Made by a program: the position numbers and the translations under genes. Positions 1 to 64,000 of a stretch of 64,000 bases of DNA are shown one piece after another. How positions within the stretch are numbered: position 1 is the first letter of the stretch; the number at the start of each line of letters is the position of its first letter. Location of the stretch: the IMG/VR virus record IMGVR_UViG_3300024336_000005, positions 124,001 through 188,000 of that record; one strand, 5' to 3'. The notes under the pieces are model-generated. The model was given only the letters and a program-made list of their open reading frames with translations, searched no databases and was not told the origin of the DNA.

Positions 1-34
1 GTAGAGATTGCAGAAGACAAGCTAAAAGAAAGAG

Positions 35-535
35 ATGACTGGTAATAAGATGTCTATAAAAAGCTTCCACTATGTGTTGGACAATCTTGAGGATGGCAGT
101 GCAGGCATTACCTTCTACTCAAGTGAAGAGCTGGCTGACTTTGCTAGCGAATATGATTTGAATAAGGGCGGCTCCTCCTTTAGCAATAATACAGGATGCA
201 TTAGTGTGTATTATGAAGGCGATGTCGTGCCACATCTTGGGTGTCATCTTCTTACCCCCTTAGGCTTCTTGCTGAAAGCTGCTTATGATTGGAATCCTAG
301 GCATGATAAGGGCGGATGGAGTGAAGGTTGGGTGGTTCTAAAAAGAATGAACTTTGTTGAGAAGCTCATGGACAACCTAGCATTGCGCGCAGAAGAGATT
401 GGTGAGCCCCACACGCCTCGATATATAAATATTGTATCTGATCATGGTGAGGTTGTTCAGTACTTTACGTGCAAGAGTGCCGAGGATACGTTAACTCACA
501 TCTTGGAATTCTATCTAAAGTGCAGCCCATCATGA
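35..535 (+). CDS. hypothetical protein
   Basis: 166 aa ORF; stop overlaps the next start (ATGA at 532-535). Confidence 0.6.
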   Translation: MTGNKMSIKSFHYVLDNLEDGSAGITFYSSEELADFASEYDLNKGGSSFSNNTGCISVYYEGDVVPHLGCHLLTPLGFLLKAAYDWNPRHDKGGWSEGWVVLKRMNFVEKLMDNLALRAEEIGEPHTPRYINIVSDHGEVVQYFTCKSAEDTLTHILEFYLKCSPS

Positions 536-954
536 AGCTTGTAGTCTTTGTGGGGGATCCCAAGTCAGAGCAAATTAAGGTTCTGACGGAGCCCCATGGG
601 AGTGCCTTTAAGCATAACATTGATATCTTGCGACCTTGCAATCAGATCGAACAATTAGATTCTTTGTTTCATAACTTTCAGAACAGCAGCAGACTTCTCA
701 GTGGCAATCTTCTTCTCGTCACTGAATCTGAAATCATATTCAATCAGATTAGAATCAATGTAATGAATGGTGTAGTAAGCCATGAAGATGTTGAGATCTA
801 TTTTGAAGATGAATCAGGGGAGATTTGGAAGTTGGGGTTGGATGCCGATGGCAGGATGGAAGTCTGGCCAAAGGGATTCTTCGACACAATAGGCAACCAG
901 CTGCAAGAAATAATGAACTGCTACTTTAATAAAGTGACACTTAAGGAGGATTGA
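532..954 (+). CDS. stand-alone DUF3696-like protein (C-terminal fragment of an AAA_21/ABC ATPase type)
   Basis: VTESEIIFNQIR..EDVEIYF..LDADG..WPKGFFD matches the THSEH...WPxGFFD tail; no Walker A. Confidence 0.6.
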   Translation: MKLVVFVGDPKSEQIKVLTEPHGSAFKHNIDILRPCNQIEQLDSLFHNFQNSSRLLSGNLLLVTESEIIFNQIRINVMNGVVSHEDVEIYFEDESGEIWKLGLDADGRMEVWPKGFFDTIGNQLQEIMNCYFNKVTLKED

Positions 955-1149
955 ATGGGACTGTTTGATATTTTTACATCTGTTGTAGACACAGCGGGCA
1001 GTGTTGTTAAGACTGTCGTTGATGTGGCTGTCATTCCCGTGAGGGTTGTCGAGGATCTTGTTGATCCCGACACTGACTTCATAGAGTTAGAGCACACAAG
1101 AGATCAACTTGATAAGGTCGTAGATGATCTTGAGGATGCAATCAATTAA
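955..1149 (+). CDS. hypothetical protein
   Basis: RBS AAGGAGG upstream; 64 aa. Confidence 0.65.
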   Translation: MGLFDIFTSVVDTAGSVVKTVVDVAVIPVRVVEDLVDPDTDFIELEHTRDQLDKVVDDLEDAIN

Positions 1150-1634
1150 TGAAGTTTACAATAGGTCATATCCTATCTGTTGTTTGTGACAGAATGTTTG
1201 TGTCAGAGAAGGAGCTTAAGAAGTTCCTTGATTATGTGTGCGGCCAGAAGTTGAGCACGGTGCACCTCGCCGCCGCATCAGACTACGCTAAGATCCCACT
1301 GTTCGAACAGTTCCCTTGGGTCGATAAGATCAACACAAGAAGCCTTGATAGTACGATAGCTAGGATCCATTCTGAGGCCCCTCGGGCTGACTTGGAACTC
1401 GACACTGCACCGAAGGCTTACAACCCCTCAGTGGCCGCTCAGATCGTAGCAAACGCTACTGCTAGCAGCAATAGAGAAGCGCTTTGCGCTGCTCGAGACA
1501 AGTGGCTTGCTGGTGTGGCTAAGAAGGTGCGTGGTAATACTTTTGAAGTAAAGACTGCCACTGAGATGGGCTACCGTAAGTTTGATAAGGGATACTTCAC
1601 CAGATGGTGGATGAAGCAGAGAGCTAAGCCCTGA
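1149..1634 (+). CDS. hypothetical protein
   Basis: TAATG coupling to the upstream ORF; 161 aa. Confidence 0.6.
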   Translation: MKFTIGHILSVVCDRMFVSEKELKKFLDYVCGQKLSTVHLAAASDYAKIPLFEQFPWVDKINTRSLDSTIARIHSEAPRADLELDTAPKAYNPSVAAQIVANATASSNREALCAARDKWLAGVAKKVRGNTFEVKTATEMGYRKFDKGYFTRWWMKQRAKP

Positions 1635-1648
1635 GGGCTGCTCTCCAT

Positions 1649-1725
1649 GCCAGGTTAGCTCAGTGGATTAGAGCAGGGAGTTTCTACCTCCAAGGTCATA
1701 GGTTCGATCCCTATACCTGGTACCA
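1649..1725 (+). tRNA. tRNA-Arg(TCT)
   Basis: Cloverleaf: GCCAGGT/ACCTGGT acceptor, loop TTTCTAC, TTCGATC T-loop, encoded CCA. Confidence 0.92.
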
Positions 1726-1741
1726 ATGAAAAGGGAAGAGT

Positions 1742-2182
1742 ATGAAGAAGTTTAATGTGTGGTTGTGTGTGCTGTTGTTCTCATTTGCTTGTTCAAATCA
1801 GGTGGGATTGGAATATGCATCAGTTAAGGTTCCCACTCCAGCTGAAATTGGAGTGGACTTCAACATAATTGAGACCCAGCTTCCTCCGGTGGAGATAGCA
1901 GTCACTCGAGCAGTTGGATATCTTACGCATACAGAATGGGGGGCCCTGACCATTAGAGATGGAAAGAATGTTTATCTAAGCTTTCTTATGGATGACCAGA
2001 ACTTGAATGAAAGGATTTTGCAAGCCTCTTATGGAGAGCTTGCTCATTTCTTGGCGCAAGTTTGTGGGCGCTTTACTGCGACAAAGCAGTGGTCATGTCA
2101 GGTTAAAATTCCAGATAAGGATGTACCGTTTATATCTTCGGTACTAATTAAGCCCTTGAGGGCTCCGAAAGATAGGGAATAA
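1742..2182 (+). CDS. secreted or lipoprotein-like hypothetical protein
   Basis: MKK plus hydrophobic stretch ending FAC. Confidence 0.55.
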   Translation: MKKFNVWLCVLLFSFACSNQVGLEYASVKVPTPAEIGVDFNIIETQLPPVEIAVTRAVGYLTHTEWGALTIRDGKNVYLSFLMDDQNLNERILQASYGELAHFLAQVCGRFTATKQWSCQVKIPDKDVPFISSVLIKPLRAPKDRE

Positions 2183-2184
2183 CG

Positions 2185-2577
2185 ATGAAGCAGGGCGTAA
2201 GCATAGTTGTTCTCGGTTTGACCGAGGATTTTGAAACTAAGGTTCTTATCTGTGAGCGTAAGGATGGCAGCGGATACTGTCTGCCAGGAGGGAAGATTGA
2301 TCCCGGCGAGAGGGGCGAACAGGCTGCAATGAGGGAGCTCTTTGAGGAGACTGGAATCTACCTTAGCGCTGCCAACACACGGCATCTGTACTCAGGCGTA
2401 GAGATCCCCGAGTGGATCACTACTACCTTTTATCTCCCGTACAAGCTGAAGATAGCTGATACTATCCTTTCTCCTGGTGAGGGAGAGCCACCCTGCAAGT
2501 GGGGCACTTGGGAAGAGCTCTTTGGTCCCCCCTTTGGCGACTACAACCGTAAGGTATTTGAGGTGATGCGGACGTGA
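2185..2577 (+). CDS. NUDIX hydrolase
   Basis: Nudix box GGKIDPGERGEQAAMRELFEETG. Confidence 0.92.
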   Translation: MKQGVSIVVLGLTEDFETKVLICERKDGSGYCLPGGKIDPGERGEQAAMRELFEETGIYLSAANTRHLYSGVEIPEWITTTFYLPYKLKIADTILSPGEGEPPCKWGTWEELFGPPFGDYNRKVFEVMRT

Positions 2578-3617
2578 GTAACTCTAAGTCTTTTGATGAC
2601 TATCTTATGTCTCCTCGGTATTCTGATATTGAATCAAGGAGTGAGGTTTCTCTGGAGACTTCTTTAGGGCCATATACCTTTAGTCTCCCTATTATCTCTT
2701 CTCCTATGGATACTATCACTAATGCTGAGATGGCAGCGGCGATGGCTGAGGCCGGAGGCTTAGGGATTGTTCACAGAGGACAAGAGGCTGCAGTACAGGC
2801 CCACGAAGTTGGCCTGGGAGTGGTGATAGCGCGCGAAAAAGGTGTAAAAGATCCTATCATTGGTGCAGCCATTGGCGTAAAGGTTGAAGATGTTGATAGA
2901 GCTGAAAGGCTTGTAGATGCAGGGGCTAAGATCCTTTGCATTGATGTCTGTCATGGACACCACATCAATGTGAAGCGTCAGATCAAAAGGCTGCAACATC
3001 TTAATACCACCATCATTGCTGGAAACATTGCCACCAGAAATGGTGCAATGTTTCTTGCAGACCAAGGGGTGGCTGGCATTAGAGTTGGCATTGGCAATGG
3101 TTCCATTTGTTCCACAAGACTGAACACTGGACACGGCGTTCCACAAGCAACAGCATTGATGCATGCCGCGTGGGGAGTGTCTGGAGTTATGGATAGTACC
3201 AGCCCACCAGAAGCCAGGCCTGCTCTCATCTCAGATGGTGGTTGTCGTAACGGAGGAGACATCGTTAAGGCCCTTGCGCTCGGTGCTGATATGGTGATGT
3301 TGGGTTCGATGCTTTCGGGTACATATGAAACCCCAGGCAACTGTGATGACGACGGTTACAAAGTGTACCGTGGCATGGCCTCTGAAGGAGCCCAGGCCGA
3401 CTGGGGCGGTGGAGTTAAGTCAGTGGAAGGGGTCACTGCTAAGGTGCGCTCCAAGGGGGCTGTAGGCCCCTTGTTGGACGCCCTTGCTGAGAATCTTCGA
3501 GCAGGGCTGTCTTACTCAGGGGCTAGAACCATTAAGGATCTTCAAGCATGTGCTGACCGAATCATTGTATCTCAATCATCACTGAGGGAAAGCGATACGC
3601 ATATTCGCTTCCAGTAA
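2574..3617 (+). CDS. IMP dehydrogenase / GMP reductase family protein (no CBS domain)
   Basis: SSPMDT, IDVCHGH, GIGNGSICSTR (catalytic Cys), SDGG, YRGMAS, EGV. Confidence 0.93.
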   Translation: MSNSKSFDDYLMSPRYSDIESRSEVSLETSLGPYTFSLPIISSPMDTITNAEMAAAMAEAGGLGIVHRGQEAAVQAHEVGLGVVIAREKGVKDPIIGAAIGVKVEDVDRAERLVDAGAKILCIDVCHGHHINVKRQIKRLQHLNTTIIAGNIATRNGAMFLADQGVAGIRVGIGNGSICSTRLNTGHGVPQATALMHAAWGVSGVMDSTSPPEARPALISDGGCRNGGDIVKALALGADMVMLGSMLSGTYETPGNCDDDGYKVYRGMASEGAQADWGGGVKSVEGVTAKVRSKGAVGPLLDALAENLRAGLSYSGARTIKDLQACADRIIVSQSSLRESDTHIRFQ

Positions 3618-3629
3618 TAAGACTGCGCA

Positions 3630-3685
3630 CTCCCAGTAAGGGAGAAGTAGGGTTGGCTGCGCTTGGACTGCGTCCAATGCTGGCC
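3630..3685 (+). ncRNA. repeated structured RNA motif, copy 1
   Basis: CTCCC-AGTAA-GGGAG hairpin, then GGC-TGCGC-[TTGGAC/GTCCAA]-TGCTG-GCC. Confidence 0.55.
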
Positions 3686-3750
3686 TGATAGTCATATAGG
3701 CAAAGGCCAGTCAGTTGAAGTCCTCGTGACAACACCGGGCTGGCTTTTGG

Positions 3751-3825
3751 GGTCCTCTAGCCAAACGGTCAAGGCAGCCGCCTGATAAGCGGCGATACCT
3801 GGTTCAACTCCAGGGGGGACTACCA
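3751..3825 (+). tRNA. tRNA-Ile(GAT)
   Basis: GCCGC-CTGATAA-GCGGC anticodon arm, CCTGG/CCAGG T-arm, CCA. Confidence 0.92.
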
Positions 3826-3861
3826 TCCAGCATTAGCTGGGACAAACATAAAGGAGAAAGC

Positions 3862-4059
3862 ATGTCGTCAAGGAACAGAGAGAATGATGCGACGATTAAG
3901 AGGTTGCAGCGAGTGTCGGATGTCCTCAAGCAGGAGATGAGGGAGATCCCCTTCTTGCCAAAGGACATCACGGACACTTTGAACGGTACCATCAGCTACG
4001 TAAAGCGTAGATGTGCCGCGCTAGGTCCAGTAGAAGAGGCATCTGACTCACCAGAGTAA
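3862..4059 (+). CDS. hypothetical protein
   Basis: RBS AAGGAG; 65 aa. Confidence 0.6.
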   Translation: MSSRNRENDATIKRLQRVSDVLKQEMREIPFLPKDITDTLNGTISYVKRRCAALGPVEEASDSPE

Positions 4060-4082
4060 GTGTCCAAATAGCTTTTGTCTTA

Positions 4083-4412
4083 CTCTTAGTGAAGAGGAGA
4101 CATGTAGCACCTAAACTGGCTCCCTAGTAGCCGAGAGTCGGCGGGTCGTTCAGTTTAGGTGCAGTAGTTACCGAGCCAGCAAAGTCATCGATCGTACGTC
4201 AACAAAGAAGAGCTAGTAGTATAGACTAGTAAGCTTCAGACGTCCGGCTCGAGACCCAGTCTGGCGGCCGGCGGAGGAGATGATCTCCGGCGCCGTGGGA
4301 CCGTACTTGGTCCGCCATGGTAACTACAACTGCAGCGAGGAGACATGTACATGATCCAGACCTGGTCACCAGCTCTTAGGGGCCCATAAGGCCTGACCTG
4401 GATGTCCATGTC
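4083..4412 (+). ncRNA. large multi-stem non-coding RNA candidate
   Basis: Perfect inverted repeats 4107-4118/4151-4162 and 4164-4172/4319-4327; also 4173-4177/4246-4250 and 4342-4347/4407-4412; no credible ORF. Confidence 0.55.
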
Positions 4413-4495
4413 GATAACGCTGTGGAGAACTACTTCTATATATGTCAAGTACTACAATAGGTCTAGAACTATTGGGCATAAAGAAGGGTAGTTCT

Positions 4496-5048
4496 GCGGG
4501 TGAAGTGTTTAGGTTGCACGTCTGGCTTCCTTCCAAACTTTCGCTGTTATTGGAATCCAAGCACTACGCTTGGAGGGCTACAATGAAAGTTTGCACTAAA
4601 TGCAATGAACAAAAGACACTAGAAAACTTTTCATGGAAAGATAAAAATAGAGGAAGAAAAGCTTCCGAATGTAAGAGTTGTCATAAAATAATGAGGTTGG
4701 CTTATTATCAAGCTAACAAAACAAAAGAAAGACAACGAGCAAATCATCGCAGGATGAATCTCAAAGCATGGTACAGGGACTTAAAGAAGACACTGTGCTG
4801 TCATAAATGCAGAGAGAGCCACCCTGCGATATTACATTTTCACCATAAAGTTTCTAACCAAAAAGAACTTGAAATATCTATAGCCATCAACCATGGATGG
4901 TCAAAAGAGCGCATTCTAAAAGAAATGAATAAATGCGAAGTTCTTTGTGCCAATTGTCATGCTAAGCATCATTGGGATGAAAGGTACGAATAGTGCTTTA
5001 CATTCCTCAACCCAGAAAGACAGAGTTCGATTCTCTGTACCCGCACCA
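4496..5048 (+). tRNA. tRNA, probably Gly(TCC), interrupted in the anticodon loop by an ~480 nt HNH-coding insert
   Basis: 5' half 4496-4530 (GCGGGTG, D-arm, TCTGG-CTTCC) pairs with 3' half 5010-5048 (AC-CCAGA, CAGAG-TTCGATT-CTCTG, TACCCGC-A-CCA). Confidence 0.8.
4583..4993 (+). CDS. HNH homing endonuclease-like protein inside the tRNA
   Basis: N-terminal CxxC..CxxC; CHKC..LHFHH..LCANCHAKHH; RBS GGAGGG; AT-rich. Confidence 0.85.
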   Translation: MKVCTKCNEQKTLENFSWKDKNRGRKASECKSCHKIMRLAYYQANKTKERQRANHRRMNLKAWYRDLKKTLCCHKCRESHPAILHFHHKVSNQKELEISIAINHGWSKERILKEMNKCEVLCANCHAKHHWDERYE

Positions 5049-5054
5049 TCCTTA

Positions 5055-5143
5055 CTCTGAGAAAAGAGGAGGAGAACATTAATATATATAAGGCCAATCT
5101 TGCGCTTTTTCAATGCTCGATCGAGTTCTTATATATATTAATG
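5055..5143 (+). ncRNA. repeated structured RNA motif, copy 2
   Basis: CTCTG-AGAA-AAGAG; TGCGC (5101) and TGCTC (5114) lie inside a perfect 16 bp inverted repeat 5077-5092/5128-5143. Confidence 0.55.
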
Positions 5144-5250
5144 GTAATAAGTTTAGATCAGACATCTTTTTAGCGCTCAGATAGATTGTCCGAGCTCGAA
5201 GAAAGAAAAATAATCTGAATACACAAGTGGAACTTAAGATAACCACTTGT

Positions 5251-5337
5251 GGGATGTTAGCCGAATTGGTTGAAGGTACCGGACTCTTAATCCGGAGAGT
5301 GAAAGCTCCATTCTGGGTTCGAACCCCAGGCGTCCCA
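5251..5337 (+). tRNA. tRNA-Lys(CTT) with a long class II-type variable arm
   Basis: CCGGA-CTCTTAA-TCCGG; variable arm GAGT-GAAA-GCTC; CTGGG/CCCAG T-arm; no encoded CCA. Confidence 0.85.
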
Positions 5338-5381
5338 CTTAAGTCCATACTCTAGGAATAGAGATACTCTTTCGGGAGTAT

Positions 5382-5453
5382 CCGCCCTTAGCTCAGTTGG
5401 TAGAGCATCTGGTTGAAGCCCAGTGGTCTCTGGTTCGATTCCAGAAGGGTGGA
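5382..5453 (+). tRNA. tRNA-Phe(GAA)
   Basis: CCGCCCT/AGGGTGG acceptor, loop TTGAAGC, TTCGATT T-loop. Confidence 0.9.
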
Positions 5454-5479
5454 CAAGTACTGAAACGCAAAGGATGAAA

Positions 5480-5740
5480 ATGAAGATTAAAGAACTGATT
5501 GAAGCCCTGCAGGGAAAAGATCCAGAAGCTGTTGTTGTAATCCATGGCTACGAGGGTGGCTTTCATGAGGTGGCAAGGACATTAAATGGAGGAATCTTTG
5601 TTGATCTCCATAGAGGTGATGCTTATTATGGAGAGCACGAATTCTGTTCAGAGGAATATGCTGAGGGAGCGAACAGCAAAGCTGTCCTTCTCCTCCATGA
5701 CTGTCCAAAGGATGAAGATGATTACACAGGAAACTCATAA
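5480..5740 (+). CDS. hypothetical protein
   Basis: MKIKELIEAL start after AGGA; the track's GTG start lies inside tRNA-Phe. Confidence 0.6.
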   Translation: MKIKELIEALQGKDPEAVVVIHGYEGGFHEVARTLNGGIFVDLHRGDAYYGEHEFCSEEYAEGANSKAVLLLHDCPKDEDDYTGNS

Positions 5741-5749
5741 GGATAAATA

Positions 5750-6859
5750 ATGTCGCACACAACTCTTTTTCATAAGGGCAAGGCCAACAAGCTGTACTCA
5801 TGGACCATTTGGACTGAAGGTGACGAAATTGTTACCGAACATGGGACTGCAGAGGGCAAGAAGCAGGTCTCACGTAAGAAGGCCACGCCAAAGAACGTAG
5901 GCAGATCCAATGAGACCACAGCAGAGGAGCAGGCCGTGCTTGAAGCACAGGCCATGTGGACCTTCAAGAAGGAACGCAAGTACTCAGAGTCTCCTCATGA
6001 GGCAGAGCAAACACTCTTCCTCCCCATGTTGGCACAGGACTTTGAGAAGAAGAAGTCTAAGGTTAGCTACCCCGTAGATGTTCAGCCTAAGCTGGATGGA
6101 GTTCGCGCTCTTGCTACTTGGGAGGGAGAAGAGGTTAAGCTCTACTCTCGTTCAGGTAAGGAGTGGAACATTCCTCATCTAGCAAGACAGCTTGAGGCAG
6201 TCTTGCCTAAGGATAGAATTGTTGACGGTGAGATTTACATCCATGGTGTGAGCTTCCAGGCAGTGACTCGACTGGTTAAAAAGCATAGACCAGGAGAGAG
6301 TGAGAAGCTTAATTACTTCATCTACGATATGGTGATGAAGGGGGCAGAGAACACAGAGATTGGCTGGCTTCCTCGTAAGCATCAGCTGGCTGAGTTCTTT
6401 GGGTCCTTTGATGAGAGCTTGGCTCCCAACCTCATTCATGTTCAGAGTAATGATGCCCCAAGTGAAGAGGAAGTCTATTATCTACAGCAGAAGCTAGTAG
6501 AAGAAGGCTTTGAAGGTGCCATCGTAAGGGTCCTCAATGGATTCCCTTACATTTATGGCTACCGCTCAGCTGGTCTGCTCAAAGTAAAGACCTTCTCGGA
6601 TGAAGAGTTTAGAGTGGTTGGGCATACCATGGGAGTAGGCAAGTTCGCTAATACCCCTACGTGGGAGTGTATCACCAATGAGGGGAGGCCTTTCCGGTGC
6701 CTGTCCAAGGGAACGAAGGCCGAACGAGAGGCCATGGGAGCCAATGCTGAGTCCTACTATGGGCAGATGCTAAAGGTTCGCTTCTTTGAGAAGTCAGAAG
6801 ATAATATCCCAAGGTTTCCAATCGGTATAGGCTTTAGAGACCCCAGGGATATGTCATGA
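5750..6859 (+). CDS. ATP-dependent DNA ligase with an N-terminal WGR-like domain
   Basis: Motif I QPKLDGVR, VDGEIY, EGFEGAIVR, LLKVK. Confidence 0.93.
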   Translation: MSHTTLFHKGKANKLYSWTIWTEGDEIVTEHGTAEGKKQVSRKKATPKNVGRSNETTAEEQAVLEAQAMWTFKKERKYSESPHEAEQTLFLPMLAQDFEKKKSKVSYPVDVQPKLDGVRALATWEGEEVKLYSRSGKEWNIPHLARQLEAVLPKDRIVDGEIYIHGVSFQAVTRLVKKHRPGESEKLNYFIYDMVMKGAENTEIGWLPRKHQLAEFFGSFDESLAPNLIHVQSNDAPSEEEVYYLQQKLVEEGFEGAIVRVLNGFPYIYGYRSAGLLKVKTFSDEEFRVVGHTMGVGKFANTPTWECITNEGRPFRCLSKGTKAEREAMGANAESYYGQMLKVRFFEKSEDNIPRFPIGIGFRDPRDMS

Positions 6860-7011
6860 AGTACATCTTCTTGACTGTAGTCCAGGTCATATTGGCCTTG
6901 GCCATCTGCGAAACATTGGTACAATTTGCATGGGTTATGGTAATGGGATCAATAGGTTGGCACACATACGACCTAATAAGCACTAGAATAGTAGGGGTTA
7001 AGGATGAGTAG
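6856..7011 (+). CDS. small membrane protein
   Basis: ATGA overlap with the ligase stop; hydrophobic MKYIFLTVVQVILALAIC... Confidence 0.4.
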   Translation: MKYIFLTVVQVILALAICETLVQFAWVMVMGSIGWHTYDLISTRIVGVKDE

Positions 7012-7255
7012 AATAGAATACTCACAGTGTGAGTTAGAAATTAATACCGGCAGTGGTATTATCACAACTACATCATGGCTACCTACCTATCACAAGAACG
7101 TGAAGATTGTGAGAGGCGTTCATGTGAGGCTGGAAGAAGATACGGAAGAGCGCTGGTGGACGGTGGTGTCAGTAGGAGCAACAAAGATCTCAGACAAGAC
7201 TGCATTCAAGCAGGCTCGACGACACGCAAACTACATAGCCTCAGTAGATATTTAA
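7004..7255 (+). CDS. hypothetical protein
   Basis: 83 aa ORF in the operon run. Confidence 0.55.
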   Translation: MSRIEYSQCELEINTGSGIITTTSWLPTYHKNVKIVRGVHVRLEEDTEERWWTVVSVGATKISDKTAFKQARRHANYIASVDI

Positions 7256-7264
7256 GAAGACATA

Positions 7265-7355
7265 CTCCCGGAAGGGAGGAGTCAATCTTAATTTGTCCTC
7301 CGCTTGGATGCATTAGAAATGCACCCAATGTTGCTAGGCAACCCAATGCTCGGAC
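7265..7355 (+). ncRNA. repeated structured RNA motif, copy 3
   Basis: CTCCC-GGAA-GGGAG-GAG; GTCC-TCCGC-TTGG...CCAA-TGCTC-GGAC. Confidence 0.55.
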
Positions 7356-7472
7356 GTCCTTTGCTTGGCAAGCCAAGGCTAGGACTGGATCATTGGGCGG
7401 AGGCTTAACCTTACCAAAGGGCACCAAAAATATATAGGTGTGGTTGCTAATGATTAGCGACCGTAAGGTTAA

Positions 7473-7547
7473 TGCGGAATAGAGAAGCCAGGTTATCTCG
7501 CTAGCCTCATAAGCTGGAGATCGCAGGTTCAAATCCTGCTTCCGCTA
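7473..7547 (+). tRNA. tRNA-Met(CAT), initiator-like
   Basis: T1/T72 mismatch, A11-T24, TTCAAAT T-loop, loop CTCATAA. Confidence 0.88.
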
Positions 7548-7549
7548 CA

Positions 7550-7620
7550 TTCCCAAGATAAGAAAATCAAATGCAATCGCGGTTAACTTTTGTAGTTTTT
7601 GCTTAGGCTTATCTTGGGAA
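7550..7620 (+). repeat. 13 bp perfect inverted repeat right after tRNA-Met
   Basis: TTCCCAAGATAAG 7550-7562 / CTTATCTTGGGAA 7608-7620. Confidence 0.7.
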
Positions 7621-7630
7621 CATTTTCTTA

Positions 7631-7699
7631 CTCCTAGAGAGGAGGAGAAAGACTGTCCTGCGCTCCTCTTCCACTACGTGGTCGCGGATGCTCGGAGTC
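7631..7699 (+). ncRNA. repeated structured RNA motif, copy 4
   Basis: CTCCT-AGAG-AGGAG-GAGA; GACT..CC-TGCGC-TCC...GGA-TGCTC-GG-AGTC. Confidence 0.55.
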
Positions 7700-7701
7700 A
7701 G

Positions 7702-7796
7702 TTGCTTGTTAACACAGGTTTACCTCAGGCTACGGAGCTTGCTCAATGCTTGAGCTTCGCCCCTAGGCCTCCAGGTAAACCACAGTAAACAAGCAA
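7702..7796 (+). ncRNA. long irregular hairpin
   Basis: 7702-7710/7788-7796, 7717-7725/7773-7781, apical GCTCAA/TTGAGC. Confidence 0.5.
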
Positions 7797-7823
7797 GCGA
7801 CCTAAGGCTTGCCTTGGGGTCGG

Positions 7824-7897
7824 GCCCGCTTAGCTTAATGGATTAAAGCGACGGTCTACGAAGCCGTTAAATCTAGGTTCGAATCCTAGAGTGGGTG
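7824..7897 (+). tRNA. tRNA-Arg(ACG)
   Basis: ACGGT-CTACGAA-GCCGT; CTAGG/CCTAG T-arm. Confidence 0.9.
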
Positions 7898-7907
7898 CAT
7901 AGTCTAA

Positions 7908-7975
7908 CTCTCAGAAGAGAGGAGACGTACATAACGACAGCCCCTGCGCTCAACTACGTTGATGCTCATGTCTGT
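7908..7975 (+). ncRNA. repeated structured RNA motif, copy 5
   Basis: CTCTC-AGAA-GAGAG-GAGA; TGCGC-[TCAAC/GTTGA]-TGCTC. Confidence 0.55.
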
Positions 7976-8041
7976 CTGTCGGATTCCCCAAGGGTAACCC
8001 GACGATCATATAGACTTATGAACTTCGGTCTATGGGTTTAT

Positions 8042-8121
8042 GCCAGCGTGGCTCAGTGGCGACAGCACCGATCTTGTAAGTCGGTATCTCAACATCGTAG
8101 GTTCGATTCCTACCGCTGGCA
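8042..8121 (+). tRNA. tRNA-Thr(TGT) with a 12 nt variable loop
   Basis: GCCAGCG/CGCTGGC acceptor, CCGAT-CTTGTAA-GTCGG. Confidence 0.88.
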
Positions 8122-8136
8122 CATAAGGAGAGAAAT

Positions 8137-8235
8137 ATGTTCTTGTTAATTGGTTTGCTTTGTCTCATTGCAGGAGCCTACAAGGTTGCACTGCTGTTTG
8201 TAATCCTTTCTGTATTCCTTGGGGAATGGCAATGA
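8137..8235 (+). CDS. small hydrophobic peptide (32 aa)
   Basis: RBS AAGGAG; MFLLIGLLCLIAGAYKVALLFVILSVFLGEWQ; stop overlaps the next ATG. Confidence 0.45.
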   Translation: MFLLIGLLCLIAGAYKVALLFVILSVFLGEWQ

Positions 8236-8546
8236 AGCATCCAATAAGGCCCAGCCCGAGAAGGGTTACCATTTCTCCTTACAATTCTTTAAGATGGGCA
8301 TTCAAAGAATCAGGATTATCCTTTGAAGAATTCCTTGATGCAGACTTAGTTACACGTGACTGTGGTTGCTACCATGACTGTAGCTGTACTGGAGTGGACC
8401 TTCTAGTAGAGACTGATGACCACAAAGAAGCCATGAGTAAATACAACAAAGTTTTACTTGAGTGGCATCTTTGGGAGGAAGGGGAAATGGAAAGGAAGGA
8501 GAGGCTCCAGCTTGAGGAGCTCAAGGCTAAATATGAGGCAAATTAA
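8232..8546 (+). CDS. hypothetical protein
   Basis: ATGA-coupled ORF. Confidence 0.55.
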   Translation: MKHPIRPSPRRVTISPYNSLRWAFKESGLSFEEFLDADLVTRDCGCYHDCSCTGVDLLVETDDHKEAMSKYNKVLLEWHLWEEGEMERKERLQLEELKAKYEAN

Positions 8547-8743
8547 TGCACTGTTGTGAAAGCATGGCCAACCAGTTCAGTAGCAAATGTAAGCAGCATG
8601 GTGTTGGGTGTCATGTGGTAGTAGATGGAGGCAAGCATCGGAGGTACCTCCTGCGAGCCGAAAATGCTAAGTACGCTTTCTTCTTCTGTCCTTGGTGCGG
8701 TAAGAGAGTTCAGGAAGAATTGACATCAGATGAAAAAGATTGA
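8546..8743 (+). CDS. small Cys-rich protein
   Basis: CCESM...FCPWCG. Confidence 0.55.
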   Translation: MHCCESMANQFSSKCKQHGVGCHVVVDGGKHRRYLLRAENAKYAFFFCPWCGKRVQEELTSDEKD

Positions 8744-9158
8744 CGAACTTGGAGCCTCCTTACGGGAAGCCTTAGAGTCCGCTACTGCTGTAGCTCAGGA
8801 AAGCCCCGCTGTCTTTAGACACGGGGCTGTTTTGTTTAAGGGAAGAAAGATTCTAAAGGCCGGGTGCAACGAATACAGAGCTGTTCGTTGGGCCTGGCCT
8901 TCTTCATTTGTGCAAGAAGAGGATGGAGAACTTTCTCAGATTAGGTTGAACAATATGCATGCAGAAGTATCTTGTATGCATAATGTGAGACGGGAGAATA
9001 TCAGGGGGAGTGATATCCTCGTGGTTAGGATAAATAATCAGGGCACTCTCATGTATTCGAGACCCTGTAAGAGGTGTATGTGCGCGATGGCCCTTAAGAA
9101 AGTGCGTCGTTGTTACTTTAGTGTTGATTCAGAAACGATTGGAATAGTTCAGCCATGA
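8730..9158 (+). CDS. CMP/dCMP-type zinc-dependent deaminase
   Basis: HGAV, HAEV, SRPCKRC. Confidence 0.8.
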   Translation: MKKIDELGASLREALESATAVAQESPAVFRHGAVLFKGRKILKAGCNEYRAVRWAWPSSFVQEEDGELSQIRLNNMHAEVSCMHNVRRENIRGSDILVVRINNQGTLMYSRPCKRCMCAMALKKVRRCYFSVDSETIGIVQP

Positions 9159-9325
9159 ATGATGACTTGGAAGAGTTGGAGAAGAGCCCGTATCCGAAGA
9201 GGCTCCGTCAACCACCAACGCCTAAGACAAGGCGAGGTAGGCTAAGTCCTTTTGATAGAAGGTCTCGCAAGCAAGACTATCTTGATCATTATGATGAAGA
9301 TGAAGGAGATGATGATGACGAGTGA
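9155..9325 (+). CDS. small protein with a basic middle and acidic tail (56 aa)
   Basis: ATGA overlap; MNDDLEELEK...DEDEGDDDDE; below the track cutoff. Confidence 0.45.
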   Translation: MNDDLEELEKSPYPKRLRQPPTPKTRRGRLSPFDRRSRKQDYLDHYDEDEGDDDDE

Positions 9326-9749
9326 TATCTTTATTCCAATTCTATATGATGTGACTGGGATCTATATGATTAGCTTAAGGACCTTTGATAGGCCCTTAAG
9401 GTACTTTGATGATCCTGACTCTCCTTTGTTGAATAACTTTTGGAGAGTGATTGGCAAGAAGCATAAGACTTCTGTTAAGGATGGCGATCCCGTTGTGATG
9501 GGCGAGTCCTATCAGTGGGGGCTTAAGTACGTCTTCATTAAGTCAAAGAACATCAGCTACGTCAAGGAGTGGAAAGAGTTTCAGTGCACTCAGCTGAAGA
9601 ATATGACAGATGTCTTCTCTTTGGAGATGCCAGCTGAATTGCAGATTGCATTGCTTTCTATCATTGCGACAGAGCTAGGCGAAAAGGAAGTGGTTAAGGC
9701 TGAGGCTCCTAAGATCCGTCGCCCAGTCATAGTTGATACCACGATATGA
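9315..9749 (+). CDS. hypothetical protein
   Basis: ORF in the operon run. Confidence 0.55.
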   Translation: MTSDIFIPILYDVTGIYMISLRTFDRPLRYFDDPDSPLLNNFWRVIGKKHKTSVKDGDPVVMGESYQWGLKYVFIKSKNISYVKEWKEFQCTQLKNMTDVFSLEMPAELQIALLSIIATELGEKEVVKAEAPKIRRPVIVDTTI

Positions 9750-10162
9750 GCTCGTCATTTTGGGATGCCATTCAAGCAAAGTATGTCTTTGCTAATGGCG
9801 GGGATGAATTGAAAGAGAGTGAGCTTGCCTCCCTTGTCTCTACCAATCCCATCCAGCATGACTATATCATTACATCAGATGGAAGAACTGTTAGCGCCTA
9901 TGATGAGAGTGTCTCGATAAGAGACATCTTTCTCTTCTTTAGGAAGCGCATGCCGACTATCAAGTTCGACATTCGAGAGCACCTTTTCAAGCCGACTACC
10001 CCAGCTGAAGCAATTGCCACAAAGTTTATGGTATACAATCAGCTTGCTGGCTATCTTTCTGTGACTAAGGTTAATAATAATGGAGCGTGTTACTTGGGTA
10101 ACGCTCGGCTTCCTTATGAAAAGGCTGAGGAGTGGCATAGAAATGGGGATACAATCCACTAA
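9746..10162 (+). CDS. hypothetical protein
   Basis: ATGA-coupled. Confidence 0.55.
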   Translation: MSSSFWDAIQAKYVFANGGDELKESELASLVSTNPIQHDYIITSDGRTVSAYDESVSIRDIFLFFRKRMPTIKFDIREHLFKPTTPAEAIATKFMVYNQLAGYLSVTKVNNNGACYLGNARLPYEKAEEWHRNGDTIH

Positions 10163-10349
10163 GACGTGGTTCGCCATTTACTTTGATGGAACAGTAGAAG
10201 AGCTGCACAGAAGATCTGTTAAAGAAATTGAGATGTATGAGACACAAAAAATTGAAAAAGGGTATTGCATTGGACGAATAGATAAACTTCGCCTGATATT
10301 GGTTGGTCCACAGATTTGGATTGAATCCTTTTTCCATAGCATTGGATAA
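10143..10349 (+). CDS. hypothetical protein
   Basis: Short overlapping ORF. Confidence 0.45.
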   Translation: MGIQSTKTWFAIYFDGTVEELHRRSVKEIEMYETQKIEKGYCIGRIDKLRLILVGPQIWIESFFHSIG

Positions 10350-10354
10350 TATTT

Positions 10355-10924
10355 ATGGATCTATTTGAAATCCTTCTTCCTCCGGCCACTGATCCTATAA
10401 CAGTTGATCTTTTAAGGAGAGAGATTTGGATTGTAGGTGCTGTTCTTGAAGGATCTTCTCAGACAGTTGTGAGAGGCCTAAGGGAGATGTACCGTCTCCA
10501 TCCCGAAGCTCCCATCTCAGTTTTTGTTAACTGTGAGGGTGGAGATCCGAATGAGGCGTTGGTGATGGCTGACTTTATGTTGGCCTTCAGCAAGAAGCTG
10601 ACAGTTAAGACAAGTGTTGTAGGCACGTCTTACAGTGCGGCAACATTAATAAGTGCGGCTGGCACCAAGGGTCATCGCTATGCGATTCCCTCTGCTGAGT
10701 TTCTCATCCATGCTCTTTCAATAGGTCACATTGGTGGCAAGATTGAAGACGTTGAGGAGACTACACGGCACCTAATTAGACTGAATGGAAAGCTGGCCTC
10801 TCACTTGAGCTCTATCACAGGGATGGAGATGTCAAGAGTTGAAGCTATGATGAGTAAAGAAACTTTTTTGAATGCCCAAGAAGCTATCCAGTGTGGTTTG
10901 TGTGACCAGATTGGTATGATTTAA
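10355..10924 (+). CDS. clpP: ClpP-like protease subunit
   Basis: VNCEGG, SYSAATLI (Ser), FLIH (His), KETFLNAQEA (third triad residue appears to be Glu). Confidence 0.88.
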   Translation: MDLFEILLPPATDPITVDLLRREIWIVGAVLEGSSQTVVRGLREMYRLHPEAPISVFVNCEGGDPNEALVMADFMLAFSKKLTVKTSVVGTSYSAATLISAAGTKGHRYAIPSAEFLIHALSIGHIGGKIEDVEETTRHLIRLNGKLASHLSSITGMEMSRVEAMMSKETFLNAQEAIQCGLCDQIGMI

Positions 10925-10941
10925 CCCCGAAAGGAGATAGT

Positions 10942-11418
10942 ATGAATCCTAATCAAGTGATTCGTTTTGATGAACTCGTAGACAGGTTGGTGGAAGCCAG
11001 CGGAGAGTTCAAGTTGCATGTAAACAAGGCAGAGAGAGTCTGCGTGTCGGCAACGGTGGGAACTAACCCTCCCGTTATCGTCTTTGCTGGCAATGGAGAG
11101 AGCGCAAGCAATGCTGCGATCCGCGCCTGCGCACAGCTCGTCGCTCAGCTCCCCCCTCCTGTTGATCATGCAGCAGTTGCACGAGCAGCTGCAGCGGTTC
11201 GCCAGGGAGCGGCAGATCGCCTCCGCACGCGCCTTAGTGAGGTTTCCTCCGACCTTTTGTCGCTGGGACGTCAGGCGGATGCTCTAGTGGCAAGGTTCCC
11301 CACCTGTGCTGCAGATGAGATTACCTATATTGCAGAAGAACTGGAAGAGGTAAGAAACGATCAGGCTGATTTTCAGACCCTGGCAGATTCACTCAGAGAG
11401 CAGCTAGCAGCTCTCTGA
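10942..11418 (+). CDS. hypothetical protein with a C-terminal coiled coil
   Basis: Strong RBS AAAGGAGA. Confidence 0.7.
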   Translation: MNPNQVIRFDELVDRLVEASGEFKLHVNKAERVCVSATVGTNPPVIVFAGNGESASNAAIRACAQLVAQLPPPVDHAAVARAAAAVRQGAADRLRTRLSEVSSDLLSLGRQADALVARFPTCAADEITYIAEELEEVRNDQADFQTLADSLREQLAAL

Positions 11419-11456
11419 ACCCGAGCATAAGCTCAAACAATCGAAAGGAAAATAAA

Positions 11457-11639
11457 ATGAGAAGAATTGCAAGATACAATGGTACCACCTGGGCAATGGA
11501 GGACGTTCCTGCGAACGTGTTCCTCGACATGGCCCTCGTTCCTGTTTACCCTGACCTTCGAGGCGCCACTTGGGTGGAGTCAGTAGTTGGAGATGAAATC
11601 ATCTTCGATTACCAGAAGAGAGCTGGCGAAAAGGGTTAA
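11457..11639 (+). CDS. ubiquitin-like protein (PRTRC protein C / Prok_Ub type)
   Basis: RIARYNG...YPDLRGA...FDYQKRAGEKG; C-terminal Gly, like the recalled PRTRC-C pattern FRYNG..YPEL..RAVGTKG; RBS GAAAGGA. Confidence 0.78.
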   Translation: MRRIARYNGTTWAMEDVPANVFLDMALVPVYPDLRGATWVESVVGDEIIFDYQKRAGEKG

Positions 11640-11647
11640 TCCATTAT

Positions 11648-11669
11648 GACCCCGCCTTCGGGCGGGGTC
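11648..11669 (+). terminator. GC-rich hairpin after the Ubl gene (weak U-tract)
   Basis: GACCCCGCC-TTCG-GGCGGGGTC then TATTA. Confidence 0.6.
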
Positions 11670-11690
11670 TATTAATGATAGGATGGTTCA

Positions 11691-11981
11691 ATGAATATTG
11701 AGAAGATGGCTGATGAATTAAGTCAGCATCGTATAGCCGAGGGCGGGATGCCACAAGAAGACATTGAGGCTTTAGACTCTTTGCTTGATGCTGTTTTAGC
11801 TTCTGGCTCAGTCTCTTCTCAACTTTCATTGTTAGTAGAGCATTCTAACTATGATGCTCTACTAAGACCCATCTTACTCGCAATTGAAGTAGGGGCCAGA
11901 GAAGAGCCTCTCTTTGATAAGCTTGTAGAAGGCATGGCAAAGGCCCCCAGCAGCATTGATGTATCGGAGATGTTGATATGA
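11691..11981 (+). CDS. hypothetical protein in the Ubl cassette
   Basis: ATGA-coupled to the next gene. Confidence 0.6.
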   Translation: MNIEKMADELSQHRIAEGGMPQEDIEALDSLLDAVLASGSVSSQLSLLVEHSNYDALLRPILLAIEVGAREEPLFDKLVEGMAKAPSSIDVSEMLI

Positions 11982-12568
11982 ATCTGGTGTCTTACATTGA
12001 ACAGACAGATAAGTTTCCTGACGTCACCGAAAAAGTCAAGAAGGTAGAAGCAATCTACAGAAAGATGGCCTATCTTGAAGCGAATAAGTGGCTCAAGGAT
12101 AGCGATAAGATCCTTAGATACAAGGGAAAGAAGGATATTAAAGCATTCGCTAGTGACACTTGGCCTCGCTCAGCATGGGCTCTTATTTCTGGTGCCGTAG
12201 TTAAGCCGGCCTTTCTTGGTTGTGCCCATATGCATCAGCTAAAGAAGAGGCCGGACTCATCCTTTGAGATTAGCTTTAAGGATGGACAGGGATATCAGAG
12301 CCCTTACTATGGCAGAAATATGGCTACGGTTGCCGCTCGAAGAGAGTGGAGAGATAGATGCCGCGCCATAGCCGGCGGAGGAGATGTCACCTGGGCTTGG
12401 GAAACGCACAGAACAGAAGCAGATGGGATAGCCATATTAAGAGTGAATTATAAGAAGTCAAATCTGGTATCGACTGCGGCTGATAGAATCTCATTTGAAA
12501 AGCTTGCTACAGATGTAGAAGCGCTTGCGACTTTAGTAAAGGTCGCAATGGAAGGAAGAGTAATTTGA
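11978..12568 (+). CDS. hypothetical protein in the Ubl cassette
   Basis: 196 aa; overlaps both neighbours. Confidence 0.65.
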   Translation: MNLVSYIEQTDKFPDVTEKVKKVEAIYRKMAYLEANKWLKDSDKILRYKGKKDIKAFASDTWPRSAWALISGAVVKPAFLGCAHMHQLKKRPDSSFEISFKDGQGYQSPYYGRNMATVAARREWRDRCRAIAGGGDVTWAWETHRTEADGIAILRVNYKKSNLVSTAADRISFEKLATDVEALATLVKVAMEGRVI

Positions 12569-13263
12569 GCTACTCAAAGCTTTTGATGACCCTTGTCCCC
12601 GGAGAGACAACAGTAGGGGTCCTCATCGAGAAGAAGAATGGGACTAAGGAAACCTTTAGGGTTGCACAAGACTCAATTTCTTCTATCTTTTCAGGGAACT
12701 ATTGTTCTGGATACTTGCCCTCCTCTCAGGATGGCGTTGTCTATCTAGAAGAAAAGGAAGGCAACAAGTTAGTGGTCATCCAGCGAGGGGCCAGAGAGGC
12801 TCAGGATCTTCAGTGGAATGACCATACTGGGACTCGTGAGCAGATGAAGATAAAGACAAAGACTCCGAATGCCTTCTTCGTCTTTGTCTTGGGTCCGTCA
12901 GAGGGTGGATACAGGATTAAGAAGGAGCGTATCTTTGTTTCGACTGGTCCGACCAGAGGGCCTACGACCCCTCTGTATAATGCAGAATGGTTGGGCAATG
13001 TATACAATCGTTCGCCTAGCGATGGCGCGAGGACAAACATTTGTTGGGGGACAACTACTGTTGCTCCAATGGGAATTGTAAGTGTCTCTTCTTTGATGAA
13101 TATCGCTAACGATTTCTTTACTCAGGACTTTACACAGCACCTACGTGGGACAAGAGCCATCTGGGAAGAATACAATAATACCAGAAGCTTTAGAGAGACT
13201 CAGCGTATGACTTTGGCTGAAGTGATCAGGAGGATGTGGGATGGACTTCCGGACACCCATTGA
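12565..13263 (+). CDS. prokaryotic E2-like protein (Prok-E2_D / PRTRC protein B type)
   Basis: PNAFFVF..TPLYNAEWLGNVY..NICWG (putative catalytic Cys). Confidence 0.72.
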   Translation: MSYSKLLMTLVPGETTVGVLIEKKNGTKETFRVAQDSISSIFSGNYCSGYLPSSQDGVVYLEEKEGNKLVVIQRGAREAQDLQWNDHTGTREQMKIKTKTPNAFFVFVLGPSEGGYRIKKERIFVSTGPTRGPTTPLYNAEWLGNVYNRSPSDGARTNICWGTTTVAPMGIVSVSSLMNIANDFFTQDFTQHLRGTRAIWEEYNNTRSFRETQRMTLAEVIRRMWDGLPDTH

Positions 13264-14356
13264 GCCTAAGCCTGAATTTCTTAAGAAGTTCGAAGCTCAA
13301 GAGTGGGCGGTGCACCTTGGAGAAATTCCAGAGACTTTAGTAAGGAACTCAACCCTCTCCATCTTTGGAGATGGTAAGTATCTCACAAGGTCAAATCCCA
13401 TTGGGACTTTTACGCGCAGAATTGAGCGTATGGATATTCCTACATTGGATCATGGACCCGACCCAAGCTTCTCCTTGAAGCTACCTAAGGTGCCTGCTGC
13501 TATTCTGATGAAGCAGGTGAGCTTCTACCGTGAGGTAATGAAGCTCTTTAATGATGCAGAAGCCTACTCCATTGTCATGTATGACACTGTAGAAGAGCAA
13601 TACTTTTTGGTCATTCCTGAGCAGACCATCTCTAAGGCGCACGTTAAGTACGATCAGCCTGAGCTAAGGAAGAAGTACCCTTCCGACCGCTACATTGAAG
13701 TTATCTCTGCTCATAGTCACAACTCTATGAATGCATACTTCTCTCCCCTTGATGACAAGGACGAGAAGGGAGATATTCTATACATGGTGATGGGTAAGTT
13801 GAACCAAGAGGTTCCAACCTATTGCATCCGTGCAAATGTGGCTGGTGCGGAGTGCGTCAAGCTTCCCCTTGAGGATCTGTTTGATCTTTCTGAAGAGAAC
13901 TGGGCAGAGCTTTCTCCCTATTGGGAAGACCTTCATGACAGCACTTGGGTCGAGCAGCTCCATGTTCGAGGGCCTGTTGTTAGTGCTCACTCTCAGTTTG
14001 ATCAGATGCTTAAGACCTTTCAGGGCTCTCGCCCAAGAAGGCCTTTCACTGGTAGAACAACGGGAAGCCAGATGGACTTCTTTAACCAGACCGAAAGTGA
14101 AGTGGGGAGCGAAGGCTCTGAGCAAAAGGAATTCATTACAATCGCCTGTGCCTTGATTAAGGACGCTAGAAGCTTACCTCCTGAGCAGGTTATGTTTAAT
14201 CTGATATCGAATCTCTTAGAGAGGGGATACGCAGAGGACATTCATGCTGCCATTGTTGCTTGTGATCATGTTGAAGAATTCCAGGCGATGGAAAAAGATG
14301 ATTGGGAATTAGATATGAAATTGCGTATGGAGTTAGATGATGGCTGGTATTCTTAA
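13241..14356 (+). CDS. JAB/MPN+ metallopeptidase (PRTRC protein A type) with a C-terminal extension
   Basis: EAYS...SAHSHNSMNAYFSPLDDKDE = E..HxH..S..D. Confidence 0.88.
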   Translation: MDFRTPIEPKPEFLKKFEAQEWAVHLGEIPETLVRNSTLSIFGDGKYLTRSNPIGTFTRRIERMDIPTLDHGPDPSFSLKLPKVPAAILMKQVSFYREVMKLFNDAEAYSIVMYDTVEEQYFLVIPEQTISKAHVKYDQPELRKKYPSDRYIEVISAHSHNSMNAYFSPLDDKDEKGDILYMVMGKLNQEVPTYCIRANVAGAECVKLPLEDLFDLSEENWAELSPYWEDLHDSTWVEQLHVRGPVVSAHSQFDQMLKTFQGSRPRRPFTGRTTGSQMDFFNQTESEVGSEGSEQKEFITIACALIKDARSLPPEQVMFNLISNLLERGYAEDIHAAIVACDHVEEFQAMEKDDWELDMKLRMELDDGWYS

Positions 14357-15503
14357 TTTCGAGGGAATTGATCCACTCCTAAAGCTTTCTTCAAAGCTTG
14401 GAGTTGCACTTGATAGCGCACAGGATTTGCATCCTGTCTTCCGAATCGCAGGGATTGTTTCTCAGACGGGAACGTTGCTGGACTATGCCGTCAAGCTTGT
14501 TCCCGATCGGCCAGAGACTAAGACGACTGTGGTGCAGAACTACCGAAACGTACATACCTTTACGGCACAACAGCCGACCATAGTTATGGTAGGTTGTGGC
14601 GGTACGGGCAGTCACTTGCTTCCAAATATTCTACAGTATGCAATCACCAAGGCGGCTCAACAGACTGTTACCCCTCCCTGTGTCATCATTATCGATGGAG
14701 ACGGAGTGGAAGAGAAGAACCTAATTCGACAGAGGTTCACTCAAGCGGACCTTGGAGAGAACAAGGCTATTGCCTTGTCTCGTCGCTACAGTGCAGTGTT
14801 TGCTACAAAGATTAAGGCTGTAGACACTTACCTTGAGGACTCAAAGCAGCTGATTGGCCTTATCAAGGACGAAGCCCCAGCGGTTGGTCCTATCATTTTA
14901 GTAGGGGCAGTGGATAATCACAGAGCTCGTGCTATTTTGTGGGACACCTTCTTGAGCGAGACCCAGAGGGAGATCTGGTGGGTTGACGCAGGAAATGAGT
15001 CCTGGCATGGTCAGGTCATTTCTGGGTGCAGGAATGTACAGACAAAGGGAGATTCCCATTGGGCTGCCGCAGGCATCGGAGATGATATTGCTTCTGTTGA
15101 TCTGCCTTGCTTCTTCGATGAGTATCCAAAGGAGTTCATGAAGATTGGCGGTACGCCAACGACTCCACAGAATACTTGTGCTGCAGTGGCTGAGGAGGAC
15201 CCTCAGACCATTCATGCAAACTCATTGTCAGCCCAATGTGCTTCAAACATTATCACTCAGATTCTTGAGGGTGAAGTTAGAGTAATGGGATTGAACTTTG
15301 ATGCAAAGACTGGTCAGGTTAAAGCCAAGATTCTTACACGAGTGAACATCGCCACCGCATACGTTGACATGAAAAACTCAAGAACTTCTCTTCGGGGATT
15401 CCTTGGGGACCTATGCTCGTGGAAGGGGAAGTCTGAACCGGCGACTCTCTTCCCGGGACTATACAAAAAAGCAAAGGTAGAGGATCTCTATACGGCTATT
15501 TAA
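14337..15503 (+). CDS. E1/ThiF-family adenylating enzyme (PRTRC ThiF type)
   Basis: GCGGTG, DGDGVEEKNLIRQ, GENKA, AVDNHRAR, WVDAGN, NTCA..Q..N. Confidence 0.92.
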   Translation: MMAGILNFEGIDPLLKLSSKLGVALDSAQDLHPVFRIAGIVSQTGTLLDYAVKLVPDRPETKTTVVQNYRNVHTFTAQQPTIVMVGCGGTGSHLLPNILQYAITKAAQQTVTPPCVIIIDGDGVEEKNLIRQRFTQADLGENKAIALSRRYSAVFATKIKAVDTYLEDSKQLIGLIKDEAPAVGPIILVGAVDNHRARAILWDTFLSETQREIWWVDAGNESWHGQVISGCRNVQTKGDSHWAAAGIGDDIASVDLPCFFDEYPKEFMKIGGTPTTPQNTCAAVAEEDPQTIHANSLSAQCASNIITQILEGEVRVMGLNFDAKTGQVKAKILTRVNIATAYVDMKNSRTSLRGFLGDLCSWKGKSEPATLFPGLYKKAKVEDLYTAI

Positions 15504-16357
15504 TGTACAGACAGTATAAAATAAAGAAGCGCAAAGGAGGGTTCAGAACTATTACTGAACCCTCTGACTCTTTAAGTGAGATGCTGTCTTACCTTAAGGT
15601 GCACTTAGACGCCCTGCCCATGAGTGAACATGCTCATGGCTTTATTGTGAATAAGAGTATCATTACAAATGCCCTGCCGCACCGGAACAAAAGATATGTC
15701 CTTAACCTAGACGTTAAGAACTTCTTTCCCAGTGTTAGAAGGCCTCTGATGATGGAAAAGTTAGCTCCCTTCTTTAATGAAGGGAAGCTTCCTCTAGACA
15801 TCAGAGATTGGATTCATGAGTTGTGCTTCTTTGAAGGAGCGCTACCTCAGGGCTCACCAACCTCTCCTGTTCTTTCTAATCTCTATATAGCAGAGATAGA
15901 CGAAGAGCTAGTCAGAGTAGCAGGGGAGATGGACTGTACTTATACTAGGTACGCTGATGATATGACCTTTTCAGGAGGAGACGTCCTGAAAAGTGAGAGG
16001 GATAAGGTGGCGCGCGAGGTCGATCTTCTCTTGCAGAGGATTGAACTAAAGCTCCACCCACGTAAGGTAAAGCTTATGCCATACTATCAGAGACAGATTG
16101 TCACTGGCATTGTGGTAAATAATGAAAAATTGACGCTACCTAGATGGTACAAAGAGGAACTCTTCCTTGCTACAAAGGGAGAGGATCCGTCTACCTTCGA
16201 TGAACAATTCAGGGGTGTTCTTGAGTATGTTCGTTCGGTAGATTCACAATTCTATAAAAAAATGTGCAACCATATGATTGCACCAAAGGAGAATGAAGAT
16301 GGCAACACTTCCAGAGTGGATCACAGAGGTCCGATTTTATGCAACGACTCCCAGTAG
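15503..16357 (+). CDS. retron-type reverse transcriptase
   Basis: KKRKGGFRTI, NALPH (region X NAxxH), LDVKNFF, LPQGSPTSP, YTRYADD, QIVTGIVVN (region Y VTG); TAATG coupling to E1. Confidence 0.9.
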   Translation: MYRQYKIKKRKGGFRTITEPSDSLSEMLSYLKVHLDALPMSEHAHGFIVNKSIITNALPHRNKRYVLNLDVKNFFPSVRRPLMMEKLAPFFNEGKLPLDIRDWIHELCFFEGALPQGSPTSPVLSNLYIAEIDEELVRVAGEMDCTYTRYADDMTFSGGDVLKSERDKVAREVDLLLQRIELKLHPRKVKLMPYYQRQIVTGIVVNNEKLTLPRWYKEELFLATKGEDPSTFDEQFRGVLEYVRSVDSQFYKKMCNHMIAPKENEDGNTSRVDHRGPILCNDSQ

Positions 16358-16658
16358 TGACCGCGCCCCTCAGGCACGCGGTTCAGTAACATTTGCTGGT
16401 GCTGTTTACTCACAGTTCACAGTCTGGCAGTCAAACGATGGCGCCCTTCAGGTTGTACTGCCGAGAGTAAAGAACCCAAAGTATAATCCTGACGAAGCTC
16501 ACTCGAAGACCAACAAGATGTACTTCGAAGAGGTTGGTTGTACCAGCGGAGAGAAGAGGGAAGAGCTTGGCAAGGCTATCATTGGAAGCCTTCTCGAAGA
16601 GAGGAAGGCGACTCCAGTCAAGGAGAGCAACACAGGTTCGGACGGCATTCCGTTTTAA
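16299..16658 (+). CDS. SpoVG-like nucleic-acid-binding protein
   Basis: ITEVRF..ARGSVTF..FTVW..LQVVLP..YFEEV..REELGKAI; RBS AGGAG; overlaps the RT 3' end. Confidence 0.65.
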   Translation: MATLPEWITEVRFYATTPSSDRAPQARGSVTFAGAVYSQFTVWQSNDGALQVVLPRVKNPKYNPDEAHSKTNKMYFEEVGCTSGEKREELGKAIIGSLLEERKATPVKESNTGSDGIPF

Positions 16659-16668
16659 GGAGTAGCTC

Positions 16669-16971
16669 ATGAAGATTGAAGACGTCAAGTTCCTCAAGAG
16701 TGACTGCACTGTCTCTGGCGCTATCGTAGATAACGTTGGACGTGGTGAAAATCGTTCGCCCCGTTGGGGCGGAGGAATTCAAGGAACAATTGTAGGGAAT
16801 AATTTTCTGGGGCAGGGAGTGAATGCTGTAACAATCATTCATCATCCCACTCAGATTACAACCACAGTGGACACCTTTACTCCGAAGAGGAACAAAGAGC
16901 TTGCCTTCATTAAGCTCGAGATGCTTGTCAACAAGTGGATCGAAGAAGTTAAGGCGCGGATGGGCTCCTGA
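16669..16971 (+). CDS. hypothetical protein
   Basis: RBS AAGGAG. Confidence 0.65.
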   Translation: MKIEDVKFLKSDCTVSGAIVDNVGRGENRSPRWGGGIQGTIVGNNFLGQGVNAVTIIHHPTQITTTVDTFTPKRNKELAFIKLEMLVNKWIEEVKARMGS

Positions 16972-17291
16972 TGGGAGTCTTCAGCATGGCTCGCACTCAA
17001 GCCTTGGCAACTGCCTTCTCAAAGGCAATTGGAGAGACAGAAGGCTTGCATGATGTTGAGATTGCCTACGCCTTAGCAGCAACGATGCGTGGTCTTGGTG
17101 AAGTGCTATACGATAAAGAAGACACCTCTAAGGAGGCTGTCCTCGAAGACTATGCAAGCTCACCAAGTTGGGCTGGAGCTTTAATGATACATGCAGATCA
17201 AATCCATGTAATCAGAGAGCTTTTCATTCGGACAAAAGAATCCAATATAGATGAAGGAGTTGAAACAGACTCCAAGGAGACAGACGAATAA
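16971..17291 (+). CDS. hypothetical protein
   Basis: TGATG coupling. Confidence 0.6.
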   Translation: MGVFSMARTQALATAFSKAIGETEGLHDVEIAYALAATMRGLGEVLYDKEDTSKEAVLEDYASSPSWAGALMIHADQIHVIRELFIRTKESNIDEGVETDSKETDE

Positions 17292-17863
17292 TGGAGCAGG
17301 AACAGTTTGATACACTAGTTAGAGGGATCTCAGCGGTCCTTGATAATGTAAGGACCCCACAGTTTCGCCCTCCCTCAGTAAACTTCTTCATGCCTAATCG
17401 AGGCCAGCTGCAGTTTACAATCGCCGCTCCACGTTATCGTGAAGTTGAGCGAAAGAATCCTAAGGATGCTGGAGTTCGCTGGGCAGATAAGATGGGAGCG
17501 GTCTTCGTTGAGGCAGCTCCTGCCTTGCCGAACTCAGACAAGCTGGACTGGGACAATAAGAAGATGATCTTTGCCATGTCAGACAAGGACATCGGCCAGG
17601 TCCTTTGGGGCTTTGCTGCCAAGAAGGAAGACATCCGACTTGTTCACGCTCCTGATGAAAATGCAAAGCAAAACAATAAGACCTTCCGAATCCGAAAGGG
17701 AGATGACTTTAGAGGCGAGCCTCAGTGGATTCTATCTCTTACGGAAAAGAAGAATGGAGAGTCAAATGAAGTCTCTGTGTTCATCAAGGGACCGGATATG
17801 ATGAGACTCAAGTCGCTGTTGGAGGGAGCAATTCCCTACATACTGGGCGCCCATCGAACTTAG
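17291..17863 (+). CDS. Whirly-family ssDNA-binding protein
   Basis: GAVFVEAAPA..LDWDNKKMIFAMSDKDIG..LVHAP..NKTFRI..WILSL..IPYILG aligns by eye with recalled plant Whirly motifs. Confidence 0.62.
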   Translation: MEQEQFDTLVRGISAVLDNVRTPQFRPPSVNFFMPNRGQLQFTIAAPRYREVERKNPKDAGVRWADKMGAVFVEAAPALPNSDKLDWDNKKMIFAMSDKDIGQVLWGFAAKKEDIRLVHAPDENAKQNNKTFRIRKGDDFRGEPQWILSLTEKKNGESNEVSVFIKGPDMMRLKSLLEGAIPYILGAHRT

Positions 17864-17872
17864 GAGAATCAG

Positions 17873-18388
17873 TTGCTATTGTGGCTGTACCTTTTGTCAC
17901 TTCCCTTGATGGCTTGCCAGCCATACTCAGACAGCTATTACTCACATCTTCCTGATGCAGAGCACAGAAGTGCGACCTGCCAAAAAGGTGTGAGTATAGG
18001 CATGCTGTATGGTCTGGATCCTGAGATGGTTGCTGCTCTTCTAATGGAAGAGCAAAGGCATGCCGATAAAGATTATGAGGGCGGCATTCGCGGTCCTTTC
18101 CAAGTGTCAGCAAAAGATTGGTGTGAGGGCGGAACGTTTTCCACCTGTGCTGATCTAAACATTGCTGGTGCAAGAGCAATATCTCTTTTAAGAAATTGCT
18201 CAAAAATAAACTGGTCTAATTATGAATGCAAAAGGGAGAGGCGTAAGCCTCTTCCTTGGAGCAAGGTCCTCTGTCACTATGCCTCTGGCAACAAGTGCAC
18301 AAAGAAGGGACTTGCTTACACCAAGCGTGTTATGAGATGGAGAAATAATGTCCGACGCTACAGTAGACTACGACTTGCTAGAAGGTAA
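17873..18388 (+). CDS. lytic transglycosylase-like protein
   Basis: Signal peptide; VAALLMEE, GPFQV, NIAGA..L, HYASG. Confidence 0.55.
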   Translation: MLLWLYLLSLPLMACQPYSDSYYSHLPDAEHRSATCQKGVSIGMLYGLDPEMVAALLMEEQRHADKDYEGGIRGPFQVSAKDWCEGGTFSTCADLNIAGARAISLLRNCSKINWSNYECKRERRKPLPWSKVLCHYASGNKCTKKGLAYTKRVMRWRNNVRRYSRLRLARR

Positions 18389-18854
18389 AGCCATTCGGCT
18401 CCTATTGGAGTCCAATGGAAAGCAGCTCAGCGTAAAGGAAGTCTTTGATGCAATGCTCGCAGAACAGGACGCACATGCTTTAGCCCAAAGGCTTCCTCAA
18501 GAGGAGAGCGCTGCAGCGCAACTTGTTGCTGCCTGCTATGCCTTGGTTCCCGGCCTGCATGTAGAGTCTATGTACTATGGGCTAATCTTAGCAGCCTATC
18601 TGAATAGAAATAATATTGAGCTAAGCGTTGAGTCTACTGATATGACACTTGAAGACTGTGCCATAAAGAGGAAGAGCCTGGCGATGGAGATTAACACCAT
18701 CATGAAGAGGGCCTTTGATCGAACTCAAGAGCACTTCAAGGGTGCAGAAGCAATGCTATTTGAACTAGAAAGGGGACTGCGTGAAGATACTGATCTATGT
18801 GAAGAAGAATCAACAGGAGCCTCTCTCGATAGTCTCGAAGGCTCTGAGGGATAG
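18348..18854 (+). CDS. hypothetical protein
   Basis: 168 aa ORF. Confidence 0.6.
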   Translation: MSDATVDYDLLEGKAIRLLLESNGKQLSVKEVFDAMLAEQDAHALAQRLPQEESAAAQLVAACYALVPGLHVESMYYGLILAAYLNRNNIELSVESTDMTLEDCAIKRKSLAMEINTIMKRAFDRTQEHFKGAEAMLFELERGLREDTDLCEEESTGASLDSLEGSEG

Positions 18855-19305
18855 CATCAAGGGAGGGTTTGAATGGGAGGTTGTCTCCTGTTGGGATGAC
18901 TTCGCCGATGCTCTTGGGGTGTTTAAGGTTTATGCAGAGGATGGTGCGCCAAGACCTGGTGTTCACATTGACCTTAAGTGGCCAAGTCCTACGACATTCA
19001 TAAAGAAGCCCGCGCTAAAAGAAAAGGTGTGGGCAGACATAGAGACTAAGCTTGTCCCCTTGTTTCATAAGAAGGCTCCTGATAGGGAGCCTCTTGTCCT
19101 TACGGACCATCAGCTTCAAACAATCCTAAAGCTCCTTGGGGAGGCAAAGATTCCATTTGAAGTAGACCATCCCAATGGATCAGTCATAGGGATAAATAAG
19201 AACCATGGGGTGGAGTACAGTTTAACTTCTGCAGACGTTGCCTCTATGGTGGCTGCTGCTTGGCTATTCAAGTCTGGCTCGGTACGCCTCGAACGAAAAG
19301 AGTAG
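18781..19305 (+). CDS. hypothetical protein
   Basis: 174 aa ORF; start uncertain. Confidence 0.55.
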   Translation: MKILIYVKKNQQEPLSIVSKALRDSIKGGFEWEVVSCWDDFADALGVFKVYAEDGAPRPGVHIDLKWPSPTTFIKKPALKEKVWADIETKLVPLFHKKAPDREPLVLTDHQLQTILKLLGEAKIPFEVDHPNGSVIGINKNHGVEYSLTSADVASMVAAAWLFKSGSVRLERKE

Positions 19306-19350
19306 TCAAGGAAAGGTAGGTGCTGTTTAGCAAGTATGCTAAATTAGTAG

Positions 19351-19438
19351 TAGGTTACTTTGTATATGGTGCGGCGAGAGAGACGTCATTTAGAATTCAT
19401 GGCGTCCTCAAAGAAATGGCTGAGCCAAACTTAACCTT
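19351..19438 (+). ncRNA. intergenic hairpin RNA candidate
   Basis: AGGTTA/TAACCT, TTTG/CAAA, CGGC/GCTG, GACGTCAT/ATGGCGTC nested. Confidence 0.3.
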
Positions 19439-19487
19439 AAATTCTGATTTTGAATATGTTATCTATAGCATTGATTGAAGAAGGCAG

Positions 19488-20228
19488 ATGGATTGGAAAG
19501 AAAGACCAGCAAAGCAGAAGGCAAGAGATTGGCTGCTGTCGCAGCTGGACCTAAAGAGGGTAGACACATACCTAGGCCTCCCCGCAGGAGAGGCCATCTT
19601 CGAGAGGCTCTTAGTAAAAGAACATCCCGTATCTTCAATGGAACTCTTTGAACGAGATTTGGACGTAGCTGAATATCTTAGGGAAAGCATCTTTGCTTAT
19701 AACCTAAGAGGGACGACTCTTCCCGAATGGAAGCACGCTCGTAGCGTAATAGTGAATGAAACAGACGTAGACGTCTGGCTGGGTCTGGCGAGAGAATTCG
19801 CTCCGTCCTTCCCCTCTTACGATCTTGCTTGGTTGGACTACTGTGGTCCGATTACCTCTACGAGATTAGAGAACCTTCAAAACCTTGCCGAAGCCATGCC
19901 AGATGATGGAGTCCTTGCGGTCACATTTATGGCTTGCAGAGAAGGGGCTGAGGTGTTTGGCGAAATGGTAGAGGCCGACTCTTCTGTTGCTATCATTAGG
20001 AAGAACAGAAGGTCGGATGCAGAGACTCCAGAGAAGCATCTCAAAAGAATTAGAATTGTTACAAACGCTCTCCTTGAGAAGACCTTTCCCTTGAGGATAA
20101 AGGTACTTCCCTATCAAGATGGAGCTCCAATGTTGTTGTTTGTAATCAAGAAGTCAGACAGCAAAAGAGGGATTGTTTCTCTCGCACGAAGGACTTCTGT
20201 AGAGGTCCTTCCATCACTAAAGGATTAA
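19488..20228 (+). CDS. SAM-dependent methyltransferase-like protein
   Basis: YLGLPAG, FERD, YDLAWLDYCG, GVLAVTF. Confidence 0.5.
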   Translation: MDWKERPAKQKARDWLLSQLDLKRVDTYLGLPAGEAIFERLLVKEHPVSSMELFERDLDVAEYLRESIFAYNLRGTTLPEWKHARSVIVNETDVDVWLGLAREFAPSFPSYDLAWLDYCGPITSTRLENLQNLAEAMPDDGVLAVTFMACREGAEVFGEMVEADSSVAIIRKNRRSDAETPEKHLKRIRIVTNALLEKTFPLRIKVLPYQDGAPMLLFVIKKSDSKRGIVSLARRTSVEVLPSLKD

Positions 20229-20230
20229 TC

Positions 20231-20506
20231 ATGAACGCAGAAACAGTAACAGTTGACGACCTTATCATTTACACAGCAAGCCTTGAGGCAGAGGTTACAG
20301 AACTGGAAGAGGATAGAGAGCTCTTGACTGTAGAGAACCGTGGCCTTCGTCGAAGTGTAGGGGCCTATAAGGCCAATGGAACACGTCGTCGCGCAGCTCA
20401 AACGGAAACGCAGGAGCGGCTCCAGGAACTTGAGAGTGAGAACCTACGCTTGAGGCGTTCGGTGGCCGGCTATAAGGCAAATGCAACACGCCGCGCCAAT
20501 CGATAA
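20231..20506 (+). CDS. coiled-coil protein with a duplicated LRRSV-YKANxTRR motif
   Basis: Two internal copies visible. Confidence 0.65.
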   Translation: MNAETVTVDDLIIYTASLEAEVTELEEDRELLTVENRGLRRSVGAYKANGTRRRAAQTETQERLQELESENLRLRRSVAGYKANATRRANR

Positions 20507-21255
20507 TGGCCCTCTGGTTTGATGAGGAGGGCTGGCTTCATTCGGATGAAGCCGATCTCCTTGTGGAGCACAACAAGACTCATAAGTTCTCAAAGGGAAT
20601 GCATTCCTATATCAAAAAGAACTTTGGCAATCAGTTGCATGGAACCATTACGCACTATGACGCCTTGCCTTCCGCAAGGCGAACGATTCAGGGGATGACT
20701 TCACAGAGGAAGACCCCCTCAACTCACTTTATCATTGCGCGAGATGGAAGAATTCATCAGCTGGTTTCCATCCACGATAGAGCCTGGCATGCTGCCTTTA
20801 AGAGGCTCGGCGGTAAGGTTGTAGAATGGCCTAAGACCAATGGGCGTATGCCCATGGGCAATGGTCACACTACTGGAAGCCCCAACCAATGGTTCATCGG
20901 CATTGACCTTTCCAATTGGGGAAAGCTCGATGGACTAACACCTAGGATAGCAAGGTCTTGGACTGGTGAGCCTATCAATGAATCTGATGTCAGTATGGTT
21001 CGCGGTGTGTGCTGGGAGAGATACAGAAAGGAAGCAACCGACTCTTATGTTGAATTGCTGGCTGCTCTTATCTTAGAGTTGGACCTCAAGAAGAATATGC
21101 ATTACAGACATAGTGATACCTCTCCGACAAGGAAGGTAGATCCAGGTCCAGCCTTTGACTTCACAACATATCTCAATAATGCTTATCATTGTGTTGATAC
21201 TCTAGATCGAATCTTTGATTTAGATAACTTAGATGAGGAAAACGAGGAGCCTTAA
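20506..21255 (+). CDS. N-acetylmuramoyl-L-alanine amidase (Amidase_2), likely endolysin
   Basis: ITHY, STHFII..G..HQLV, AWHA, IGID, HSD..RKVDPG. Confidence 0.88.
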   Translation: MALWFDEEGWLHSDEADLLVEHNKTHKFSKGMHSYIKKNFGNQLHGTITHYDALPSARRTIQGMTSQRKTPSTHFIIARDGRIHQLVSIHDRAWHAAFKRLGGKVVEWPKTNGRMPMGNGHTTGSPNQWFIGIDLSNWGKLDGLTPRIARSWTGEPINESDVSMVRGVCWERYRKEATDSYVELLAALILELDLKKNMHYRHSDTSPTRKVDPGPAFDFTTYLNNAYHCVDTLDRIFDLDNLDEENEEP

Positions 21256-21869
21256 TGAGCGAACAAGTGCAACAGACCATTGATACGGCACATAAGCCTA
21301 CGCTGAACCCATCATCTGGGGCACTTAGAGACGCTTGGCTAAGGAGCTTCAGCGAGAATGCCGTCGTAGGCAGGCTCTATGGAGAGGGTGGCGCTGTCAT
21401 TTCAAAGGGCATGTCACCCATGGCTTGGTTGACCAAGCTGAGGGTGTTAGACCCCGGCAAGAAGTTTCACACGCTCTCCCCAGAGGAGCTTCAAGCTGTT
21501 TGGATTGAACTTGCCTACAACTACAACACCGCTGCCTCCTTCCATGCTAACTACACCCTTGTTGCCAAGGCTTTAGCAGGAGAGGTCGAGGGAGTTGAGA
21601 GCGAATTTATCGGTAAGGAAATAAGTGAATATAAACCGGGCGGTAAGCATTGGGACGCAGTCCTAAAGAAGGCCCCTCGTGCACCCGGCAAGGAAGTCCT
21701 TGAGAGGTTAGCTCGAGTTCACACATCCACAGCTCGGAAAGAGCTTCGTTGGTATAACATCCAAGCTGAATTCTTTTACAATATCATGATGAACCTAGAG
21801 ACACAGAGACGGTGCCTTAAGGACTATAATGAAATGGCAAGGGCCGACCCCTCTAACAGAGGGTTCTAA
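21255..21869 (+). CDS. hypothetical protein
   Basis: TAATG coupling. Confidence 0.65.
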   Translation: MSEQVQQTIDTAHKPTLNPSSGALRDAWLRSFSENAVVGRLYGEGGAVISKGMSPMAWLTKLRVLDPGKKFHTLSPEELQAVWIELAYNYNTAASFHANYTLVAKALAGEVEGVESEFIGKEISEYKPGGKHWDAVLKKAPRAPGKEVLERLARVHTSTARKELRWYNIQAEFFYNIMMNLETQRRCLKDYNEMARADPSNRGF

Positions 21870-21877
21870 GGAATTAA

Positions 21878-22582
21878 ATGACAGACCAAAATTATACTGA
21901 CGTTATCGTATTGCTTGATAAGAGTGGATCAATGAGATCCATTGCTGGTGCCACAGTCAAGGGCGTAGATGATCTTATCACTGAGCAGGCTGCCGTTGGT
22001 GGCAAGTGCCTTTTCACTTTGATTCAGTTCAATGTGAATATGGAAACCACTTATGATGCTATCCCCATCTGTGAAGCTGGGGAGTTTTCTAAGAGGGACT
22101 ATCGTCCTGGTGGTGCGACGGCATTGATGGATGCCCTTGGGTATACCATCAACAATACAGGTGTCCGCTTTCAGATAATGAAAGAAGAAGAGCGCCCTAA
22201 CAAGGTTTTGTTTGTCATTGTGTCAGACGGTCTTGAGAACCAGTCTCAAATGTTTAGAGCTGAGACAGTTGCACAAATGATTGCCCATCAAGAGAACTAC
22301 TACAAGTGGGAGTTCGTCTTCATCGGAACAGATTTTGATGTCGCAGCAGAACAAGATAGGCTGAAGTTTAAGAGCGCCTACATATTCAATAAAGATGGCG
22401 CTGGCACTGATGGTATGTTTAAGGGTCTTTCTCGCAGCATTGCGCGAGCCCGTACAACTGGCGAGGACTACAACACGGCATACGTAGTTTCTTCGGCACA
22501 AGCCGTGGCGGCAGGAACAGCTGATGTAGAGAGTCTTGCGAAGGCCACAGAAGCCACAAAGGCCTCCGCCAATAAGCCCTAG
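21878..22582 (+). CDS. VWA domain protein
   Basis: MIDAS LLDKSGSM, GATALMDA, VSDGLEN. Confidence 0.9.
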   Translation: MTDQNYTDVIVLLDKSGSMRSIAGATVKGVDDLITEQAAVGGKCLFTLIQFNVNMETTYDAIPICEAGEFSKRDYRPGGATALMDALGYTINNTGVRFQIMKEEERPNKVLFVIVSDGLENQSQMFRAETVAQMIAHQENYYKWEFVFIGTDFDVAAEQDRLKFKSAYIFNKDGAGTDGMFKGLSRSIARARTTGEDYNTAYVVSSAQAVAAGTADVESLAKATEATKASANKP

Positions 22583-22603
22583 CATTCGCTAGGAGGAGCA
22601 TGC

Positions 22604-24943
22604 ATGTCCAAGGTAAAGGGAAGCGGCCTGATGGCCGCTTACAACTTCAAAGAAAAGTACGCACGTTATAATGGAGAGGAAAGCAGGAGGGAAGAGTGGC
22701 CTGAGTCGGTCCGTCGCATGTTTTACATGCACGACAACGCTTACGCTCACCTCTTGTCACCTGAAGACCTTGCGGAGGTCAGTGATGCAGAAGATTCTGT
22801 AAGGGCGAAGCTCCTCCTTGGCTCTCAGCGTGCCTTACAATTTGGAGGCAAGGGTGTAGAAGCTCACAACATGAGAATCTACAACTGTGCTGTCTCTTAC
22901 TGTGACAGACCAAGGTTCTTTGCAGAAGCCTTTTACATGTTGCTCTGTGGATGCGGCGTAGGGTTCTCGGTGCAGCAGCATCACGTTGCTCAGCTGCCTA
23001 AGTTCCGTACTCATCCCACACAGATTAGCAAGGTCGTTACGATAAAAGACAGCATCGAAGGATGGGCAGATGCGCTTGACTATCTTGTTAGCTACTATCT
23101 TCAGCTAGCTCCTATTGATCATGCACAAGAGATTTTTGCAAAGCCTGAATTTGACTACTCTGAGATCCGAGATCGAGGAGCTAAGCTTTCAGTAGGTGGT
23201 ACCGCCCCAGGACCTGAGCCTCTCAGAAGAGCCTTAGAAAAGATTAAGGCAATCTTTGAGAGGGCCATTGCAAATGGACAGGCAGAACTTCGCTCCGTTG
23301 ATGCCTATGATATTGTTATGCATGCTTCTGATGCTGTACTTTCTGGCGGCGTGCGTCGTTCTGCTTCTATCGCGCTTTTCTCTCCTGATGATGAGCTCAT
23401 GGCAGGAGCAAAGACTGGCAATTGGTTCATTGATAATCCTCAGCGTGGCAGGAGTAATAACTCTGCTGTTCTTGTAAGAGGAGTGGACAACCTAGAGAAC
23501 TTCAAACGACTCATGAGGTCTGTCCGAGAGTTTGGAGAGCCTGGGTTCATCTTTGTTGAATCTCTTGAATATATCTACAACCCTTGCGTAGAAGTTGGCA
23601 TGTGTCCGGTTCTAATCTTGGATCCAAATGGAGATGTTGTAGAACAATATACATTAGACCTACTTAATTTCACGAAACGAAATGAATGGACCGCAGAGGG
23701 ATATACATTTCGGAGTGGATGGCAGTGCTGCAATCTTACGGAAATGAATGCTTCTGCCTGGACCTCTCAGCATGATGCATATAAATGTGCACGTCATGCA
23801 GCGATTATTGGGACCCTTCAGGCTGGCTACACTGATCCTGGATATCTAACAGCAACTTCACAACTCATCATTGAAAGAGAGTCCCTCCTGGGTGTTTCCA
23901 TGACAGGGATGATGGATAATACGACGTTGTCGTTAGATCCAATTGTGCTTAGGAGGATGGCTGAGATTGTTCGTGAAACAAACGCAGAGTGGGCCGCAAA
24001 GATTGGTATCAATCCTGCTGCTAGAACCACATGCGTAAAACCTGCTGGTAACAGTTCGGTCCTTCTGTCTGAAAGGTTCTTCGTAGCCTCTGGCTGTCAC
24101 GCGCACCACGCTAAGAGAATGATTCGTAGAGTCCAGGCACACAAGGATGGTCCCATCCTACAGTGGTTTAAGGAACATAATCCTCATATGATTGAGGAGA
24201 GTGTTTGGAGTGCAAACAAGACTGATGATGTGATTAGCTTCCCCATTGAGATTCAAGAGGGGGCTCTCACAAAGGATCACTTTACGGCAATTCAATTCTT
24301 AAGCACTGTCGCACTGATTCAAAAGAACTGGGTCATCCCTGGCACAGCTAGACCAATGTCCTGCGAAGGCTTAACGCATAATGTATCCAATACATGCACC
24401 GTTCAGCCTGATGAGTGGGGTGACGTCGGACGCTATATCTATGAGAACAAGAAGCTCTTCTCTGGGCTTTCTCTCTTGAGTAGCTCGGGAGATTTCATCT
24501 ACAGGCAAGCCCCTATGCAGAGGATTGTCTTTGAGGATGAGCTTGCGGAACAGTTTGGTAGATCTAACGTTGGTGCAGCTAAGCATTTGAAGCGTCATAT
24601 AGAAAGGCGCTACGGTAGCCTTCACGACGTCATGATGCCACTTAAGATGGTACTTGAGGGGTACACCACAGAAGAGGCTATAGAGGGCACCAAGGTGCAT
24701 CCAGAGCTACTGTGGGATACCTATAAGAGGATCCGTGCTGTCATCCATGTTGAAGACACAGATGACATCCTATTTCTACTGTCCGCTATAGGACATGAGG
24801 AACTATGGAAGAGCCTTACTGAAAATATGGTTGATGTAGATTACTCTCAGCTCTATGAGGGAGAGGATCTTACAAAGCTTGCAGACAATATTGCCTGTGG
24901 TGGTGGCTCTTGCGAGCTGGACTTTAGCATTCCAAAGGAATAA
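22604..24943 (+). CDS. nrdJ: class II (B12-dependent) monomeric ribonucleotide reductase
   Basis: YNCA, GCGVGFS, GGVRRSA, NPCVE, CCNLTE, TCVKPAGN, C-terminal CGGGSC. Confidence 0.95.
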   Translation: MSKVKGSGLMAAYNFKEKYARYNGEESRREEWPESVRRMFYMHDNAYAHLLSPEDLAEVSDAEDSVRAKLLLGSQRALQFGGKGVEAHNMRIYNCAVSYCDRPRFFAEAFYMLLCGCGVGFSVQQHHVAQLPKFRTHPTQISKVVTIKDSIEGWADALDYLVSYYLQLAPIDHAQEIFAKPEFDYSEIRDRGAKLSVGGTAPGPEPLRRALEKIKAIFERAIANGQAELRSVDAYDIVMHASDAVLSGGVRRSASIALFSPDDELMAGAKTGNWFIDNPQRGRSNNSAVLVRGVDNLENFKRLMRSVREFGEPGFIFVESLEYIYNPCVEVGMCPVLILDPNGDVVEQYTLDLLNFTKRNEWTAEGYTFRSGWQCCNLTEMNASAWTSQHDAYKCARHAAIIGTLQAGYTDPGYLTATSQLIIERESLLGVSMTGMMDNTTLSLDPIVLRRMAEIVRETNAEWAAKIGINPAARTTCVKPAGNSSVLLSERFFVASGCHAHHAKRMIRRVQAHKDGPILQWFKEHNPHMIEESVWSANKTDDVISFPIEIQEGALTKDHFTAIQFLSTVALIQKNWVIPGTARPMSCEGLTHNVSNTCTVQPDEWGDVGRYIYENKKLFSGLSLLSSSGDFIYRQAPMQRIVFEDELAEQFGRSNVGAAKHLKRHIERRYGSLHDVMMPLKMVLEGYTTEEAIEGTKVHPELLWDTYKRIRAVIHVEDTDDILFLLSAIGHEELWKSLTENMVDVDYSQLYEGEDLTKLADNIACGGGSCELDFSIPKE

Positions 24944-25164
24944 TGATGAAGATTACGTACGAGAAGAGCAATGCAACTCCTATTGCTGATTGCAAGCCAG
25001 GCTCACTATACCGCCTTGAGGGCGGTAGCACTCCATTGTTTTGTATCTTTACCTCAAATGGGGAGAGGTTCTTTTATATGAGCACTGGTGGGAGTAAGGA
25101 ATTGTCGCCATCAGATACTCTTTATGAATTGGATGCTGAGCTTGTGATAAAGGGGGACCTATGA
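24943..25164 (+). CDS. hypothetical protein
   Basis: Coupled ORF. Confidence 0.5.
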   Translation: MMKITYEKSNATPIADCKPGSLYRLEGGSTPLFCIFTSNGERFFYMSTGGSKELSPSDTLYELDAELVIKGDL

Positions 25165-25505
25165 GTAGGAAGCTTATTTCTTTTGATGAGGTCAGAAACA
25201 AGGGTTACCTTCAAGAGGTGAACCGTCAGTTCTTTCATCCGCTAGGCATTGCCCTTGCTCTTATCTACGATGTAGATGAGGAAACAGGAGAGCGTACTGC
25301 CACTGATCAGGTTGAGTTCCTAGACTGTAGGAATGACCCTGAGGGCTACTGCTTTGATGAAGAGTATATGAGGGAGAATGCTGAGCGCTTTTGGGCCAGG
25401 TCTGAAAACGTCCTTGAGGAGCTTGCGGCTAAAGCGCACGCAAGAAGTCACTTGTTTGGGTATATCGTCCAGTCGCTACCGAAGAAGCTGTCTGACGATG
25501 GGTAA
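25161..25505 (+). CDS. hypothetical protein
   Basis: GYLQEVNRQFFHPLGIAL. Confidence 0.6.
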   Translation: MSRKLISFDEVRNKGYLQEVNRQFFHPLGIALALIYDVDEETGERTATDQVEFLDCRNDPEGYCFDEEYMRENAERFWARSENVLEELAAKAHARSHLFGYIVQSLPKKLSDDG

Positions 25506-25821
25506 GCTAGTAAGGGATAAGATTCCTGAGATTATCGAGGCGTCTGGAAGGACGCCTCTGTTTTATGAAACTTCAGGACATAACTATTGGGAGTTCCTGA
25601 TAGATAAGCTTCTTGAAGAGGCTCGTGAAGCCTCAGAGCACACTCCTTACAAGAAGGGCCGGGCTGGGATTGAATCTGAACTAGCTGACGTTCTGGAAGT
25701 CTTGTATGCCCTCTGTGATAATCTAGACGTTCCCTTTGCGTCCATCCAAGAGGCCAGGCTTCAAAAGAAGATGGAACGTGGTGGCTTTTCTAAGGGATAT
25801 ATACTAACAGGAGTGGAATGA
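25498..25821 (+). CDS. MazG-like NTP pyrophosphohydrolase
   Basis: KLVRDKIPEII, KLLEEARE, ELADVLEV, ERGGF. Confidence 0.85.
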   Translation: MGKLVRDKIPEIIEASGRTPLFYETSGHNYWEFLIDKLLEEAREASEHTPYKKGRAGIESELADVLEVLYALCDNLDVPFASIQEARLQKKMERGGFSKGYILTGVE

Positions 25822-26390
25822 TGGGTGACGGTAAGTCGTGGGCGGCCGATGAGGAGAAGCGAGCTGCGGACGAGGCGCGGATGGCGAAGCGCCTCGTGGA
25901 GACTCGCCATGCGCTTCTAGCTCTAGCGGAGAGGGAAGCAGAACAGTATGTCCCTATCTTTAAGGCAGAAGACGCAACAACTGCTTCTGTTAGGAATACA
26001 GCATGCAAGACGGTCCTTCAGCTAGGCTCTTCTCTTGAGGGAGATGAATGTCCTAATTGCGAGAATGGCGTTCTAGACAAGGACCTTGCTGGCAATTTAT
26101 GTTGCACGGGAGAGTGTGGCTGTATTTTCCCTGCGGGAACGACTAAGCTAGAAGATCCTGCCGAGAAAGATCTCATTGATGATGAGATGATTAATCATCC
26201 CAGCCACTACAACAATGGTTCCATTGAGTGTATCGACTACATTGAAGACCAAGAGCTTAACTATCATGCAGGCTGTGCGGTCAAATATATTGCACGCTAT
26301 CGCTTCAAGGGCACTCCCGTCAAAGACTTGCGCAAAGCCTCATGGTATCTCCTTAGGCTGGCTAATAGGCTAGAAGCAAAGGAAAAGTAA
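25818..26390 (+). CDS. DUF3310-domain protein
   Basis: INHPSHY..IECIDYI..VKYIARY..KDLRKASWYL. Confidence 0.8.
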   Translation: MMGDGKSWAADEEKRAADEARMAKRLVETRHALLALAEREAEQYVPIFKAEDATTASVRNTACKTVLQLGSSLEGDECPNCENGVLDKDLAGNLCCTGECGCIFPAGTTKLEDPAEKDLIDDEMINHPSHYNNGSIECIDYIEDQELNYHAGCAVKYIARYRFKGTPVKDLRKASWYLLRLANRLEAKEK

Positions 26391-26678
26391 ATGGCAGTTT
26401 ATACAGGAGAGGTTAGGGGAGACTTTGATTCAAGGGTTGACCTGGTCAAATGGGACAACTACGGACTTGAATTTAAGTTTGCTGCCTTGAATGATGAGGC
26501 TTATGTTATCAAGCAAGATGCAAAGGGGAAATGGGTGGCAGGCGAGTGGGTGGTAACAGAGGATAAGCTAAGCCAGCTCTTGCGTTCTCTTATCAGAGGC
26601 ATGGGCTTTGGTAGATTTAGGATGGGCAAGGGTAGGAACACCACATTCATAGGAATAGTAGAAGTAGAAAATGTCTAA
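26391..26678 (+). CDS. hypothetical protein
   Basis: 95 aa ORF. Confidence 0.55.
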
Positions 26679-27294
26679 AGATGATGCCCTCGGGCTCTTG
26701 ATTAAGTCTTGCGAAAAGCAATTTGGTGAAGGTGCGGTCTTTGACCTCTCCTCATCTACTGTGCCCAAGGTTCCTAAGGTAAGCTTTGGGTCTATTAAGA
26801 TAGACATTGCTGCAGGTGGTGGTGCCGGGAAGGGTCGTATCATTGAGGTCTATGGTCCTGAAAGCTCAGGTAAGACGACCCTGTGTTTGAATCTCCTTAG
26901 AGAGATTCAAAATGATCCAGATTATGTTGCTGAAGGCAGACGACCTCTATTTATTGATGCAGAGCATGCCCTTGACCTAGAGTATGCTACTAATTGCATT
27001 GGAGTAGACCCTAATAATTTGTTGGTGGCCCAGCCCGATGTTGGTGAAGATGCGCTAGAGATAGCTGACATCTTCATTAGGAGTGGGAAGGTCTCGGCGG
27101 TCTTTGTCGACTCTGTTTCAGCACTACTCCCCAGAGCAGAGCTTGAGGGAGAGATGGGCAAGTCTCATGTTGGACTGCTTGCTAGGCTTATGTCGCAGGC
27201 TCTGCGTAAGTTGGTAGGACTTTGCCATAAGACTGGTACGATTCTTGTCTTTACTAACCAAATTCGTATGAAGATTGGTGTGATGTTTGGAAAT
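26671..27294 (+). CDS. recA: RecA, exon 1
   Basis: [48 protein letters not shown]. Confidence 0.96.
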
Positions 27295-28225
27295 CAACTT
27301 TTAGCTGCATAAACTAAGACTACATCAGTTATTGATCCGCTTAGGAGGATCTGCTGATGATTATAAATGGTTATAAATTCAATAAAATTGATGAATCTCA
27401 TGTTGAGTACTTAAAGGCTCACTATCAGGATAAACTAACGGATCTTTGTGAGGGCCTTGGCCTTTCCGATGAAACAGTTTATCGAATGATAAAAGCACTG
27501 GGCATCCAGCGAGAGAGGCATTGGAAGAGATCTATACCTCGGAATAAAGAGGCAGAAGATCTAATGAGAGATCCATATCTCTCACATGTAAAAATTGCAA
27601 AGAAGTACAATTGTACACCGGAAGCAGTTGCAAAGCGACGGACTGACCTTGGCGTTACAGTCAGAAGGAATATGTGTTCCACTCAGCTAGAAGATAGGAT
27701 TCAACTTATCCTAGAAGAGATTGGGCTAGCATATATCCCACAACGAAACCTAGACAAATGGTCAATAGACTTTTATCTGGGTTGCAATTTTTACATAGAC
27801 GTTCATGGTTCATGGGCACATTCAAAACCTAAGATTGTCGAAAGAGACAAGCGCAAGGCAAAATGGATGGAAGACAAGGGATTTAAATACCTTGTCATTC
27901 GTGAATCGGATATTGAAGAAGCCAAAAATAAGATCTTAGATTTTGCATCTGGGTTTCCCTTAGCGGTAACGTTAAGTAAAAAACCTTGTGAACTGCTACC
28001 CGCAGGTGTCGCCTCTAGGCGGCTAACGGTGAAACCCTTCATAATGGGCAATACCGTGCCAAGCCTCATAAATGAGGAAGGTGTAGAGACTATCGAAAGC
28101 ACATCGAAAGATGGGAGTGAGTAGAGTAGGGATAGAGATAGGTACTATCCCCAAGCGCAAGGCTCCTCGTTTGAGGATGATGATATAGTCCGAGCCATAG
28201 AGATGATAAATCTATGGGAGTCTCG
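27295..28225 (+). mobile_element. group I intron in recA
   Basis: Exon ends in U and intron ends in G; joins GN to PETT in frame; Q GCAATACCGTGCCAAGC, R GAGACTA, S GATATAGTCC. Confidence 0.9.
27357..28124 (+). CDS. intron-encoded Vsr-like (EDxHD) homing endonuclease
   Basis: RBS AGGAGG; HTH-like N-terminus; QLED, IDFY, DVHG..H, ERD. Confidence 0.8.
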   Translation: MIINGYKFNKIDESHVEYLKAHYQDKLTDLCEGLGLSDETVYRMIKALGIQRERHWKRSIPRNKEAEDLMRDPYLSHVKIAKKYNCTPEAVAKRRTDLGVTVRRNMCSTQLEDRIQLILEEIGLAYIPQRNLDKWSIDFYLGCNFYIDVHGSWAHSKPKIVERDKRKAKWMEDKGFKYLVIRESDIEEAKNKILDFASGFPLAVTLSKKPCELLPAGVASRRLTVKPFIMGNTVPSLINEEGVETIESTSKDGSE

Positions 28226-28825
28226 CCAGAGACGACTAGTGGAGGCAACGCTCTGAAGTTTGCTGCCTCTCAGAGGATTGACATTCGTCGCAAGACAAGT
28301 GCAGCAGATACTGAGAAGGATGCAGATGGAAATGTATTCCGCATCCCGACGACGGTCAAGTTCGTAAAGAACAAGCTGTTTCCTCCCTTCCGAGTTGCTC
28401 ACATTGATATGGAAATGAATGTTGGCATCAACAGAACAGCAGAAATCTTGGACCTTGCCGCTGACAACGACATAATTCTTAAGTCAGGGGCATGGTACGA
28501 ATACGTTGACCCCTCCCGAACGGAACTCTTGTTAAAGCTTCGTCAGCATGAGGATGTAAAGGCTTTGATCCAAGAGATTAAAGCCGCTCCAAAGGATTTT
28601 AATGTCGTTCCGGAAAGTATCAAGGAAGGAGCTCGAAAGATAGGTCCCCTTCTTGATGCCTTGGAGTTCGATGACAAGGGCTGGAGGGTTCAAGGGCGTT
28701 CTTCTGCTATAGAGGCCCTAGGAGAGAGACCAGAGTTATTGGAGGAGCTTAGAGTTCACATTCGTGAAATCTATTTCCCAACCAGTAGCCCACAAGCGGA
28801 AGTTTCAGACGATATTCCGTTTTAA
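28226..28825 (+). CDS. recA: RecA, exon 2
   Basis: PETTSGGNALKFAASQRIDIR, KNKLFPPF, SGAWY. Confidence 0.95.
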   Translation, partial: PETTSGGNALKFAASQRIDIRRKTSAADTEKDADGNVFRIPTTVKFVKNKLFPPFRVAHIDMEMNVGINRTAEILDLAADNDIILKSGAWYEYVDPSRTELLLKLRQHEDVKALIQEIKAAPKDFNVVPESIKEGARKIGPLLDALEFDDKGWRVQGRSSAIEALGERPELLEELRVHIREIYFPTSSPQAEVSDDIPF

Positions 28826-28839
28826 TTTCAGGAGCTTAA

Positions 28840-29793
28840 ATGCCCGATTCATACACCGGTGTGTACGTCCTCTATGTTGATGAGACCCTAATCGATAGGG
28901 TCTTTTCTGAACGATCCCTTTCCGTTGAGGAACTCTTAGACGGAACGTTGAGTGAAGATGCTTGCAAGGAGTTGAATGTTCCAGTTCAAAATACTTCTTG
29001 GACTGAGTATCCAAATACAAACTTTGTTCTAAAGTCTGTCTTCAGACCTAAGAAGTCCGCTCTTGTGAGACTGTCAAAGGATTGCAAGAGAGTTGAAGTC
29101 CTTTGGGACTACAACAAGACTCCACTGCAAGGCTTGAAGCCACGCAACAAGGAGCAGAACATGCTCCTCAATGCTTTGATGGATGATGAGATTGCATGTG
29201 TCGTTGTAGAAGGCAAGGCAGGAAGTGGGAAGACGCTCTGTGCTCTTGCCGTTGCCTTGGATTGCATTGGATCGCCCAGCTCCCCTTATAAGAAGATTGT
29301 TCTTACGAGACCAATGTCCTCTGTGGGAGCTCCTTTGGGAGCTCTACCTGGAGATCAAGCGGAGAAGTTCCTTCCTTATCTTGGGAACTACTTCTCGAAC
29401 TTTGAGTTCCTGTTAGGGAAGCATGGTCTTGCCTATCTTAAGACCATGATGGAGAAGGGGGACATTGAGATTCTGCCATTGCAACTAATTGGTGGCATCT
29501 CATGGCATGATACACTCGTGATTGCCGATGAGGTGCAGTCCTTGAATGCACAACAGATGTATGCACTGGGCACACGCCCTGCTGCAAACTCTAAGTTGAT
29601 TCTTCTTGGTGACAGCGCCCAGAGATATGGTAGGTTCGAGGATGCTAGACACACAGGGCTTTGGAAGATTGCCCACAGTGAGCATGCTCTTCGCTCGCCT
29701 TTGGTGAGCTACATTAAGCTTCTCAAGCAGGAGAGACACCCGCTTGCTGATGTCTTCTATAATACATTCGTTAATAATGAGGTTGTTGAATGA
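28840..29793 (+). CDS. phoH: PhoH-family ATPase
   Basis: PRNKEQ, GKAGSGKT, IADEVQ, LGDSAQ. Confidence 0.9.
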   Translation: MPDSYTGVYVLYVDETLIDRVFSERSLSVEELLDGTLSEDACKELNVPVQNTSWTEYPNTNFVLKSVFRPKKSALVRLSKDCKRVEVLWDYNKTPLQGLKPRNKEQNMLLNALMDDEIACVVVEGKAGSGKTLCALAVALDCIGSPSSPYKKIVLTRPMSSVGAPLGALPGDQAEKFLPYLGNYFSNFEFLLGKHGLAYLKTMMEKGDIEILPLQLIGGISWHDTLVIADEVQSLNAQQMYALGTRPAANSKLILLGDSAQRYGRFEDARHTGLWKIAHSEHALRSPLVSYIKLLKQERHPLADVFYNTFVNNEVVE

Positions 29794-30284
29794 GAGTAAG
29801 TATTTATAACAAGGGCGTTTCCTACAACGGGGAGACAGTTAAGTCTCCCCTTCCCAAGGAGAGCACCACAGAGGCGGCGGCAGTAGATGTTTCTACTCCC
29901 GTCCCCTTTGTTCTTGAGGTTGGTGCTAAGCATCTGGTTGACACAGGCTTGATTATCAAGGCTCCTCGAGGGTATTGCATCCAGGTCCTACCTCGTAGCG
30001 GACTGGCTTGCAAGAAGGGGATTACCATCCCTAACGCTCCTGGTCTAATTGATAGAGACTACTGTGGCCCAGATGATGTGATCAAGATCATGCTTGTGAA
30101 TCAGGGGAAGGAGGCTGTGGAGTTTAAGGCGGGAGATAGGGTGGCGCAGCTGCTCTTCACGCCGTACATCACGGTTTCGTGGGATGAGGAAGAGAAGGCC
30201 ACCTTTGCTAAGGTAACCTCCAGAGGAGGTTTTGGTAGCACTGGCGTAGATAGGAAGAGTGGACTTTGGAACAGAAGAACCTAG
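29790..30284 (+). CDS. dut: dUTPase (trimeric)
   Basis: AAVDV, PRSGLA, GLIDRDY, RVAQL, RGGFGSTG. Confidence 0.95.
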   Translation: MRVSIYNKGVSYNGETVKSPLPKESTTEAAAVDVSTPVPFVLEVGAKHLVDTGLIIKAPRGYCIQVLPRSGLACKKGITIPNAPGLIDRDYCGPDDVIKIMLVNQGKEAVEFKAGDRVAQLLFTPYITVSWDEEEKATFAKVTSRGGFGSTGVDRKSGLWNRRT

Positions 30285-30447
30285 ACGTTGAAACATTAAA
30301 CATCTGTGTTAATGTCCTTGAGTCCCTATGTCATGGTCCAGCACTAGCATCTAGGAGTTCCTATTATGCTGTGCTGGACATGCAGTATCCTAATATTAAA
30401 GCCGTCTCCTTTGGAGACGTCGTAGAAGAGAGAAAACTAAGAAAAGG

Positions 30448-30651
30448 TTGGTTCTAATGAATAAGAACGCACGCATTGCCTTCTGGGCAGATGAGACTGG
30501 CTTCTGGATGAGTGTTAATGAGGGTAGCTTGGAGCGTCCTAACTGGATTGTTCAGGACATCCCTTCGGGTCATCTTAATCTGGAAATGTCAGAAGATAAG
30601 ATTCAGGTGAAGATTACTCCTGTGGTAGCTGAAGTGAAAATTGATCTTTAG
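30448..30651 (+). CDS. hypothetical protein
   Basis: Short ORF. Confidence 0.4.
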   Translation: MVLMNKNARIAFWADETGFWMSVNEGSLERPNWIVQDIPSGHLNLEMSEDKIQVKITPVVAEVKIDL

Positions 30652-30815
30652 CTGATCTCCCTCCAGCCTAGATCCTCTCCACCCACCTGTGGACCCGCCC
30701 GCAACCTCAAAGGCCAGCAGGGCCTTCAGTCCCAGTAAAGCTCTTCCAAATTGGGAAGATAATCATTACCACTCCTTTATTAGTTATGTTAAGCAATAAC
30801 AGCAGGAGCTCCTCC

Positions 30816-31211
30816 ATGAGTAGATGTAACAAGTGTGATATGCCTATCAATGGCACAATGATGGATAGATGCTTCTGTGAGCCAGCTGTTGGTAAGTCTA
30901 GTATGGCCAAATATATGCCCACATGTGGGGCAGACTATGACGATGATCGTCGTGATATGGCTCCCATCTATACCATGCCTCCCGTGGTAAAGAACATAGA
31001 CCCTCTTTGGGCTCACTTAGTGGTGAATGAGACCAACATAAGGTTTGAATACCTTTCTCCTAGTCGTGGGGCAACCACCAGGAGCGTTAAGCTTCTGGGA
31101 TGTTATAAGAGCTTTGGTAATACATATATAATTGGCTACTGCATGCTAAGAGATGCAAAGAGGACCTTTAGGGTCGATAGAATTCAGAAGGTGGTGGCCG
31201 TTGACGCTTAA
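30816..31211 (+). CDS. WYL-domain protein with an N-terminal Cys module
   Basis: IRFEY..TRSV..YIIGYCMLRDAKRTFRVDRI. Confidence 0.8.
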   Translation: MSRCNKCDMPINGTMMDRCFCEPAVGKSSMAKYMPTCGADYDDDRRDMAPIYTMPPVVKNIDPLWAHLVVNETNIRFEYLSPSRGATTRSVKLLGCYKSFGNTYIIGYCMLRDAKRTFRVDRIQKVVAVDA

Positions 31212-31479
31212 GAAAAGATTTGAAGCCCTTGGTGCTGTTCATTTAGGGATGTTTACTAAAGCAGAGTCCGCTGAACTGTATGCCTATGATGAGAACTGGT
31301 GGGTTTTTTCTCCCTCTTATCACAGCTATTACTCCAAGCCCTTTGAGCTGGAGCCACTTGGTGCGAGGATGAATCTTACCTGGGATCCAGGTGATGCTAA
31401 GAATCCTGGCGTCAAAAGAATGGTGGAAATTGTAGAGGCTTGGCTTACGGCCAATCCTCGTCCCAGAGGTGAAGAATGA
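31201..31479 (+). CDS. hypothetical protein
   Basis: Overlapping ORF. Confidence 0.5.
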   Translation: MTLKKRFEALGAVHLGMFTKAESAELYAYDENWWVFSPSYHSYYSKPFELEPLGARMNLTWDPGDAKNPGVKRMVEIVEAWLTANPRPRGEE

Positions 31480-32153
31480 GATGCAACAAATGTAGCATGC
31501 CCTTGAAGGGCTTTGGTATTGATCAGTGTTTCTGTGAGCCAGAGGCTATCAAGTCCAAAAAGTGGACAGTAGTTCATGAAGAAGTTAATGCTTCAGGCAT
31601 TGATCTAAAGACTGAGGTTTTTGGATCTCTTCTAGAGCAGCGTAAAGGAGAGTACGTGACTAAAGCATTGATTGTCTTTGAGGGGCAAGACTTTGTAAAG
31701 ACTGTGCGTAAGAATAGGCGTGAATATGATGCTCGGTTTATTATCCAAGAGATTCCCGGCCACGGCTGGAAGATTCGTAAGAATACGCTGACAGAACACC
31801 ATGGAGAAATGGAAAGTCTAGAGCCAATATTTGAAGTCTATCTAGAGGACGTGGAATTCTATCATGAAGAGGCAGGGGAACTATCTTTCTTTGGCCTCTG
31901 GGATTCTGGAACCGAGAGGTTCCATTCAGATATTAATGAGCATCTGCTTGATGCTCCGGTTAAGCCTAGCATTGTATCTCCTCAAGAGGTGAAGCGGATA
32001 GAGGCATGGGCTAAAGTGAAGAATCGCAAGAAGCCTTTTGCTCCTATCGTTATGAATAGTACGGCTGTTTCTTTTGACGATATGGTCTGCACTCAGCCCA
32101 TGACGGGAAGTGTTTCTGGAAAGTGGCTCAAATGGAAGTATGTCGATGAGTAG
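31476..32153 (+). CDS. hypothetical protein with an N-terminal CxxC..CxC module
   Basis: MRCNKCSMP..DQCFCEP. Confidence 0.6.
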   Translation: MRCNKCSMPLKGFGIDQCFCEPEAIKSKKWTVVHEEVNASGIDLKTEVFGSLLEQRKGEYVTKALIVFEGQDFVKTVRKNRREYDARFIIQEIPGHGWKIRKNTLTEHHGEMESLEPIFEVYLEDVEFYHEEAGELSFFGLWDSGTERFHSDINEHLLDAPVKPSIVSPQEVKRIEAWAKVKNRKKPFAPIVMNSTAVSFDDMVCTQPMTGSVSGKWLKWKYVDE

Positions 32154-32592
32154 ACTTTCTTTAATCATTGGAGACTGGTCTAACGATGGCCATGGTAAGA
32201 CTGATACCGTTCTTGTGACCATGAATGTCAGTAGGGCTGAACTCCTTAAGGCTCATGAAAAGGGGCTGAAGCAGGTGCCCGCTTTCAAGGGTTCTTGCGA
32301 AAACTATGAGGAGTCTTATATTTCCTTAGGATTGGCTCACCAGCTTGTTAAAGCTGGTTTGGATCCAGAGGACTTTCTTACTGACCCTTGTTGTCGTTGG
32401 GATGAATCAACTAAAAGTTTAATTGAATGTTCTTGGGACCATCCTGAGAATGAAGAGCTTCTCTTTATAGATTCAGAAGGTTATGCCAAGTTGTATATGG
32501 AGATATGCAAATTAGGAGACCCTCTTATTGCCTACTCATTCAATAATAATAAGTCCGACGAGATTTGCATCGGCGGCTATGGAGTAACTTGA
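32110..32592 (+). CDS. hypothetical protein
   Basis: LIIGDWSNDGHGK. Confidence 0.6.
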   Translation: MFLESGSNGSMSMSRLSLIIGDWSNDGHGKTDTVLVTMNVSRAELLKAHEKGLKQVPAFKGSCENYEESYISLGLAHQLVKAGLDPEDFLTDPCCRWDESTKSLIECSWDHPENEELLFIDSEGYAKLYMEICKLGDPLIAYSFNNNKSDEICIGGYGVT

Positions 32593-32593
32593 G

Positions 32594-32650
32594 GTGAAGC
32601 AATACAAAGAGTTAGTACAAGATGTACTAGAGAATGGAACCAAGAGATGA
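32594..32650 (+). pseudogene. vestigial thyA 5' end (MKQYKELVQDVLENGTKR*)
   Basis: Matches the ThyA N-terminus; GGAG upstream; stop overlaps the HNH ATG. Confidence 0.75.
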
Positions 32651-33138
32651 AGTGGATTCCTGGGTTCGAGGATCGTTATGCAGTTTCGGCTAATGGTGAG
32701 ATCTGGTCATATGTAGGACACATCCCTAGAAAATTAAAGCCAGATCTTGTTAAAGGATATCATCGAGTCACATTGTTTGATTCAAACAAGCGAACTCGTA
32801 TGCCTGTCCATAGAATTGTCGCATTAACTTATATTTTGAATCCAGAAAACAGACCGCAAGTTAACCATATAGATGGCAACAAAATTAACAATGCTGCAAT
32901 AAATTTAGAGTGGATGACATCTAAAGAAAACTGCGCTCATGCTTTGGAAGAGGGTCTTTATAAAACTGCTGTTGGCGAACAATATAATAGATCGGATCTA
33001 ACTGACATGGAAGTATTACAAATACGATCTGTGTGGGAAGAGAATGCTCACACTCAAAAAGAACTCGCTAACATGTTTTCTACAACTAGGTCAAATATAA
33101 ATAATATTGTTAATAGATACACTTGGAAACATATATGA
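32647..33138 (+). CDS. free-standing HNH homing endonuclease (NUMOD4-HNH type)
   Basis: MKWIPGFE..YAVS..G; VHRIVA; VNHIDGNKINN..NLEW; AT-rich. Confidence 0.9.
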   Translation: MKWIPGFEDRYAVSANGEIWSYVGHIPRKLKPDLVKGYHRVTLFDSNKRTRMPVHRIVALTYILNPENRPQVNHIDGNKINNAAINLEWMTSKENCAHALEEGLYKTAVGEQYNRSDLTDMEVLQIRSVWEENAHTQKELANMFSTTRSNINNIVNRYTWKHI

Positions 33139-33956
33139 TTCAATATATAGAACTCCTTCAACAAGTTTTAAGCGAAGGAGAATACCATCAAGATCGTACT
33201 GGCACCGGCCGTTGCTCTATCTTTGGTGTCCAAAAGCGATATGATTTGAACAATGGAGCCACCTTTCCTCTGGTCACAATCCGCAAATCTTTCTTTGCTA
33301 GTGCGGTCAAAGAAATCCTTTGGATGCTTAGGGGTGAGCGCAATGTTAAAACTTTGGGAGCAGGGTTCTGGAACCCTTGGGCTCGAGAGGGTGGAGACAT
33401 TGGGCCCTTGTATGGACATCAACTAAGACATTGGCCGGATGGGACTGAGGGTGGGAACGATCAAATTGCTAACGTTCTAGAGTCTCTGCGACAAAACCCC
33501 AAATCGCGCCGCCACATCATAACAACGTTCAATCCCCTTGACGCTCCTAAAGGCGTCCTCTATCCGTGTCATGGGATAGTCATACAATTCTATCCCAGTG
33601 CAGATGGGCAATTCCTGGATCTTCACATGGTGCAGCGATCACAAGATTTGATTCTTGGGTATCCTGTGAATGTTGCTGAGTATGCTCTGCTTCTTATGAT
33701 TTTTGCTAATCGACTAGGCAGAAAAGCCAGAACCCTAATTCACACTATTTCCGACTGTCATCTTTACTCAAATCACATCGAGGGTGTTAAAGAGATGCTC
33801 TCTAGAGAGCCGCTGAAGCTCCCTAGAGTGACGATAGCTGATAAGCCTATGCCTTACCCTGGTTGTGCCAGGGACGGCTCTGTATTGGAGCCTGAGGATG
33901 TACAACTGATAGGATATGAACACCATGGAAGAATCAAGTTCCCCATTGCAGTCTGA
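33135..33956 (+). CDS. thyA: thymidylate synthase
   Basis: DRTGTG, EILW, YGHQ, LYPCH, QRSQD, HLYSNH. Confidence 0.96.
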   Translation: MIQYIELLQQVLSEGEYHQDRTGTGRCSIFGVQKRYDLNNGATFPLVTIRKSFFASAVKEILWMLRGERNVKTLGAGFWNPWAREGGDIGPLYGHQLRHWPDGTEGGNDQIANVLESLRQNPKSRRHIITTFNPLDAPKGVLYPCHGIVIQFYPSADGQFLDLHMVQRSQDLILGYPVNVAEYALLLMIFANRLGRKARTLIHTISDCHLYSNHIEGVKEMLSREPLKLPRVTIADKPMPYPGCARDGSVLEPEDVQLIGYEHHGRIKFPIAV

Positions 33957-34197
33957 TCCTGAGCTGGTCATAAACCTTGAAGAAGCCATTGATCAAATAA
34001 AGTCTGACCTTGTCAAGATACAAAAACGGATTAAAGATGAAGAAGAATTCTTTGGAGAGATGGATGATGATTGCCCCTTGTTCATTCTAGATGGAAGAAA
34101 AAGGGAGGCCTGGGATTATGGTGTTGATTACGGCTATATTATGGGCGTAGCTGCCGGCCTAAAGGTTGCCTTAACACAACTTAGGAGAGCAATATGA
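33916..34197 (+). CDS. hypothetical protein
   Basis: ORF in the run; start uncertain. Confidence 0.5.
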   Translation: MNTMEESSSPLQSDPELVINLEEAIDQIKSDLVKIQKRIKDEEEFFGEMDDDCPLFILDGRKREAWDYGVDYGYIMGVAAGLKVALTQLRRAI

Positions 34198-34577
34198 GCC
34201 TCTTGACAGTAACTAAGACAGTAGTCGATTGTTTCAACTGGGACACCTTTGTACGAGAAGCATATGGAAGACCATATTGTTTTCAGCAACAAGGTGGTTG
34301 CAAGATGCGAGGTACATATCACTTAGAGGTCCACGGAGAGAAGGGGTATGACCCCTATGGATGCAAAGGCCTTCCTTTAGAGCTGGATAACAACCTCTTT
34401 GGAGTGGCCCTTGAGGAATGGCTCAGGAGGGACCCCAAGGAGGCCCCACCATCTATAGACTTCCTTGAGACATGGTGGGAGAGAAACTTTTATCCCAGCA
34501 TTGAAGCTGTTGCAGAAGACCTGTGCCAGAGAGGGCTTCTTCCTGTTGGTGAATATATAATTATCATCGACTGGTAG
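34194..34577 (+). CDS. hypothetical protein
   Basis: ATGA coupling. Confidence 0.6.
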   Translation: MSLLTVTKTVVDCFNWDTFVREAYGRPYCFQQQGGCKMRGTYHLEVHGEKGYDPYGCKGLPLELDNNLFGVALEEWLRRDPKEAPPSIDFLETWWERNFYPSIEAVAEDLCQRGLLPVGEYIIIIDW

Positions 34578-34589
34578 TCCAAACAATAA

Positions 34590-34835
34590 GTGGAGAAAGA
34601 AATGAGTTGGAAAGAAAAGTTTACTCCTACATCTGATACGCTGACGCTTCATTTTGATTCAGTCAAAGAGGCGGAAGTATTTAAGACGTGGCTTTGTAAC
34701 TCGGGGGAGCAATTCTATGATGACTTTCGAGAAGTCATGCGTTCTGATGGGGAGCTCCCCAAAGATAGCTCTGAGTATGTAGAAATTAATTATCAAGACT
34801 TGCCTAACCATATCTTCTTTAAAGCGGAAGGCTAA
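34590..34835 (+). CDS. hypothetical protein
   Basis: Short ORF. Confidence 0.5.
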   Translation: MEKEMSWKEKFTPTSDTLTLHFDSVKEAEVFKTWLCNSGEQFYDDFREVMRSDGELPKDSSEYVEINYQDLPNHIFFKAEG

Positions 34836-34844
34836 GGAGAGACT

Positions 34845-35081
34845 ATGACAGTAGCACAATTGATCAGCCGTCTAAGAGACTTCCCTTTAGATGCAGATGT
34901 CTTAGTAGAAGCGAGGGATAGCGGAGAGCCCTACAATTTCAGCGTAGAAGAAGGGACTTGGTATGCGGAGATGACAGAACAACTTGGCGGTGAGCCAAAT
35001 GAATACTATGCTCGAACTGATGTTAAAAGATTCAAAGAGTATTCTACTAAGTTCTGTGTCAGCATTAGTCCGAGCTGGTAG
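34845..35081 (+). CDS. hypothetical protein
   Basis: RBS AAGGAG; MTVAQLISRL. Confidence 0.6.
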   Translation: MTVAQLISRLRDFPLDADVLVEARDSGEPYNFSVEEGTWYAEMTEQLGGEPNEYYARTDVKRFKEYSTKFCVSISPSW

Positions 35082-35082
35082 C

Positions 35083-35397
35083 ATGAACCAATTTCAAGAA
35101 TCAGATGGATGTAAGATCCACCTAATGCAAGGTGAACTCCCTCTTGTTAAGGTCCTGTTCCTTAAAAAAGAAGGAGAGGACCAGCGTTTGGTTGTTAACA
35201 AGAGTGTGATGTTGGACGGTCAGCCTCTAACTGTAGAGACATGGCTGCGTAATAAGCATGGCGTTTGGAACGGCACCTTTAATCAGATCCAACTTAATAC
35301 CCCTCTTTTGAAGGCTGGAGATGCCTACCCATTTACTTGTGTGTTCTGGACCTCTCCAGTGATGAGTAAGGATAGAGTTCCAATGGTAGGTCAGTAA
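35083..35397 (+). CDS. hypothetical protein
   Basis: ORF in the run. Confidence 0.5.
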   Translation: MNQFQESDGCKIHLMQGELPLVKVLFLKKEGEDQRLVVNKSVMLDGQPLTVETWLRNKHGVWNGTFNQIQLNTPLLKAGDAYPFTCVFWTSPVMSKDRVPMVGQ

Positions 35398-35400
35398 GCT

Positions 35401-35592
35401 ATGAGCAGGGAAACAACTTGGTACTTTGTATACACTTGCTGTCCCGACGGACCAAGTGTCCTAAAGGCTGTGTTCTGGTCTATATCAGAAGCTGATGTCT
35501 ACCGAGATGGCAATGGCTATCTGGAGATTCGTCGAGCTCTCTGGGAGGGCTATGGCAGTGTTCCAGACTACAGTGAAACGGAGAAGGTATGA
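35401..35592 (+). CDS. hypothetical protein
   Basis: Short coupled ORF. Confidence 0.45.
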   Translation: MSRETTWYFVYTCCPDGPSVLKAVFWSISEADVYRDGNGYLEIRRALWEGYGSVPDYSETEKV

Positions 35593-35786
35593 CAATCTAC
35601 AGAGACTCCTCCTCGGGGAAGCTTGTAACCATTTGTTACCTTACCGCTTGGATGGGTAAGTGTAGTCCCAGACATAGAGCCTATCGGTACCCAGCTCCCC
35701 ACTGGGGAGTTGATCTTGGCAGGGAGGTTCGAGAAGAAGAGATAGGCCAGAGATATATCCCCGTGTCAGAAAGAAGCTACCCATGA
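35589..35786 (+). CDS. hypothetical protein
   Basis: ATGA-coupled. Confidence 0.45.
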   Translation: MTIYRDSSSGKLVTICYLTAWMGKCSPRHRAYRYPAPHWGVDLGREVREEEIGQRYIPVSERSYP

Positions 35787-36178
35787 AGAACAATACAAAC
35801 TGCACCATAGGCATCCTAGAAGAGGATCAAAGCGTTAGCGTTATCTATTGCCACTGGGATGGCTATCTTGATGCGAACGGTGAGCGTCTCTGGAGGTTCT
35901 ACTATGAAGAAAGTCATATTAGAGACCTGCTTGAGGGAGGAGATATCACATCTCTTGGCGCTAGCCATAAGGTAAGCGTTTACTATCATAAGGACTTCCA
36001 AGAGCCACTTAAGGTTGCTCGTGTTTATGATACTTCTCTTGAGATGGTTGAGGCTGAGGGACGTAGGTTTAATTATCTCTATTGCATTCGCTCTGGCGAA
36101 TGGTTCTTTTCAATGTGGTCGTCTAATGAATGGAAGAATTTAAAAGATGCAAACTTCAAGACCTCTGGTCCATTATGA
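35783..36178 (+). CDS. hypothetical protein
   Basis: YCHWDGY motif. Confidence 0.65.
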   Translation: MKNNTNCTIGILEEDQSVSVIYCHWDGYLDANGERLWRFYYEESHIRDLLEGGDITSLGASHKVSVYYHKDFQEPLKVARVYDTSLEMVEAEGRRFNYLYCIRSGEWFFSMWSSNEWKNLKDANFKTSGPL

Positions 36179-36923
36179 TGGTCCCATTGAATGGATCAAT
36201 GAAGGCCGTGTGATTCTGTATGGAATCCACGGGTCTCATCTTTATGGGACAAATATTGAGACCTCTGATGAGGACTATAAGGGTATTGTTGTCCCTCCTA
36301 GAGTGTACCGCCAGGGCTTTTCTAAGACCTTTGAGCAGGTTATCCAAGAGGGATGTGAGCTTGAGTATGTCATTTATGATATCCGTAAGTTCTTTAAGCT
36401 TGGGGTTAAGTGTAACCCCAACATCTTAGAGCTTCTCTACTCTAAGTCCTTCTTGCACTCCACTGAGGGAGGAAGACTGCTGGCTGAGAACAGGGATGCG
36501 TTTCTTTCTCAGCGTGCAATCTCTTCATACAATGGATATGCTCTGTCTCAGTTGAAAAAGATGGAGACCTATAGGGCTGCCAATCCAGAGAGAGCTAGGT
36601 TGCGGGAGTTGTATGGATATGACACCAAGTTTGCCATGCATTTGATTCGACTGTTAAGGGTCTGCAACGAGATGTTGACAGAGGGAACCATTAACGTGTT
36701 CCGTAAGGATGCAGAGCAGCTGATAGAGATCAGGAGGGGTGGATGGTCCTTGGCTCGTGTTCATAAGGTGGTCCAAGACCTTGAGGCCAGGAACTCTGCA
36801 TTGGCGACTACAACGTCTCTGCCTAAGGAGCCAGACATCGACTTCTTAGAGTCTTTGATGTCTGATATAATTGAGATTACGGAGTGCTCGGTTGCCTCCA
36901 AGGATGAGATAAATGTTTTTTGA
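36147..36923 (+). CDS. Pol-beta-superfamily nucleotidyltransferase
   Basis: GSHLYG..SDEDYKG, NPNILELL, YDTKFAMHLIRLL. Confidence 0.85.
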   Translation: MQTSRPLVHYDGPIEWINEGRVILYGIHGSHLYGTNIETSDEDYKGIVVPPRVYRQGFSKTFEQVIQEGCELEYVIYDIRKFFKLGVKCNPNILELLYSKSFLHSTEGGRLLAENRDAFLSQRAISSYNGYALSQLKKMETYRAANPERARLRELYGYDTKFAMHLIRLLRVCNEMLTEGTINVFRKDAEQLIEIRRGGWSLARVHKVVQDLEARNSALATTTSLPKEPDIDFLESLMSDIIEITECSVASKDEINVF

Positions 36924-37443
36924 TGTAGTGGTCGCTTGCGACCAGGCTGGTGGTATTGCCAAGGATGGAAAAATCCCCTGGCATCTCCCCGAGGAGCTTC
37001 AGTGGTTTAAGAAGGTAACTTCTCACACTCAAGACCCTGACAAGCAGAATGCTGTAATCATGGGACGCAAGACTTGGGAGTCTTTGCCCGAGAGGGCAAG
37101 ACCTCTAAAGGGCAGAGTGAATGTGGTGCTTTCGAGGGATGAAAACTATGCGCCCGAAGGTGATGCTTGGGGAGCTCTCTCTTTTGAAGATGCACTGCAA
37201 GCCATGGATCATGGGGACTTTGGGTGTGTAGAGACTGTCTTTGTCATCGGTGGAGGGCAAGTATATAAAGAAGCATTTGACCACCCCAGCTGCCGCCTCA
37301 TCATCATGTCTGGGATTCCAGAGACTTTCGACTGTGACACCTTCATTCGTGTCCCAGACCGCTTTGAAACAGTAGAGACTAGGCCCCACCAAGGATTTAA
37401 GATCTGGTGGCTTACCCCTAAGGAACTAACACAGGATGATTGA
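36913..37443 (+). CDS. folA: dihydrofolate reductase
   Basis: IPWHLPEE, IMGRKTWES, RPLKGR, IGGG, CDTF. Confidence 0.95.
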   Translation: MFFDVVVACDQAGGIAKDGKIPWHLPEELQWFKKVTSHTQDPDKQNAVIMGRKTWESLPERARPLKGRVNVVLSRDENYAPEGDAWGALSFEDALQAMDHGDFGCVETVFVIGGGQVYKEAFDHPSCRLIIMSGIPETFDCDTFIRVPDRFETVETRPHQGFKIWWLTPKELTQDD

Positions 37444-37586
37444 TTGGAATTTTGTCAAAGAGGAGATACTTGAGGTCTTGGACAACAATGGGGTGCATGA
37501 TGGGACCCTTGCTGGACTAGAAAATAAGGTCCAGGTGTTCATCAATAAGCTCGAGAGGACCTTTAGGCCTGAAGCAGGAGAGCCAG

Positions 37587-37823
37587 ATGACGACACTGAC
37601 TCTGACTGGTAAGGTCGCAAAGATAGAGAAGGCAGGAAAGTGGGTGGCTTTTGTTATAGCTGGCCGAACTGCTTGTAAAGTAATAATGAAGGATGCCTCT
37701 GCTAAGGAGGCACTAGAATCCATCAAAGTTGGGTCAGAAATTGTTGCAACATCTAGCAAGTTCGCGTGTGAAGGTCACACGGTAAAGCTTTGGACTGATC
37801 TATGCATGTTCTTACCAGATTAA
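37587..37823 (+). CDS. small OB-fold-like hypothetical protein
   Basis: RBS GGAG; alternating beta pattern. Confidence 0.4.
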   Translation: MTTLTLTGKVAKIEKAGKWVAFVIAGRTACKVIMKDASAKEALESIKVGSEIVATSSKFACEGHTVKLWTDLCMFLPD

Positions 37824-37840
37824 CATAGTGAGTAGAATAA

Positions 37841-38842
37841 ATGTGGGATAGAGTTAAGACGTTAAAGTCTGCTCTCCTTGGTTTACCAGAGCCGATCCTC
37901 ATCCTTGGAAATAGAATGCCAGATGGAGATAGTCTAGGCAGCGCAGCTGCAGTGTTGGACTATTTAAGGTACGAAGGATATGAGGCTTACATTCACTGCG
38001 TCCTCCCACCGCCTCCAACGTTAAGTTGGATGCTTGATGAGGGGGATGAAGCCACCGCAGAGACGCTCGAAGAGTATGCGTCTCTGGTAGTAGTGGATGA
38101 CCAAGTGAATTCTGAACGACTTGGGTTTGAGTTTAGAAAAGTTCCTACTATTTGCATAGACCATCATATGACAGGATTCCCTGATGATGTGGCAGATAGT
38201 ATAGCGAAGAAGGGGTCCCTTGGTGCCCCTACTGTTGTTGTTAATGACAATGTCATTAACTTCTGGAAGCTGTGCCCAGCAACAGCCTGCATCTTAATTG
38301 ATGAAGAGATATTTCACCCCTTTCTGTGGGTGTCTCTCTATACAGATTCAGTTGGTTTTACTGTCAACACCAGCACAGTCATTAGGTATGCTTCAATCCT
38401 TACAGAGGCTTCAGATATTTCTGATGAAGACGCTGAAGGTTACATAAAGAAGGTTTACCCCACCGCTCCTGTTTCTATCTTAGAATCTTTTGCTGAGGCA
38501 ACAATCTACACCCTCACAGGCACTCATAATGGAGAGCAGCTACAAATTGCTATGGCAATTGCTGATGCTCAAGATGATTTGTCCTATCGTAAGATCCTTT
38601 GGATCCTTCGACAGTTTGGACATGTGGCGTGTTTTGTGAATTCTGTGACAGGCAAGGCAAGTGTGCGTTCTGACCGCTATGAGTATAGCGCTCTTGACAT
38701 AGCAAAGAAATTTGGTGGAGGTGGGCATGTGCGCGCAGCGGGCTTCCAGCTGAACACCAAAGAATTTGGTTCTCAGTGCGATAAACTAATCACCCTACTT
38801 GGAAGCGATCTCGAAAGCGTTCGCTTAAGGATGTTAATGTAA
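37841..38842 (+). CDS. DHH/DHHA1 phosphoesterase
   Basis: PDGDSLGS, VVDD, IDHH, SVRS, GGGGHVRAAG. Confidence 0.88.
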   Translation: MWDRVKTLKSALLGLPEPILILGNRMPDGDSLGSAAAVLDYLRYEGYEAYIHCVLPPPPTLSWMLDEGDEATAETLEEYASLVVVDDQVNSERLGFEFRKVPTICIDHHMTGFPDDVADSIAKKGSLGAPTVVVNDNVINFWKLCPATACILIDEEIFHPFLWVSLYTDSVGFTVNTSTVIRYASILTEASDISDEDAEGYIKKVYPTAPVSILESFAEATIYTLTGTHNGEQLQIAMAIADAQDDLSYRKILWILRQFGHVACFVNSVTGKASVRSDRYEYSALDIAKKFGGGGHVRAAGFQLNTKEFGSQCDKLITLLGSDLESVRLRMLM

Positions 38843-39072
38843 TGAGCAGTAAAAAGAAGACAATCAAAGAGCTGAGACTAGTTAATAAGGATCTTTATAA
38901 GACCCTAGAAGCCTCTGAGGCTGACCTTGCTGAGGCAGAAGAGGAGAACGAGCGCCTTCGTGAGTCTATCATGATCCTCTTAAGCGAGGCTGGGTTGGAA
39001 ATCGAAGCCAATGATGGACTAGAGTTTCCAGTTGAGATTATGGCAGTTCCAGATGGAATCTTCCCTCTCTAA
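38842..39072 (+). CDS. hypothetical coiled-coil protein
   Basis: TAATG coupling. Confidence 0.5.
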   Translation: MSSKKKTIKELRLVNKDLYKTLEASEADLAEAEEENERLRESIMILLSEAGLEIEANDGLEFPVEIMAVPDGIFPL

Positions 39073-39091
39073 TAGATATGATTGGTAGTAT

Positions 39092-40084
39092 ATGAAAGAC
39101 TTTGTACATCTTCACCTGCACACTAAGTTCAGCCTACAAGATGGTACCACTGAGCCTGAAGGGCTCATGAAAAAGTGTGCCGATCATGGGATGAAGTCCG
39201 TTGGAGTGACAGATCATGGGAATATGGCAGGGATGTGGGATTGTGCTAAGTACGCTAAGCAGTATGGCATTAATCTAATCCCTGGCAATGAATTCTATGT
39301 TGTTCCTGATGCACAAAAGAGCAGGGGGAATGATTGGCGGAAGGGGAAGTCCTCTCATCTTGGACTTCTTGCTTATAGTCAGACCGGTTGGGATAATCTG
39401 TTGAGGCTTACTGCGTTATCGAATCTTGAGGGATTCTATAACGAACCTCGGATAGACTATAGGATGCTCAGAGAGAACTCCGAAGGATTGTGGTGTATGT
39501 CTGGCTGCCTCGGCGGCTTCATAAATACAGCCATTAAGAATAATCAATCCCCAAGGTTTGCGGTAGATATGCTGCATAGTATCTTTGGAGATAGGCTATC
39601 TCTTGAGATACAGGTGAACCCAATACCTGACCAGCAGATTCTTAATGATGAAGTGATAGCAATTCATCATGCTACAAAGATTCCCCTCGTTGCTACCGTT
39701 GATGCTCACTACTTAGATAAGACTGATAGCCACAACCAGGACATCCTGTTTGCAATGCAGTTAGGGAAATCCCTAGAGGACCCAGAGAGGCTGAAGATGC
39801 CTCCAGAAGAGCACTCTGTTGAAACCCCAGAGGAAGCCATCAAGAGGTTCACAGATAAGTATGGGAACCTTGGATTGGAGGCTTGTCGGAGGACGGTAGA
39901 GATTGGAGACAACTCTCACTCAGAGATTACTTACCAAAGTAAGAGCTATAAAATTCCCACCCTTGATGTTGCAGCACAGCCAGACTTCCAAGAGTTTCTT
40001 AAATGGAAGACAGGCTGTGAATGTCACACCTCAGACAAAGGGGAGTGCTTAGTACATGGAAAAGCCTGTGGGCATAACCACTAG
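39092..40084 (+). CDS. dnaE: DnaE PHP domain encoded as a separate gene
   Basis: HLHLHTKFSLQDG, TDHGN, GNEFY, SGCLGG, VDAHY; stops after the PHP linker. Confidence 0.92.
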   Translation: MKDFVHLHLHTKFSLQDGTTEPEGLMKKCADHGMKSVGVTDHGNMAGMWDCAKYAKQYGINLIPGNEFYVVPDAQKSRGNDWRKGKSSHLGLLAYSQTGWDNLLRLTALSNLEGFYNEPRIDYRMLRENSEGLWCMSGCLGGFINTAIKNNQSPRFAVDMLHSIFGDRLSLEIQVNPIPDQQILNDEVIAIHHATKIPLVATVDAHYLDKTDSHNQDILFAMQLGKSLEDPERLKMPPEEHSVETPEEAIKRFTDKYGNLGLEACRRTVEIGDNSHSEITYQSKSYKIPTLDVAAQPDFQEFLKWKTGCECHTSDKGECLVHGKACGHNH

Positions 40085-40107
40085 AAATAAAACTATAGGA
40101 GATTAGC

Positions 40108-40401
40108 ATGTTAGAAGTTACCCCCGCACCTGGATTCGCCATGGTGACACTTGAGAAGGACGCACAGACAAAGTCTGGACTTTTTGTTGCAGGCACACAG
40201 GACGGCCTAAAGAGAGGTCGCGTAGAAGGCCTTGGCCCTGAGTTTGTCACAGACCATGGTGTTTCAATCGCCTTCCCAGCAGATGTTGGAGATGTCGTTC
40301 TATTTGACAAGGGAACTGAATTTTCAATCCCGGGGCAAGGAAGCTACTACTTCGTGTGGCGGAACAACACTGTTGGCAGGATCGTCGAGTCAGGAGAGTG
40401 A
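40108..40401 (+). CDS. groES: GroES-like co-chaperonin
   Basis: TKSGLFV..RGRVEGLGP..VGDVVLF. Confidence 0.75.
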   Translation: MLEVTPAPGFAMVTLEKDAQTKSGLFVAGTQDGLKRGRVEGLGPEFVTDHGVSIAFPADVGDVVLFDKGTEFSIPGQGSYYFVWRNNTVGRIVESGE

Positions 40402-40727
40402 CAGATTCACTTGGGAATGAATACAGAGTGGGAGATATACTCTTGTACGTCGCCGGGGGAGATCAGGCTCGGCCACAGATTGCCATGTTTGTTGAAGCTT
40501 ATATGAATGCAGATGGAGATCCTAAAAATAGGTTCCTTTTTGCGAACCGTAGAACGTGGAATCGAGATCAAAATAACGTGTCTGTCAGAACTATTGGACG
40601 GCCCTGGAGGGCCCGCTTGAAGCGGCTCTCTGATGTCCTTCCTCATGACAAGGCCCTCGAGGCAAGAGATTTCTTTGAGTATGCCCTGGAGCTAAAGGGA
40701 TACGAGCTTGGGCTGCCTCTTCTTTGA
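40398..40727 (+). CDS. hypothetical protein
   Basis: RBS AGGAG with GTG start. Confidence 0.55.
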   Translation: MTDSLGNEYRVGDILLYVAGGDQARPQIAMFVEAYMNADGDPKNRFLFANRRTWNRDQNNVSVRTIGRPWRARLKRLSDVLPHDKALEARDFFEYALELKGYELGLPLL

Positions 40728-40774
40728 GGTATGATGTCAGAATGGAGAGGTCTCAGAGAGAAGGAGAGGTTCAA

Positions 40775-41600
40775 ATGAAGAGTGATGATCAGAACTCCTA
40801 CCTTTTATTTTGGGCCCAGAAGGGGCTTAAGGCAAGAGGGCTCTGGGATGACCAGGTCTATAAGGATAGGGTAGATTACGAGTGGAAAGTTATCTCTCGT
40901 ATGGGGTTTGCAGGATACTATCTTGTAGTCGCTGACTACGTGGCTTGGGCCCGTAGTCAAAGAATCCCAGTGGGGCCTGGACGTGGTTCAGGTGCTGGCT
41001 CTTTGATTGCCTATGCTGTAGGCATAACGGATGTGGATCCCATTAAGTGGGGCCTAATGTTTGAGAGGTTCTTGAACCCAGGTAGAGTCTCCATGCCTGA
41101 CTTTGACATTGACTTTGGAAAGAGAGATCGACTCAAGGTTTTTGACTACCTGTCAGAGAAATACGGACATCAGAACGTTTGTCAGATTGGTACTATTGGC
41201 ACCATGAAGGCAAAGCTTGCGGTCAAAGATGTGGGGAGAACCCTTGGACTTGATCCCTCTGAGCTGGAAAGATTCTCTAGCTTAATTCCCGACGAAGAAA
41301 GAGGAGGACAGGGCGATCATGCTATCACCTTGAGCCTCCTCTTGGATCCTCCCAGGGAGCTTGTTAAGGCTCACGGAGAGGCTCTTGCAAAGTTCAGAAC
41401 TGCTTATGAATTCGACAAAGACTTTCATAGAGTTGTCAACCTTGCTGTAGAGCTGGAAGGAATCCCAAAGAGTTACGGGGTGCACGCAGCTGGAGTTGTC
41501 ATCGGAATTGATTCTCTATGGGGAGATATTCCTCTTAGGAAATCAAATGATGGAAGGCCTGTTAGTCAGTGGACTGACAAGCAGGTCGAAAAGATGGGGT
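40775..41600 (+). CDS. dnaE: DnaE polymerase core, exon 1
   Basis: RBS AAGGAGAGG; GPGRGSGAGS, FERFLNPGR, PDFDID, GVHAAG. Confidence 0.94.
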
Positions 41601-41742
41601 TAGCTTATTAGCCCCTGTATGGAGCAATCCGTACAGCAAACAAGGTGAACCCCAAAGCAAAGGGGGTGTGCTGCATCTGCAGCGCTAACAGGGGAACCTA
41701 AGTGAGCGAGTCTCATAAGGCAATCCTGTGCTAAGCTTTTGA

Positions 41743-41771
41743 TTGATTAGGTATTGCAAAATTGATATAAT
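41743..41771 (+). promoter_or_regulatory. sigma70-like promoter inside the intron
   Basis: TTGATT-N17-TATAAT, 27 nt before the HNH ATG. Confidence 0.65.
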
Positions 41772-41798
41772 AGGAGCTCAACAAACAGGAGCTGCGTT

Positions 41799-42335
41799 AT
41801 GCAAAAGTTAGAAGGATTTGAGAAGGTAGAATCTGAAGGAATTTTGGGAGAGTATTATATTCATCCAGACGGAAGGATCTACAGAGATTACGGACATAGA
41901 ATAAAATTTCTTTCCGAGAGGCCAAATGCTTATGGCTATAGTCGAATAAGCTTGCTTCATCAGGATGGACGTAGAGTGGATCGAATGATGCATCGATTAT
42001 TGATGTTAACATTTGTCCCAAATCCAGATAATAAGCCACAAGTCAATCATAAAGACGGAGATAAAAGCAACAATCAGCTTTCCAATTTGGAATGGGTTAC
42101 AGATCGAGAAAATAAGCTTCATTCACATAGAGTGCTTGGAGCCAAATCTAGTGACAAAAGTTGTTTCTTATTTTATTTTGGGGGCTTTGTTCAAAGGTTT
42201 CCAAACATCCAAGCTGCTTGTAACTATGCAGCTAAAAAATATGGGTGCTCCTCAAAGTCTTTATGTAAATATTACACATCTAATGGATGTGCAATTATTA
42301 CAGAAGAAAGTGCAACGACTATCCTAACGGAGTAG
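41799..42335 (+). CDS. intron-encoded HNH endonuclease
   Basis: MHRLL..VNHKDGDKSNN..NLEW; RBS AGGAG. Confidence 0.9.
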   Translation: MQKLEGFEKVESEGILGEYYIHPDGRIYRDYGHRIKFLSERPNAYGYSRISLLHQDGRRVDRMMHRLLMLTFVPNPDNKPQVNHKDGDKSNNQLSNLEWVTDRENKLHSHRVLGAKSSDKSCFLFYFGGFVQRFPNIQAACNYAAKKYGCSSKSLCKYYTSNGCAIITEESATTILTE

Positions 42336-42428
42336 GGGGGGTATTGCTCCTCTCGAAGCGCCTTGATCTCTGAATCAATACAGAGAATATGATATAGTCT
42401 GTGCCACTAGAAATAGTGGAATAACACG

Positions 42429-44149
42429 TTGTAAAGTTCGACTTTCTGGGACTCCGCACACTTGATGTAATTGAAGACGCCTGTCGTAGCATAGAGAAAA
42501 GAACTGGAGTGACTATTGATTGGGAACAGACTCCCGAGGATGATGGTCCTACATTCGATATGCTCAGCAGAGGAGACACCTTTGGTGTCTTCCAGCTGGA
42601 GGCATCTGGTATCTCTGGGTTTACCAAGGGATATAAGCCAAGGTCTATCGATGACATCTCAATCATCTCAGCTCTATACAGACCTGGTCCGCTGGATAAT
42701 GGGATGGTAGATGCCATTCTGTCTGTCCGCAAGGGGAAGAAGATTGAAGAGAGTCCTGTTGATGTCATTAAAGAAATCCTTAAGGATACGAATGGGGTTC
42801 TGACATATCAGGAACAAGTATTAGCAATATCAAGGGAGATGGCTGGGTTTACCCTGTCGGGTGCTGATCTATTGAGGCGCGCGATTGGCAAGAAGCTGCC
42901 CGAAGAGATGCAAGCGCAGGAGCAAAACTTTGTTGATGGCTCCGTAGAGAAGGGGTATCCAAAGCATCAAGCTTTGGAAGTATTTGAAATCATTAAGAAA
43001 TTCGCTGACTATTGTTTGTCATATGATACTAAGGTATTGACCGATAAGGGGCCTCTCTCAATTGGTCATATTGTAGAAAATCAGCTAGAGGTTTCTGTTT
43101 ATTCTATTGATGAGCATGGGCTTGTCTACTCTCAGCCGGTGGCTCAGTGGCATGACAGGGGCATAAGAGAAGTCTTTGAATACAAGCTTGAGGATGGCTC
43201 TGTCATCCGAGCGACCGAAGATCATAAGTTTATGACCGTCGATGGAGATATGCTTGCTATTGAAACAATCTTCCTGCAGAATAGGGATATGCTTGTCATT
43301 GAAACAGGCAAGATTCAAATAGGGGAGATTGAAATGAAGCCTTATAATAAACTAAATGACCTGGACAAACAACTTGTCCAACGACTGTACTATGAAGGAT
43401 TATCCTTTGAGGACATCTCAAAGGAAGCTGTGGTATCTCAACGTTCTGTTAGTCGTGTTTTGCAAGAGGCTAATATTAACACCAGAAGGAAAAACCGTTA
43501 TACCCTTAATGAAAGCTTCTTCTGTGGAGCATATGATCATTATGAATGTGCATATTTTTTAGGCCTACTGGCAGCAGATGGATGCGTTACTCATAAGGAT
43601 TACATCGCCCTCCAGCTTATTGATGAAGAACTTGTCTTATGGTTTCGCAAAGCGATCGAATACTCAGGAGAAGTTCGGCTTATCCTTGGCGAGGAGCGAA
43701 AGCCCCCTGGCCAAGATGCCTATAGGGTGAACTTTAGCTCTGCCATAATGTCAGAGGAACTTCGTTCATATGGAATCATTGCCGGAAGACATCTTCAAGC
43801 AATTCCGAAGTTAGAAGATTCAATTGTGCCTCATTTTATTCGAGGGTATTTTGATGGAGATGGATGTGTTTACTTAAGGCCAGAGGGTTCTGGTGGAGTT
43901 GTTCATATTGTAGCCTCCGAGGCGTTTTGCGAATCGCTTAAAGAATACTTTGGATTCGGAACAATTAGTTCACATCCCAGTGGTATGTATTATTGGAGGA
44001 TCTTTGCAAAAAAACATGTGAATGTTTTTTATGAAGCCCTATATGATTCTGATGGTTCAGAGACCCTGTGCCTTAATCGCAAAAAGCAACTAATGGAAGC
44101 CTTCCTACGGAGCTACAAGTATGAAAATTGTTGGAAAGCAAAGGATTGA
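42429..44149 (+). CDS. dnaE: DnaE exon 2 fused to IntN (43013-43333) and a LAGLIDADG endonuclease (43334-44149)
   Basis: KFDFLGL, GVFQLE, LYRPGP, LRRAIGKK, FADY|CLSYDT; FLGLLAADG, FIRGYFDGDG. Confidence 0.92.
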
Positions 44150-44225
44150 GGATCAATCAGTCTATGATATTGGAGTAGAAAAAGACCATAACTTTCTTCT
44201 TGCTGATGGACAGGTTGCTTCCAAT
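43013..44225 (+). mobile_element. DnaE intein, discontinuous between the endonuclease and IntC
   Basis: C1 at 43013; block B ATEDHKF; IntC 44121-44225 VYDI..DHNF..ASN|CFNKSH. Confidence 0.9.
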
Positions 44226-45359
44226 TGCTTTAACAAAAGCCATAGTGTGGCCTATTCAATGCTTTCATATAGAACAGCTTATCTTAAGTGTCACTATCCT
44301 TCTGACTTCTATGCTGCAGAGCTTACGAGCCACGAAGGGGAAGTCAAGAAGCTTCTCCCAGCAATGGCAGATGCTCGAGCACACCACATGAAGATCAAGA
44401 CTCCTGATATTAATCTTAGTGAGGAGTGCTTTACGGCGACCGCCAGACATGAAATAAGGTTTGGACTTGCTGGAATTAAGGGGCTTGGGACAAAGGCTCT
44501 TCAGTCTATTATGAATGAAAGAGCCAATGGGAGTTTTGAGTCTATCACTGGCTTATGCAAGAGGCTCTCCTCTTCTGAGATTAAGTCGAATAATCTCACA
44601 GCCTTAGCAAGGTCTGGTGCATTTTCCCAAATAGAAACTGGAATGAACACAGCAGAGCTTGCAGAGTATGCCGTTAACACAGCGATTGCTCTTCGTAGCT
44701 ATCATAAAGATGAGAAGAAAGGCCAGGTGTCTATCTTTTCTGTTATGACTGAAGCTCCAGAAAATGAGATTAATGTTCAGAGACCGTCAATTCATTTGGA
44801 TGATGGAGATGAACTGGAGCTAGAGAAGGAAGCCTTGGGCTTTTATATCTCAGGATCTCCTCTGGATAAGTACAATACTATTAAGGAAAGATCCCATATA
44901 GATGAAATTGAAAGCTTAGAAGTTGATGGCATTTGGGTATCAGTTCTTGCCAGGATAACAGAGCTTAAGATTAGAAATGGAAAGAGGGGAAGCTTTGCAA
45001 TACTACAGCTAGAAGATACTAGCGGCAGCATTGGAGCTAAGATTTGGTCTAACAATATGGCTGAAGCTCGTCCATACTTAGAAGAAGGTAAGAGTGTTGT
45101 TGTCAGAGGAAAGACAAACTCCTACAAAGGACTTGAAATTGTTGTGGATTCTATTGTAGACGCTGAATCAGAAGTGAAAAGACTTTTGAAGAGAGTGGTC
45201 ATTCATAGACTTGATTCCACGATTTTAAATACACTCTTGCAATTGCCTGCAGGAAATGTTCCTATAGATCTTGAGCTTTCAAATGGCCAGATCAAACAAC
45301 GACTTGGATTTTTTGAAATCCAACCCCACATGCTGAGGGAACTGAATGAGATGGACTGA
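44121..45359 (+). CDS. dnaE: IntC plus the DnaE C-terminal part (HhH, OB fold)
   Basis: MKIVGK..ASN|CFNKSHSVAY, IRFGLAGIKG, EKEALGFYISG; GGAG upstream. Confidence 0.92.
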   Translation: MKIVGKQRIEDQSVYDIGVEKDHNFLLADGQVASNCFNKSHSVAYSMLSYRTAYLKCHYPSDFYAAELTSHEGEVKKLLPAMADARAHHMKIKTPDINLSEECFTATARHEIRFGLAGIKGLGTKALQSIMNERANGSFESITGLCKRLSSSEIKSNNLTALARSGAFSQIETGMNTAELAEYAVNTAIALRSYHKDEKKGQVSIFSVMTEAPENEINVQRPSIHLDDGDELELEKEALGFYISGSPLDKYNTIKERSHIDEIESLEVDGIWVSVLARITELKIRNGKRGSFAILQLEDTSGSIGAKIWSNNMAEARPYLEEGKSVVVRGKTNSYKGLEIVVDSIVDAESEVKRLLKRVVIHRLDSTILNTLLQLPAGNVPIDLELSNGQIKQRLGFFEIQPHMLRELNEMD

Positions 45360-46446
45360 AAAGAATAAGAAGCTTGCGGATAGGATTATAAAGAGGCTAG
45401 GAGCCACAGTGTCTCCTGCTGCTTTGTCTCATATCCTACAGAGGCACCTCAAGGTGCCTGTGACTACAGCTGAGGCTCGAGAGCTCCTTACCGAGCTCAG
45501 GCCTGCTGTGCCACAGACCTCTACCAAGCTATTGCCTGTACCAGTCAGGCGTCAGAATATAAAGGAACAGTGTAGAGTCCTCGTCAATGAAGTAAAGACT
45601 GAAATTGCCGCAGAGAAGGTCCTTGCAATTCCATCAGCTCTTACTGCAGAAGGAATCTCTCCCATCCTTTGCCTTTCTGACCTTCACTTTGGTGAAGTAA
45701 TAGAAGTGAATGGACTGCAAACTTTCAATGTAGAGATTGCGAAGGAGAGGTTTGACAGTGTCATCGACAAGGCAATTGAAACAAGAGAGCTTGACTGCTA
45801 TGAGGTAGATGAGTTCATTGTTCTCTTGGCCGGTGACATCATCGATGGAGAGCTCATCTACCCGGGTCATGCCTTCGAGACTGATGGAGATGCATACAAG
45901 CAGCTCCAGATTGCCATTAAGCATATCTGGAAGGGCCTTGTGCGCCTCTCAGAGGTGTTTGGAGTAGTCCGCGTTCACTGTGTTGCAGGGAACCACGGAC
46001 GAGCCTCACGCCTACACTCACAGATGTCTAACTGGGATAATGTTTTGTACTTATCCCTACAGCTAATGGCATCCATCCAGACCAAGTATGATATTGAAGT
46101 TCATGTCCCTCATCAGATGTGGACTGACTTCAACGTCAGAGACTGGAGGGTACACTCACGCCACATTGGTGTGACTCAGGCAGCTACTGCCGGGCCTGGC
46201 AGGAAGGTCATGACTTGGTTGGACCAGCATGATGCTCAGCTGTTCTTCTATGGTCACTATCACAACCCTGAAATGTATTCTAGTGGATACAGAAGGATCT
46301 TCAAGAACGGCTCACTCCCTCCTGCTAACGATTTTGCAGAGAGGCTAGGATTCCAAAGCTCTTGTGGACAGTGGCTCATTGGTGTAACTGATGCTGAAAG
46401 CGTAGCCTTCAGTAAGATTCTAATACCGGATATAATCGATGTCTAA
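45346..46446 (+). CDS. calcineurin-like metallophosphoesterase
   Basis: SDLHFG, GDIIDG, GNHG, GHYH. Confidence 0.88.
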   Translation: MRWTEKNKKLADRIIKRLGATVSPAALSHILQRHLKVPVTTAEARELLTELRPAVPQTSTKLLPVPVRRQNIKEQCRVLVNEVKTEIAAEKVLAIPSALTAEGISPILCLSDLHFGEVIEVNGLQTFNVEIAKERFDSVIDKAIETRELDCYEVDEFIVLLAGDIIDGELIYPGHAFETDGDAYKQLQIAIKHIWKGLVRLSEVFGVVRVHCVAGNHGRASRLHSQMSNWDNVLYLSLQLMASIQTKYDIEVHVPHQMWTDFNVRDWRVHSRHIGVTQAATAGPGRKVMTWLDQHDAQLFFYGHYHNPEMYSSGYRRIFKNGSLPPANDFAERLGFQSSCGQWLIGVTDAESVAFSKILIPDIIDV

Positions 46447-46654
46447 TTTCAAGAGAAAGATCAAGAGGGCCATGGCAAAGAGCAATGGCCTTCCAGTAGA
46501 TTTCTTCCTGCCTGGTGGACTAAAGAAGCGCCAGGCAATGCAAGAAAAGATCAAAGCATTAACAGAACAGATCAATCAGTCTAAGAAGGATGCGGAGTTG
46601 GATCCGATCCCTACATTTTTAGACGAGGATTTAAAAGATGGGGATGATAATTAA
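46439..46654 (+). CDS. hypothetical protein
   Basis: Overlapping ORF. Confidence 0.5.
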   Translation: MSNFKRKIKRAMAKSNGLPVDFFLPGGLKKRQAMQEKIKALTEQINQSKKDAELDPIPTFLDEDLKDGDDN

Positions 46655-46994
46655 GCCAAACACAGGAAAAGCTACAAAGCCTGCCCTTGACCCTAACATT
46701 TTGGGTCAGGTGAATGCCTTAATGAAGTGGGCGCAGATTACAGATGATAGGAATGCACTCTTTCAGGAGGCGCATATCCGTGCTGAGTCTACGTTCTTGC
46801 AGATGATGGCCTCGTTAGAGGCTCTGTGTAAAATTCTTATCGAGAAGGATATTGTGGATAGGGCTGAATATGATGCCCATCGACAGGACTATTTCGATAA
46901 GGTCGAACAGAGACGTAAGGCCGCAGAAGAAGAAATGGACAAAGCCGGCCCTCAGATTTGGGTGCCTGATAAGAAAATCGTACCAGCAAGGTAA
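46638..46994 (+). CDS. hypothetical protein
   Basis: 118 aa ORF. Confidence 0.6.
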   Translation: MGMIIKPNTGKATKPALDPNILGQVNALMKWAQITDDRNALFQEAHIRAESTFLQMMASLEALCKILIEKDIVDRAEYDAHRQDYFDKVEQRRKAAEEEMDKAGPQIWVPDKKIVPAR

Positions 46995-47001
46995 ATAAAA
47001 T

Positions 47002-49593
47002 ATGGATACAAATTCTGTGGCAACTGCGCTCGAGCAGGTCAGACCCTTCTTGTTTGACTATCTCGTAGCGGAAGGTGTGATCACTACTGACAACCCAGCT
47101 CGTAATGATCAGTTCATCTGTCCTAATCCCAACCATGAGGACACAGCTCCGTCTGCGAAAATCCTTAGAGGAGGAGTAAAGGCATTTTGTCATGGATGTA
47201 AGACTACCTTTGATTTGCTTCATGTAAATCATTGGATTAAGTCTGCTCCTATCTCTGGGTTCGGCTTCATCACAAACAACCTCATGCCATTGTGCGAGAG
47301 GTTTAAGGTTGATTTTGAACTTGGAGATTTGTCTGAAGAAGATAGGTTTAAGCTAGATTCCTTTCGTGTGATTCGCATGGCCTCTGATTATATGTCCGCT
47401 CAATTGTGGTCAGAAGAATTAAGAGACTATGTGGAAGCAAGAGGTGTTGACGTTGTGTCGGCGCAGGAGATGGGAATCAGTGTAATTCCGAACTACTCGA
47501 AGTTCTTTTCTCACCTTAGAACAGCCTTCTCAAACGTCTTCCTTAGGGAAGTTGGTTTGGCAAAGGAAGGGATGTTCTCCTCAAGCTCAATTATCTTTAC
47601 GATTAAGGATCATAACGGTACTCCCGTTGGATTCATAAGTAGAGACATGGAGCACGAGGCAAAGAAGGAGAGATGGAGAGCCGAGGGTAGCCGAGGGGCT
47701 CCTCCTCGTAAGTACGACTCGTCTCCCGAGAAGAATCGTATCTACTTCAAGAGGTCAGTTCTCTTTGGTTTCTCAGACGCTGTATCTAATGATTACAAGG
47801 ACTTATATGGCTTCGAAGGTCAGTTTGACTGGGCCATCGCTAAGAAGAATGGACTGGACAATAGCATTGCCCTTAGTGGTAGTTCTATAACACCAGACCA
47901 GATTTCACTTCTCCGTAAGTATGGCATCGAGTCTTTGACTCTTGTTATGGATGGAGATAGCGCGGGGGAGGAAGCGCTGGAGAAGCTGCTGCTTGGGGAT
48001 TCAAAAGATCCAGGCATGCTTGCTTCTGCTTCCTTCTTGAACGTCTACGTAATCACAATACCTTCTGGGTATGACCCCAATTCCTATATCGTTGAAAACG
48101 GAATGGAAGCCTTTAAGGGATTGGAAAGAGTTAGCTCTTTCCAATGGGCCTTAAATAGGCAGGACCCTTCCGTTGATCCACTTAAGGCTTGTGAAGCAGT
48201 GCTTCCATTCATCCTGGCGGAGGACAACTTCCTTCGCAGGGAGAGAATGGTTGACGGTCTATCAGAAGCAACCGGTCTCTCTACAGTTGCCATCAATGAT
48301 GAGTTGCACAGAAGAGAAGATGCTAATAAGCAGGTTGCAGAAAGAGAGATGCGTAACATTGCGGATGAAGCCTTAAGAGAGTTTCGATATGGAGATGGGG
48401 CGGGCACCCAGATTTTGAGGAATGCCTTAGACCGCATTGAAGCCATTGACAGCGTAACGGTTGATACGCTTAGTAGCGAAGAGACCATTGCAGCTCTTGA
48501 TGCGCAGATTCAAAAAGAGTTTGAACTTGAGGGGCCTCAAGGTCACAACTACGGGAAGTTAACTCACTTCACAGCAGACCTTAATGGTGAGTCCCAAGGT
48601 GTTGTCATCGCAGTTGGAGGCGTGCCTAATACGGGCAAGACCGCCCTTCAGTCCCAGTTCACCAAGGAGCTTCTGGATAACAATCCGAATCTCATTATCA
48701 TAGCCCAGACCATTGATGACACCCGTGCCCAATTCAACAGAAGGATGGCAATTCAATGGGCTCAGGAGATGGCGACTGAACAGGGGCTTAAGCTTGCTGA
48801 TGCCATCACACTGAATAAGATTGCTAGTCCTAAGTACTGGCTAAATGAATACCCTCGTGAGAATGAGGGACTTATGGAGTGTCGAGAGGAAGGGTATAAG
48901 AGGTTGAGGGAGTATCTTAAGGATGGGCGTTTGCACATCAAGGATACCACTCATGGGGCCACCCTGGTGATGCTCGAGAAGCTTGTGAAGAAGGTCTACA
49001 AGGACCATCCAGGTGCTGAGGTGGTTGTTATATTGGATAACTTCCATAAGGCACAGGACTTCTCAAATCTAGATGAGCGTTCAGCTGTGAAGAAGAAGTC
49101 CGCGTTCCTTAAGAGAAACATTGCACAGGCATATAACTGTAGTGCCATCTCTACATTTGAATACAAGAAGGTCGAGACTGGGAAGCGTCCGGTGAACAAC
49201 GACCTTCGCGATGCCGTTAACATTGAGTACGATATCAACTACCTAATAAACCTGTTCAGCCCATTGAAGGCTGCCCAGGATACAGGAGAGGAAGAGGCGT
49301 GCGAAATGTGGCATGGAGATGAGTTCAACAAGTTGCCTATCATTGAGGGAGATGTGGGGAAGAATAAGATTACTGACCTTAAGGGGCGCAGGTTCTTTGG
49401 CTTCTATCCGGCTCAATCAAGGTATGAATGCTATGCTTCTACCGATGTCTCTGCCATTGTTGCAAACAATAGGGGCAGCAAAGCCATTGAAGCTGGGCAT
49501 GAAGGCACCTGGAAGAACGGTAGGTACTTCCCAGCTGACGTAGATGTAGGTAAGACTCGACTGGTAAAGGCTAAGACTGAGGTGCCCTTCTAA
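47002..49593 (+). CDS. primase-helicase (Zn finger, TOPRIM, DnaB-like)
   Basis: CPNPNHED..FCHGC; EGQFD; MDGDSAG; GGVPNTGKT; ILDNFH; LRDAVNIEYD. Confidence 0.92.
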   Translation: MDTNSVATALEQVRPFLFDYLVAEGVITTDNPARNDQFICPNPNHEDTAPSAKILRGGVKAFCHGCKTTFDLLHVNHWIKSAPISGFGFITNNLMPLCERFKVDFELGDLSEEDRFKLDSFRVIRMASDYMSAQLWSEELRDYVEARGVDVVSAQEMGISVIPNYSKFFSHLRTAFSNVFLREVGLAKEGMFSSSSIIFTIKDHNGTPVGFISRDMEHEAKKERWRAEGSRGAPPRKYDSSPEKNRIYFKRSVLFGFSDAVSNDYKDLYGFEGQFDWAIAKKNGLDNSIALSGSSITPDQISLLRKYGIESLTLVMDGDSAGEEALEKLLLGDSKDPGMLASASFLNVYVITIPSGYDPNSYIVENGMEAFKGLERVSSFQWALNRQDPSVDPLKACEAVLPFILAEDNFLRRERMVDGLSEATGLSTVAINDELHRREDANKQVAEREMRNIADEALREFRYGDGAGTQILRNALDRIEAIDSVTVDTLSSEETIAALDAQIQKEFELEGPQGHNYGKLTHFTADLNGESQGVVIAVGGVPNTGKTALQSQFTKELLDNNPNLIIIAQTIDDTRAQFNRRMAIQWAQEMATEQGLKLADAITLNKIASPKYWLNEYPRENEGLMECREEGYKRLREYLKDGRLHIKDTTHGATLVMLEKLVKKVYKDHPGAEVVVILDNFHKAQDFSNLDERSAVKKKSAFLKRNIAQAYNCSAISTFEYKKVETGKRPVNNDLRDAVNIEYDINYLINLFSPLKAAQDTGEEEACEMWHGDEFNKLPIIEGDVGKNKITDLKGRRFFGFYPAQSRYECYASTDVSAIVANNRGSKAIEAGHEGTWKNGRYFPADVDVGKTRLVKAKTEVPF

Positions 49594-50531
49594 TGAAAAA
49601 TATACTTCCATGGGTTTTGATTGTTGTGCTAGCTGTAGCAGTAGGTCTTCAATGGATGCAGATGCGTGAGCTTACTTCATCCCTTAAGAAATCTGACTCG
49701 TTGATTGCCGAAAGATTAAATTCTTTCGACTCTAAGCTAGGTAGAGCTACTACAAAGATTGATGCTAATGGAAGTATGTTGGAGACATTGCGTAATGAAA
49801 TTCCTCAAGACGTTCGTGCAGAGATTGAAGAACTGGGCGTTCAGGTTGAGGCAATTGGAAGAGCCACAGTGGTTCATCGAAGTTCAGGTGGTGGGCAAGC
49901 AAGGAGAGTTGCGACACCGCCTCTTCATGAAGCACCCAGAGTTCTTGACAATGACCCTGTCGGACGGCGAGGTAAGAGTTCGAGCAATTCTGAAGTAATA
50001 GAGTTCCAAGATTGGAGACTCAAGGCAAGGTTAACAGATGGTACGTTTTTTACTTATGAGCTTCACCAGCAGTTTGATTTCCTCCTTGTGGAGGGATCAA
50101 GAGGAGAAGGTTCTCCAACATATATACGCATGTGGGAGAAAGACGAAGACGGTAATCGTATCGAGCCCGCTCTTGAAGTCAGCTCATTCGAAATTGTTCG
50201 GAGAGAGAAAGAATCAGGGGGATGGGAAATCCTGAACCCCAAGTTGGAGATTGCTCTTCATTCGTTTCTTAGAATTAGAGATGCAAGCCTTGGGCTTGCT
50301 CCAGAGATTGCATTATCAGTTGGATCATATGGTCTTACTGAGGACGACTTGACGTGGAGGTTGATGAGGGTTGGCGCGTTTGCCAATGAACAGACCATAG
50401 GCATTTCAATATGCCCTGGGTCCTACAACCTCGGCAAAGACCTTCCTCTTGTTTCAAACGTTTGGATTAGCCCATGCTATAGTTACTCCGGTGAACACTC
50501 CGCAGGACTAAGCGTAGGCGGGACTTTATAA
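49593..50531 (+). CDS. membrane-anchored protein (N-terminal TM, coiled coil, beta-rich C-terminus)
   Basis: LPWVLIVVLAVAVGL. Confidence 0.6.
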   Translation: MKNILPWVLIVVLAVAVGLQWMQMRELTSSLKKSDSLIAERLNSFDSKLGRATTKIDANGSMLETLRNEIPQDVRAEIEELGVQVEAIGRATVVHRSSGGGQARRVATPPLHEAPRVLDNDPVGRRGKSSSNSEVIEFQDWRLKARLTDGTFFTYELHQQFDFLLVEGSRGEGSPTYIRMWEKDEDGNRIEPALEVSSFEIVRREKESGGWEILNPKLEIALHSFLRIRDASLGLAPEIALSVGSYGLTEDDLTWRLMRVGAFANEQTIGISICPGSYNLGKDLPLVSNVWISPCYSYSGEHSAGLSVGGTL

Positions 50532-50668
50532 TGGAAAAGTACTCAGATATTTTTAGAGATGCTGCCCTTACTGCGGCCATAGATGTTCTTAAGGGGCTAA
50601 AGGATGCCAAAACAAAGGGCTATCCTTCTCCTAAGAAGCCGAAGAAGCCCAAGAGGCCGAAGAAGTGA
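50531..50668 (+). CDS. small basic protein with a PKKPKKPKRPKK tail
   Basis: TAATG coupling; 45 aa, below the track cutoff. Confidence 0.45.
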   Translation: MEKYSDIFRDAALTAAIDVLKGLKDAKTKGYPSPKKPKKPKRPKK

Positions 50669-50979
50669 ATTCTCTTCCTATGTTAACTGTTGATGGAACT
50701 GAGTATGAATCTGACAAGTGTTCCATCAAATATACAAGACGCTTTATTTATGTAGAGCTTTTCTTTGAAAATGAATTCCCAGGCTATGCCCAATTATTGG
50801 ATGCAGGATCGATTAGTCTCTTAGGATGGTTCTTTTCTAATCCATTGCAGAAGGGTTTTAACGAAGGTCGAAGATATCTTAAGTTTGAAACTATAGATGT
50901 TGTCCCTGGTGAATACCCTGGGGAAGAAGAGAGAAAATGGATCTCTTTTATTGGCTTAAATGATTCTGAGGAAATTTAA
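50665..50979 (+). CDS. hypothetical protein
   Basis: GTGA overlap. Confidence 0.5.
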   Translation: MNSLPMLTVDGTEYESDKCSIKYTRRFIYVELFFENEFPGYAQLLDAGSISLLGWFFSNPLQKGFNEGRRYLKFETIDVVPGEYPGEEERKWISFIGLNDSEEI

Positions 50980-51197
50980 TGATATATCAATTTGAGTGTG
51001 CAGTTTGCGAGAAGCCTCGTGAATTTAATATGGAGATGAAGGATGCTCCTAGAGTAGGAACTTCTAGTGGGCTCTCTCGTGAGGTTACCCCTGAGCAAGA
51101 CTTTCTGTGCGCTTGTGGCGCAAACAATTGGACTCGTGTCTGGCCCTCCAAGAATGGTGGCTTCCGCTGGAATATGAGAAGGACCTCTATAGTTTGA
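50979..51197 (+). CDS. FmdB-like zinc-ribbon protein
   Basis: YQFECAVC...CACG. Confidence 0.6.
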   Translation: MIYQFECAVCEKPREFNMEMKDAPRVGTSSGLSREVTPEQDFLCACGANNWTRVWPSKNGGFRWNMRRTSIV

Positions 51198-51712
51198 TGG
51201 AAGCTCTTATTATTCTAGGAGTCATTGTTGGAACAATCTTTTTCTCTTGGCTTTTCCTTAAGCCCAAGGATGATAAGGAGGGTGGCTTAGAGCTTGCTCA
51301 AGACCTTGAGCCCGTGCTCGCTGCTCTCCGCACGGTGTACCAGAAAGTAGCAGAAGACACAGCGTCTGTTACTGGACGCCTGACCACCCTAGAAGCGACT
51401 GTAAAGGCTACCCCTGGTAAGACCCTACAAACCATTCAGGGAAGCGTTAACAACACCACTGGGAAGCTTGGAGAGATGATACAGCTCCTTGAGCTGCAAG
51501 CCACCTATGATAGGCTTATGGTCATCGGAGATATTGTAGACTTCATTGGGATTAAGTTTGCCACTGAGACTGAGCCTGCGCATATCGACTTCATCGATAT
51601 TAAGACTGGAAAGAAGGCTGCTCTTAGCTCTGACCAGAGGAAGCTTAGGGATCTTATCAAAAACAATCCTGCTTGCATTACATTCAAGACGGTGAAAGTA
51701 CAAATTACATGA
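51197..51712 (+). CDS. Holliday junction resolvase-like PD-(D/E)xK nuclease with an N-terminal TM
   Basis: GKLGE, VDFI, FIDIKTG..LSSDQ. Confidence 0.75.
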   Translation: MEALIILGVIVGTIFFSWLFLKPKDDKEGGLELAQDLEPVLAALRTVYQKVAEDTASVTGRLTTLEATVKATPGKTLQTIQGSVNNTTGKLGEMIQLLELQATYDRLMVIGDIVDFIGIKFATETEPAHIDFIDIKTGKKAALSSDQRKLRDLIKNNPACITFKTVKVQIT

Positions 51713-51906
51713 GCTGGGAATATGATCACTACTCTCTTCGTGCTGCCGTAGAGCTGCTCGCAAAGTTAGCTAATGTAGATGAGTGTTGGCTTGATCATTA
51801 TGACTGGTGTCGGGCACATGGCCATCAGTCTCCATGTCCCAATAAAGAGGCCCTTGAGTTCGTCAAGAGGTTCAAGGAGCGTTACGAGATTGAAGGCAAC
51901 GACTGA
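51709..51906 (+). CDS. hypothetical protein
   Basis: ATGA-coupled. Confidence 0.45.
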   Translation: MSWEYDHYSLRAAVELLAKLANVDECWLDHYDWCRAHGHQSPCPNKEALEFVKRFKERYEIEGND

Positions 51907-52591
51907 AGATATTAGGAAGTACTCCTTCTGCCCGAAGTTCTTTGAACAGGGGGGAGAGTTTTCGGAGAGGCATCAAGGTGGAGTCGAGTTCACTCGGCTC
52001 CTTACTTACTTGTTTCGGCGCGACCTTGAGTTGGACGTGAAGCAAAACTTTGATTCCCTTACGAGCAGATGGAAGAAGATCTTCTTTCAGGCTCACTCAG
52101 AGGACAGCCTGGACGACCTTCGATTGTATAATCAATCATTGGTCGCCTTGCATAGATTCCATAAGTGGTATCTTAAGCAGCCAACTTCTGCTGTTGGTAT
52201 CAATCATGATTTGTCTAGCCTCGTCTATGGCCATGAGCTGTCCTCTAATGTGCCAGTCCTGCTGATGGAACCAGATAAGTCTGTGACTCTAATCTTGACT
52301 GAGCCTTTGGTGGATGCTTCTTTAGTTAGACTTGACCCTGCCATCAGATATGTTTCGATGGCGTTAGGGGAAGAGTTCCAAATTAAGAAGGTCTGCAATG
52401 TGGCGCTCATCGATTACAAGCTGTTCCACGCAGAGGAGTTTGAGCCAGACAACCGTTACTGGGAGTCTGCTATGCTAGACTATGTTGGCGTTATGCAATC
52501 TCTACAGCATTCTATTACGTATCCAAATACTAGTGGATGCAACACATGTTCTATTCGTATGACATGTGAAGTGATGAAAGGTAATGATTAG
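51779..52591 (+). CDS. PD-(D/E)xK-fold/AddB-like protein, probably degenerate
   Basis: YSFCP near the N-terminus; C-terminal CNTCSIRMTC. Confidence 0.5.
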   Translation: MSVGLIIMTGVGHMAISLHVPIKRPLSSSRGSRSVTRLKATTEDIRKYSFCPKFFEQGGEFSERHQGGVEFTRLLTYLFRRDLELDVKQNFDSLTSRWKKIFFQAHSEDSLDDLRLYNQSLVALHRFHKWYLKQPTSAVGINHDLSSLVYGHELSSNVPVLLMEPDKSVTLILTEPLVDASLVRLDPAIRYVSMALGEEFQIKKVCNVALIDYKLFHAEEFEPDNRYWESAMLDYVGVMQSLQHSITYPNTSGCNTCSIRMTCEVMKGND

Positions 52592-52901
52592 ACCCGTAAC
52601 GATTTCTCCCGGTGAGGGACTCTGGACCGAAGAGGAGATGTATGAACTTAAGGTCTACATCGAAGGAGTTCGGAACTTGACGTTCCGGAACTCCGCGCCG
52701 GGCGTAGCATTAGATGAGGAGAGCGATACAATTCATACAGGAACCAAAAGTATGATATGGAAACTTAAGAAGAAGGGGTCGTTGGACTTCACTCTTCTTA
52801 TCTTTGCTCATAATAAGGCTTACACCCCAACGTGGGAAATCCTACCTTCACCCTCAAGGCTTAGCGTGTGGACAAATGTCGAAAGGTGCAGAAAAGATTA
52901 A
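52584..52901 (+). CDS. hypothetical protein
   Basis: 105 aa ORF. Confidence 0.5.
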   Translation: MIRPVTISPGEGLWTEEEMYELKVYIEGVRNLTFRNSAPGVALDEESDTIHTGTKSMIWKLKKKGSLDFTLLIFAHNKAYTPTWEILPSPSRLSVWTNVERCRKD

Positions 52902-53340
52902 GGCCCTCTTGTTTGAACTCTATGGGAAAGCAACTCATATTGTAGAAGAACATCAAGTGGGCTATAAGCTCAGATTGGATTACTATATCCCTTCACTTGG
53001 ATTTGCAGTTGAGTATCATGGCCGCCAACATGAGGAGTTTGTTTCTCATTTTCATGGCGATGCTGAAGGCTTCGATGATGCAAAGAGAAGAGACAGAAAA
53101 AAGATTGAACTCTGCGCAGAGCAAAACATTGCTCTGGTTGTGGTTTGGTATCATGAGACTCTGACAGTAGAACTACTTAAGAGTAAGATCAATGAAGCGC
53201 TAGACTCGTTTGTTCCAGTGGAAGCTCCCCCTCCAAAGAGGGATGAGTATCGAGAGAGGCGCTTGGCTAAAGCCAAAGAAGCTCGAAAGGAGCAATACAA
53301 ATGGAAACGAGAAAGATTGAAACAGTTCCGGTCGAAATAA
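52876..53340 (+). CDS. DUF559/Vsr-like endonuclease
   Basis: LRLDYY..AVEYHGRQH..RDRKK. Confidence 0.75.
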   Translation: MSKGAEKIKALLFELYGKATHIVEEHQVGYKLRLDYYIPSLGFAVEYHGRQHEEFVSHFHGDAEGFDDAKRRDRKKIELCAEQNIALVVVWYHETLTVELLKSKINEALDSFVPVEAPPPKRDEYRERRLAKAKEARKEQYKWKRERLKQFRSK

Positions 53341-53558
53341 TGTTTACTGTCGCCGAGGGCATTAGCATGAGGAAGAGAAGTGCAGTCAATAAGATCTGCA
53401 TAGACTTTGGACTTGTTGAAGACAGGCTTCAGTTTAAGACCATTTATGGCAACCCAGCAGCCTGGGTTGCCGAGCTTAAGTGCAGTCTTGATCGCGCACT
53501 TAAGACTGATGAGTACACTCTTACTGCAGTCAAGTTTACTAGAGGTGAAGCGCTCTAA
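53301..53558 (+). CDS. hypothetical protein
   Basis: Short ORF. Confidence 0.45.
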   Translation: METRKIETVPVEIMFTVAEGISMRKRSAVNKICIDFGLVEDRLQFKTIYGNPAAWVAELKCSLDRALKTDEYTLTAVKFTRGEAL

Positions 53559-54058
53559 TGGGGGGGCTTAATGAAGGAATGCAGAAAGGAATAACCTTCT
53601 CTGTCAACGAGGCTCCTATGGCTCAACCACGCCCCAAGGCAAGACGCATTGGGGCTGGCATCCAAATCTATACACCCAACAATAAGAAGGTCAAGGACCA
53701 TAAGACTGCAATTGCTACCGCTTATGCAGAAGCTGCCGCCTTCGGGGGGTTCAATGAACTCCTTGAGGGGCCCCTTCGGGTTAGAATTGACTTCATTATG
53801 AAGCGCCCCGCCGATATGCTTTCTGTCTCTCCTGATGATCTTCCCCCTCATGTAAGAAAGCCTGATGTAGACAACTTGGCGAAAGCTGTCTTGGATGCTT
53901 TGTCTGGGGTTGCGTGGAAGGATGACTCTCAAGTTTGGGACCTTAGCATTCGTAAGTTCTATGAAGAGGTTGAGCTTGGAGGAAAGTCTGGACGAAAGAA
54001 GGTTTCCAAAGAGCCTCGTATTGAAATAGTCATAAACTTTCTTCAGCCAAAGACCTAG
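53558..54058 (+). CDS. rusA: RusA-family Holliday junction resolvase
   Basis: KPDVDNLAKAVLDAL..WKDDSQV. Confidence 0.92.
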   Translation: MGGLNEGMQKGITFSVNEAPMAQPRPKARRIGAGIQIYTPNNKKVKDHKTAIATAYAEAAAFGGFNELLEGPLRVRIDFIMKRPADMLSVSPDDLPPHVRKPDVDNLAKAVLDALSGVAWKDDSQVWDLSIRKFYEEVELGGKSGRKKVSKEPRIEIVINFLQPKT

Positions 54059-54084
54059 ACAAAAGTCAAATGATATCCTATAAT
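54056..54084 (+). promoter_or_regulatory. sigma70-like promoter
   Basis: TAGACA-N17-TATAAT upstream of the sigma factor gene. Confidence 0.7.
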
Positions 54085-54116
54085 TAGAATCCCTTGGTGC
54101 GGCTAAGGATGTAATT

Positions 54117-54902
54117 ATGGGTGATAAGAAAAATAAAGCTCTCGGACGTAAGGTCCGTAACAGGGACATTGCACGCATTGATGAATGCTGCTTGGCCCTC
54201 AAGACTGGTACCAAAAAAGAAGCCTACGATGCTCAAGAAAAGATCCTAGAATACTTTGACAGCTATCTGGAAAAGTATGTAAATCTATTCTCTGGGGCTA
54301 GCATAGACTTAAGCAACTACGACACCAGAGGCTTCCTCGGGATGTTCCTAACAGGTCGTCCCAAAACTCCTGCCAATTTATCTCATCAACGTTTGTATAT
54401 TGCAAAGGTAATGCAGCGCTTTACTCGCGACGACATCAAGTCTGAGCTAACAGTATTGTTCTTAAATGTATTATCAAAGTATAGAATCGTAGAAGGAGTG
54501 AACGCTTTAAATCCTCTGACGAAGATTTTCAGATGGAGAGTTAAGGATTGGTTCAATAGAGTTGTGAAAGATCCTCTCTTCAAGACAGTAGAGCCCAGAG
54601 GCATTAGTGCCAGCGGGCAGAGGATTAGTCTTGAGGAGTTCATTGATTTGAATTGGCACGTAGAGCCTAACGTAGAAGAGATGGACTTGAGCATGGATCT
54701 GATTTGGACATTGAGTCCTCGTCAGTCTTTCTATGCTGTCCTGAGTAGATATGAGAGATACCTCATCTCCCTTATCTTTGAGAAGAGACTTCCTATTGTC
54801 AAGGTGGCAGACAAGCTGCAGAGAGATAAGGATACGATTAAACGTCACCTACGCGCAGCTCTTAAAAAGCTGGAGGAAAAGATAACGGATGGGGAACGCT
54901 GA
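54117..54902 (+). CDS. RNA polymerase sigma factor-like protein
   Basis: Region 2-like DDIKSE..FLNVL.KY; region 4 HTH LSRYER..VADKLQRDKDTIKRH. Confidence 0.75.
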   Translation: MGDKKNKALGRKVRNRDIARIDECCLALKTGTKKEAYDAQEKILEYFDSYLEKYVNLFSGASIDLSNYDTRGFLGMFLTGRPKTPANLSHQRLYIAKVMQRFTRDDIKSELTVLFLNVLSKYRIVEGVNALNPLTKIFRWRVKDWFNRVVKDPLFKTVEPRGISASGQRISLEEFIDLNWHVEPNVEEMDLSMDLIWTLSPRQSFYAVLSRYERYLISLIFEKRLPIVKVADKLQRDKDTIKRHLRAALKKLEEKITDGER

Positions 54903-55830
54903 AGCACCAGAAGTCGGCTCGCTAGTTCAAGTAGAAAAGAATCTTAGGCTTCGTCATGTCGTTGGACAAGAGGAGGCCGTAAGGAGACTAGCGGGTCTTG
55001 TTGATCGAATCTTGAATGATGATCACTTCTCTGACTGGGCTCTCGATAAGCCAAAGGCCATAGCCTTGACTGGGCCGCCTGGCTGTGGGAAGACCCACTC
55101 AATTAGAGCATTAGCAAATGAAGTTGAATGTCCTTTGATTGAACTGTGCTATGAAGACTTGGCGTCTCATCTGTATGATGAATCGATTGAAAAGTTGGCG
55201 GCGTTTAAGGCTCAGGTGGACGAAGTCTCAAGAGAGCATGGACATGTATTAATTCTTATAGACGAAGCAGACAGCTTCTTTCTATCTAGGTTCGATAGCA
55301 ATGTCCATGCGTCTGACAAGAAGAAGACAAACTTCTTCCTTCGTTGGATTGATGGAGACATGGAGGGCAGCCAGAACTTTACAATGGTTGTCACCTCTAA
55401 TGCGTGGGACTTAATTGACCCTGCCCTTAAGAGGTCTGGGCGCTTTACTGAGATCAAGTATCACAAGCTAAAGCCCGAGCATATAAAAGAAGCCCTGCAA
55501 GTTCATATTGAACTCGCTGAGTCTAAGGCTGGTAGGAAGATGTTCGCTCCCTTGGAGGGAGACTTCGCATTGCCGGCAACAGTTACTGGGGCTGACATCA
55601 AAGAGATCGTGGCAGAAGTGCTACTGCAGAAGGCCAATGAGTTTCTTCCTCTGTATAGACTGAAGATGGATGGTCAAGACGTTAATATTACATACGGAAA
55701 GGATTCGTTAATTCATCCTGATGATGTGTACGCTGCGGCATTTAAAATTGCCAATAGTATGAATCAGGAGAAGAGGAGTGTGGGGTTTGGACGGAGCAGA
55801 ACTGAATGTGCTGAACATTATAAAGCGTGA
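54889..55830 (+). CDS. AAA+ ATPase (FtsH/CDC48/proteasome clade)
   Basis: GPPGCGKT, LIDEAD, IDPALKRSGRF, TGADI. Confidence 0.9.
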   Translation: MGNAEAPEVGSLVQVEKNLRLRHVVGQEEAVRRLAGLVDRILNDDHFSDWALDKPKAIALTGPPGCGKTHSIRALANEVECPLIELCYEDLASHLYDESIEKLAAFKAQVDEVSREHGHVLILIDEADSFFLSRFDSNVHASDKKKTNFFLRWIDGDMEGSQNFTMVVTSNAWDLIDPALKRSGRFTEIKYHKLKPEHIKEALQVHIELAESKAGRKMFAPLEGDFALPATVTGADIKEIVAEVLLQKANEFLPLYRLKMDGQDVNITYGKDSLIHPDDVYAAAFKIANSMNQEKRSVGFGRSRTECAEHYKA

Positions 55831-56863
55831 GATTACTCGCCCTAGGCATCCTAGAGCTAGAAGAAATCCTACGTTTTATCCTTCATCAGCCTCGGCAGTA
55901 ACACCAGAGGGACATGTCCTTGGTGGTTGCTGGAGATCAGATTGGTATAGAATCCACAACGTGGTTCCTACCAATGAATCTGAATTGTACATGCATATGA
56001 TTTGGCACTTGGGTCGCGCCATAGAGAGCAAGCTCATTGATGCAATGAAGTGTGCTGGCATCTATGAAAATGATGGAGTCAAGTTCTACGACCCTAAGCA
56101 TAATGTTTCTGGCGAGCTAGATATCGTTGGGCGATATCGTCGCAAGGACCAATCAATTGGCTACTATGGAATAGAGGTCAAGAGTGTTTATGGCATTGGT
56201 GTTAGCAAGACTATCATGGGGAGGTCCCGTGCATGGCGTGGGCAGAAGGCGTTTGATCCCTTTCCGAAAGAGTCAAACATCATGCAGACCATGGTCTATT
56301 TAGACCAGTTCTCCAAGGAGCATGGCGACGGCTACCACCTAGAGTTCTTTAAGCTTGTGTACATGCCAAGAGATAAGCCTAATGATGGACGAGAGTATAC
56401 TGTTCGCCTAGTTACAAAGGCTGATCTTGACAGTGTGCTGCTTGCAAAGTATGGCCCTAAGATGAAGGACGGGGAAAGGTACGCTCAGGTTGAGACCGAT
56501 GGCTTCTCTACTAAGATAGAGGTAAGATTCAGTCTCGAAGATATGTACTCTCGTTGGCTGGAAGAGAAGGAGATGTTCAAGCAGAATGTTATTCCCGTGC
56601 GACCATACAAGAAGTTCTACTCACCGGAAGAGATTGACAGCTATAAGGCAGCAGGAATGGTTTCCAAAACCATGTTCGAAGCCTGGGAGAAAGCAGGTAA
56701 GCCCAAGTCTTCATTGGATAAAACTCCTGGACATTTCCTATGTAAAAGTTATTGTGACTACAGAGATTTCTGTTATGACAGACTTGGACAGCCAAGGAAA
56801 GAAGCTGACATGGTCGGACTAGTTCAAATTGCCGACCCCAAAGAGGAGGTAGAAAATGCCTGA
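55778..56863 (+). CDS. Cas4-like Fe-S exonuclease
   Basis: GCWR, GELDI, IEVKS, QTMVY, CKSYCDYRDFC. Confidence 0.8.
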   Translation: MWGLDGAELNVLNIIKREITRPRHPRARRNPTFYPSSASAVTPEGHVLGGCWRSDWYRIHNVVPTNESELYMHMIWHLGRAIESKLIDAMKCAGIYENDGVKFYDPKHNVSGELDIVGRYRRKDQSIGYYGIEVKSVYGIGVSKTIMGRSRAWRGQKAFDPFPKESNIMQTMVYLDQFSKEHGDGYHLEFFKLVYMPRDKPNDGREYTVRLVTKADLDSVLLAKYGPKMKDGERYAQVETDGFSTKIEVRFSLEDMYSRWLEEKEMFKQNVIPVRPYKKFYSPEEIDSYKAAGMVSKTMFEAWEKAGKPKSSLDKTPGHFLCKSYCDYRDFCYDRLGQPRKEADMVGLVQIADPKEEVENA

Positions 56864-57449
56864 AGAGAAGAAGGCGCCCCGTAGAGGACGCCCCAAGAAG
56901 ACTGAAGAAGTTGTTGAGCCTGTAGTCGTACAGTCCGAAGAGTCCGCTGATGAAGTTGATAAGAGGATGGTGCCCAGAGATAGGGAGGAGGATAGGGTTG
57001 CCCCTATTAACTTCGGACCTGTTGGTCCTCGTATGGGCGTCGAGGTGTTTCTTCCGAAGGGAGATGTTGGCTTTAAGTTTACCAACTCCTCAAGCGATCA
57101 GGTTGTATCCTTCGAACCTCCTGTTGCCGTTAGGGTAACTAAAGAGGGAGGCACCTATAATAAGCTCGAGTTCTTTTACGAGACTGCCGCAGTGCCTTAT
57201 AGTCGCTTCGACAATAAGAACTTCCTCTTGATCACTCACAAGAATCCAGAGACTGGAAATCCTGTTGGACGCATCTATCGTAAGATAGTTTGCTCTGGGC
57301 GATTCTACACTTCTCTGAAGCAGATTCCTAATGTGAGACTAGTTAAGTTTGTGTGCTACACACAAGCTAAAGAACACTTTAACGATGGGACAGACAAGAA
57401 TACCCCTAAGCATATGCCGGGGCTTGCTGCTCCCTACGTAAGGAGATAG
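56856..57449 (+). CDS. hypothetical protein
   Basis: RBS GAGGAGG; AT-hook-like RRGRPKK. Confidence 0.65.
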   Translation: MPEEKKAPRRGRPKKTEEVVEPVVVQSEESADEVDKRMVPRDREEDRVAPINFGPVGPRMGVEVFLPKGDVGFKFTNSSSDQVVSFEPPVAVRVTKEGGTYNKLEFFYETAAVPYSRFDNKNFLLITHKNPETGNPVGRIYRKIVCSGRFYTSLKQIPNVRLVKFVCYTQAKEHFNDGTDKNTPKHMPGLAAPYVRR

Positions 57450-57451
57450 CC

Positions 57452-57655
57452 ATGAAGAAAGTTGTTGGCTACTATACCTTGGCTCGAAACGAAAGTATCG
57501 ATCTTCCTCACGATGCACACATCATTGAATCTCGGGTAGACCATAATGGTGTTGCTACGGTCCTTGTTTCATATATGGAATATGAGACCGAAGCTGAGAT
57601 TCCTGTGCCAGGTGGATGGGGAGCCCCACCTCTTATCCCTGTCTCCTCTACTTAA
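57452..57655 (+). CDS. hypothetical protein
   Basis: RBS AAGGAG; last + strand gene before the convergence point. Confidence 0.5.
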   Translation: MKKVVGYYTLARNESIDLPHDAHIIESRVDHNGVATVLVSYMEYETEAEIPVPGGWGAPPLIPVSST

Positions 57656-57867
57656 ACAATAGCCGCCAACGCGGCTTCCGCGACTGTAAGCCTTGCTTTA
57701 GTCGTTACCATCTCCGCCTCCACGGCGTTGAGATCGGTTTCCAAAAGAAGAGTAGCTGCATTAAACTGTGTTGTGCTGATACTGTTCCTGACCAGCTTTT
57801 CTAGCTGGTCTATGCGTACTAACGCCGCATTCAATGCGGTTTCCAATTCTGTGTTAGTTAGTGCCAT
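57652..57867 (-). CDS. small coiled-coil protein
   Basis: 71 aa; coupled to the upstream gene. Confidence 0.6.
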   Translation of the reverse strand: MALTNTELETALNAALVRIDQLEKLVRNSISTTQFNAATLLLETDLNAVEAEMVTTKARLTVAEAALAAIV

Positions 57868-58169
57868 TACACCCCCTCCCCTTTATCAATAGCTTTGTCT
57901 GATTCCTGGTCTGATGTTGTATCCCCTATATTCCCTTTTAATTTTAGAGCAGTCCTTGGGATTGCGACACGGGCTACTGATATACCTATATAGCCTAGGG
58001 CTATGGTTACAATCGAAGATGCGATTGTTTCAAAAATTCCCACACCCCAACCGAAAATAGAATACGAAATTCCTATTGTACTGATAAGTACTATTCCTAT
58101 TAGAGCTAACAAAAACTTACGACTTAAGTATCCATTGTCATTATGGTAGTCTTTTTCGGTGAGGGCCAT
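57867..58169 (-). CDS. holin-like membrane protein (2 TM)
   Basis: LSRKFLL followed by two hydrophobic helices. Confidence 0.5.
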   Translation of the reverse strand: MALTEKDYHNDNGYLSRKFLLALIGIVLISTIGISYSIFGWGVGIFETIASSIVTIALGYIGISVARVAIPRTALKLKGNIGDTTSDQESDKAIDKGEGV

Positions 58170-58175
58170 TTTTAT

Positions 58176-58529
58176 TTATTCCTCGGACGCCGGGGTATCC
58201 TCAGCTTTGGCTGGGTGTTCTACCTTTGGCTTGCGGGTTCTTCTCTTGGGAGCCTTCTCTTCGAGAGGCTCTTTCTCAACAGGGGGTAATGGTTTAGGTG
58301 CTTCTTTGAGAGGCTCCTCTCTTTCGTGCTCAGGCTTTGGCCGCAGTTCCTTGTCGTCTGGAATGGGGCGTTCGAGCTTAGGTTCTGGGGCGGGCGCTGC
58401 CGGTGCAGGCGCCGCTTCCACAGGTAGGGCTGGCTCTACTGCCCATGTACCACGTCTCCATTTTCTTTGCTTCTGTGGTGACCTGGGGGCAAATCCTCTG
58501 CCAACTCTGCTTACATTTTTAGTACTCAT
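58176..58529 (-). CDS. Pro/Glu/Lys-rich low-complexity protein
   Basis: RBS AAGGAG; PAPAAPAPEPK. Confidence 0.6.
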   Translation of the reverse strand: MSTKNVSRVGRGFAPRSPQKQRKWRRGTWAVEPALPVEAAPAPAAPAPEPKLERPIPDDKELRPKPEHEREEPLKEAPKPLPPVEKEPLEEKAPKRRTRKPKVEHPAKAEDTPASEE

Positions 58530-58538
58530 CTTTTCTCC

Positions 58539-60821
58539 TTAAATTACTTGAAAGTCGATTACAATTATTGGGTCGGCTCCATCGATGATGTCAAATGCAG
58601 GTGTGACCGCATTGAAGATGCTCGGCTCTATGTCGAATCCAGTCGTCAGCTTATTCCTGACCTTTAGTGTATAGGTTGCAGTTGAATCGTAACCAGTGGT
58701 CACTGTGTAGTTGGCGTGACCCAAGGCAGTCTCAAAGACTACCTTCAGGATGCCCGTTCCCACAGTCCAAGTAGAACCTGCAGTTACGTCAACGTTGAAG
58801 AGGTCTGAAGTATCAATTGCGGAAATGTTGTGAGTGCCCTTTGATGGATCAACCGAGATCATCCCCTTTGACTTAACAACGTTATCCTTGTAAACCCTAT
58901 ATGGGTCAGGTCCTCCTACGCCGCCGTATGTAACACCATCATCATGAGGCGCCCAACCGGTTGGGGAGAAGGCTGCTGCCGTGCAAACAAGCCCATCAGC
59001 GTCTGCTGTTGCTGGGCCCTGCCATGTATTGTCAGCGAAAAGGCTTTCAAGGTACTTGAATGAACCAATCTCTCCATCACCGCCAATGGTCACATTCGCT
59101 GTATAAGTCCCGGCGCCTTCTGCGCTTGTGATGCTAGGACCATGATTGAAGGTCAGGCCTGTAATCCAAGCTGCATTGGTTGCATGGAACTCAATCCCTC
59201 CCCCGCCAGAAATAATCTTTGCAGCATCTACCCCATATAAATAAGCATCATTAGTTGCCTTTACGAGCGCAGAAGAATTAGACCCCTGAGCATCCACAAG
59301 GATGCTGTTGGCAGCCCCGATGGTTTTGATTCTTGAATTGGCACCAGTTCCTGATGCCGTCCGAGTGAAGATTCCTAAAGCTGTAGGATCACTAATCGTC
59401 TCAACCAAAGAGCCTAGCGTCAGGTCTACAGTCATGCCATTGCCGGCGTTGATGTCGACAACGCCTGAGCCAGAGCTTATTCTTGCAAATGTTCCAGCAT
59501 CTAGTGTAATGAAGTCCCCTCCCGTTGTATCAATCAGGAAGTCATCTGTCGTTATGCTAGAGCCTGCTGCGCCAACCATGAGCAATGAAGCCCATGCATC
59601 GATGGTCAGGTTTCCACTAATGGTATTGCTGATGGTAAGTTGGTGTGGGGCTGTCAGAAATGAATGAGCCCCAACGGAATCCTCTGAATATAGAGAGACG
59701 TGAGGCAGCCCGCCATTTGCTATGGTCTGCCTGCCTATAAAGATGCCTCCATATCTGGGGTCTGCCGTTGCAGTCTGCTTGCCAATGAAGAGCTCGTCCG
59801 TCTCGTCTTGACCTGACCCTCTGGTCATACGAAGCTCTAGCAGATCTGTCGCAGGGGCTGCTCCACCTGTCGCGAATAGGCTCTGCGTATACTCCGTCCC
59901 ACTGACCTCATCATTCTCATACCACATGGACATGAAGTTGAGAGTTCCCGCATCTCCTGTTCCTGCAAATACAGGTCCAGTCCAGGTGAGTAGTCCGTCG
60001 ATATTTATTGCTGGGTCAACAGATTGGACAGGCACTGAAATTTGTACGGGGTTTATTGCTACCGTGCTTATGGTGTTCCCATTGTTATAGGCAGTCTGAA
60101 GGGTAGCTACTCCTCCTAGTCCAAGCATCGCTGTATCCAGCGCCCCTAGCGCTGTGAGGATATCGGTGCTACCTACCATGTAAGTAGAGCCAGATATCTC
60201 TAGCCTTGTGGAGATGTCCCTGAAGGTGTTTATCTCTGCTTCTGTTCCTATCTGATGCTTAACGTCTAGGATTCTTTCTGCGAGAGAGTAGGTAGATGCA
60301 ACTGGAGCGCCAGCAAAGTGCACCGTGTTGAACGTTCCACCTGCTCCTATGTTGTCTGGGTCCCAAGTCTCACCGGCCAATTGAATGATCCAGTTCCTTA
60401 GCTGTGTGTCATCATAGGCTGCGTTGTTCGCGTTGACCTCGTTCAAGAGGTCCTCTACTCTCCCCACCCTACCGAATAGACTCTGATATGAGTCCAGTAC
60501 TACTTCCTTAATTGTTCTAGGACGTGTACCGTTATGAAGCAATCCCCCAAACTCTTGTGGTCGTGAAGTCTGGTCCATGTATACCTGTGAACCATCTAGT
60601 CCGTTAGTGATAGGATCTATCTTAGCGTTCCTATCTCCTATGGATCTTTGTTCCCTTCCTTGGGGAAGTGATGCTAGCAGGGGGTATAGTGCGCCGTTCC
60701 ACTGAGCGGTAATCTCGTTCAGGTCGGTTATGATCTCTTGGAAGGACTCTTGTAGAGCCTCCCTGTCCTCAAGGTCTGCCCTGACGACACCTACTGGACG
60801 AAGTTCTCTTAGTTCGCTCAT
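58539..60821 (-). CDS. probable virion/tail fibre-like protein
   Basis: 760 aa, Gly/Thr/Ala-rich beta-type C-terminal half. Confidence 0.55.
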   Translation of the reverse strand: MSELRELRPVGVVRADLEDREALQESFQEIITDLNEITAQWNGALYPLLASLPQGREQRSIGDRNAKIDPITNGLDGSQVYMDQTSRPQEFGGLLHNGTRPRTIKEVVLDSYQSLFGRVGRVEDLLNEVNANNAAYDDTQLRNWIIQLAGETWDPDNIGAGGTFNTVHFAGAPVASTYSLAERILDVKHQIGTEAEINTFRDISTRLEISGSTYMVGSTDILTALGALDTAMLGLGGVATLQTAYNNGNTISTVAINPVQISVPVQSVDPAINIDGLLTWTGPVFAGTGDAGTLNFMSMWYENDEVSGTEYTQSLFATGGAAPATDLLELRMTRGSGQDETDELFIGKQTATADPRYGGIFIGRQTIANGGLPHVSLYSEDSVGAHSFLTAPHQLTISNTISGNLTIDAWASLLMVGAAGSSITTDDFLIDTTGGDFITLDAGTFARISSGSGVVDINAGNGMTVDLTLGSLVETISDPTALGIFTRTASGTGANSRIKTIGAANSILVDAQGSNSSALVKATNDAYLYGVDAAKIISGGGGIEFHATNAAWITGLTFNHGPSITSAEGAGTYTANVTIGGDGEIGSFKYLESLFADNTWQGPATADADGLVCTAAAFSPTGWAPHDDGVTYGGVGGPDPYRVYKDNVVKSKGMISVDPSKGTHNISAIDTSDLFNVDVTAGSTWTVGTGILKVVFETALGHANYTVTTGYDSTATYTLKVRNKLTTGFDIEPSIFNAVTPAFDIIDGADPIIVIDFQVI

Positions 60822-60824
60822 TTG

Positions 60825-62978
60825 TTACTCCGCGATCTTGATTTCATAACCATCCAATGAAGCACTTCTTCTTGGGTTGGTTGTTCTAAAAATTGCTTTG
60901 AAGACAAGACCTTCAGCAAAGGCTGCGGTCTTTGAGACTAGCTCAAACTGTTCTCTAGGTAGCTCTGCGTTTAGCTGTGCCCACTTGACTGCCACTCTGT
61001 TGACTACACCACCTATGCCGTCGTCTCCTCGGACGATTGCAAACTTTAAGTAGTCCTGGCTGTCTGCAGCTTCAAGGTCTGTGTTCCCAACTCTTTGTAC
61101 AAGTTGTCCTGCATACCTTGCGACACCACGGTACTGCTGTCTTGCTACATCTTGATCGAAATTAGTATTGTAGTCAAGGCCTTCAATCAAAAGCTTATGA
61201 TTGTAAGGATACAGTGGATCAATAACATTGTACCCGGCTGTAACCGTTGGTGCTCCTGTTAGAGCTACGGTAAATCCATTGGTTCCATATACTGTTGAAG
61301 TCCCACCAAACTGTCCTGTAAGTTCGTCAAAGGTCGAGACTCCCATTAGTCCCTCAAGAGAATGCCAGTTCTCTCCTAGGACCTTGACGTAATGAATCCC
61401 CTCCGAAAGCCTTGCTCTCCCCGTTAGCCTAACTCCATCAACCCAGATTGGACGTGGGCCAAAATCAAACTCCTGCCCTCCCACCTGATCGATGTAAGCA
61501 TAAGTATTGTAGTGAGTCCCATCGAAGTTCCATCCGTCCTCTACGACTGTATTGTCTGCCTGCCTGATGGAGTAGTATCTATTGTTCTTCCCTACGTTCC
61601 TCCATACCTCAACCATGTCACTTGCCACTGCATCTTCTAATACATAGGTAGCAGCTATATCATCGCCAGGGAATGCTGGCGCTGTTGTATCTATAAGGGT
61701 CTCAGTGGTGGCTCTAGAGACGGCGTCCACCTCTGCGATCAGTGCGCCTGAGTTCTCTTCTCTGCTTAGAGGGATGATCCTTTGGAAGTCACCCTCTGTG
61801 AGGGTGTTATCTAAGAAGGCAATAAAGTATTCAATGTCCGTGTCAGGCTCGCGGTGCTCACATGCTATCGAAAGGGAGGCCTTGGTGAACTGCTTTCTGG
61901 TTCCATCTTCCTTGAGGACGATGTGTTGTTCTGATACGAGCTCACTCTCTGCGAGGTAGACGTTGCCTACCTCTGCAATCATAAGAGTCTTGATTCCAAA
62001 CTGGTGGATGAAGTTATCTTCTTGGTCCAGGTTGATGTGAGTATCTCTTGTGAGGATGATCCTTAGGAATCTGAACTCTAGTCCCTCTACCATATAGATG
62101 GTTGGGCCATTGACTCTTCGGGTTGGGTCAGCTACCGGGATGTCGTTCCAGGTGATGCCATCCTTAGAAGATTGGATTAAAACCAGGAGGGAGTTGTTTG
62201 TGATGTGCGGGTCGAGGATGAGCTTGTATGTCTTGAGAAATTCCCTCGTTGGAGGGATGACGCTCTGGAAGTCGATCCTTACTTCGATCCCTACCTGTCC
62301 TGGAACGGTGGAGGTCAGCTGGTACATCCATGGTCTATCTGATGGAGTTAGCATGTCCACGAGCCTTGAGTCTCTCGTGGCCGATGCTGCAGTAGTCTGT
62401 GGGCTCAGGGGTGTAACAGTGATTCCCCCGACGTCTATGTCCTCGAAGTCCAGTGCATCTACTACCTCTAGCTCATCATTCCTAAAGTACTTTGAGTGCA
62501 CAGAGTGACCGTCTAGGTCAACGAATGCTGTGGTCCTATCCATGTCAATTAGAGTTGTCTCTTCGAAGTTGTCGCTTACTATGTTAAGTAGGCCGCCTGT
62601 CTTTTCTGTTGTCAGAAGGAGACGGTTGGCGCGGGAGACGAGGCTCTTTGTCTTCCTCGAGAGCCTATCTAGCTCAAATAGGGCTCGCTCCGTTGAGTCA
62701 CCCAGACCTCGCTCTGCCTCTAAGTAGCTGTTGTATAAGACAAAAAGGTCTCCGACCATCTTCATTGATAGGTCATTAAACTTTGAAGCAGAGGCCTCCT
62801 CTCCGTATTCTACGGACGGCTCAGCTTGAGAGAACTCAGGCAGCGCAAGGTCAAGGTCCTTTGTTCTCAGGTCTATGATACGAAGTATGTCTGACGCTGA
62901 TGGAACTATGCCTTCATGGAGGATCCGAATGATTACCTCTTTCGCTATTGCTCTGATGTGTACATCTGAAATTGTCAC
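60825..62978 (-). CDS. probable baseplate/tail structural protein
   Basis: 717 aa beta-rich ORF in the - strand block. Confidence 0.5.
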   Translation of the reverse strand: MTISDVHIRAIAKEVIIRILHEGIVPSASDILRIIDLRTKDLDLALPEFSQAEPSVEYGEEASASKFNDLSMKMVGDLFVLYNSYLEAERGLGDSTERALFELDRLSRKTKSLVSRANRLLLTTEKTGGLLNIVSDNFEETTLIDMDRTTAFVDLDGHSVHSKYFRNDELEVVDALDFEDIDVGGITVTPLSPQTTAASATRDSRLVDMLTPSDRPWMYQLTSTVPGQVGIEVRIDFQSVIPPTREFLKTYKLILDPHITNNSLLVLIQSSKDGITWNDIPVADPTRRVNGPTIYMVEGLEFRFLRIILTRDTHINLDQEDNFIHQFGIKTLMIAEVGNVYLAESELVSEQHIVLKEDGTRKQFTKASLSIACEHREPDTDIEYFIAFLDNTLTEGDFQRIIPLSREENSGALIAEVDAVSRATTETLIDTTAPAFPGDDIAATYVLEDAVASDMVEVWRNVGKNNRYYSIRQADNTVVEDGWNFDGTHYNTYAYIDQVGGQEFDFGPRPIWVDGVRLTGRARLSEGIHYVKVLGENWHSLEGLMGVSTFDELTGQFGGTSTVYGTNGFTVALTGAPTVTAGYNVIDPLYPYNHKLLIEGLDYNTNFDQDVARQQYRGVARYAGQLVQRVGNTDLEAADSQDYLKFAIVRGDDGIGGVVNRVAVKWAQLNAELPREQFELVSKTAAFAEGLVFKAIFRTTNPRRSASLDGYEIKIAE

Positions 62979-64000
62979 TTATAGACTCTCTAGTGTTCCT
63001 AGACGCGGGTCTAGTCCAATCCCTATGATGGCAAGGTCTCTTAGTACGGGAGTATAGAATCTTTCTACAAGAGTTCCATCAATCTCCCCGGTATCAATTA
63101 TGTTATATCTTACGTGAAGATCAATTCCTCTCTTTATTCTCCTAGAAAGTCCAGAGACTCTGTCAGCAAAGAAGGCTGTTGTCTCGATTGCGTTCCCTTC
63201 TGTCGTATAGTCTGCGCCTTCCTTCAAGACTCTTCCTAGGTCATAGTGAAGTTCGAAAGAAATATAGGAGAACTGAATCCTTCCCGGGAGGAATCCTTGA
63301 TCCGCTGCTGCAATTCCATCTGTCGGAGGAAGGTGAAGTACATTGTCTTCGTAGTCTACTGAGAAGTATCCGAGAAGGCTGCCAACACTTGATCTAATCT
63401 TCTGGAACTCTGCGGCTCCATTGATGAAAGTTATCTCTGTCTCTAGAGTCTTTGAGATTCCTATTGTACCACCAAGGTCGATGCCTTTGATAGAGCCCCT
63501 TACTATGCTGAAGGGTTTTGCTTCTAAGCTCACTCCATCCAGGTCCAAGGTCCTCCCAGGTGTTGCTGCGACAATCTTATGGCTGGTCTTTGCAACTGCA
63601 AGGTCAGACCTTACTTCAATGGCTGCTTCCCTATCTGAGAACTTCCAGTCTGACGTAGGAATAATCTTACGAGTCGTATGGGTGTATGTAAAGGTCAGAT
63701 CGCCTCCTACATTCGGGATCGCCTCACTCAGCCATAGTCTGTTGTTGTCAAAATCAATTGAGAATCTGCCGACTCCAAGGCCTTCGAACTCAAGCTGTCC
63801 GTTCTGAAAAACATCCTCGAATCCATTTAAAATGTAATCAAACTCTGGAGTGCTCAGTGCAGTCTTTGTGATATTTGTGTGTTCCCACGGGATGTCTATA
63901 TAGTTAGCACCTGGGCCGGCCTTCAACGTGTTCTGCTTTAGGGTTAAGTCTCTGAACATTACCCTTGTGCTGTCCTTAACCTTACTTGACTCATACTTGA
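62979..64000 (-). CDS. probable structural protein, truncated by the window edge
   Basis: Frame stays open from 63959 to the window end (KYESSKVKDSTRV-MFRD). Confidence 0.6.
   Translation of the reverse strand, partial: KYESSKVKDSTRVMFRDLTLKQNTLKAGPGANYIDIPWEHTNITKTALSTPEFDYILNGFEDVFQNGQLEFEGLGVGRFSIDFDNNRLWLSEAIPNVGGDLTFTYTHTTRKIIPTSDWKFSDREAAIEVRSDLAVAKTSHKIVAATPGRTLDLDGVSLEAKPFSIVRGSIKGIDLGGTIGISKTLETEITFINGAAEFQKIRSSVGSLLGYFSVDYEDNVLHLPPTDGIAAADQGFLPGRIQFSYISFELHYDLGRVLKEGADYTTEGNAIETTAFFADRVSGLSRRIKRGIDLHVRYNIIDTGEIDGTLVERFYTPVLRDLAIIGIGLDPRLGTLESL

What the first reader, a model, noticed from the sequence alone, without database searches (positions are those of the whole stretch)
3630..7975. 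Dispersed, covarying two-part RNA motif repeated through the tRNA cluster (candidate new ribozyme or processing element)
Seen: module A is CWWA-CTCNN-(A/G)GNN-NNGAG, usually followed by GAG, with compensatory stems (CTCCC/GGGAG, CTCTT/AAGAG, CTCCT/AGGAG, CTCTC/GAGAG, CTCTA/TAGAG) at 3630, 4083, 5055, 5350, 7265, 7631 and 7908. In five copies it is followed by module B, T(G/C)CGC-[variable hairpin]-TGCT(C/G), a roughly 5x5 internal loop that is closed by a clear stem in most copies. Copies start within about 25 nt after a tRNA end, a stop codon or a trailer hairpin. Inference: a loop/receptor-docked RNA that cuts or punctuates the polycistronic tRNA transcript, or a protein-binding decoy. Module A resembles my recollection of hatchet P1 (C|UUACUG-UGAGAAU), but module B does not clearly match any ribozyme I know.
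Basis: partly seen in the sequence, partly recalled or inferred. Interest (0 to 1): 0.85.

Follow-up and report, generated by a model that had tools for sequence, protein, structure and literature searches.

The report
Conserved RNA punctuation motif in phage tRNA array
An uncultivated jumbo phage and four relatives begin most of the long non-coding leaders in their tRNA gene cluster with the same small covarying RNA hairpin, often followed by a second conserved box; this motif is absent from Rfam 15 and most likely marks where the long tRNA transcript is cut, but it is not a hatchet ribozyme.

Summary
Module A is CWWA, a 5-bp stem, an RGNN loop, the closing stem, then RAG. It sits at all seven stated sites. 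A covariance model built only from four other phages recovers six of the seven as the top six hits in the 64-kb window.

In total there are 27 copies in five related metagenomic phages. All lie on the coding strand, each at the start of a structured leader that ends in a tRNA. They begin 3-8 nt after a tRNA 3' end, or shortly after a stop codon. The stem covaries: four of five pairs show double changes, and 0 of 500 shuffles reach the observed score.

Module B (UGYGC, 8-30 nt, UGCUC) is too short to be significant alone. It follows A in 12 of 27 units, against 1% of random windows.

Leaders are otherwise unalignable between phages, so A and B are selected islands. Rfam 15 gives no ribozyme hit in the window or the relatives, and the defining hatchet features are not met. 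Ten units have A without B, and the A-to-B spacing varies from 11 to 55 nt, so A works alone.

Best reading: A is a lineage-specific processing signal read by a protein RNase. B is an accessory binding box. RNase P makes the leader's 3' end. A new self-cleaving class remains possible, at roughly 10-15%.

The parts
3626..3647 (+). Module A copy 1 (CGCA CTCCC AGTAA GGGAG AAG). It starts 9 nt after the stop of the IMPDH/GMP-reductase-like gene and heads the leader of tRNA-Ile.
   Evidence: R2 hit at 17.6 bits. Orthologous copies sit in the same position in L006, L008, L009 and L090.
3655..3685 (+). Hairpin carrying module B copy 1 (B = 3658-3682: TGCGC, TTGGAC TGC GTCCAA, TGCTG), closed by GGC/GCC.
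   Evidence: The inner stem covaries among orthologues.
4079..4099 (+). Module A copy 2 (CTTA CTCTT AGTG AAGAG GAG). It starts 20 nt after the stop of a 65-aa ORF and heads a roughly 400-nt structured spacer with no module B.
   Evidence: R2 hit at 32.1 bits, E 2.8e-5. The spacer folds with z = -5.8.
5051..5071 (+). Module A copy 3 (CTTA CTCT GAGAAA AGAG GAG). It starts 3 nt after the CCA of the interrupted tRNA at 4496-5048.
   Evidence: R2 hit at 20.4 bits.
5077..5143 (+). Long AT-rich hairpin with module B copy 2 at its tip (B = 5101-5118: TGCGC TTTTTCAA TGCTC).
   Evidence: It is the best B-model hit in the window, at 16.9 bits.
5346..5366 (+). Module A copy 4 (CATA CTCTA GGAA TAGAG ATA). 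This is a weak, minimal unit with no B. It starts 8 nt after the tRNA at 5251-5338 and runs straight into the hairpin 5364-5381, which abuts tRNA-Phe.
   Evidence: R2 gives only 11 bits. Fold.
7261..7281 (+). Module A copy 5 (CATA CTCCC GGAA GGGAG GAG). It starts 6 nt after a stop codon and heads the leader of tRNA-Met.
   Evidence: R2 hit at 30.4 bits. Folds.
7627..7647 (+). Module A copy 6 (CTTA CTCCT AGAG AGGAG GAG). It follows the trailer hairpin 7550-7620 downstream of tRNA-Met.
   Evidence: R2 hit at 31.5 bits.
7652..7702 (+). Hairpin with module B copy 3 (B = 7659-7693).
7904..7924 (+). Module A copy 7 (CTAA CTCTC AGAA GAGAG GAG). It starts 6 nt after tRNA-Arg(ACG).
   Evidence: R2 hit at 31.4 bits.
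7936..7976 (+). Hairpin with module B copy 4 (B = 7945-7967: TGCGC, TCAAC TAC GTTGA, TGCTC).
3702..3748 (+). Leader-terminal hairpin just upstream of tRNA-Ile (3751). Analogous hairpins lie at 5223-5250, 5364-5381, 7405-7471, 7798-7822 and 8009-8041.
   Evidence: A stable hairpin ends within 2 nt of tRNA +1 in 13 of 23 leaders of this clade, against 8 of 160 tRNAs in other phage loci.
3751..8122 (+). The tRNA genes served by the leaders: 3751-3825 Ile, 4496-5048 interrupted tRNA, 5251-5338, 5382-5454 Phe, 7473-7548 Met, 7824-7898 Arg, 8042-8122 Thr.

Best explanation
The element is a cis-acting RNA module specific to one phage lineage. It organises the polycistronic transcript of the phage's tRNA cluster.

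Each long non-coding leader in the cluster has the same layout:
- It starts with module A: unpaired CWWA, a 5-bp pyrimidine/purine hairpin with an RGNN tetraloop, then RAG.
- It usually continues with a long hairpin whose tip carries module B. B is UGYGC, then 8-30 nt, then UGCUC. G4 and C5 of the first block pair with G2' and C3' of the second, around a Y.U mismatch and a bulged U.
- It ends in a hairpin that abuts nucleotide +1 of the tRNA.

Proposed mechanism, all inferred:
1. A is an autonomous recognition signal for a protein endoribonuclease. Candidates are a host RNase E/G-type enzyme, which cuts single-stranded A/U-rich RNA next to a stem-loop, or an unidentified phage factor.
2. The enzyme cuts in or just before CWWA.
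3. That cut frees the upstream tRNA (or mRNA) with a trailer of only a few nucleotides. Exonucleases could not otherwise trim past the stable leader.
4. RNase P cutting at the downstream tRNA makes the leader's 3' end.
5. The excised leader is therefore capped by hairpins at both ends.
6. B is an accessory sequence-specific binding box for a protein or a tertiary contact. It is not needed for A to work.

Shown: the motif exists, its stems covary, it is conserved as islands in otherwise diverged leaders, it is strand-specific, and its placement is consistent.

Inferred: that it is cleaved, where, and by what.
For: - There are 27 copies in five syntenic phage loci (ligase 54-61% identical). All are on the + strand, and each stands at the head of a non-coding stretch that ends in a tRNA.
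- Thirteen copies start 3-8 nt after a tRNA 3' end, and one more 17 nt after. Most of the rest start shortly after a stop codon or a trailer hairpin.
- Stem covariation: 92.6% of cells are paired, and four of five pairs show double changes across 31 cells. No shuffle out of 500 reaches this, and slid controls give 49-75% paired.
- Eight cells are G.U pairs, which would be A.C mismatches on the other strand. The hairpin is therefore maintained only in the sense transcript.
- C(-4), A(-1), the first stem C and the loop G are invariant in all 27 copies. The closing stem G is invariant, and the following A and G nearly so, in the 18 copies whose loop length allows exact alignment.
- Model R1 finds nothing else below E 0.3 in 1.05 Mb that includes 57 other phage loci.
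- Model R2, built without the window, recovers six of the seven window copies as the top six hits.
- blastn aligns only the tRNAs and the ligase between these phages. The leaders are otherwise diverged, so A and B are conserved islands.
- B follows A within 90 nt in 12 of 27 units, against 1.06% of random windows. Its inner stem covaries.
- tRNAs that are directly followed by another tRNA or by an ORF have no A. This fits A being needed only where a long structured leader would otherwise remain as the 3' trailer.
- Terminal hairpins abut tRNA +1 in 13 of 23 leaders, against 8 of 160 controls.
- A sigma-70-type consensus scan finds promoter-like and terminator-like sites no more often than in shuffles of this region. 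This is consistent with, but does not prove, one long transcript.
Against: - There is no transcript or cleavage data of any kind.
- No RNase gene was found among the 60 window ORFs scanned against Pfam. About 140 kb of the 204-kb contig was not examined.
- The CWWA segment fits the RNase E preference only loosely. U sits at the third position in 17 of 27 copies. The invariant C and A point to a more specific reader than RNase E.
- Some long spacers in relatives lack A, for example L006 8855-8940 and 14640-14766.
- Orthologous copies are not independent, so the statistics overstate the number of independent events.
Confidence: 0.45

Rival explanations
1. A new class of self-cleaving ribozyme. 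A would act as a P1-like hairpin with the scissile bond at its 5' side (C|WWA). RAG would be a conserved linker, and the B-bearing hairpin would be the catalytic or docking domain. Cleavage would release the upstream tRNA's 3' end, as proposed for theta ribozymes.
For: - The position just downstream of tRNA 3' ends resembles that of theta ribozymes (tRNA within 5 nt of the cleavage site, PMC10879173).
- The gross layout resembles hatchet: a 5' hairpin with conserved nucleotides after it, then a long hairpin with a conserved internal loop (PMC6561176).
- Conserved unpaired nucleotides flank a covarying stem.
- No known family explains the motif.
Against: - Ten of 27 units keep A but have no B.
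- The A-to-B spacer varies from 11 to 55 nt, and the stem under B from 3 to about 45 bp. This is unlike a compact catalytic core.
- The minimal unit at 5346-5381 is only 36 nt.
- No Rfam ribozyme model hits at E<=10 in the window or E<=1 in the relatives.
- No pseudoknot or long-range covariation linking A to B was seen.
Confidence: 0.12
2. The leaders are themselves the product. They would be a family of stable small RNAs, about 100-280 nt long, excised from the tRNA transcript. The A hairpin would cap the 5' end and the terminal hairpin the 3' end, with the 3' end made by RNase P. B would be a binding site that titrates or recruits a host or phage protein, acting as a decoy or sponge. This overlaps with the best explanation and differs mainly in what selection acts on.
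For: - Hairpins sit at both ends of the leaders.
- B is a sequence-invariant helical box at hairpin tips. Only the stem above it covaries, which is typical of protein operators.
- There are several paralogous copies per genome.
- From general knowledge, not tested here: T4 encodes stable RNAs in its tRNA cluster, and RNase P makes the 3' end of MALAT1 at a tRNA-like structure.
Against: - Apart from A and B, the leaders have no conserved sequence between phages.
- Their lengths range from 36 to more than 400 nt.
- B is missing from 10 of 27 units.
- No partner protein has been identified.
Confidence: 0.2
3. A signal acting during transcription. A (with or without B) would be a nut/put-like site that modifies RNA polymerase, or would otherwise protect the untranslated, Rho-sensitive tRNA segments from premature termination.
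For: - A stands at the start of each untranslated stretch.
- It is formally similar to lambda nut: a short conserved single-stranded box ending in CUUA, followed by a 5-bp hairpin with a purine-rich loop. This comparison rests on own knowledge and is a lead only.
- UGCUC is shared with rrn boxA.
- The heavy structure of the spacers would disfavour Rho loading.
Against: - A recurs after tRNAs inside stretches that are already untranslated, up to seven times in 4.3 kb. That is redundant for a processive modification.
- The sequence upstream of CWWA is not conserved, so there is no full boxA.
- The UGCUC of B is not followed by UUUA.
- No N-like or Q-like gene was identified. The conserved 65-aa ORF next to tRNA-Ile has no Pfam hit.
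Confidence: 0.08
4. A DNA-level repeat. Module A would be a boundary repeat of mobile tRNA cassettes, comparable to the PeSL cassettes of T4-type phages, or a simple relic of cassette duplication with no RNA function.
For: - The tRNA content differs between the five phages, while A sits at cassette boundaries.
- The genome is rich in homing endonucleases and in split genes.
Against: - Compensatory stem changes and G.U pairs that work only on the sense strand.
- All 27 copies are on the coding strand.
- A and B are retained as islands while the surrounding leader has diverged beyond alignment. This argues for selection on the transcript rather than recent duplication.
Confidence: 0.05

Closest known systems
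Theta ribozymes (minimal HDV-like ribozymes next to phage tRNAs; PMC10879173)
   Same: Both are cis elements placed a few nucleotides downstream of phage tRNA genes. Both are proposed to deal with the tRNA 3' trailer, and both are phage-specific.
   Different: Theta ribozymes have the nested double-pseudoknot HDV fold. Module A is a plain 5-bp hairpin with unpaired flanks. No HDV-family Rfam model hits. A also follows ORF stop codons, and it is tied to what lies downstream (a long leader), not to every tRNA.
Hatchet ribozyme (Rfam RF02678; PMC4604424, PMC6561176)
   Same: Both have a 5' hairpin with conserved nucleotides immediately 3' of it, followed by a longer hairpin with a conserved internal loop. 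The first six letters, C UUACU, match the env10 hatchet. Both are known only from metagenomic, phage-like DNA.
   Different: - In hatchet, UUA is paired inside a 3- or 6-bp P1. Here it is unpaired in front of a 5-bp stem.
- The hatchet linker is three conserved nucleotides (C20, A21, A22 in the env10 structure) leading directly into P2. Here it is RAG plus a spacer of variable length.
- The conserved hatchet L2 segments (U28-G31, G63-G66, A73-A75) have no counterpart here.
- The covariance model gives no hit.
Protein-read processing signals in phage polycistronic RNAs (T7 RNase III sites, RNase E sites next to stem-loops, T4 RegB GGAG sites; own knowledge)
   Same: Both are short structured signals repeated between genes of one long transcript. 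In both, conserved sequence sits on or next to a hairpin and divides the RNA into units.
   Different: The sequence and shape do not match any of these. The stem is too short for RNase III. The invariants are stricter than for RNase E. GGAG is absent from several copies, for example GACAG-GAG, GGCAG-AAG and AAGGG-AAG.
AGNN tetraloop hairpins recognised by yeast Rnt1p (own knowledge)
   Same: The loop consensus is RGNN with an invariant G at the second position (AGUA, AGAA, AGAG, GGAA and others).
   Different: Rnt1p substrates need a stem of about 14-16 bp, and the enzyme is eukaryotic. Here the stem is 5 bp. This is a resemblance in loop type only.
RNase P-defined 3' ends of non-tRNA RNAs (MALAT1/mascRNA; stable RNAs of the T4 tRNA cluster; own knowledge)
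   Same: In both, a structured RNA lies directly upstream of a tRNA or tRNA-like fold and ends in a hairpin at the RNase P site.
   Different: No stable leader RNA has been shown here, and the leaders are far less conserved than those RNAs.

Membership tests
Hatchet ribozyme (RF02678) | Match to the family covariance model | tested here: not met
   cmscan against Rfam 15 gave no hatchet hit. This covered gathering thresholds on the whole window, E<=10 on 3400-8400, and E<=1 on the four related loci.
Hatchet ribozyme (RF02678) | P1 of 3 or 6 bp whose first pair includes the nucleotide 3' of the cleavage site (PMC4604424, PMC6561176) | tested here: not met
   The stem is 5 bp in nearly all of the 27 copies. 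It is preceded by 3-4 unpaired nucleotides (WWA) that have no conserved pairing partner in RAG.
Hatchet ribozyme (RF02678) | Three highly conserved nucleotides link P1 directly to P2 | tested here: not met
   RAG is conserved, but it is followed by a variable spacer before the next helix. The A-to-B distance is 11-55 nt.
Hatchet ribozyme (RF02678) | Asymmetric internal loop L2 between P2 and P3 carrying most of the 13 conserved nucleotides | tested here: not met
   Module B (UGYGC...UGCUC) has a different sequence and is near-symmetric. It is absent from 10 of 27 units.
Hatchet ribozyme (RF02678) | Mg2+-dependent self-cleavage giving 2',3'-cyclic phosphate and 5'-OH ends | not testable with these tools
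   This needs a transcription and cleavage assay.
HDV-like / theta ribozymes | Nested double pseudoknot, with P1 starting at +1 and its strands separated by the P2 and P3 strands, and a catalytic C in J4/2 | tested here: not met
   No HDV-family Rfam hit. A is a simple hairpin with a 4-nt loop, so its two strands are not separated by other helices.
HDV-like / theta ribozymes | A tRNA ends within about 5 nt upstream of the element | tested here: inconclusive
   Thirteen of 27 copies start 3-8 nt after a tRNA 3' end. The others follow ORF stops or hairpins.
CRISPR repeat / Cas6 substrate or solitary-repeat mimic | Near-identical repeats at regular spacing, or a match to a known repeat family | tested here: not met
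   Copies differ in stem sequence and spacing is irregular. The only CRISPR-DR hit is a sub-threshold chance match at 7443-7461, outside any A copy.
Lambda-type nut site (boxA + boxB) | A conserved boxA (CGCUCUUUA-like) upstream of the hairpin | tested here: not met
   Only C-W-W-A is conserved. Positions further upstream are tRNA or ORF ends and vary freely.
New motif defined here (A module) | C-W-W-A, a 5-bp covarying stem starting with C and ending with G, an RGNN loop, then RAG, on the sense strand at the head of a tRNA leader | tested here: met

The most novel reading that the evidence does not exclude
Module A, with B as a helper where present, is a previously unknown small self-cleaving ribozyme class, or the substrate half of one. 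It would sever phage tRNA 3' trailers. This would be a third architecture, after HDV-like and hatchet, that cuts at its own 5' edge.
Probability: 0.12. Interest if true: 0.9.

Novelty: new variant of a known kind. Interest (0 to 1): 0.6.

Why it matters
How phages mature their own tRNA arrays is poorly understood, especially at the 3' ends. The only phage-specific cis elements described so far for this step are theta ribozymes.

This finding gives a second, structurally unrelated candidate. It is a 21-nt covarying hairpin signal with strict flanking nucleotides, plus an accessory box, conserved across a clade of uncultivated jumbo phages.

- If a protein reads it, it defines a new RNase specificity. 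That would be a compact, portable punctuation tag for multi-RNA transcripts, of the kind used in tRNA-gRNA arrays.
- If it cuts itself, it is a new ribozyme class.

Either way it is a well-delimited RNA family ready for curation and a simple bench test.

Tried and rejected
- **Known Rfam families.** Only tRNAs pass. The sub-threshold hits (Plastid-ycf2 on the tRNA antisense strand, CRISPR-DR12, snoRNAs) are chance.
- **Near or distant DNA relatives among GenBank phages.** Only the tRNA genes match.
- **Exact A+B pattern in IMG/VR.** Only the window's own contig carries true copies. The three other loci are chance matches inside coding DNA with no tRNAs.
- **The same pattern in JGI metagenomes.** After filtering for stem complementarity only ordinary RBS-type hairpins remained, so the scan was uninformative.
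- **CTTACTC...GAGGAG...TGCGC in 185,579 GTDB species genomes.** Twelve chance matches, ten of them not even complementary. Within the reach of that exact pattern, the motif was not found in bacterial or archaeal genomes.
- **Eighty IMG/VR loci with more distant ligase homologues (51% identity or less).** Many have tRNA clusters, but none has module A. L091 (53%) also lacks it.
- **Module B as a stand-alone family.** It is not distinguishable from noise.
- **Sigma-70 promoters or intrinsic terminators at the units.** They are not enriched.
- **Translation start at the SD-like GGAGGAG.** There is no conserved start codon or ORF downstream.
- **Pairing of CWWA with RAG, of RAG with the CUC of UGCUC, or of the A loop with B loops.** By eye there is no consistent complementarity or covariation.
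- **A full Watson-Crick helix for the B core.** The G2-C5' position breaks in 3 of 10 copies without compensation.
- **A trans-acting RNase among window ORFs.** None was found.

Full report
**What the region is.** The window is part of a 204-kb IMG/VR contig, IMGVR_UViG_3300024336_000005. It has no close relative among GenBank phages. Nearly all genes are on the + strand. The replication genes are phage-type and partly split by homing elements.

Between 1.6 and 8.2 kb lies a tRNA cluster. It holds seven tRNAs by ARAGORN and Rfam, plus an eighth that is interrupted by a 479-nt insert. A few ORFs are interspersed, including an ATP-dependent DNA ligase.

- The strict pattern ACTCNNRGNNNNGAG occurs 8 times in 64 kb against 1.7 expected. 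None of 100 shuffles reaches that count. Six of the hits are on the + strand between 4082 and 7921.
- Four copies are followed by a clear module B: TGCGC, 8-25 nt, then TGCT(C/G).

**Relatives.** An exact A+B pattern scan of IMG/VR found true copies only in the window's own contig. The ligase gene inside the cluster gave the way in.

- Its closest homologues (54-61% identity) lie in syntenic loci: an IMPDH-like gene, a tRNA cluster, then the ligase.
- These loci come from four other metagenomic assemblies: L006, L008, L009 and L090.
- All four carry module A in the same kind of place, and most carry module B.
- More distant ligase-bearing phages often have tRNA clusters of their own but lack the motif. 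This covers 80 IMG/VR loci at 51% identity or less, plus L091 at 53%.

**Anatomy of module A.** The 27 copies align almost without gaps.

- Invariant in all 27 are C at -4, A at -1, C as the first stem base, and G as the second loop base.
- The closing G is invariant, and the following A and G are nearly so, in the 18 copies whose loop length allows exact alignment.
- The 5-bp stem is paired in 92.6% of cells.
- Four of the five pairs change on both sides, for example CUCCU/AGGAG, CUGUC/GACAG, CCGUC/GAUGG, CUACU/AGUAG and CCCUU/AAGGG. That makes 31 such cells in total.
- No shuffle out of 500 reaches the observed covariation, and sliding the 3' partner drops pairing to 49-75%.
- Eight cells are G.U, so the helix exists only in the sense strand.

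Two covariance models tested specificity:

- A model of all 27 copies finds nothing else below E 0.3 in 1.05 Mb of phage DNA.
- A model built only from the other four phages ranks six of the seven window copies as the six best hits in the whole window, with filters off.
- The copy at 5346 (ATA instead of GAG) is the weak one.

**Anatomy of module B.** B is two similar pentamers, UG(C/U)GC and UGCU(C), around 8-30 nt that usually form a hairpin.

- The last GC of the first block can pair with the GC of the second. This leaves a Y.U mismatch, and in the long forms a bulged U.
- In the short form (TGTGCGACGTRGTTGCKC in L008 and L009) the same GC/GC pairs close a 5-bp hairpin.
- The core never varies, so its pairing cannot be tested.
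- The three pairs directly above it covary.
- B normally sits at the tip of a stem of 3 to about 45 bp.
- With only about ten fixed bases, B is not significant on its own in 64 kb.
- It lies within 90 nt downstream of A in 12 of 27 units under a strict pattern, against 1.06% of random windows from the same loci.

**What the units look like.**

- Every A heads a non-coding stretch that runs to a tRNA.
- Thirteen copies begin 3-8 nt after the 3' end of the preceding tRNA, and one more 17 nt after. Most of the rest begin shortly after a stop codon or a trailer hairpin.
- tRNAs followed at once by another tRNA, or by an ORF with its ribosome-binding site, have no A.
- Leaders range from 36 to more than 400 nt and fold strongly. 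For example, 4060-4500 has z = -5.8.
- Leaders typically end in a hairpin that abuts tRNA +1. This holds for 13 of 23 leaders here, against 8 of 160 tRNAs in other phage loci.
- Between phages, blastn aligns only the tRNAs and the ligase. In the five orthologous pre-tRNA-Ile leaders, the conserved blocks are A and B.
- A and B are therefore islands under selection in otherwise free-running sequence.

**What it is not.**

- *Any known Rfam family.* Rfam 15 gives only tRNAs above threshold. Nothing from any ribozyme family appears at E<=10 in the window region or at E<=1 in the four related loci.
P1 length and register differ. The linker is not a fixed three nucleotides leading directly into P2. 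The conserved L2 nucleotides are absent.
- *HDV-like or theta ribozymes.* The nested pseudoknot fold (PMC10879173) cannot be drawn on a plain hairpin with a 4-nt loop.
- *A translation start.* There is no conserved start codon after the SD-like purines.
- *A sigma-70 promoter or intrinsic terminator*.
- *A CRISPR-like array.*
- *A host-genome element.* The exact pattern scanned was not found in GTDB species genomes.

**How it most likely works.** Three facts shape the model:

1. A is autonomous. Ten of 27 units have no B, and the A-to-B distance varies from 11 to 55 nt.
2. A is tied to the presence of a long, stable leader downstream, not to tRNAs as such.
3. Leaders are closed by hairpins at both ends.

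I infer that A is a cleavage signal at the 5' border of each leader. Without a cut there, RNase P processing of the next tRNA would leave the upstream tRNA with a 100-300-nt hairpin-rich trailer that exonucleases cannot remove. With a cut, only a few nucleotides remain.

A 21-nt signal with invariant unpaired nucleotides on both sides of a covarying stem is what protein-read RNA sites look like. An RNase E/G-type site (a single-stranded W-rich segment next to a stem-loop) is the nearest generic model, but the strict invariants suggest a more specific reader. B, a sequence-invariant box at hairpin tips, looks like an operator for a protein or a tertiary contact.

None of the cleavage steps is shown. 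No RNase gene was found among 60 window ORFs, and two thirds of the genome were not examined.

**Rivals.**

- A new self-cleaving class remains possible, at about 0.12. Position and gross layout fit, but the modularity and variable spacing argue against it.
- The leaders may themselves be stable small RNAs or decoys, at about 0.2. This is compatible with the main model.
- A nut/put-like transcription signal (0.08) and a DNA-level cassette repeat (0.05) fit the data less well.

**Verdict.** This is a real, conserved, covarying two-module RNA motif. It is confined, as far as these collections show, to a small clade of uncultivated jumbo phages, and it is not in Rfam. Punctuation of the tRNA transcript is the best-supported role. 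The hatchet idea is rejected. Catalysis is open and cheaply testable.

Noticed in passing
window 4496-5048: A tRNA is interrupted in its anticodon loop by a 479-nt insert that carries an HNH-like ORF (4583-4993). ARAGORN in intron mode calls it tRNA(UCA). The junction is ambiguous, because TCC occurs at both borders, and the intact orthologue in L090 (1043-1118) is tRNA-Gly(UCC). There is no Rfam group I intron hit, and little room for a ribozyme core beside the ORF.
   Followed up: partly
window 4100-4495: A roughly 400-nt non-coding spacer between module A copy 2 and the interrupted tRNA folds far better than shuffles (441-nt fold, z = -5.8). It contains no module B and no Rfam match.
   Followed up: partly
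window 14337-16354 (also L009 19390-21128): A small reverse transcriptase ORF (RVT_1, 284 aa) lies directly downstream of a ThiF-like ORF. The same pair is conserved in the related TARA phage. No template, variable repeat or retron RNA was looked for.
   Followed up: no
window 39092-45356: The DNA polymerase III alpha gene is in pieces. The PHP, NTPase, finger and HHH/OB parts are separate ORFs. An HNH endonuclease ORF lies between them, and an intein/LAGLIDADG segment sits in the finger part.
   Followed up: no
window 26671-28822: recA is split into two ORFs (26671-27309 and 28214-28822), with an unannotated 255-aa ORF between them. This may be an intron or a homing-endonuclease insertion.
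   Followed up: no
L008 3006-3083, 3365-3439; L009 607, 1397, 8208, 9323: ARAGORN reports several tRNAs with 6- or 8-nt anticodon loops in the related phages. Rfam scores them as tRNAs. One (L008 3006-3083) also gives a weak tmRNA-model match.
   Followed up: no
window 5251-5338: The tRNA called Lys(CUU) is 88 nt long with a long variable arm, which is unusual for a lysine tRNA. The L006 counterpart is a normal 76-nt tRNA.
   Followed up: no
window 3862-4059 and L006 7617-7820, L008 1775-2071, L009 8326-8559, L090 766-966: A small basic ORF (65-98 aa) is conserved directly after tRNA-Ile inside the cluster in all five phages. It has no Pfam hit. This is a speculative candidate partner for the RNA motifs.
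   Followed up: partly
window 36147-38839: An RlaP-family RNA-repair nucleotidyltransferase ORF (36147-36920) and a DHH/DHHA1 phosphoesterase ORF (37841-38839) lie near each other, separated by a DHFR ORF. They may relate to RNA or tRNA metabolism.
   Followed up: no
L006 8480-8570: A run of short hairpins with similar CUACG-type loops lies inside one long leader. The same loop type (C-UAC-G) recurs in the hairpin inside module B in several units.
   Followed up: no

Follow-up and report, generated by a model that had tools for sequence, protein, structure and literature searches.

An uncultured marine phage of 204 kb carries, among its clustered tRNA genes, a real, non-coding and heavily base-paired RNA region (positions 4083 to 4412), which we examined together with its adjoining structured modules as one segment (positions 4076 to 4495). 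Tentatively, and with somewhat less than even confidence, we read this segment as a cis-acting structured spacer of a polycistronic tRNA transcript; the spacer may also survive as a stable RNA. Positions given without a prefix are those of the window, the whole 64,000-nucleotide stretch of DNA that was analysed, which corresponds to bases 124001 to 188000 of a 204,008-bp IMG/VR virus record. The record originates from seawater metagenomes, is judged complete, and has a G+C content of 49.6%. G000 denotes the whole phage genome and L-numbers (L003 to L030) denote loci of relatives. Between 84 and 132 kb, the genome carries a same-strand run of 32 tRNA genes, and the structured RNA sits within it, between a conserved gene for a 65-aa product and a split tRNA-Gly gene. 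The features discussed are as follows.

2185-2577, + strand, NUDIX hydrolase gene
2574-3617, + strand, GMP-reductase-like gene
3751-3825, + strand, tRNA-Ile
3862-4059, + strand, conserved 65-aa gene, left border of the RNA and synteny anchor
4076-4495, + strand, RNA spacer (H0 and D1 to D4) between the 65-aa gene and tRNA-Gly
4076-4102, + strand, H0 hairpin (13-copy alignment, covariation)
4094-4106, + strand, 13-nt repeat, copy 1, formed by the H0 3′ strand plus four bases
4107-4162, + strand, D1 hairpin (fold inspection, complementarity)
4164-4327, + strand, D2, a three-way junction with a 9-bp closing stem
4330-4425, + strand, D3, a long irregular hairpin
4337-4349, + strand, 13-nt repeat, copy 2, within D3
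4426-4495, + strand, D4, an AT-rich hairpin abutting the tRNA-Gly 5′ exon
4496-4530, + strand, tRNA-Gly(UCC) 5′ exon, from the acceptor to C36 (ARAGORN with introns; orthology and synteny with L014, L015 and L028)
4531-5009, + strand, low-GC HNH-bearing insertion of 479 nt (ORF 4583-4993)
5010-5048, + strand, tRNA-Gly(UCC) 3′ exon with encoded CCA
5051-5071, + strand, H0 copy closing the tRNA-Gly unit
3′ of the HNH gene (4583-4993), + strand, tRNA-Lys and then tRNA-Phe
5750-6859, + strand, ATP-dependent DNA ligase gene, 3′ of tRNA-Lys and tRNA-Phe
15503-16357, retron-type reverse transcriptase (RT) ORF (PADLOC, NCBIfam)

Syntenic relatives were found via the GMP reductase and the 65-aa ORF family, which has 20 members in a profile search. 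The 65-aa product is 48% identical to its counterpart in L015 and 39% identical to the small ORF in the same place in L014, and the order tRNA-Ile(GAU), small ORF, tRNA-Gly(UCC), tRNA-Lys(CUU) recurs in L014, L015, and L028 to L030. The phage database yielded no match to serve as a close relative for covariation. IMG/VR, queried with four proteins and two DNA patterns, returned besides the same phage one distant locus (L003; 27% identity), along with three single-copy H0 pattern matches on short contigs (L009 to L011) that we took for chance. A scan of JGI metagenomes for relatives found the same phage only. Near-identical sequence matched 17 sequencing runs, and the four that were compared showed zero differences. 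Elsewhere in the window, positions 42509 to 45359 hold fragments of a DNA polymerase III alpha subunit of the DnaE type, whose finger-domain ORF contains an intein and a LAGLIDADG domain. Outside the window, ARAGORN made unusual tRNA calls at G000 112781-112868 and 121165-121297. One has a four-base anticodon (tgta), and the other, called with introns allowed, is a tRNA-His carrying a 47-nt insertion.

The initial annotation, made from the sequence alone, had described a multi-domain RNA with a direct repeat, and this description was borne out by the fold, the shuffles and the frame analysis. Every helix that it named is present where it was said to lie: the 12-bp perfect stem (4107-4118/4151-4162), the 9-bp stem (4164-4172/4319-4327), and the GAGCC/GGCTC, CTAGT/ACTAG, GGAGAT/ATCTCC, GGACC/GGTCC, GACATG/CATGTC, ATCCAG/CTGGAT and GGTCA/TGACC stems. 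The minimum free energy fold reproduced the three domains, and the 13-nt repeat has exactly two perfect occurrences in the 64-kb window (4094 and 4337), against an expectation of 0.13 occurrences with up to one mismatch tolerated. Compared with dinucleotide shuffles, positions 4060 to 4445 gave z-scores of −4.72 and −5.72 for the + and − strands, respectively, and positions 4100 to 4430 reached −5.9 against mononucleotide shuffles. As a control, random 331-nt windows of the genome averaged −1.97 (standard deviation [SD], 1.98), with 4 of 45 at or below −4, and positions 4101 to 4400 ranked 193rd of 2,038 in a GC-regressed scan of 300-nt windows. Because the genome is itself structure-prone, the segment is clearly above chance yet only about 2 SD beyond the genome's own background; its structure places it in the top few percent of the genome without making it unique. 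Two stretches outside the window, at G000 54.9 to 55.4 kb and 58.3 to 60.9 kb, are the most structure-prone of all; there, the G+C content rises to 0.73 and one 331-nt window has a z-score of −10.9.

The 436-nt gap from the 65-aa gene to the tRNA-Gly gene is non-coding. No open frame was found in the structured stretch under any single stop-codon reassignment, as all frames contain mixed stops, and the long ORFs of the genome end at TAA, TGA and TAG alike. ORFs antisense to the stretch had zero family matches, and no second copy of it occurs across the genome.

A covariance-model search against Rfam, which the initial annotation had proposed as a check, assigned no family to the stretch. At the gathering score, Rfam 15 (covering tmRNA, RNase P, SRP, 6S, group I/II introns, GOLLD, ROOL, HEARO and msr) found only tRNAs in the window, and relaxing the search to E ≤ 10 under permissive filters yielded no match that overlapped positions 4060 to 4428. 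The nearest row, snoZ182 at 4429-4509, is at chance level (20 bits against a cut-off of 80), and the L015 spacer likewise had no convincing Rfam match. The annotators' failure to match the RNA to tmRNA, RNase P or SRP agrees with Rfam 15 and, for tmRNA, with ARAGORN. At a lowered threshold, ARAGORN offered only an implausible permuted tmRNA model; tmRNA acceptors carry G3·U70, and the acceptor stem here has G3-C70. A group I intron interrupts a gene with joinable exons and has a 5′ splice site after U, a terminal G and a conserved P3-P7 core. Here, the upstream ORF ends at 4059, no exon resumes after 4412, and the Intron_gpI model with its P3-P7 core had no match over the stretch at E ≤ 10. 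We also rejected a tRNA-derived domain, as 4141-4163 aligned to the 5′ half of tRNA-Gly with a score of 17, while shuffles averaged 15.5 with a maximum of 23.

The first module, H0, consists of a 6-bp outer stem with a U·G pair, a bulged A, a 5-bp inner stem and a 4-nt loop, and its core reads CTTACTC...GAGGAG. Besides the copy after tRNA-Gly, further copies occur at 7261-7281, 7627-7647 and 7904-7924 of the window and at G000 111530, and roughly half of the copies lie 0 to 6 nt 3′ of a tRNA 3′ end. H0 is also found in L015, L019, L021 and L024, including directly after the 65-aa ORF homologue. Across 13 distinct copies, 91.6% of the cells are paired compared to 76.5% ± 2.4% in shuffles, and 26 cells show double changes compared to 9.7 ± 2.6. 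The covariation score of these copies was 0.45 versus 0.15 and was reached by none of 500 shuffles; when the partner strand was slid by 1 to 3 columns, the paired share dropped to 50 to 70%. The U·G pair is retained in 12 of the 13 copies, which argues for RNA-level constraint on the + strand. Neither a promoter-like nor a terminator-like site was found at H0. H0 is a recurring punctuation hairpin at the ends of tRNAs or genes in this phage and its relatives.

The hairpin that follows, D1, has a perfect 12-bp outer stem (100% complementary), a short middle helix, a 5-nt internal loop, and a 5-bp apical stem capped by a GAG triloop, amounting by inspection of the fold to about 22 stacked base pairs. 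A covariance model built from the window's D1 and D2 alone placed its best match right after an H0 in each search: at 7763-7887 in L015 (E = 0.037), 592-739 in L021 (E = 0.03), and 3143-3323 in L024 (E = 0.022), where the match beyond D1 runs into tRNA-Tyr and is credible for D1 only. Applied to L003, L004 and L006, which are more distant phages, the same model gave no match. The D1-like hairpins of the three relatives (L015 7763-7821, L021 595-648 and L024 3145-3199) are unrelated in sequence, and MAFFT gave no meaningful alignment of them. They have outer stems of 12 to 13 bp, triloop apices, and 21 to 23 stacked base pairs, so that the first two modules, H0 and D1, recur in relatives' spacers. 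Among these three loci, 9 to 10 of the 12 outer pairs differ on both sides, with no G·U pair in the 38 bp scored. Together with the fully complementary stem in the window, these G·U-free stems could equally be young palindromes or reflect a DNA-level constraint. With about 20 or more stacked base pairs, an internal loop being allowed, as the measure of an RNase III-type substrate, D1 is long enough to be a candidate cleavage site.

The remaining modules appear to be lineage-specific, judging from the sequences compared. D2 comprises a long arm (4175-4265) and a Y-shaped arm (4266-4317); no counterpart of its topology was found in the syntenic relatives, and no conservation of D2 and D3 was detected there. 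Long structured spacers nevertheless occupy the same syntenic place in L015 (397 nt; z = −7.7), L021 to L023 (332 nt; z = −4.4) and L019 (z = −7.4). They share no primary-sequence similarity beyond H0, as pairwise local scores were at shuffle level, and no common topology; the 13-nt repeat or a comparable one is absent from them. That these spacers are equally structured without sequence similarity fits selection for structure rather than for specific nucleotides. The spacer is essentially absent from L014 (77 nt), L027 and L028 to L030, and is therefore dispensable. All inter-tRNA spacers in this part of the cluster are structured (z = −1.9 to −7.2), and the spacer studied here is the largest of the cluster and contains a true multiway junction. 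In all 8 spacers examined, the + strand fold has the higher frequency of G·U pairs, and in 6 of the 8 it is the more stable. The homologue and covariation search suggested in the initial annotation had a divided outcome, with covariation in H0 and a D1 architecture common to three relatives but no counterpart of D2 or D3.

A second recurring motif, always on the + strand, consists of YSCGCU, a 4- to 5-bp stem with a triloop, and AUGCUC. It occurs in the window at 5101, 7299, 7659 and 7945, with a variant at 3657, and in relatives at L014 2282, L015 7308 and 12652, L019 2807, L021 170, L024 1579 and L028 585. In every relative it is often located some 75 to 125 nt upstream of tRNA-Ile(GAU), and its inner stem covaries by eye. 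The strict form (UGCGCU...AUGCUC) is enriched, with 5 copies in G000 compared to 0 to 4 in shuffles, and a loose regular expression for it did no better than shuffles.

A metatranscriptome contig from a seawater assembly spans positions 3872 to 4655, covering the ORF, the RNA and the tRNA exon. This is compatible with co-transcription, bearing in mind that an assembled contig allows for DNA carry-over and does not give RNA ends. Contig depth was 13.2 over the RNA and 2 to 7 over the flanks, a measure that cannot rank expression. Neither a sigma-70-type promoter nor an intrinsic terminator was found at the borders of the RNA.

Immediately downstream, the tRNA-Gly gene is broken in its anticodon loop, after C36. 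With introns allowed, ARAGORN pairs 4496-4528 with a 3′ half that ends at 5048, bridging 479 nt, and reads the anticodon as UCA, mislabelling the gene tRNA-SeC(UCA); synteny and orthology identify it as tRNA-Gly(UCC). When 4496-4530 is joined to 5010-5048, the loop reads CTTCCAC, the T arm is as in the L014 tRNA-Gly(UCC), the acceptor has G1-C72, C2-G71 and G3-C70, and 12 of 12 acceptor and anticodon-stem pairs form, so both exons are intact. This is the sole tRNA-Gly gene of the genome. The insertion has a G+C content of 0.31 to 0.39 compared to 0.50 for the genome and holds an intact HNH endonuclease ORF (phrog_2255; E = 2e-26), and its left end is homologous to a cassette in L004 that follows just after a tRNA-Gly-like gene. 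That gene, at about L004 2885-2960, is tRNA-Gly(UCC)-like, was missed by ARAGORN because of its short D arm, and immediately precedes the homologous HNH cassette. Related HNH genes lie next to tRNA-Ile (L004) and tRNA-Trp (L006). In L015, a 30-codon HNH-family remnant (8198-8289), with an N-terminal CxxC fused to a C-terminal CxxCH, lies between tRNA-Gly(GCC) and tRNA-Gly(UCC), just upstream of the latter, which suggests a long association of the HNH endonuclease with tRNA-Gly genes.

Neither familiar intron type accounts for the insertion. A group I reading fails, as the insertion follows C36 in the Gly register and has a terminal G in no register, and so does a bulge-helix-bulge reading, as the two junctions, both pyrimidine-rich, cannot pair with each other. 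No spliced tRNA-Gly joint was found in the contigs examined. A gene for an Rnl-type RNA ligase lies inside the tRNA region but outside the window (G000 97361-98068), and no RtcB was found in the genome. The split gene would mean either RNA-level removal of the HNH cassette by an unfamiliar route or the loss of the sole tRNA-Gly.

The initial annotation had further proposed the structured RNA as a trans partner for the RT. The RT is indeed retron-type (PADLOC retron RT models at about 1e-58; NCBIfam retron St85 at 191 bits, below the cut-off of 235). It directly follows genes for a PRTRC-like ThiF (E1-like) protein and a PRTRC-A-like protein-A/JAB-like protein within 13241-16357. A search beside the RT for structured RNA found none: the flanks code for protein, and windows there had z-scores between −0.1 and −2.6, which makes an RNA supplied from elsewhere conceivable. 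Retron RNAs normally adjoin their RT; an msr-msd RNA has terminal inverted repeats, a1 and a2, the first of them followed by a branching G, and its msDNA is made with the RT. A 9-bp stem (4164-4172/4319-4327) followed directly by G4173 loosely resembles a1/a2 and the branching G, a feature that any closed multiloop could show. The RNA (4076-4495) and the RT (15503-16357) are 11 kb apart, not adjoining in one transcript; no Rfam msr model matched; D2 is branched, whereas an msd is a single long hairpin; H0 and D1 are modules of tRNA spacers in general; and no RT was found in the partial DNA of relatives that carry such spacers. An msr-msd-like template or primer RNA acting in trans is thus a remote prospect. 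Nothing was found that links the RT to this RNA, and we prefer the spacer reading. What stands of the initial annotation is a structured non-coding RNA without a known family; the partnership with the RT is not supported.

If the segment is a transcribed spacer within the tRNA-cluster transcript of this marine jumbo phage, its modular build would suggest a division of labor. H0, which follows the 3′ end of the gene or tRNA before it, may act as a 3′-end stabilizer or as a site for a processing protein. D1, with about two helical turns and an internal loop, may be an RNase III-type processing site in the style of the T7 early genes, and the stable helices of D2 to D4 would keep the flanking tRNA folding independently and resist nucleases. 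Given such insulating, nuclease-resistant helices, the spacer, once excised, may remain as a stable by-product, like T4 RNA species I and II. In favor of a spacer are the lack of a Rfam family and of coding capacity, the position in a same-strand run of 32 tRNA genes, borders without promoter or terminator, H0 covariation with its U·G pair, the + strand G·U bias, D1-like hairpins in three relatives, structured spacers both between neighbouring tRNAs and in syntenic relatives, and the contig that spans the ORF, the RNA and the tRNA exon. Against it stand its absence from several relatives, the structure-prone genome, and RNA evidence that consists of contigs.

An independent gene for a stable, trans-acting ncRNA, new in class and perhaps working as a decoy or scaffold like GOLLD or ROOL, with H0 and D1 merely as its 5′ processing signals, strikes us as rather unlikely. 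The size of the spacer, its multiway junction, a z-score (−5.9) beyond nearly all random windows, the higher contig depth over the RNA, and the fact that GOLLD and ROOL adjoin tRNAs in phages (PMC12286853, PMC5737381) would all suit such a gene; the depth cannot rank expression, though, and neither the sequence nor the topology of D2 and D3 is conserved in the syntenic relatives, several of which lack the spacer, nor was a promoter or terminator of its own found. Varying presence among relatives would also suit functionless filler. Here the segment would be fast-evolving palindromic sequence or what is left of a mobile insertion in a hyperplastic region, its structure stemming from inverted duplications instead of selection, which we consider unlikely. 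Long stems that are perfectly Watson-Crick without G·U, genome-wide negative z-scores, and a mobile-DNA hotspot with an HNH cassette here and an HNH remnant in L015 are what filler would produce. It would not readily produce G·U enrichment on the + strand in 8 of 8 spacers, covariation in H0, or four unrelated sequences in the same place that are all far more structured than background.

The perfect stems also bear on a DNA-level element, in which hairpins with a 5-bp stem and 3-nt loop, plus long palindromes, serve as hairpin promoters or as an origin or recombination site. The virion RNA polymerase of phage N4 uses hairpin promoters, and triloop hairpins with 4- to 6-bp stems recur here in D1, in D2 and in the UGCGCU...AUGCUC motif upstream of tRNAs. 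Such an element is nonetheless quite improbable, as H0 keeps a U·G pair that would be a mismatch in DNA, folding and G·U content are strand-asymmetric, and the triloop sequence is not conserved. Very improbable, in our view, is a discrete RNA of a new class that serves as the distal template of the orphan retron-type RT or as a guide or ribozyme removing the HNH insertion together with the phage RNA ligase.

Should the modules work as proposed for a processed spacer, H0 and D1 would be two unreported RNA signals by which this group of uncultured marine phages punctuates its tRNA operons. That would provide a handle on the processing of large phage tRNA arrays and on cassette exchange. The long structured spacer is also a candidate stable phage RNA that is covered by no database.

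Several known systems resemble parts of this locus. Retron msr-msd loci share with it a retron-type RT in the same genome and, only loosely, the closing stem followed by G in D2; unlike them, the RNA is not beside the RT, matches no msr model, and is branched. GOLLD and ROOL are large structured RNAs that are often beside tRNA genes in phages and prophages (PMC5737381, PMC12286853). Unlike these, our RNA matches no Rfam model and has no core conserved across relatives. It is also smaller than GOLLD and ROOL. PeSL are promoter-terminator stem-loop cassettes of T4-type phages (PMC2839356, PMC4122927). Similarly, H0 is a short conserved stem-loop that is repeated at gene boundaries of a variable region and flanks units differing between relatives, but it has no sigma-70-like promoter or U-tract terminator, keeps its U·G pair, and follows tRNA 3′ ends; the phage, with its DnaE-type polymerase pieces, is also not T4-like, unlike the phages that carry PeSL.

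For D1, the closest parallel is in phage T7. RNase III cuts R1.1-type hairpins between T7 early genes, and D1 likewise has about two turns (21 to 23 bp in the three relatives) and an internal loop and stands between units of a polycistronic transcript. Unlike in T7, cleavage of D1 is a prediction, and D2 and D3 have no T7 analogue. RNA species I and II of phage T4 are stable, structured non-tRNA RNAs that lie among its tRNA genes, in a stretch that also contains the homing endonuclease segB and differs between related phages (PMC2330249). Unlike species I and II, the RNA described here is known from sequence and predicted fold. It is two to three times longer than either. Like them, it is non-coding and lies among tRNA genes on the same strand, in a variable region that also holds an endonuclease gene.

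What the first reader, a model, noticed from the sequence alone, without database searches (positions are those of the whole stretch)
4496..5048. tRNA split by an HNH ORF with no group I or II core; mature anticodon ambiguous (TCC or TCA)
Seen: both tRNA halves are intact with CCA. The ~480 nt insert is almost all ORF, with only ~50 nt and ~15 nt flanks, and these pair with each other (AAGCACTA/TAGTGCTT, GGAAT/ATTCC) to loop out the ORF. A TTCCT direct repeat lies at 4527 and 5003. A junction after position 36 gives Gly(TCC); a junction after 33-35 gives TCA, which would read UGA. The discriminator is A rather than the usual bacterial Gly U. Inference: a protein-spliced intron reminiscent of archaeal ORF-containing introns, or a recently inactivated tRNA.
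Basis: partly seen in the sequence, partly recalled or inferred. Interest (0 to 1): 0.75.

Follow-up and report, generated by a model that had tools for sequence, protein, structure and literature searches.

The report
Homing endonuclease gene splitting phage tRNA-Gly
A selfish HNH nuclease gene of a kind that normally sits between phage tRNA genes has landed inside the anticodon loop of this marine phage's only glycine tRNA gene; nothing in the sequence could splice it out, so the tRNA is most likely a freshly broken gene and not a new kind of intron.

Summary
Window 4496-5048 holds two complementary halves of one tRNA, with CCA, separated by 479 nt. Most of that insert is an intact 136-aa HNH ORF (4583-4993).

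The anticodon ambiguity is resolved. The 5' half through C36 matches an uninterrupted phage tRNA-Gly(UCC) over 19 nt. A syntenic relative carries intact tRNA-Gly genes in this slot. The genome uses the standard code, with TGA as an ordinary stop. So this was tRNA-Gly(UCC), not a UGA reader.

The insert is neither a group I or II intron nor an archaeal-type intron. No G lies within 14 nt of any workable 3' junction, there is no bulge-helix-bulge, Rfam gives no relevant hit, and the genome has no splicing endonuclease or RtcB.

The HNH belongs to a family of free-standing endonuclease genes that live in phage tRNA clusters (Felix O1 ORF47, crAss001 gp8), often next to tRNA-Gly. Related loci carry tRNA-Gly fragments broken at the anticodon loop. 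The insert has 37% GC against 49.6% for the genome, so it arrived recently.

Best reading: a homing-endonuclease cassette inserted into its likely target, disabling the phage's only Gly tRNA. Protein-mediated splicing is not excluded, because the phage has an RNA ligase, but nothing supports it.

The parts
4496..4530 (+). 5' half of tRNA-Gly(UCC): acceptor 5' strand, D arm, anticodon-stem 5' strand, and loop C32 U33 U34 C35 C36
   Evidence: ARAGORN -i. Window 4512-4530 is identical over 19 nt to the intact tRNA-Gly(UCC) of L090. It also aligns with the L001 tRNA-Gly 5' half.
4527..4534 (+). Left junction: tandem TTCC|TTCC. The first copy is U33 plus the anticodon; the second is the start of the cassette. 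This is junction microhomology.
   Evidence: Read directly. The cassette's TTCCAA start is homologous to L001 4963-4968 and L023 1454-1459.
4531..4555 (+). Conserved cassette hairpin TTCCAA-N13-TTGGAA. The left arm has the sequence of the Gly anticodon loop.
   Evidence: The same TTCCAA...TTGGAA inverted repeat lies just upstream of the HNH in L001 and L023. In L023 the left arm is the anticodon loop of a truncated tRNA-Gly 5' half.
4534..4593 (+). 5'-UTR stem (CAAACTTTCGCTGT / ACAATGAAAGTTTG) enclosing the inner hairpin CCAAGC/GCTTGG. It buries the SD (4572-4577) and the ATG (4583).
   Evidence: the repeat finder I5; minimum-energy folds. A role in translational control is inferred.
4583..4993 (+). 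HNH endonuclease ORF, 136 aa, with an N-terminal CxxC...CxxC zinc ribbon and a C-terminal HNH motif (HFHH...N...CANCH...H)
   Evidence: phrog_2255 at E 2e-25. 13 homologues found; the catalytic and zinc residues are invariant in the alignment of the query with 11 of them. Homologues in Felix O1 and crAss001 are annotated as HNH endonuclease.
4994..5009 (+). 3' flank of the cassette. It contains the right-hand TTCC(T) (5003-5007) and has no G after 4995.
   Evidence: Read directly.
5010..5048 (+). 3' half of the tRNA: A37 C38, anticodon-stem 3' strand CCAGA, 4-nt variable loop, T arm, acceptor 3' strand, A73, CCA
   Evidence: ARAGORN -i. Window 5023-5073 aligns with the 3' end and downstream flank of a tRNA-Gly gene in the syntenic relative L085.

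Best explanation
This is a free-standing HNH homing-endonuclease cassette (5' hairpin, SD, 136-aa ORF) of a family that colonises phage tRNA gene clusters. In this 204-kb marine phage it sits inside the anticodon-loop coding sequence of the only tRNA-Gly gene (ancestral anticodon UCC), right after C36.

Proposed mechanism; steps 1-3 are inferred, step 4 rests on what the sequence lacks:
1. The enzyme is translated from its own SD/ATG, probably held in check by a 5'-UTR stem that buries both.
2. During co-infection it cuts cassette-free tRNA-Gly(UCC) genes at or near the DNA that encodes the anticodon loop.
3. Break repair copies the cassette in. Usually the result leaves an intact tRNA beside it. 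Here a microhomology (TTCC) join put it inside the gene, which also destroys the target site and protects this genome from its own enzyme.
4. The transcript has no ribozyme core and no protein-splicing signal, so the interrupted tRNA is most likely not matured. The phage has effectively lost its tRNA-Gly recently.
For: **HNH identity and intactness:**

**Family habit:**
- 43 of 80 IMG/VR loci have tRNAs within 1.5 kb.
- 34 of the 84 loci examined, which include the two cultured-phage loci, have a same-strand tRNA abutting the ORF.
- The cultured-phage homologues Felix O1 ORF47 and crAss001 gp8 both abut tRNA-Gly.
- The closest homologue (54% identity; sister at 99/91) lies directly after an uninterrupted tRNA-Gly(UCC) in L001, and shares the upstream TTCCAA...TTGGAATCCAAG element with the window.

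**Breakpoints at the Gly anticodon loop in other lineages:**
- L023 has a truncated 5' half ending at CTTCCAA, fused to the cassette and followed by an intact tRNA-Gly.
- L057 has a 5' half ending at CTTCCAA and its matching 3' acceptor strand, bracketing an intact tRNA-Gly plus the HNH.
- L070 has the same upstream arrangement of a CTTCCAA-ending fragment before an intact tRNA-Gly.
- Further tRNA scars occur in L025, L026, L035 and L037.

**Cassette-free alleles:**
- L085 is syntenic (IMPDH, Ile(GAT), small ORF, Gly, Gly, Lys(CTT) ... Phe, ligase) and has intact Gly genes.
- L090 has an intact tRNA-Gly(UCC) with the same D-stem, anticodon-stem and anticodon 19-mer.

**Recent arrival:** insert GC is 37% against 49.6% for the genome, in the lowest 0.2% of windows.

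**No splicing apparatus:**
- No Rfam hit.
- No G in the 16 nt (4996-5011) before the anticodon-stem 3' strand, so there is no omega-G.
- No GUGYG.
- No BHB: C32-C35 cannot pair with 5005-5008.
- No PF01974, RtcB or Rnl1 in the genome.

**RNA library:** contigs run continuously from 3872 through the 5' half into the ORF, to 4890, at depth 11-13 where neighbouring stretches have depth 0-6.

**Precedent:** T4 SegB is a free-standing endonuclease in a tRNA cluster that cuts inside tRNA genes (PMC2330249).
Against: - Both halves are perfectly intact, including CCA. No other Gly tRNA exists in a genome rated complete, although GGA is its commonest Gly codon. A spliced tRNA would therefore be useful.
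- The two flanks pair better than about 99% of shuffles.
- The phage encodes an RNA ligase (phrog_968, E 2e-47) and an AAA_33 kinase-like ORF.
- Two other tRNA-like genes in the genome carry short, ribozyme-free inserts in their anticodon loops.
- Cleavage of tRNA-Gly DNA by this enzyme is inferred from breakpoints, not shown.
- The RNA data are assembler contigs. They could not have shown a 74-nt spliced product.
Confidence: 0.75

Rival explanations
1. This is a working, ribozyme-free tRNA intron. The precursor is cut at both junctions by a host or phage endoribonuclease, and the halves, held together by the acceptor and anticodon stems, are sealed by the phage RNA ligase to give tRNA-Gly(UCC) with loop CUUCCAC.
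For: - The halves are intact and the genome has no other Gly tRNA.
- GGA is the most used Gly codon.
- The flank duplex has p about 0.012.
- An RNA ligase (phrog_968) and a kinase-like ORF are present.
- The loop CUUCCAC occurs naturally in intact phage tRNA-Gly(UCC) genes (L024, L027).
- Other tRNA-like genes in this genome have short anticodon-loop inserts.
Against: - There is no BHB, no EndA and no RtcB.
- Phage RNA ligases are common and are explained by tRNA repair.
- The flank pairing is absent from the homologous cassettes and from the predicted minimum-energy folds.
- No tRNA was found spanning the HNH in 80 related loci.
- Symmetric cutting at the TTCC repeats would give a 10-nt loop.
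- The insert is compositionally recent, so intact halves need no selection to explain them.
- An unspliced junction is present in RNA-library contigs.
Confidence: 0.08
2. Splicing after position 33-35 yields a tRNA with anticodon UCA that reads UGA as glycine or another amino acid.
For: ARAGORN's default join gives TCA. That product folds as a cloverleaf.
Against: - The genome is fully coding under the standard code: 90% is covered by ORFs of at least 100 aa.
- TGA ends 50 of 166 long ORFs, with no avoidance.
- The 5' half carries U34 C35 C36, exactly as in an intact Gly(UCC) homologue.
- The slot holds Gly genes in the syntenic relative.
- The same lack of any splicing mechanism applies here.
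Confidence: 0.02
3. This is a degenerate or highly compact self-splicing (group I-like) intron whose core overlaps the ORF.
For: The whole 553-nt RNA folds more stably than shuffles (z = -5.6). The cassette's UUGGAA can pair with the exon's UUCCAA, as an internal guide would.
Against: - There is no G at or near any 3' junction that restores a 7-nt loop; the last G is 4995.
- The pairing contains no U.G wobble.
- Rfam group I and II models give no hit at E<=10.
- Only 68 non-coding nt are available.
- The same hairpin exists in cassettes that are not inside any gene (L001).
Confidence: 0.02

Closest known systems
Free-standing HNH endonuclease genes in phage tRNA clusters (Felix O1 ORF47 / NP_944871, crAss001 gp8 / YP_009910748; phrog_2255)
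   Same: Homologous proteins (36-39% identity over 96-98% of the query). They have the same size and zinc-ribbon + HNH layout, lie on the same strand as the tRNA genes and packed tightly among them, and both abut tRNA-Gly.
   Different: Those genes lie between intact tRNA genes. Here the cassette is inside one, in the anticodon loop, and the genome has no compensating Gly gene.
T4 SegB (GIY-YIG homing endonuclease in the T4 tRNA gene region; PMC2330249)
   Same: A free-standing endonuclease gene in a tRNA cluster. It cuts inside tRNA genes of related phages that lack it, and drives inheritance of its own region.
   Different: It has a different nuclease fold (GIY-YIG rather than HNH). SegB recognises the T-psi-C motif, whereas here the breakpoints point to the anticodon loop. 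segB does not interrupt a tRNA gene.
Genes split by free-standing endonuclease insertion in T4-like phages (Aeromonas phage Aeh1 nrdA split by mobE; PMC3045599, PMC2988022)
   Same: A homing-endonuclease gene with no intron or intein, inserted inside a functional gene and cutting it into two pieces.
   Different: Those are protein genes whose two products reassemble. A tRNA broken in its anticodon loop has no known way to work without covalent joining.
Group I introns with homing-endonuclease ORFs in bacterial and phage tRNA anticodon loops (PMC3984707)
   Same: The insertion site is a tRNA anticodon loop, and there is an endonuclease ORF between the halves.
   Different: No ribozyme core, no omega-G and no Rfam match. 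Only 68 nt lie outside the ORF.
Archaeal ORF-containing / BHB tRNA introns and split tRNAs
   Same: Ribozyme-free interruption of a tRNA. The flanks can pair.
   Different: No bulge-helix-bulge at the junctions. The genome has no splicing endonuclease or RtcB. The gene content and the relatives found in searches of phage records and viral contigs point to a tailed phage; the host was not determined.

Membership tests
Group I intron | Terminal guanosine (omega-G) immediately before the 3' splice site | tested here: not met
   The last G before the anticodon-stem 3' strand is at 4995. Positions 4996-5011 contain no G, and workable 3' junctions lie at 5007-5010.
Group I intron | Conserved catalytic core (P3-P9) detectable by covariance model | tested here: not met
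   No RF00028 hit at E<=10 in 4300-5250. Only 52 + 16 nt are non-coding.
Group II intron | 5' GUGYG, domain V, 3' AY | tested here: not met
   The insert starts UCCUU or UUCCA. There is no Rfam group II hit.
Archaeal/eukaryal protein-spliced tRNA intron | Bulge-helix-bulge at the exon-intron junctions | tested here: not met
   Loop nt 4526-4529 (CUUC) cannot pair with 5005-5008 (CCUC). No 3-4-3 motif appears in the folds.
Archaeal/eukaryal protein-spliced tRNA intron | Splicing endonuclease (EndA, PF01974) and RtcB-type ligase available | tested here: not met
   Neither is found in the 204-kb genome; the controls behaved as expected. The host genome is unknown.
Free-standing HNH homing endonuclease of phage tRNA clusters | HNH nuclease motif with zinc-binding cysteines conserved; ORF intact | tested here: met
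   phrog_2255 at E 2e-25. C73, C76, H87, H88, C118, C122, N124, C125, H126 and H130 are invariant in the alignment.
Free-standing HNH homing endonuclease of phage tRNA clusters | Presence/absence polymorphism: related genomes carry the site without the gene | tested here: met
   L085 (syntenic) and L090 have uninterrupted tRNA-Gly genes.
Free-standing HNH homing endonuclease of phage tRNA clusters | Residence in or next to tRNA genes | tested here: met
Free-standing HNH homing endonuclease of phage tRNA clusters | Site-specific cleavage of the cassette-free allele, and homing in mixed infection | not testable with these tools
   Inferred only, from recurrent breakpoints at the Gly anticodon loop.
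tRNA-Gly(UCC) | G1:C72, C2:G71, G3:C70, C35, C36; cloverleaf | tested here: met
   Read from the sequence. Cloverleaf and ARAGORN Gly(tcc) call for the 4530|5010 join.
tRNA-Gly(UCC) | U73 discriminator (bacterial type) | tested here: not met
   The window has A73. An intact phage tRNA-Gly(UCC) in L003 also has A73, so this does not exclude membership.
UGA-reading tRNA (suppressor / Sec) | Genome tolerates or needs UGA decoding (TGA depleted as a stop, or in-frame TGAs) | tested here: not met
   TGA ends 50 of 166 long ORFs. The standard code gives 90% ORF coverage. The tRNA has no Sec-type long variable arm.

The most novel reading that the evidence does not exclude
The interrupted gene is a working tRNA. 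In that case a bacteriophage would carry a ribozyme-free, ORF-bearing tRNA intron, removed by protein enzymes (an unknown endoribonuclease plus the phage's phrog_968 RNA ligase). The short anticodon-loop inserts in two other tRNA-like genes of the same genome might be handled by the same pathway. This would be enzymatic tRNA splicing outside archaea and eukaryotes.
Probability: 0.07. Interest if true: 0.9.

Novelty: new variant of a known kind. Interest (0 to 1): 0.35.

Why it matters
Homing-endonuclease genes normally survive by hiding in introns or inteins, or between genes. This one sits unprotected inside a structural RNA gene, at what appears to be its own target site.

Together with the truncated and duplicated tRNA pieces in related loci, it suggests that one widespread HNH family (it includes genes of Felix O1 and crAss001) repeatedly breaks and reshuffles phage tRNA arrays, with the tRNA-Gly anticodon loop as one hotspot. 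That bears on how phage tRNA repertoires turn over, and on how endonuclease genes might first enter a gene before any intron exists.

For annotation, it is a caution. An 'intron-containing tRNA' call in a phage can be an endonuclease-disrupted gene, and ARAGORN's default join (TCA, labelled SeC) is misleading here.

Tried and rejected
- **Ribozyme search.** Rfam at gathering score over the whole window, and at E<=10 over 4300-5250, gave only chance snoRNA/miRNA-level hits.
- **Stop-codon recoding.** ORF coverage under codes 11, 4/25 and 15 shows the standard code fits. TGA stops are common. The UCA reading was rejected.
- **Hidden second Gly tRNA.** Infernal tRNA model over the genome plus a stem-loop regex for Gly anticodon loops found none.
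- **Close relatives of the phage.** megablast against phage records found nothing. The ligase as a single-protein query in IMG/VR found nothing. An exact 38-mer of the 3' half found nothing. Relatives were reached only through ligase homologues and a 19-mer.
- **Cassette-free allele of this same phage.** Low-share runs X11, X13 and X14 showed only short contigs identical to the window and no joints.
- **RNA evidence for splicing.** The one RNA run is held as assembler contigs. It shows an unspliced 5' junction and no joints, and it cannot show a 74-nt product.
- **Pfam and PDB.** Pfam on the ORF gave no HNH hit. PDB sequence search with the family profile gave only weak HNH-motif hits (6ghc at E 0.014).
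- **Flank pairing as an intron-closing helix.** It is significant against shuffles, but it is not in the minimum-energy folds and not conserved.
- **TTCCT repeat as a target-site duplication.** Removing one copy leaves a 10-nt loop, so it is not a clean duplication. It is better read as junction microhomology.
- **The 47-nt-insert tRNA.** An exact 22-mer search for its relatives found nothing.

Full report
**Context.** The window is bases 124001-188000 of a 204,008-bp IMG/VR virus record from seawater, rated complete by CheckV.
- It uses the standard genetic code: ORFs of at least 100 aa cover 90% of it under code 11.
- It carries 32 conventional tRNA genes for 18 amino acids, with none for Gly or Asn.
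- Genes around the finding include a NUDIX protein, an IMPDH-family protein, an ATP-dependent DNA ligase, dCMP deaminase, ClpP and a ribonucleotide reductase. This is the gene content of a large tailed phage.

- The halves belong together. The acceptor strands (GCGGGTG / TACCCGC) and the anticodon-stem strands (TCTGG / CCAGA) are complementary. The D and T arms are normal, and A73 and CCA follow.
- Either candidate join folds into a cloverleaf.
- The insert holds a 136-aa ORF (4583-4993) preceded by GGAGGG. It matches PHROG 2255 'HNH endonuclease' at E 2e-25. It keeps every cysteine, histidine and asparagine that is invariant in an alignment of its homologues.
- The arrangement is not an assembly error. 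A second assembly (L092, 204,029 bp) is identical through the region. Contigs from four separate runs cross one junction or the other.

**It is not a known kind of intron.**
- Group I splicing needs a G as the last intron base. Positions 4996-5011 contain no G, while any junction that restores a 7-nt loop lies at 5007-5010.
- The insert does not start with GUGYG.
- No group I, group II or small-ribozyme model matches at E<=10.
- A bulge-helix-bulge would need loop bases 4526-4529 (CUUC) to pair with 5005-5008 (CCUC), and they cannot.
- The genome has no EndA-type endonuclease, RtcB or T4 Rnl1 homologue.
- It does encode an RNA ligase (PF09414; phrog_968 at E 2e-47) and an AAA_33 kinase-like ORF. 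These are typical of phage tRNA-repair kits.

**The tRNA was tRNA-Gly(UCC).**
- A syntenic relative (L085; ligase 61% identical) shares the gene order IMPDH, tRNA-Ile(GAT), small ORF ... tRNA-Lys(CTT) ... tRNA-Phe(GAA), ligase. It carries two uninterrupted tRNA-Gly genes (TCC and GCC) where the window has the split gene.
- The window's T arm, acceptor 3' strand and downstream flank align with those of one of these Gly genes (76% over 51 nt, E 1e-5).
- A 160-kb phage contig (L090) has an intact tRNA-Gly(UCC) identical to window 4512-4530 over 19 nt. This stretch covers the D-stem 3' strand, the anticodon-stem 5' strand and C32-C36. It has the same TCTGG/CCAGA stem and the loop CTTCCAA.
- G1:C72, C2:G71 and G3:C70 are the bacterial Gly identity pairs (established knowledge of GlyRS recognition).
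- A73 instead of U73 also occurs in an intact phage tRNA-Gly(UCC) (L003).
- The UCA reading is an artefact of where ARAGORN places the join. TGA ends 50 of 166 long ORFs, so a UGA reader would be harmful.
- A join after C36 gives the loop CUUCCAC, which exists in intact phage tRNA-Gly genes (L024, L027).

**What the insert is.**
- *Sequence relatives.* The ORF has 13 relatives in the large protein collection and at least 505 in IMG/VR.
- *Position in tRNA clusters.* Of the 80 best IMG/VR loci, 43 have tRNA genes within 1.5 kb. Among the 84 loci examined, which add L001, L003 and the two cultured-phage loci, 34 have a same-strand tRNA abutting the ORF, often overlapping its stop codon.
- *Cultured phages.* The homologues Felix O1 ORF47 and crAss001 gp8 are annotated as HNH endonuclease. 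Each lies directly beside tRNA-Gly.
- *Closest relative.* At 54% identity, and sister in the tree with 99/91 support, it lies in L001 immediately after an uninterrupted tRNA-Gly(UCC) and immediately before tRNA-Ile(GAT).
- *Shared upstream element.* The DNA alignment shows that homology between the two cassettes begins upstream of the ORF, at TTCCAAA-N-TATTGGAATCCAAG. This TTCCAA...TTGGAA inverted repeat also precedes the HNH in L023. There its left arm is the anticodon loop of a truncated tRNA-Gly 5' half, fused to the cassette and followed after the ORF by a complete tRNA-Gly(UCC).
- *L057.* A 5' half ending at CTTCCAA and its matching acceptor 3' strand bracket an intact tRNA-Gly plus the HNH. 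L070 shows the same upstream arrangement.
- *Other scars.* Broken or duplicated tRNA pieces flank family members in L025 (Met), L026 (Phe-like, ORF starting in the anticodon loop), L035 and L037 (Pro).
- *No spanning tRNA elsewhere.* ARAGORN called no tRNA spanning the HNH in any of the 80 loci. Only L026 resembles the window, and its halves do not rejoin cleanly.

Taken together, this is the signature of a free-standing homing endonuclease that cuts tRNA genes and leaves repair scars. In several lineages the target is the Gly anticodon loop. The experimental precedent is T4 SegB, which lies in the T4 tRNA cluster and cuts inside tRNA genes of phages that lack it (PMC2330249). The precedent for an endonuclease gene splitting a functional gene is nrdA of Aeromonas phage Aeh1 (PMC3045599, PMC2988022).

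**The insertion is recent.**
- The insert has 37% GC against 49.6% for the genome and 52% and 46% for the flanks. It lies in the lowest 0.2% of 479-nt windows.
- The left junction is a tandem TTCC|TTCC: the tRNA's U33-C36, then the cassette's own TTCCAA. The right junction carries TTCCT again. This is microhomology, not a clean target-site duplication, since deleting one copy would leave a 10-nt loop.
- Intact halves therefore need no selection to explain them.

**Flank pairing.**
- The duplex between the two flanks (-14.9 kcal/mol) beats about 99% of shuffles and all 110 natural control windows, so it is not trivially chance.
- The predicted folds instead use local hairpins: the conserved TTCCAA/TTGGAA element, a stem that buries the SD and ATG (4534-4547 / 4580-4593), and a hairpin at the ORF's 3' end.
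- The homologous cassettes have no 3' flank at all.
- I read the 5' structures as control elements of the endonuclease gene (inference). The copy of the target sequence upstream of the ORF could serve as an operator, as described for I-TevI (my own knowledge, not tested here).

**RNA evidence.** One seawater metatranscriptome holds contigs that run continuously over 3872-4655 and 4630-4890 at word depth 11-13. Neighbouring stretches have depth 0-6, and nothing covers 4984-5411. This is consistent with transcription from upstream, through the tRNA 5' half, into the HNH ORF without cleavage at the 5' junction. No joints were seen. Assembler contigs could not have shown a 74-nt product, so this is weak evidence.

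**Verdict.**
- Most likely (about 0.75): a homing-endonuclease cassette has inserted into, and disabled, the phage's only tRNA-Gly gene. The insertion also removes the enzyme's probable target from its own genome.
- About 0.08: the gene still yields a tRNA through protein-mediated cutting and ligation. The phage's need for a Gly tRNA (GGA is its commonest Gly codon), its RNA ligase, the flank pairing, and two other tRNA-like genes with short ribozyme-free anticodon-loop inserts keep this open. Nothing positive supports it.
- About 0.02 each: a UGA-reading product, or a cryptic ribozyme.

The finding is a real and tidy example of an unusual insertion by a known class of selfish element. It is a new variant of a known kind, of moderate interest.

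Noticed in passing
window 5251-5338: An 88-nt tRNA with anticodon CUU and a long (type-II-like) variable arm. Its ends match the ordinary 76-nt tRNA-Lys(CTT) in the same slot of relative L085, so it looks like a Lys tRNA that gained an extra arm.
   Followed up: partly
G000:C1:121165-121297 (outside the window, about 2.7 kb upstream of it): A tRNA (His GTG by ARAGORN; Infernal 42 bits) with a 47-nt insert right after nt 36 of the anticodon loop, plus a long variable arm. The insert contains a 5-bp stem with the 7-nt loop GUCUUAA, which resembles a Lys(CUU) anticodon arm. It is too short for a ribozyme. An exact 22-mer found no relatives.
   Followed up: partly
G000:C1:90894-90985 (outside the window): A tRNA-like gene (Infernal 29.5 bits, missed by ARAGORN) whose anticodon loop holds a 14-nt GAAA-tetraloop hairpin.
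   Followed up: no
G000:C1:112781-112868, 105925-106012 and 110501-110583 (outside the window); window 8042-8122: Several tRNAs of this phage are oversized or odd: a 'tgta' four-base anticodon call, an 88-nt His, an 83-nt Gln and an 81-nt Thr with expanded variable regions.
   Followed up: no
window 5077-5092 and 5128-5143: A perfect 16-nt AT-rich inverted repeat (CATTAATATATATAAG / CTTATATATATTAATG) with 35 nt between the arms, 30 nt downstream of the split tRNA.
   Followed up: no
G000:C1:96785-98146 and 82660-83049 (outside the window): A 453-aa RNA ligase (PF09414; phrog_968 at E 2e-47) and a 157-aa AAA_33 kinase-like ORF. Together they could form an RNA-repair pair.
   Followed up: partly
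L057:1366-1948: The 5' half of one tRNA-Gly (ending at CTTCCAA) and its matching 3' acceptor strand bracket an intact second tRNA-Gly plus the HNH gene. AATAAATTATGC is repeated at both junctions, as if the cassette carried a replacement tRNA.
   Followed up: partly
L026:325-837: A Phe-like tRNA whose anticodon loop runs straight into the start codon of an HNH ORF of the same family, with the T arm and acceptor 3' strand right after the stop codon. Rejoining would leave a variable region of about 12 nt.
   Followed up: partly
L013:26-110 and L041:1261-1335: tRNA genes with anticodon CTA (amber-suppressor type) in the tRNA clusters of two unrelated viral contigs that carry this HNH family.
   Followed up: no
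L085:7820-9800: The syntenic relative's tRNA region holds several tRNA-like stretches with T arms and CCA ends that ARAGORN does not call, for example around 7822-7901.
   Followed up: no
window 4442-4993: A 183-aa ORF runs in frame from upstream of the tRNA, through the 5' half, into the HNH. Homologues start at the internal ATG (4583), which has the SD, so the extension is probably not translated.
   Followed up: yes
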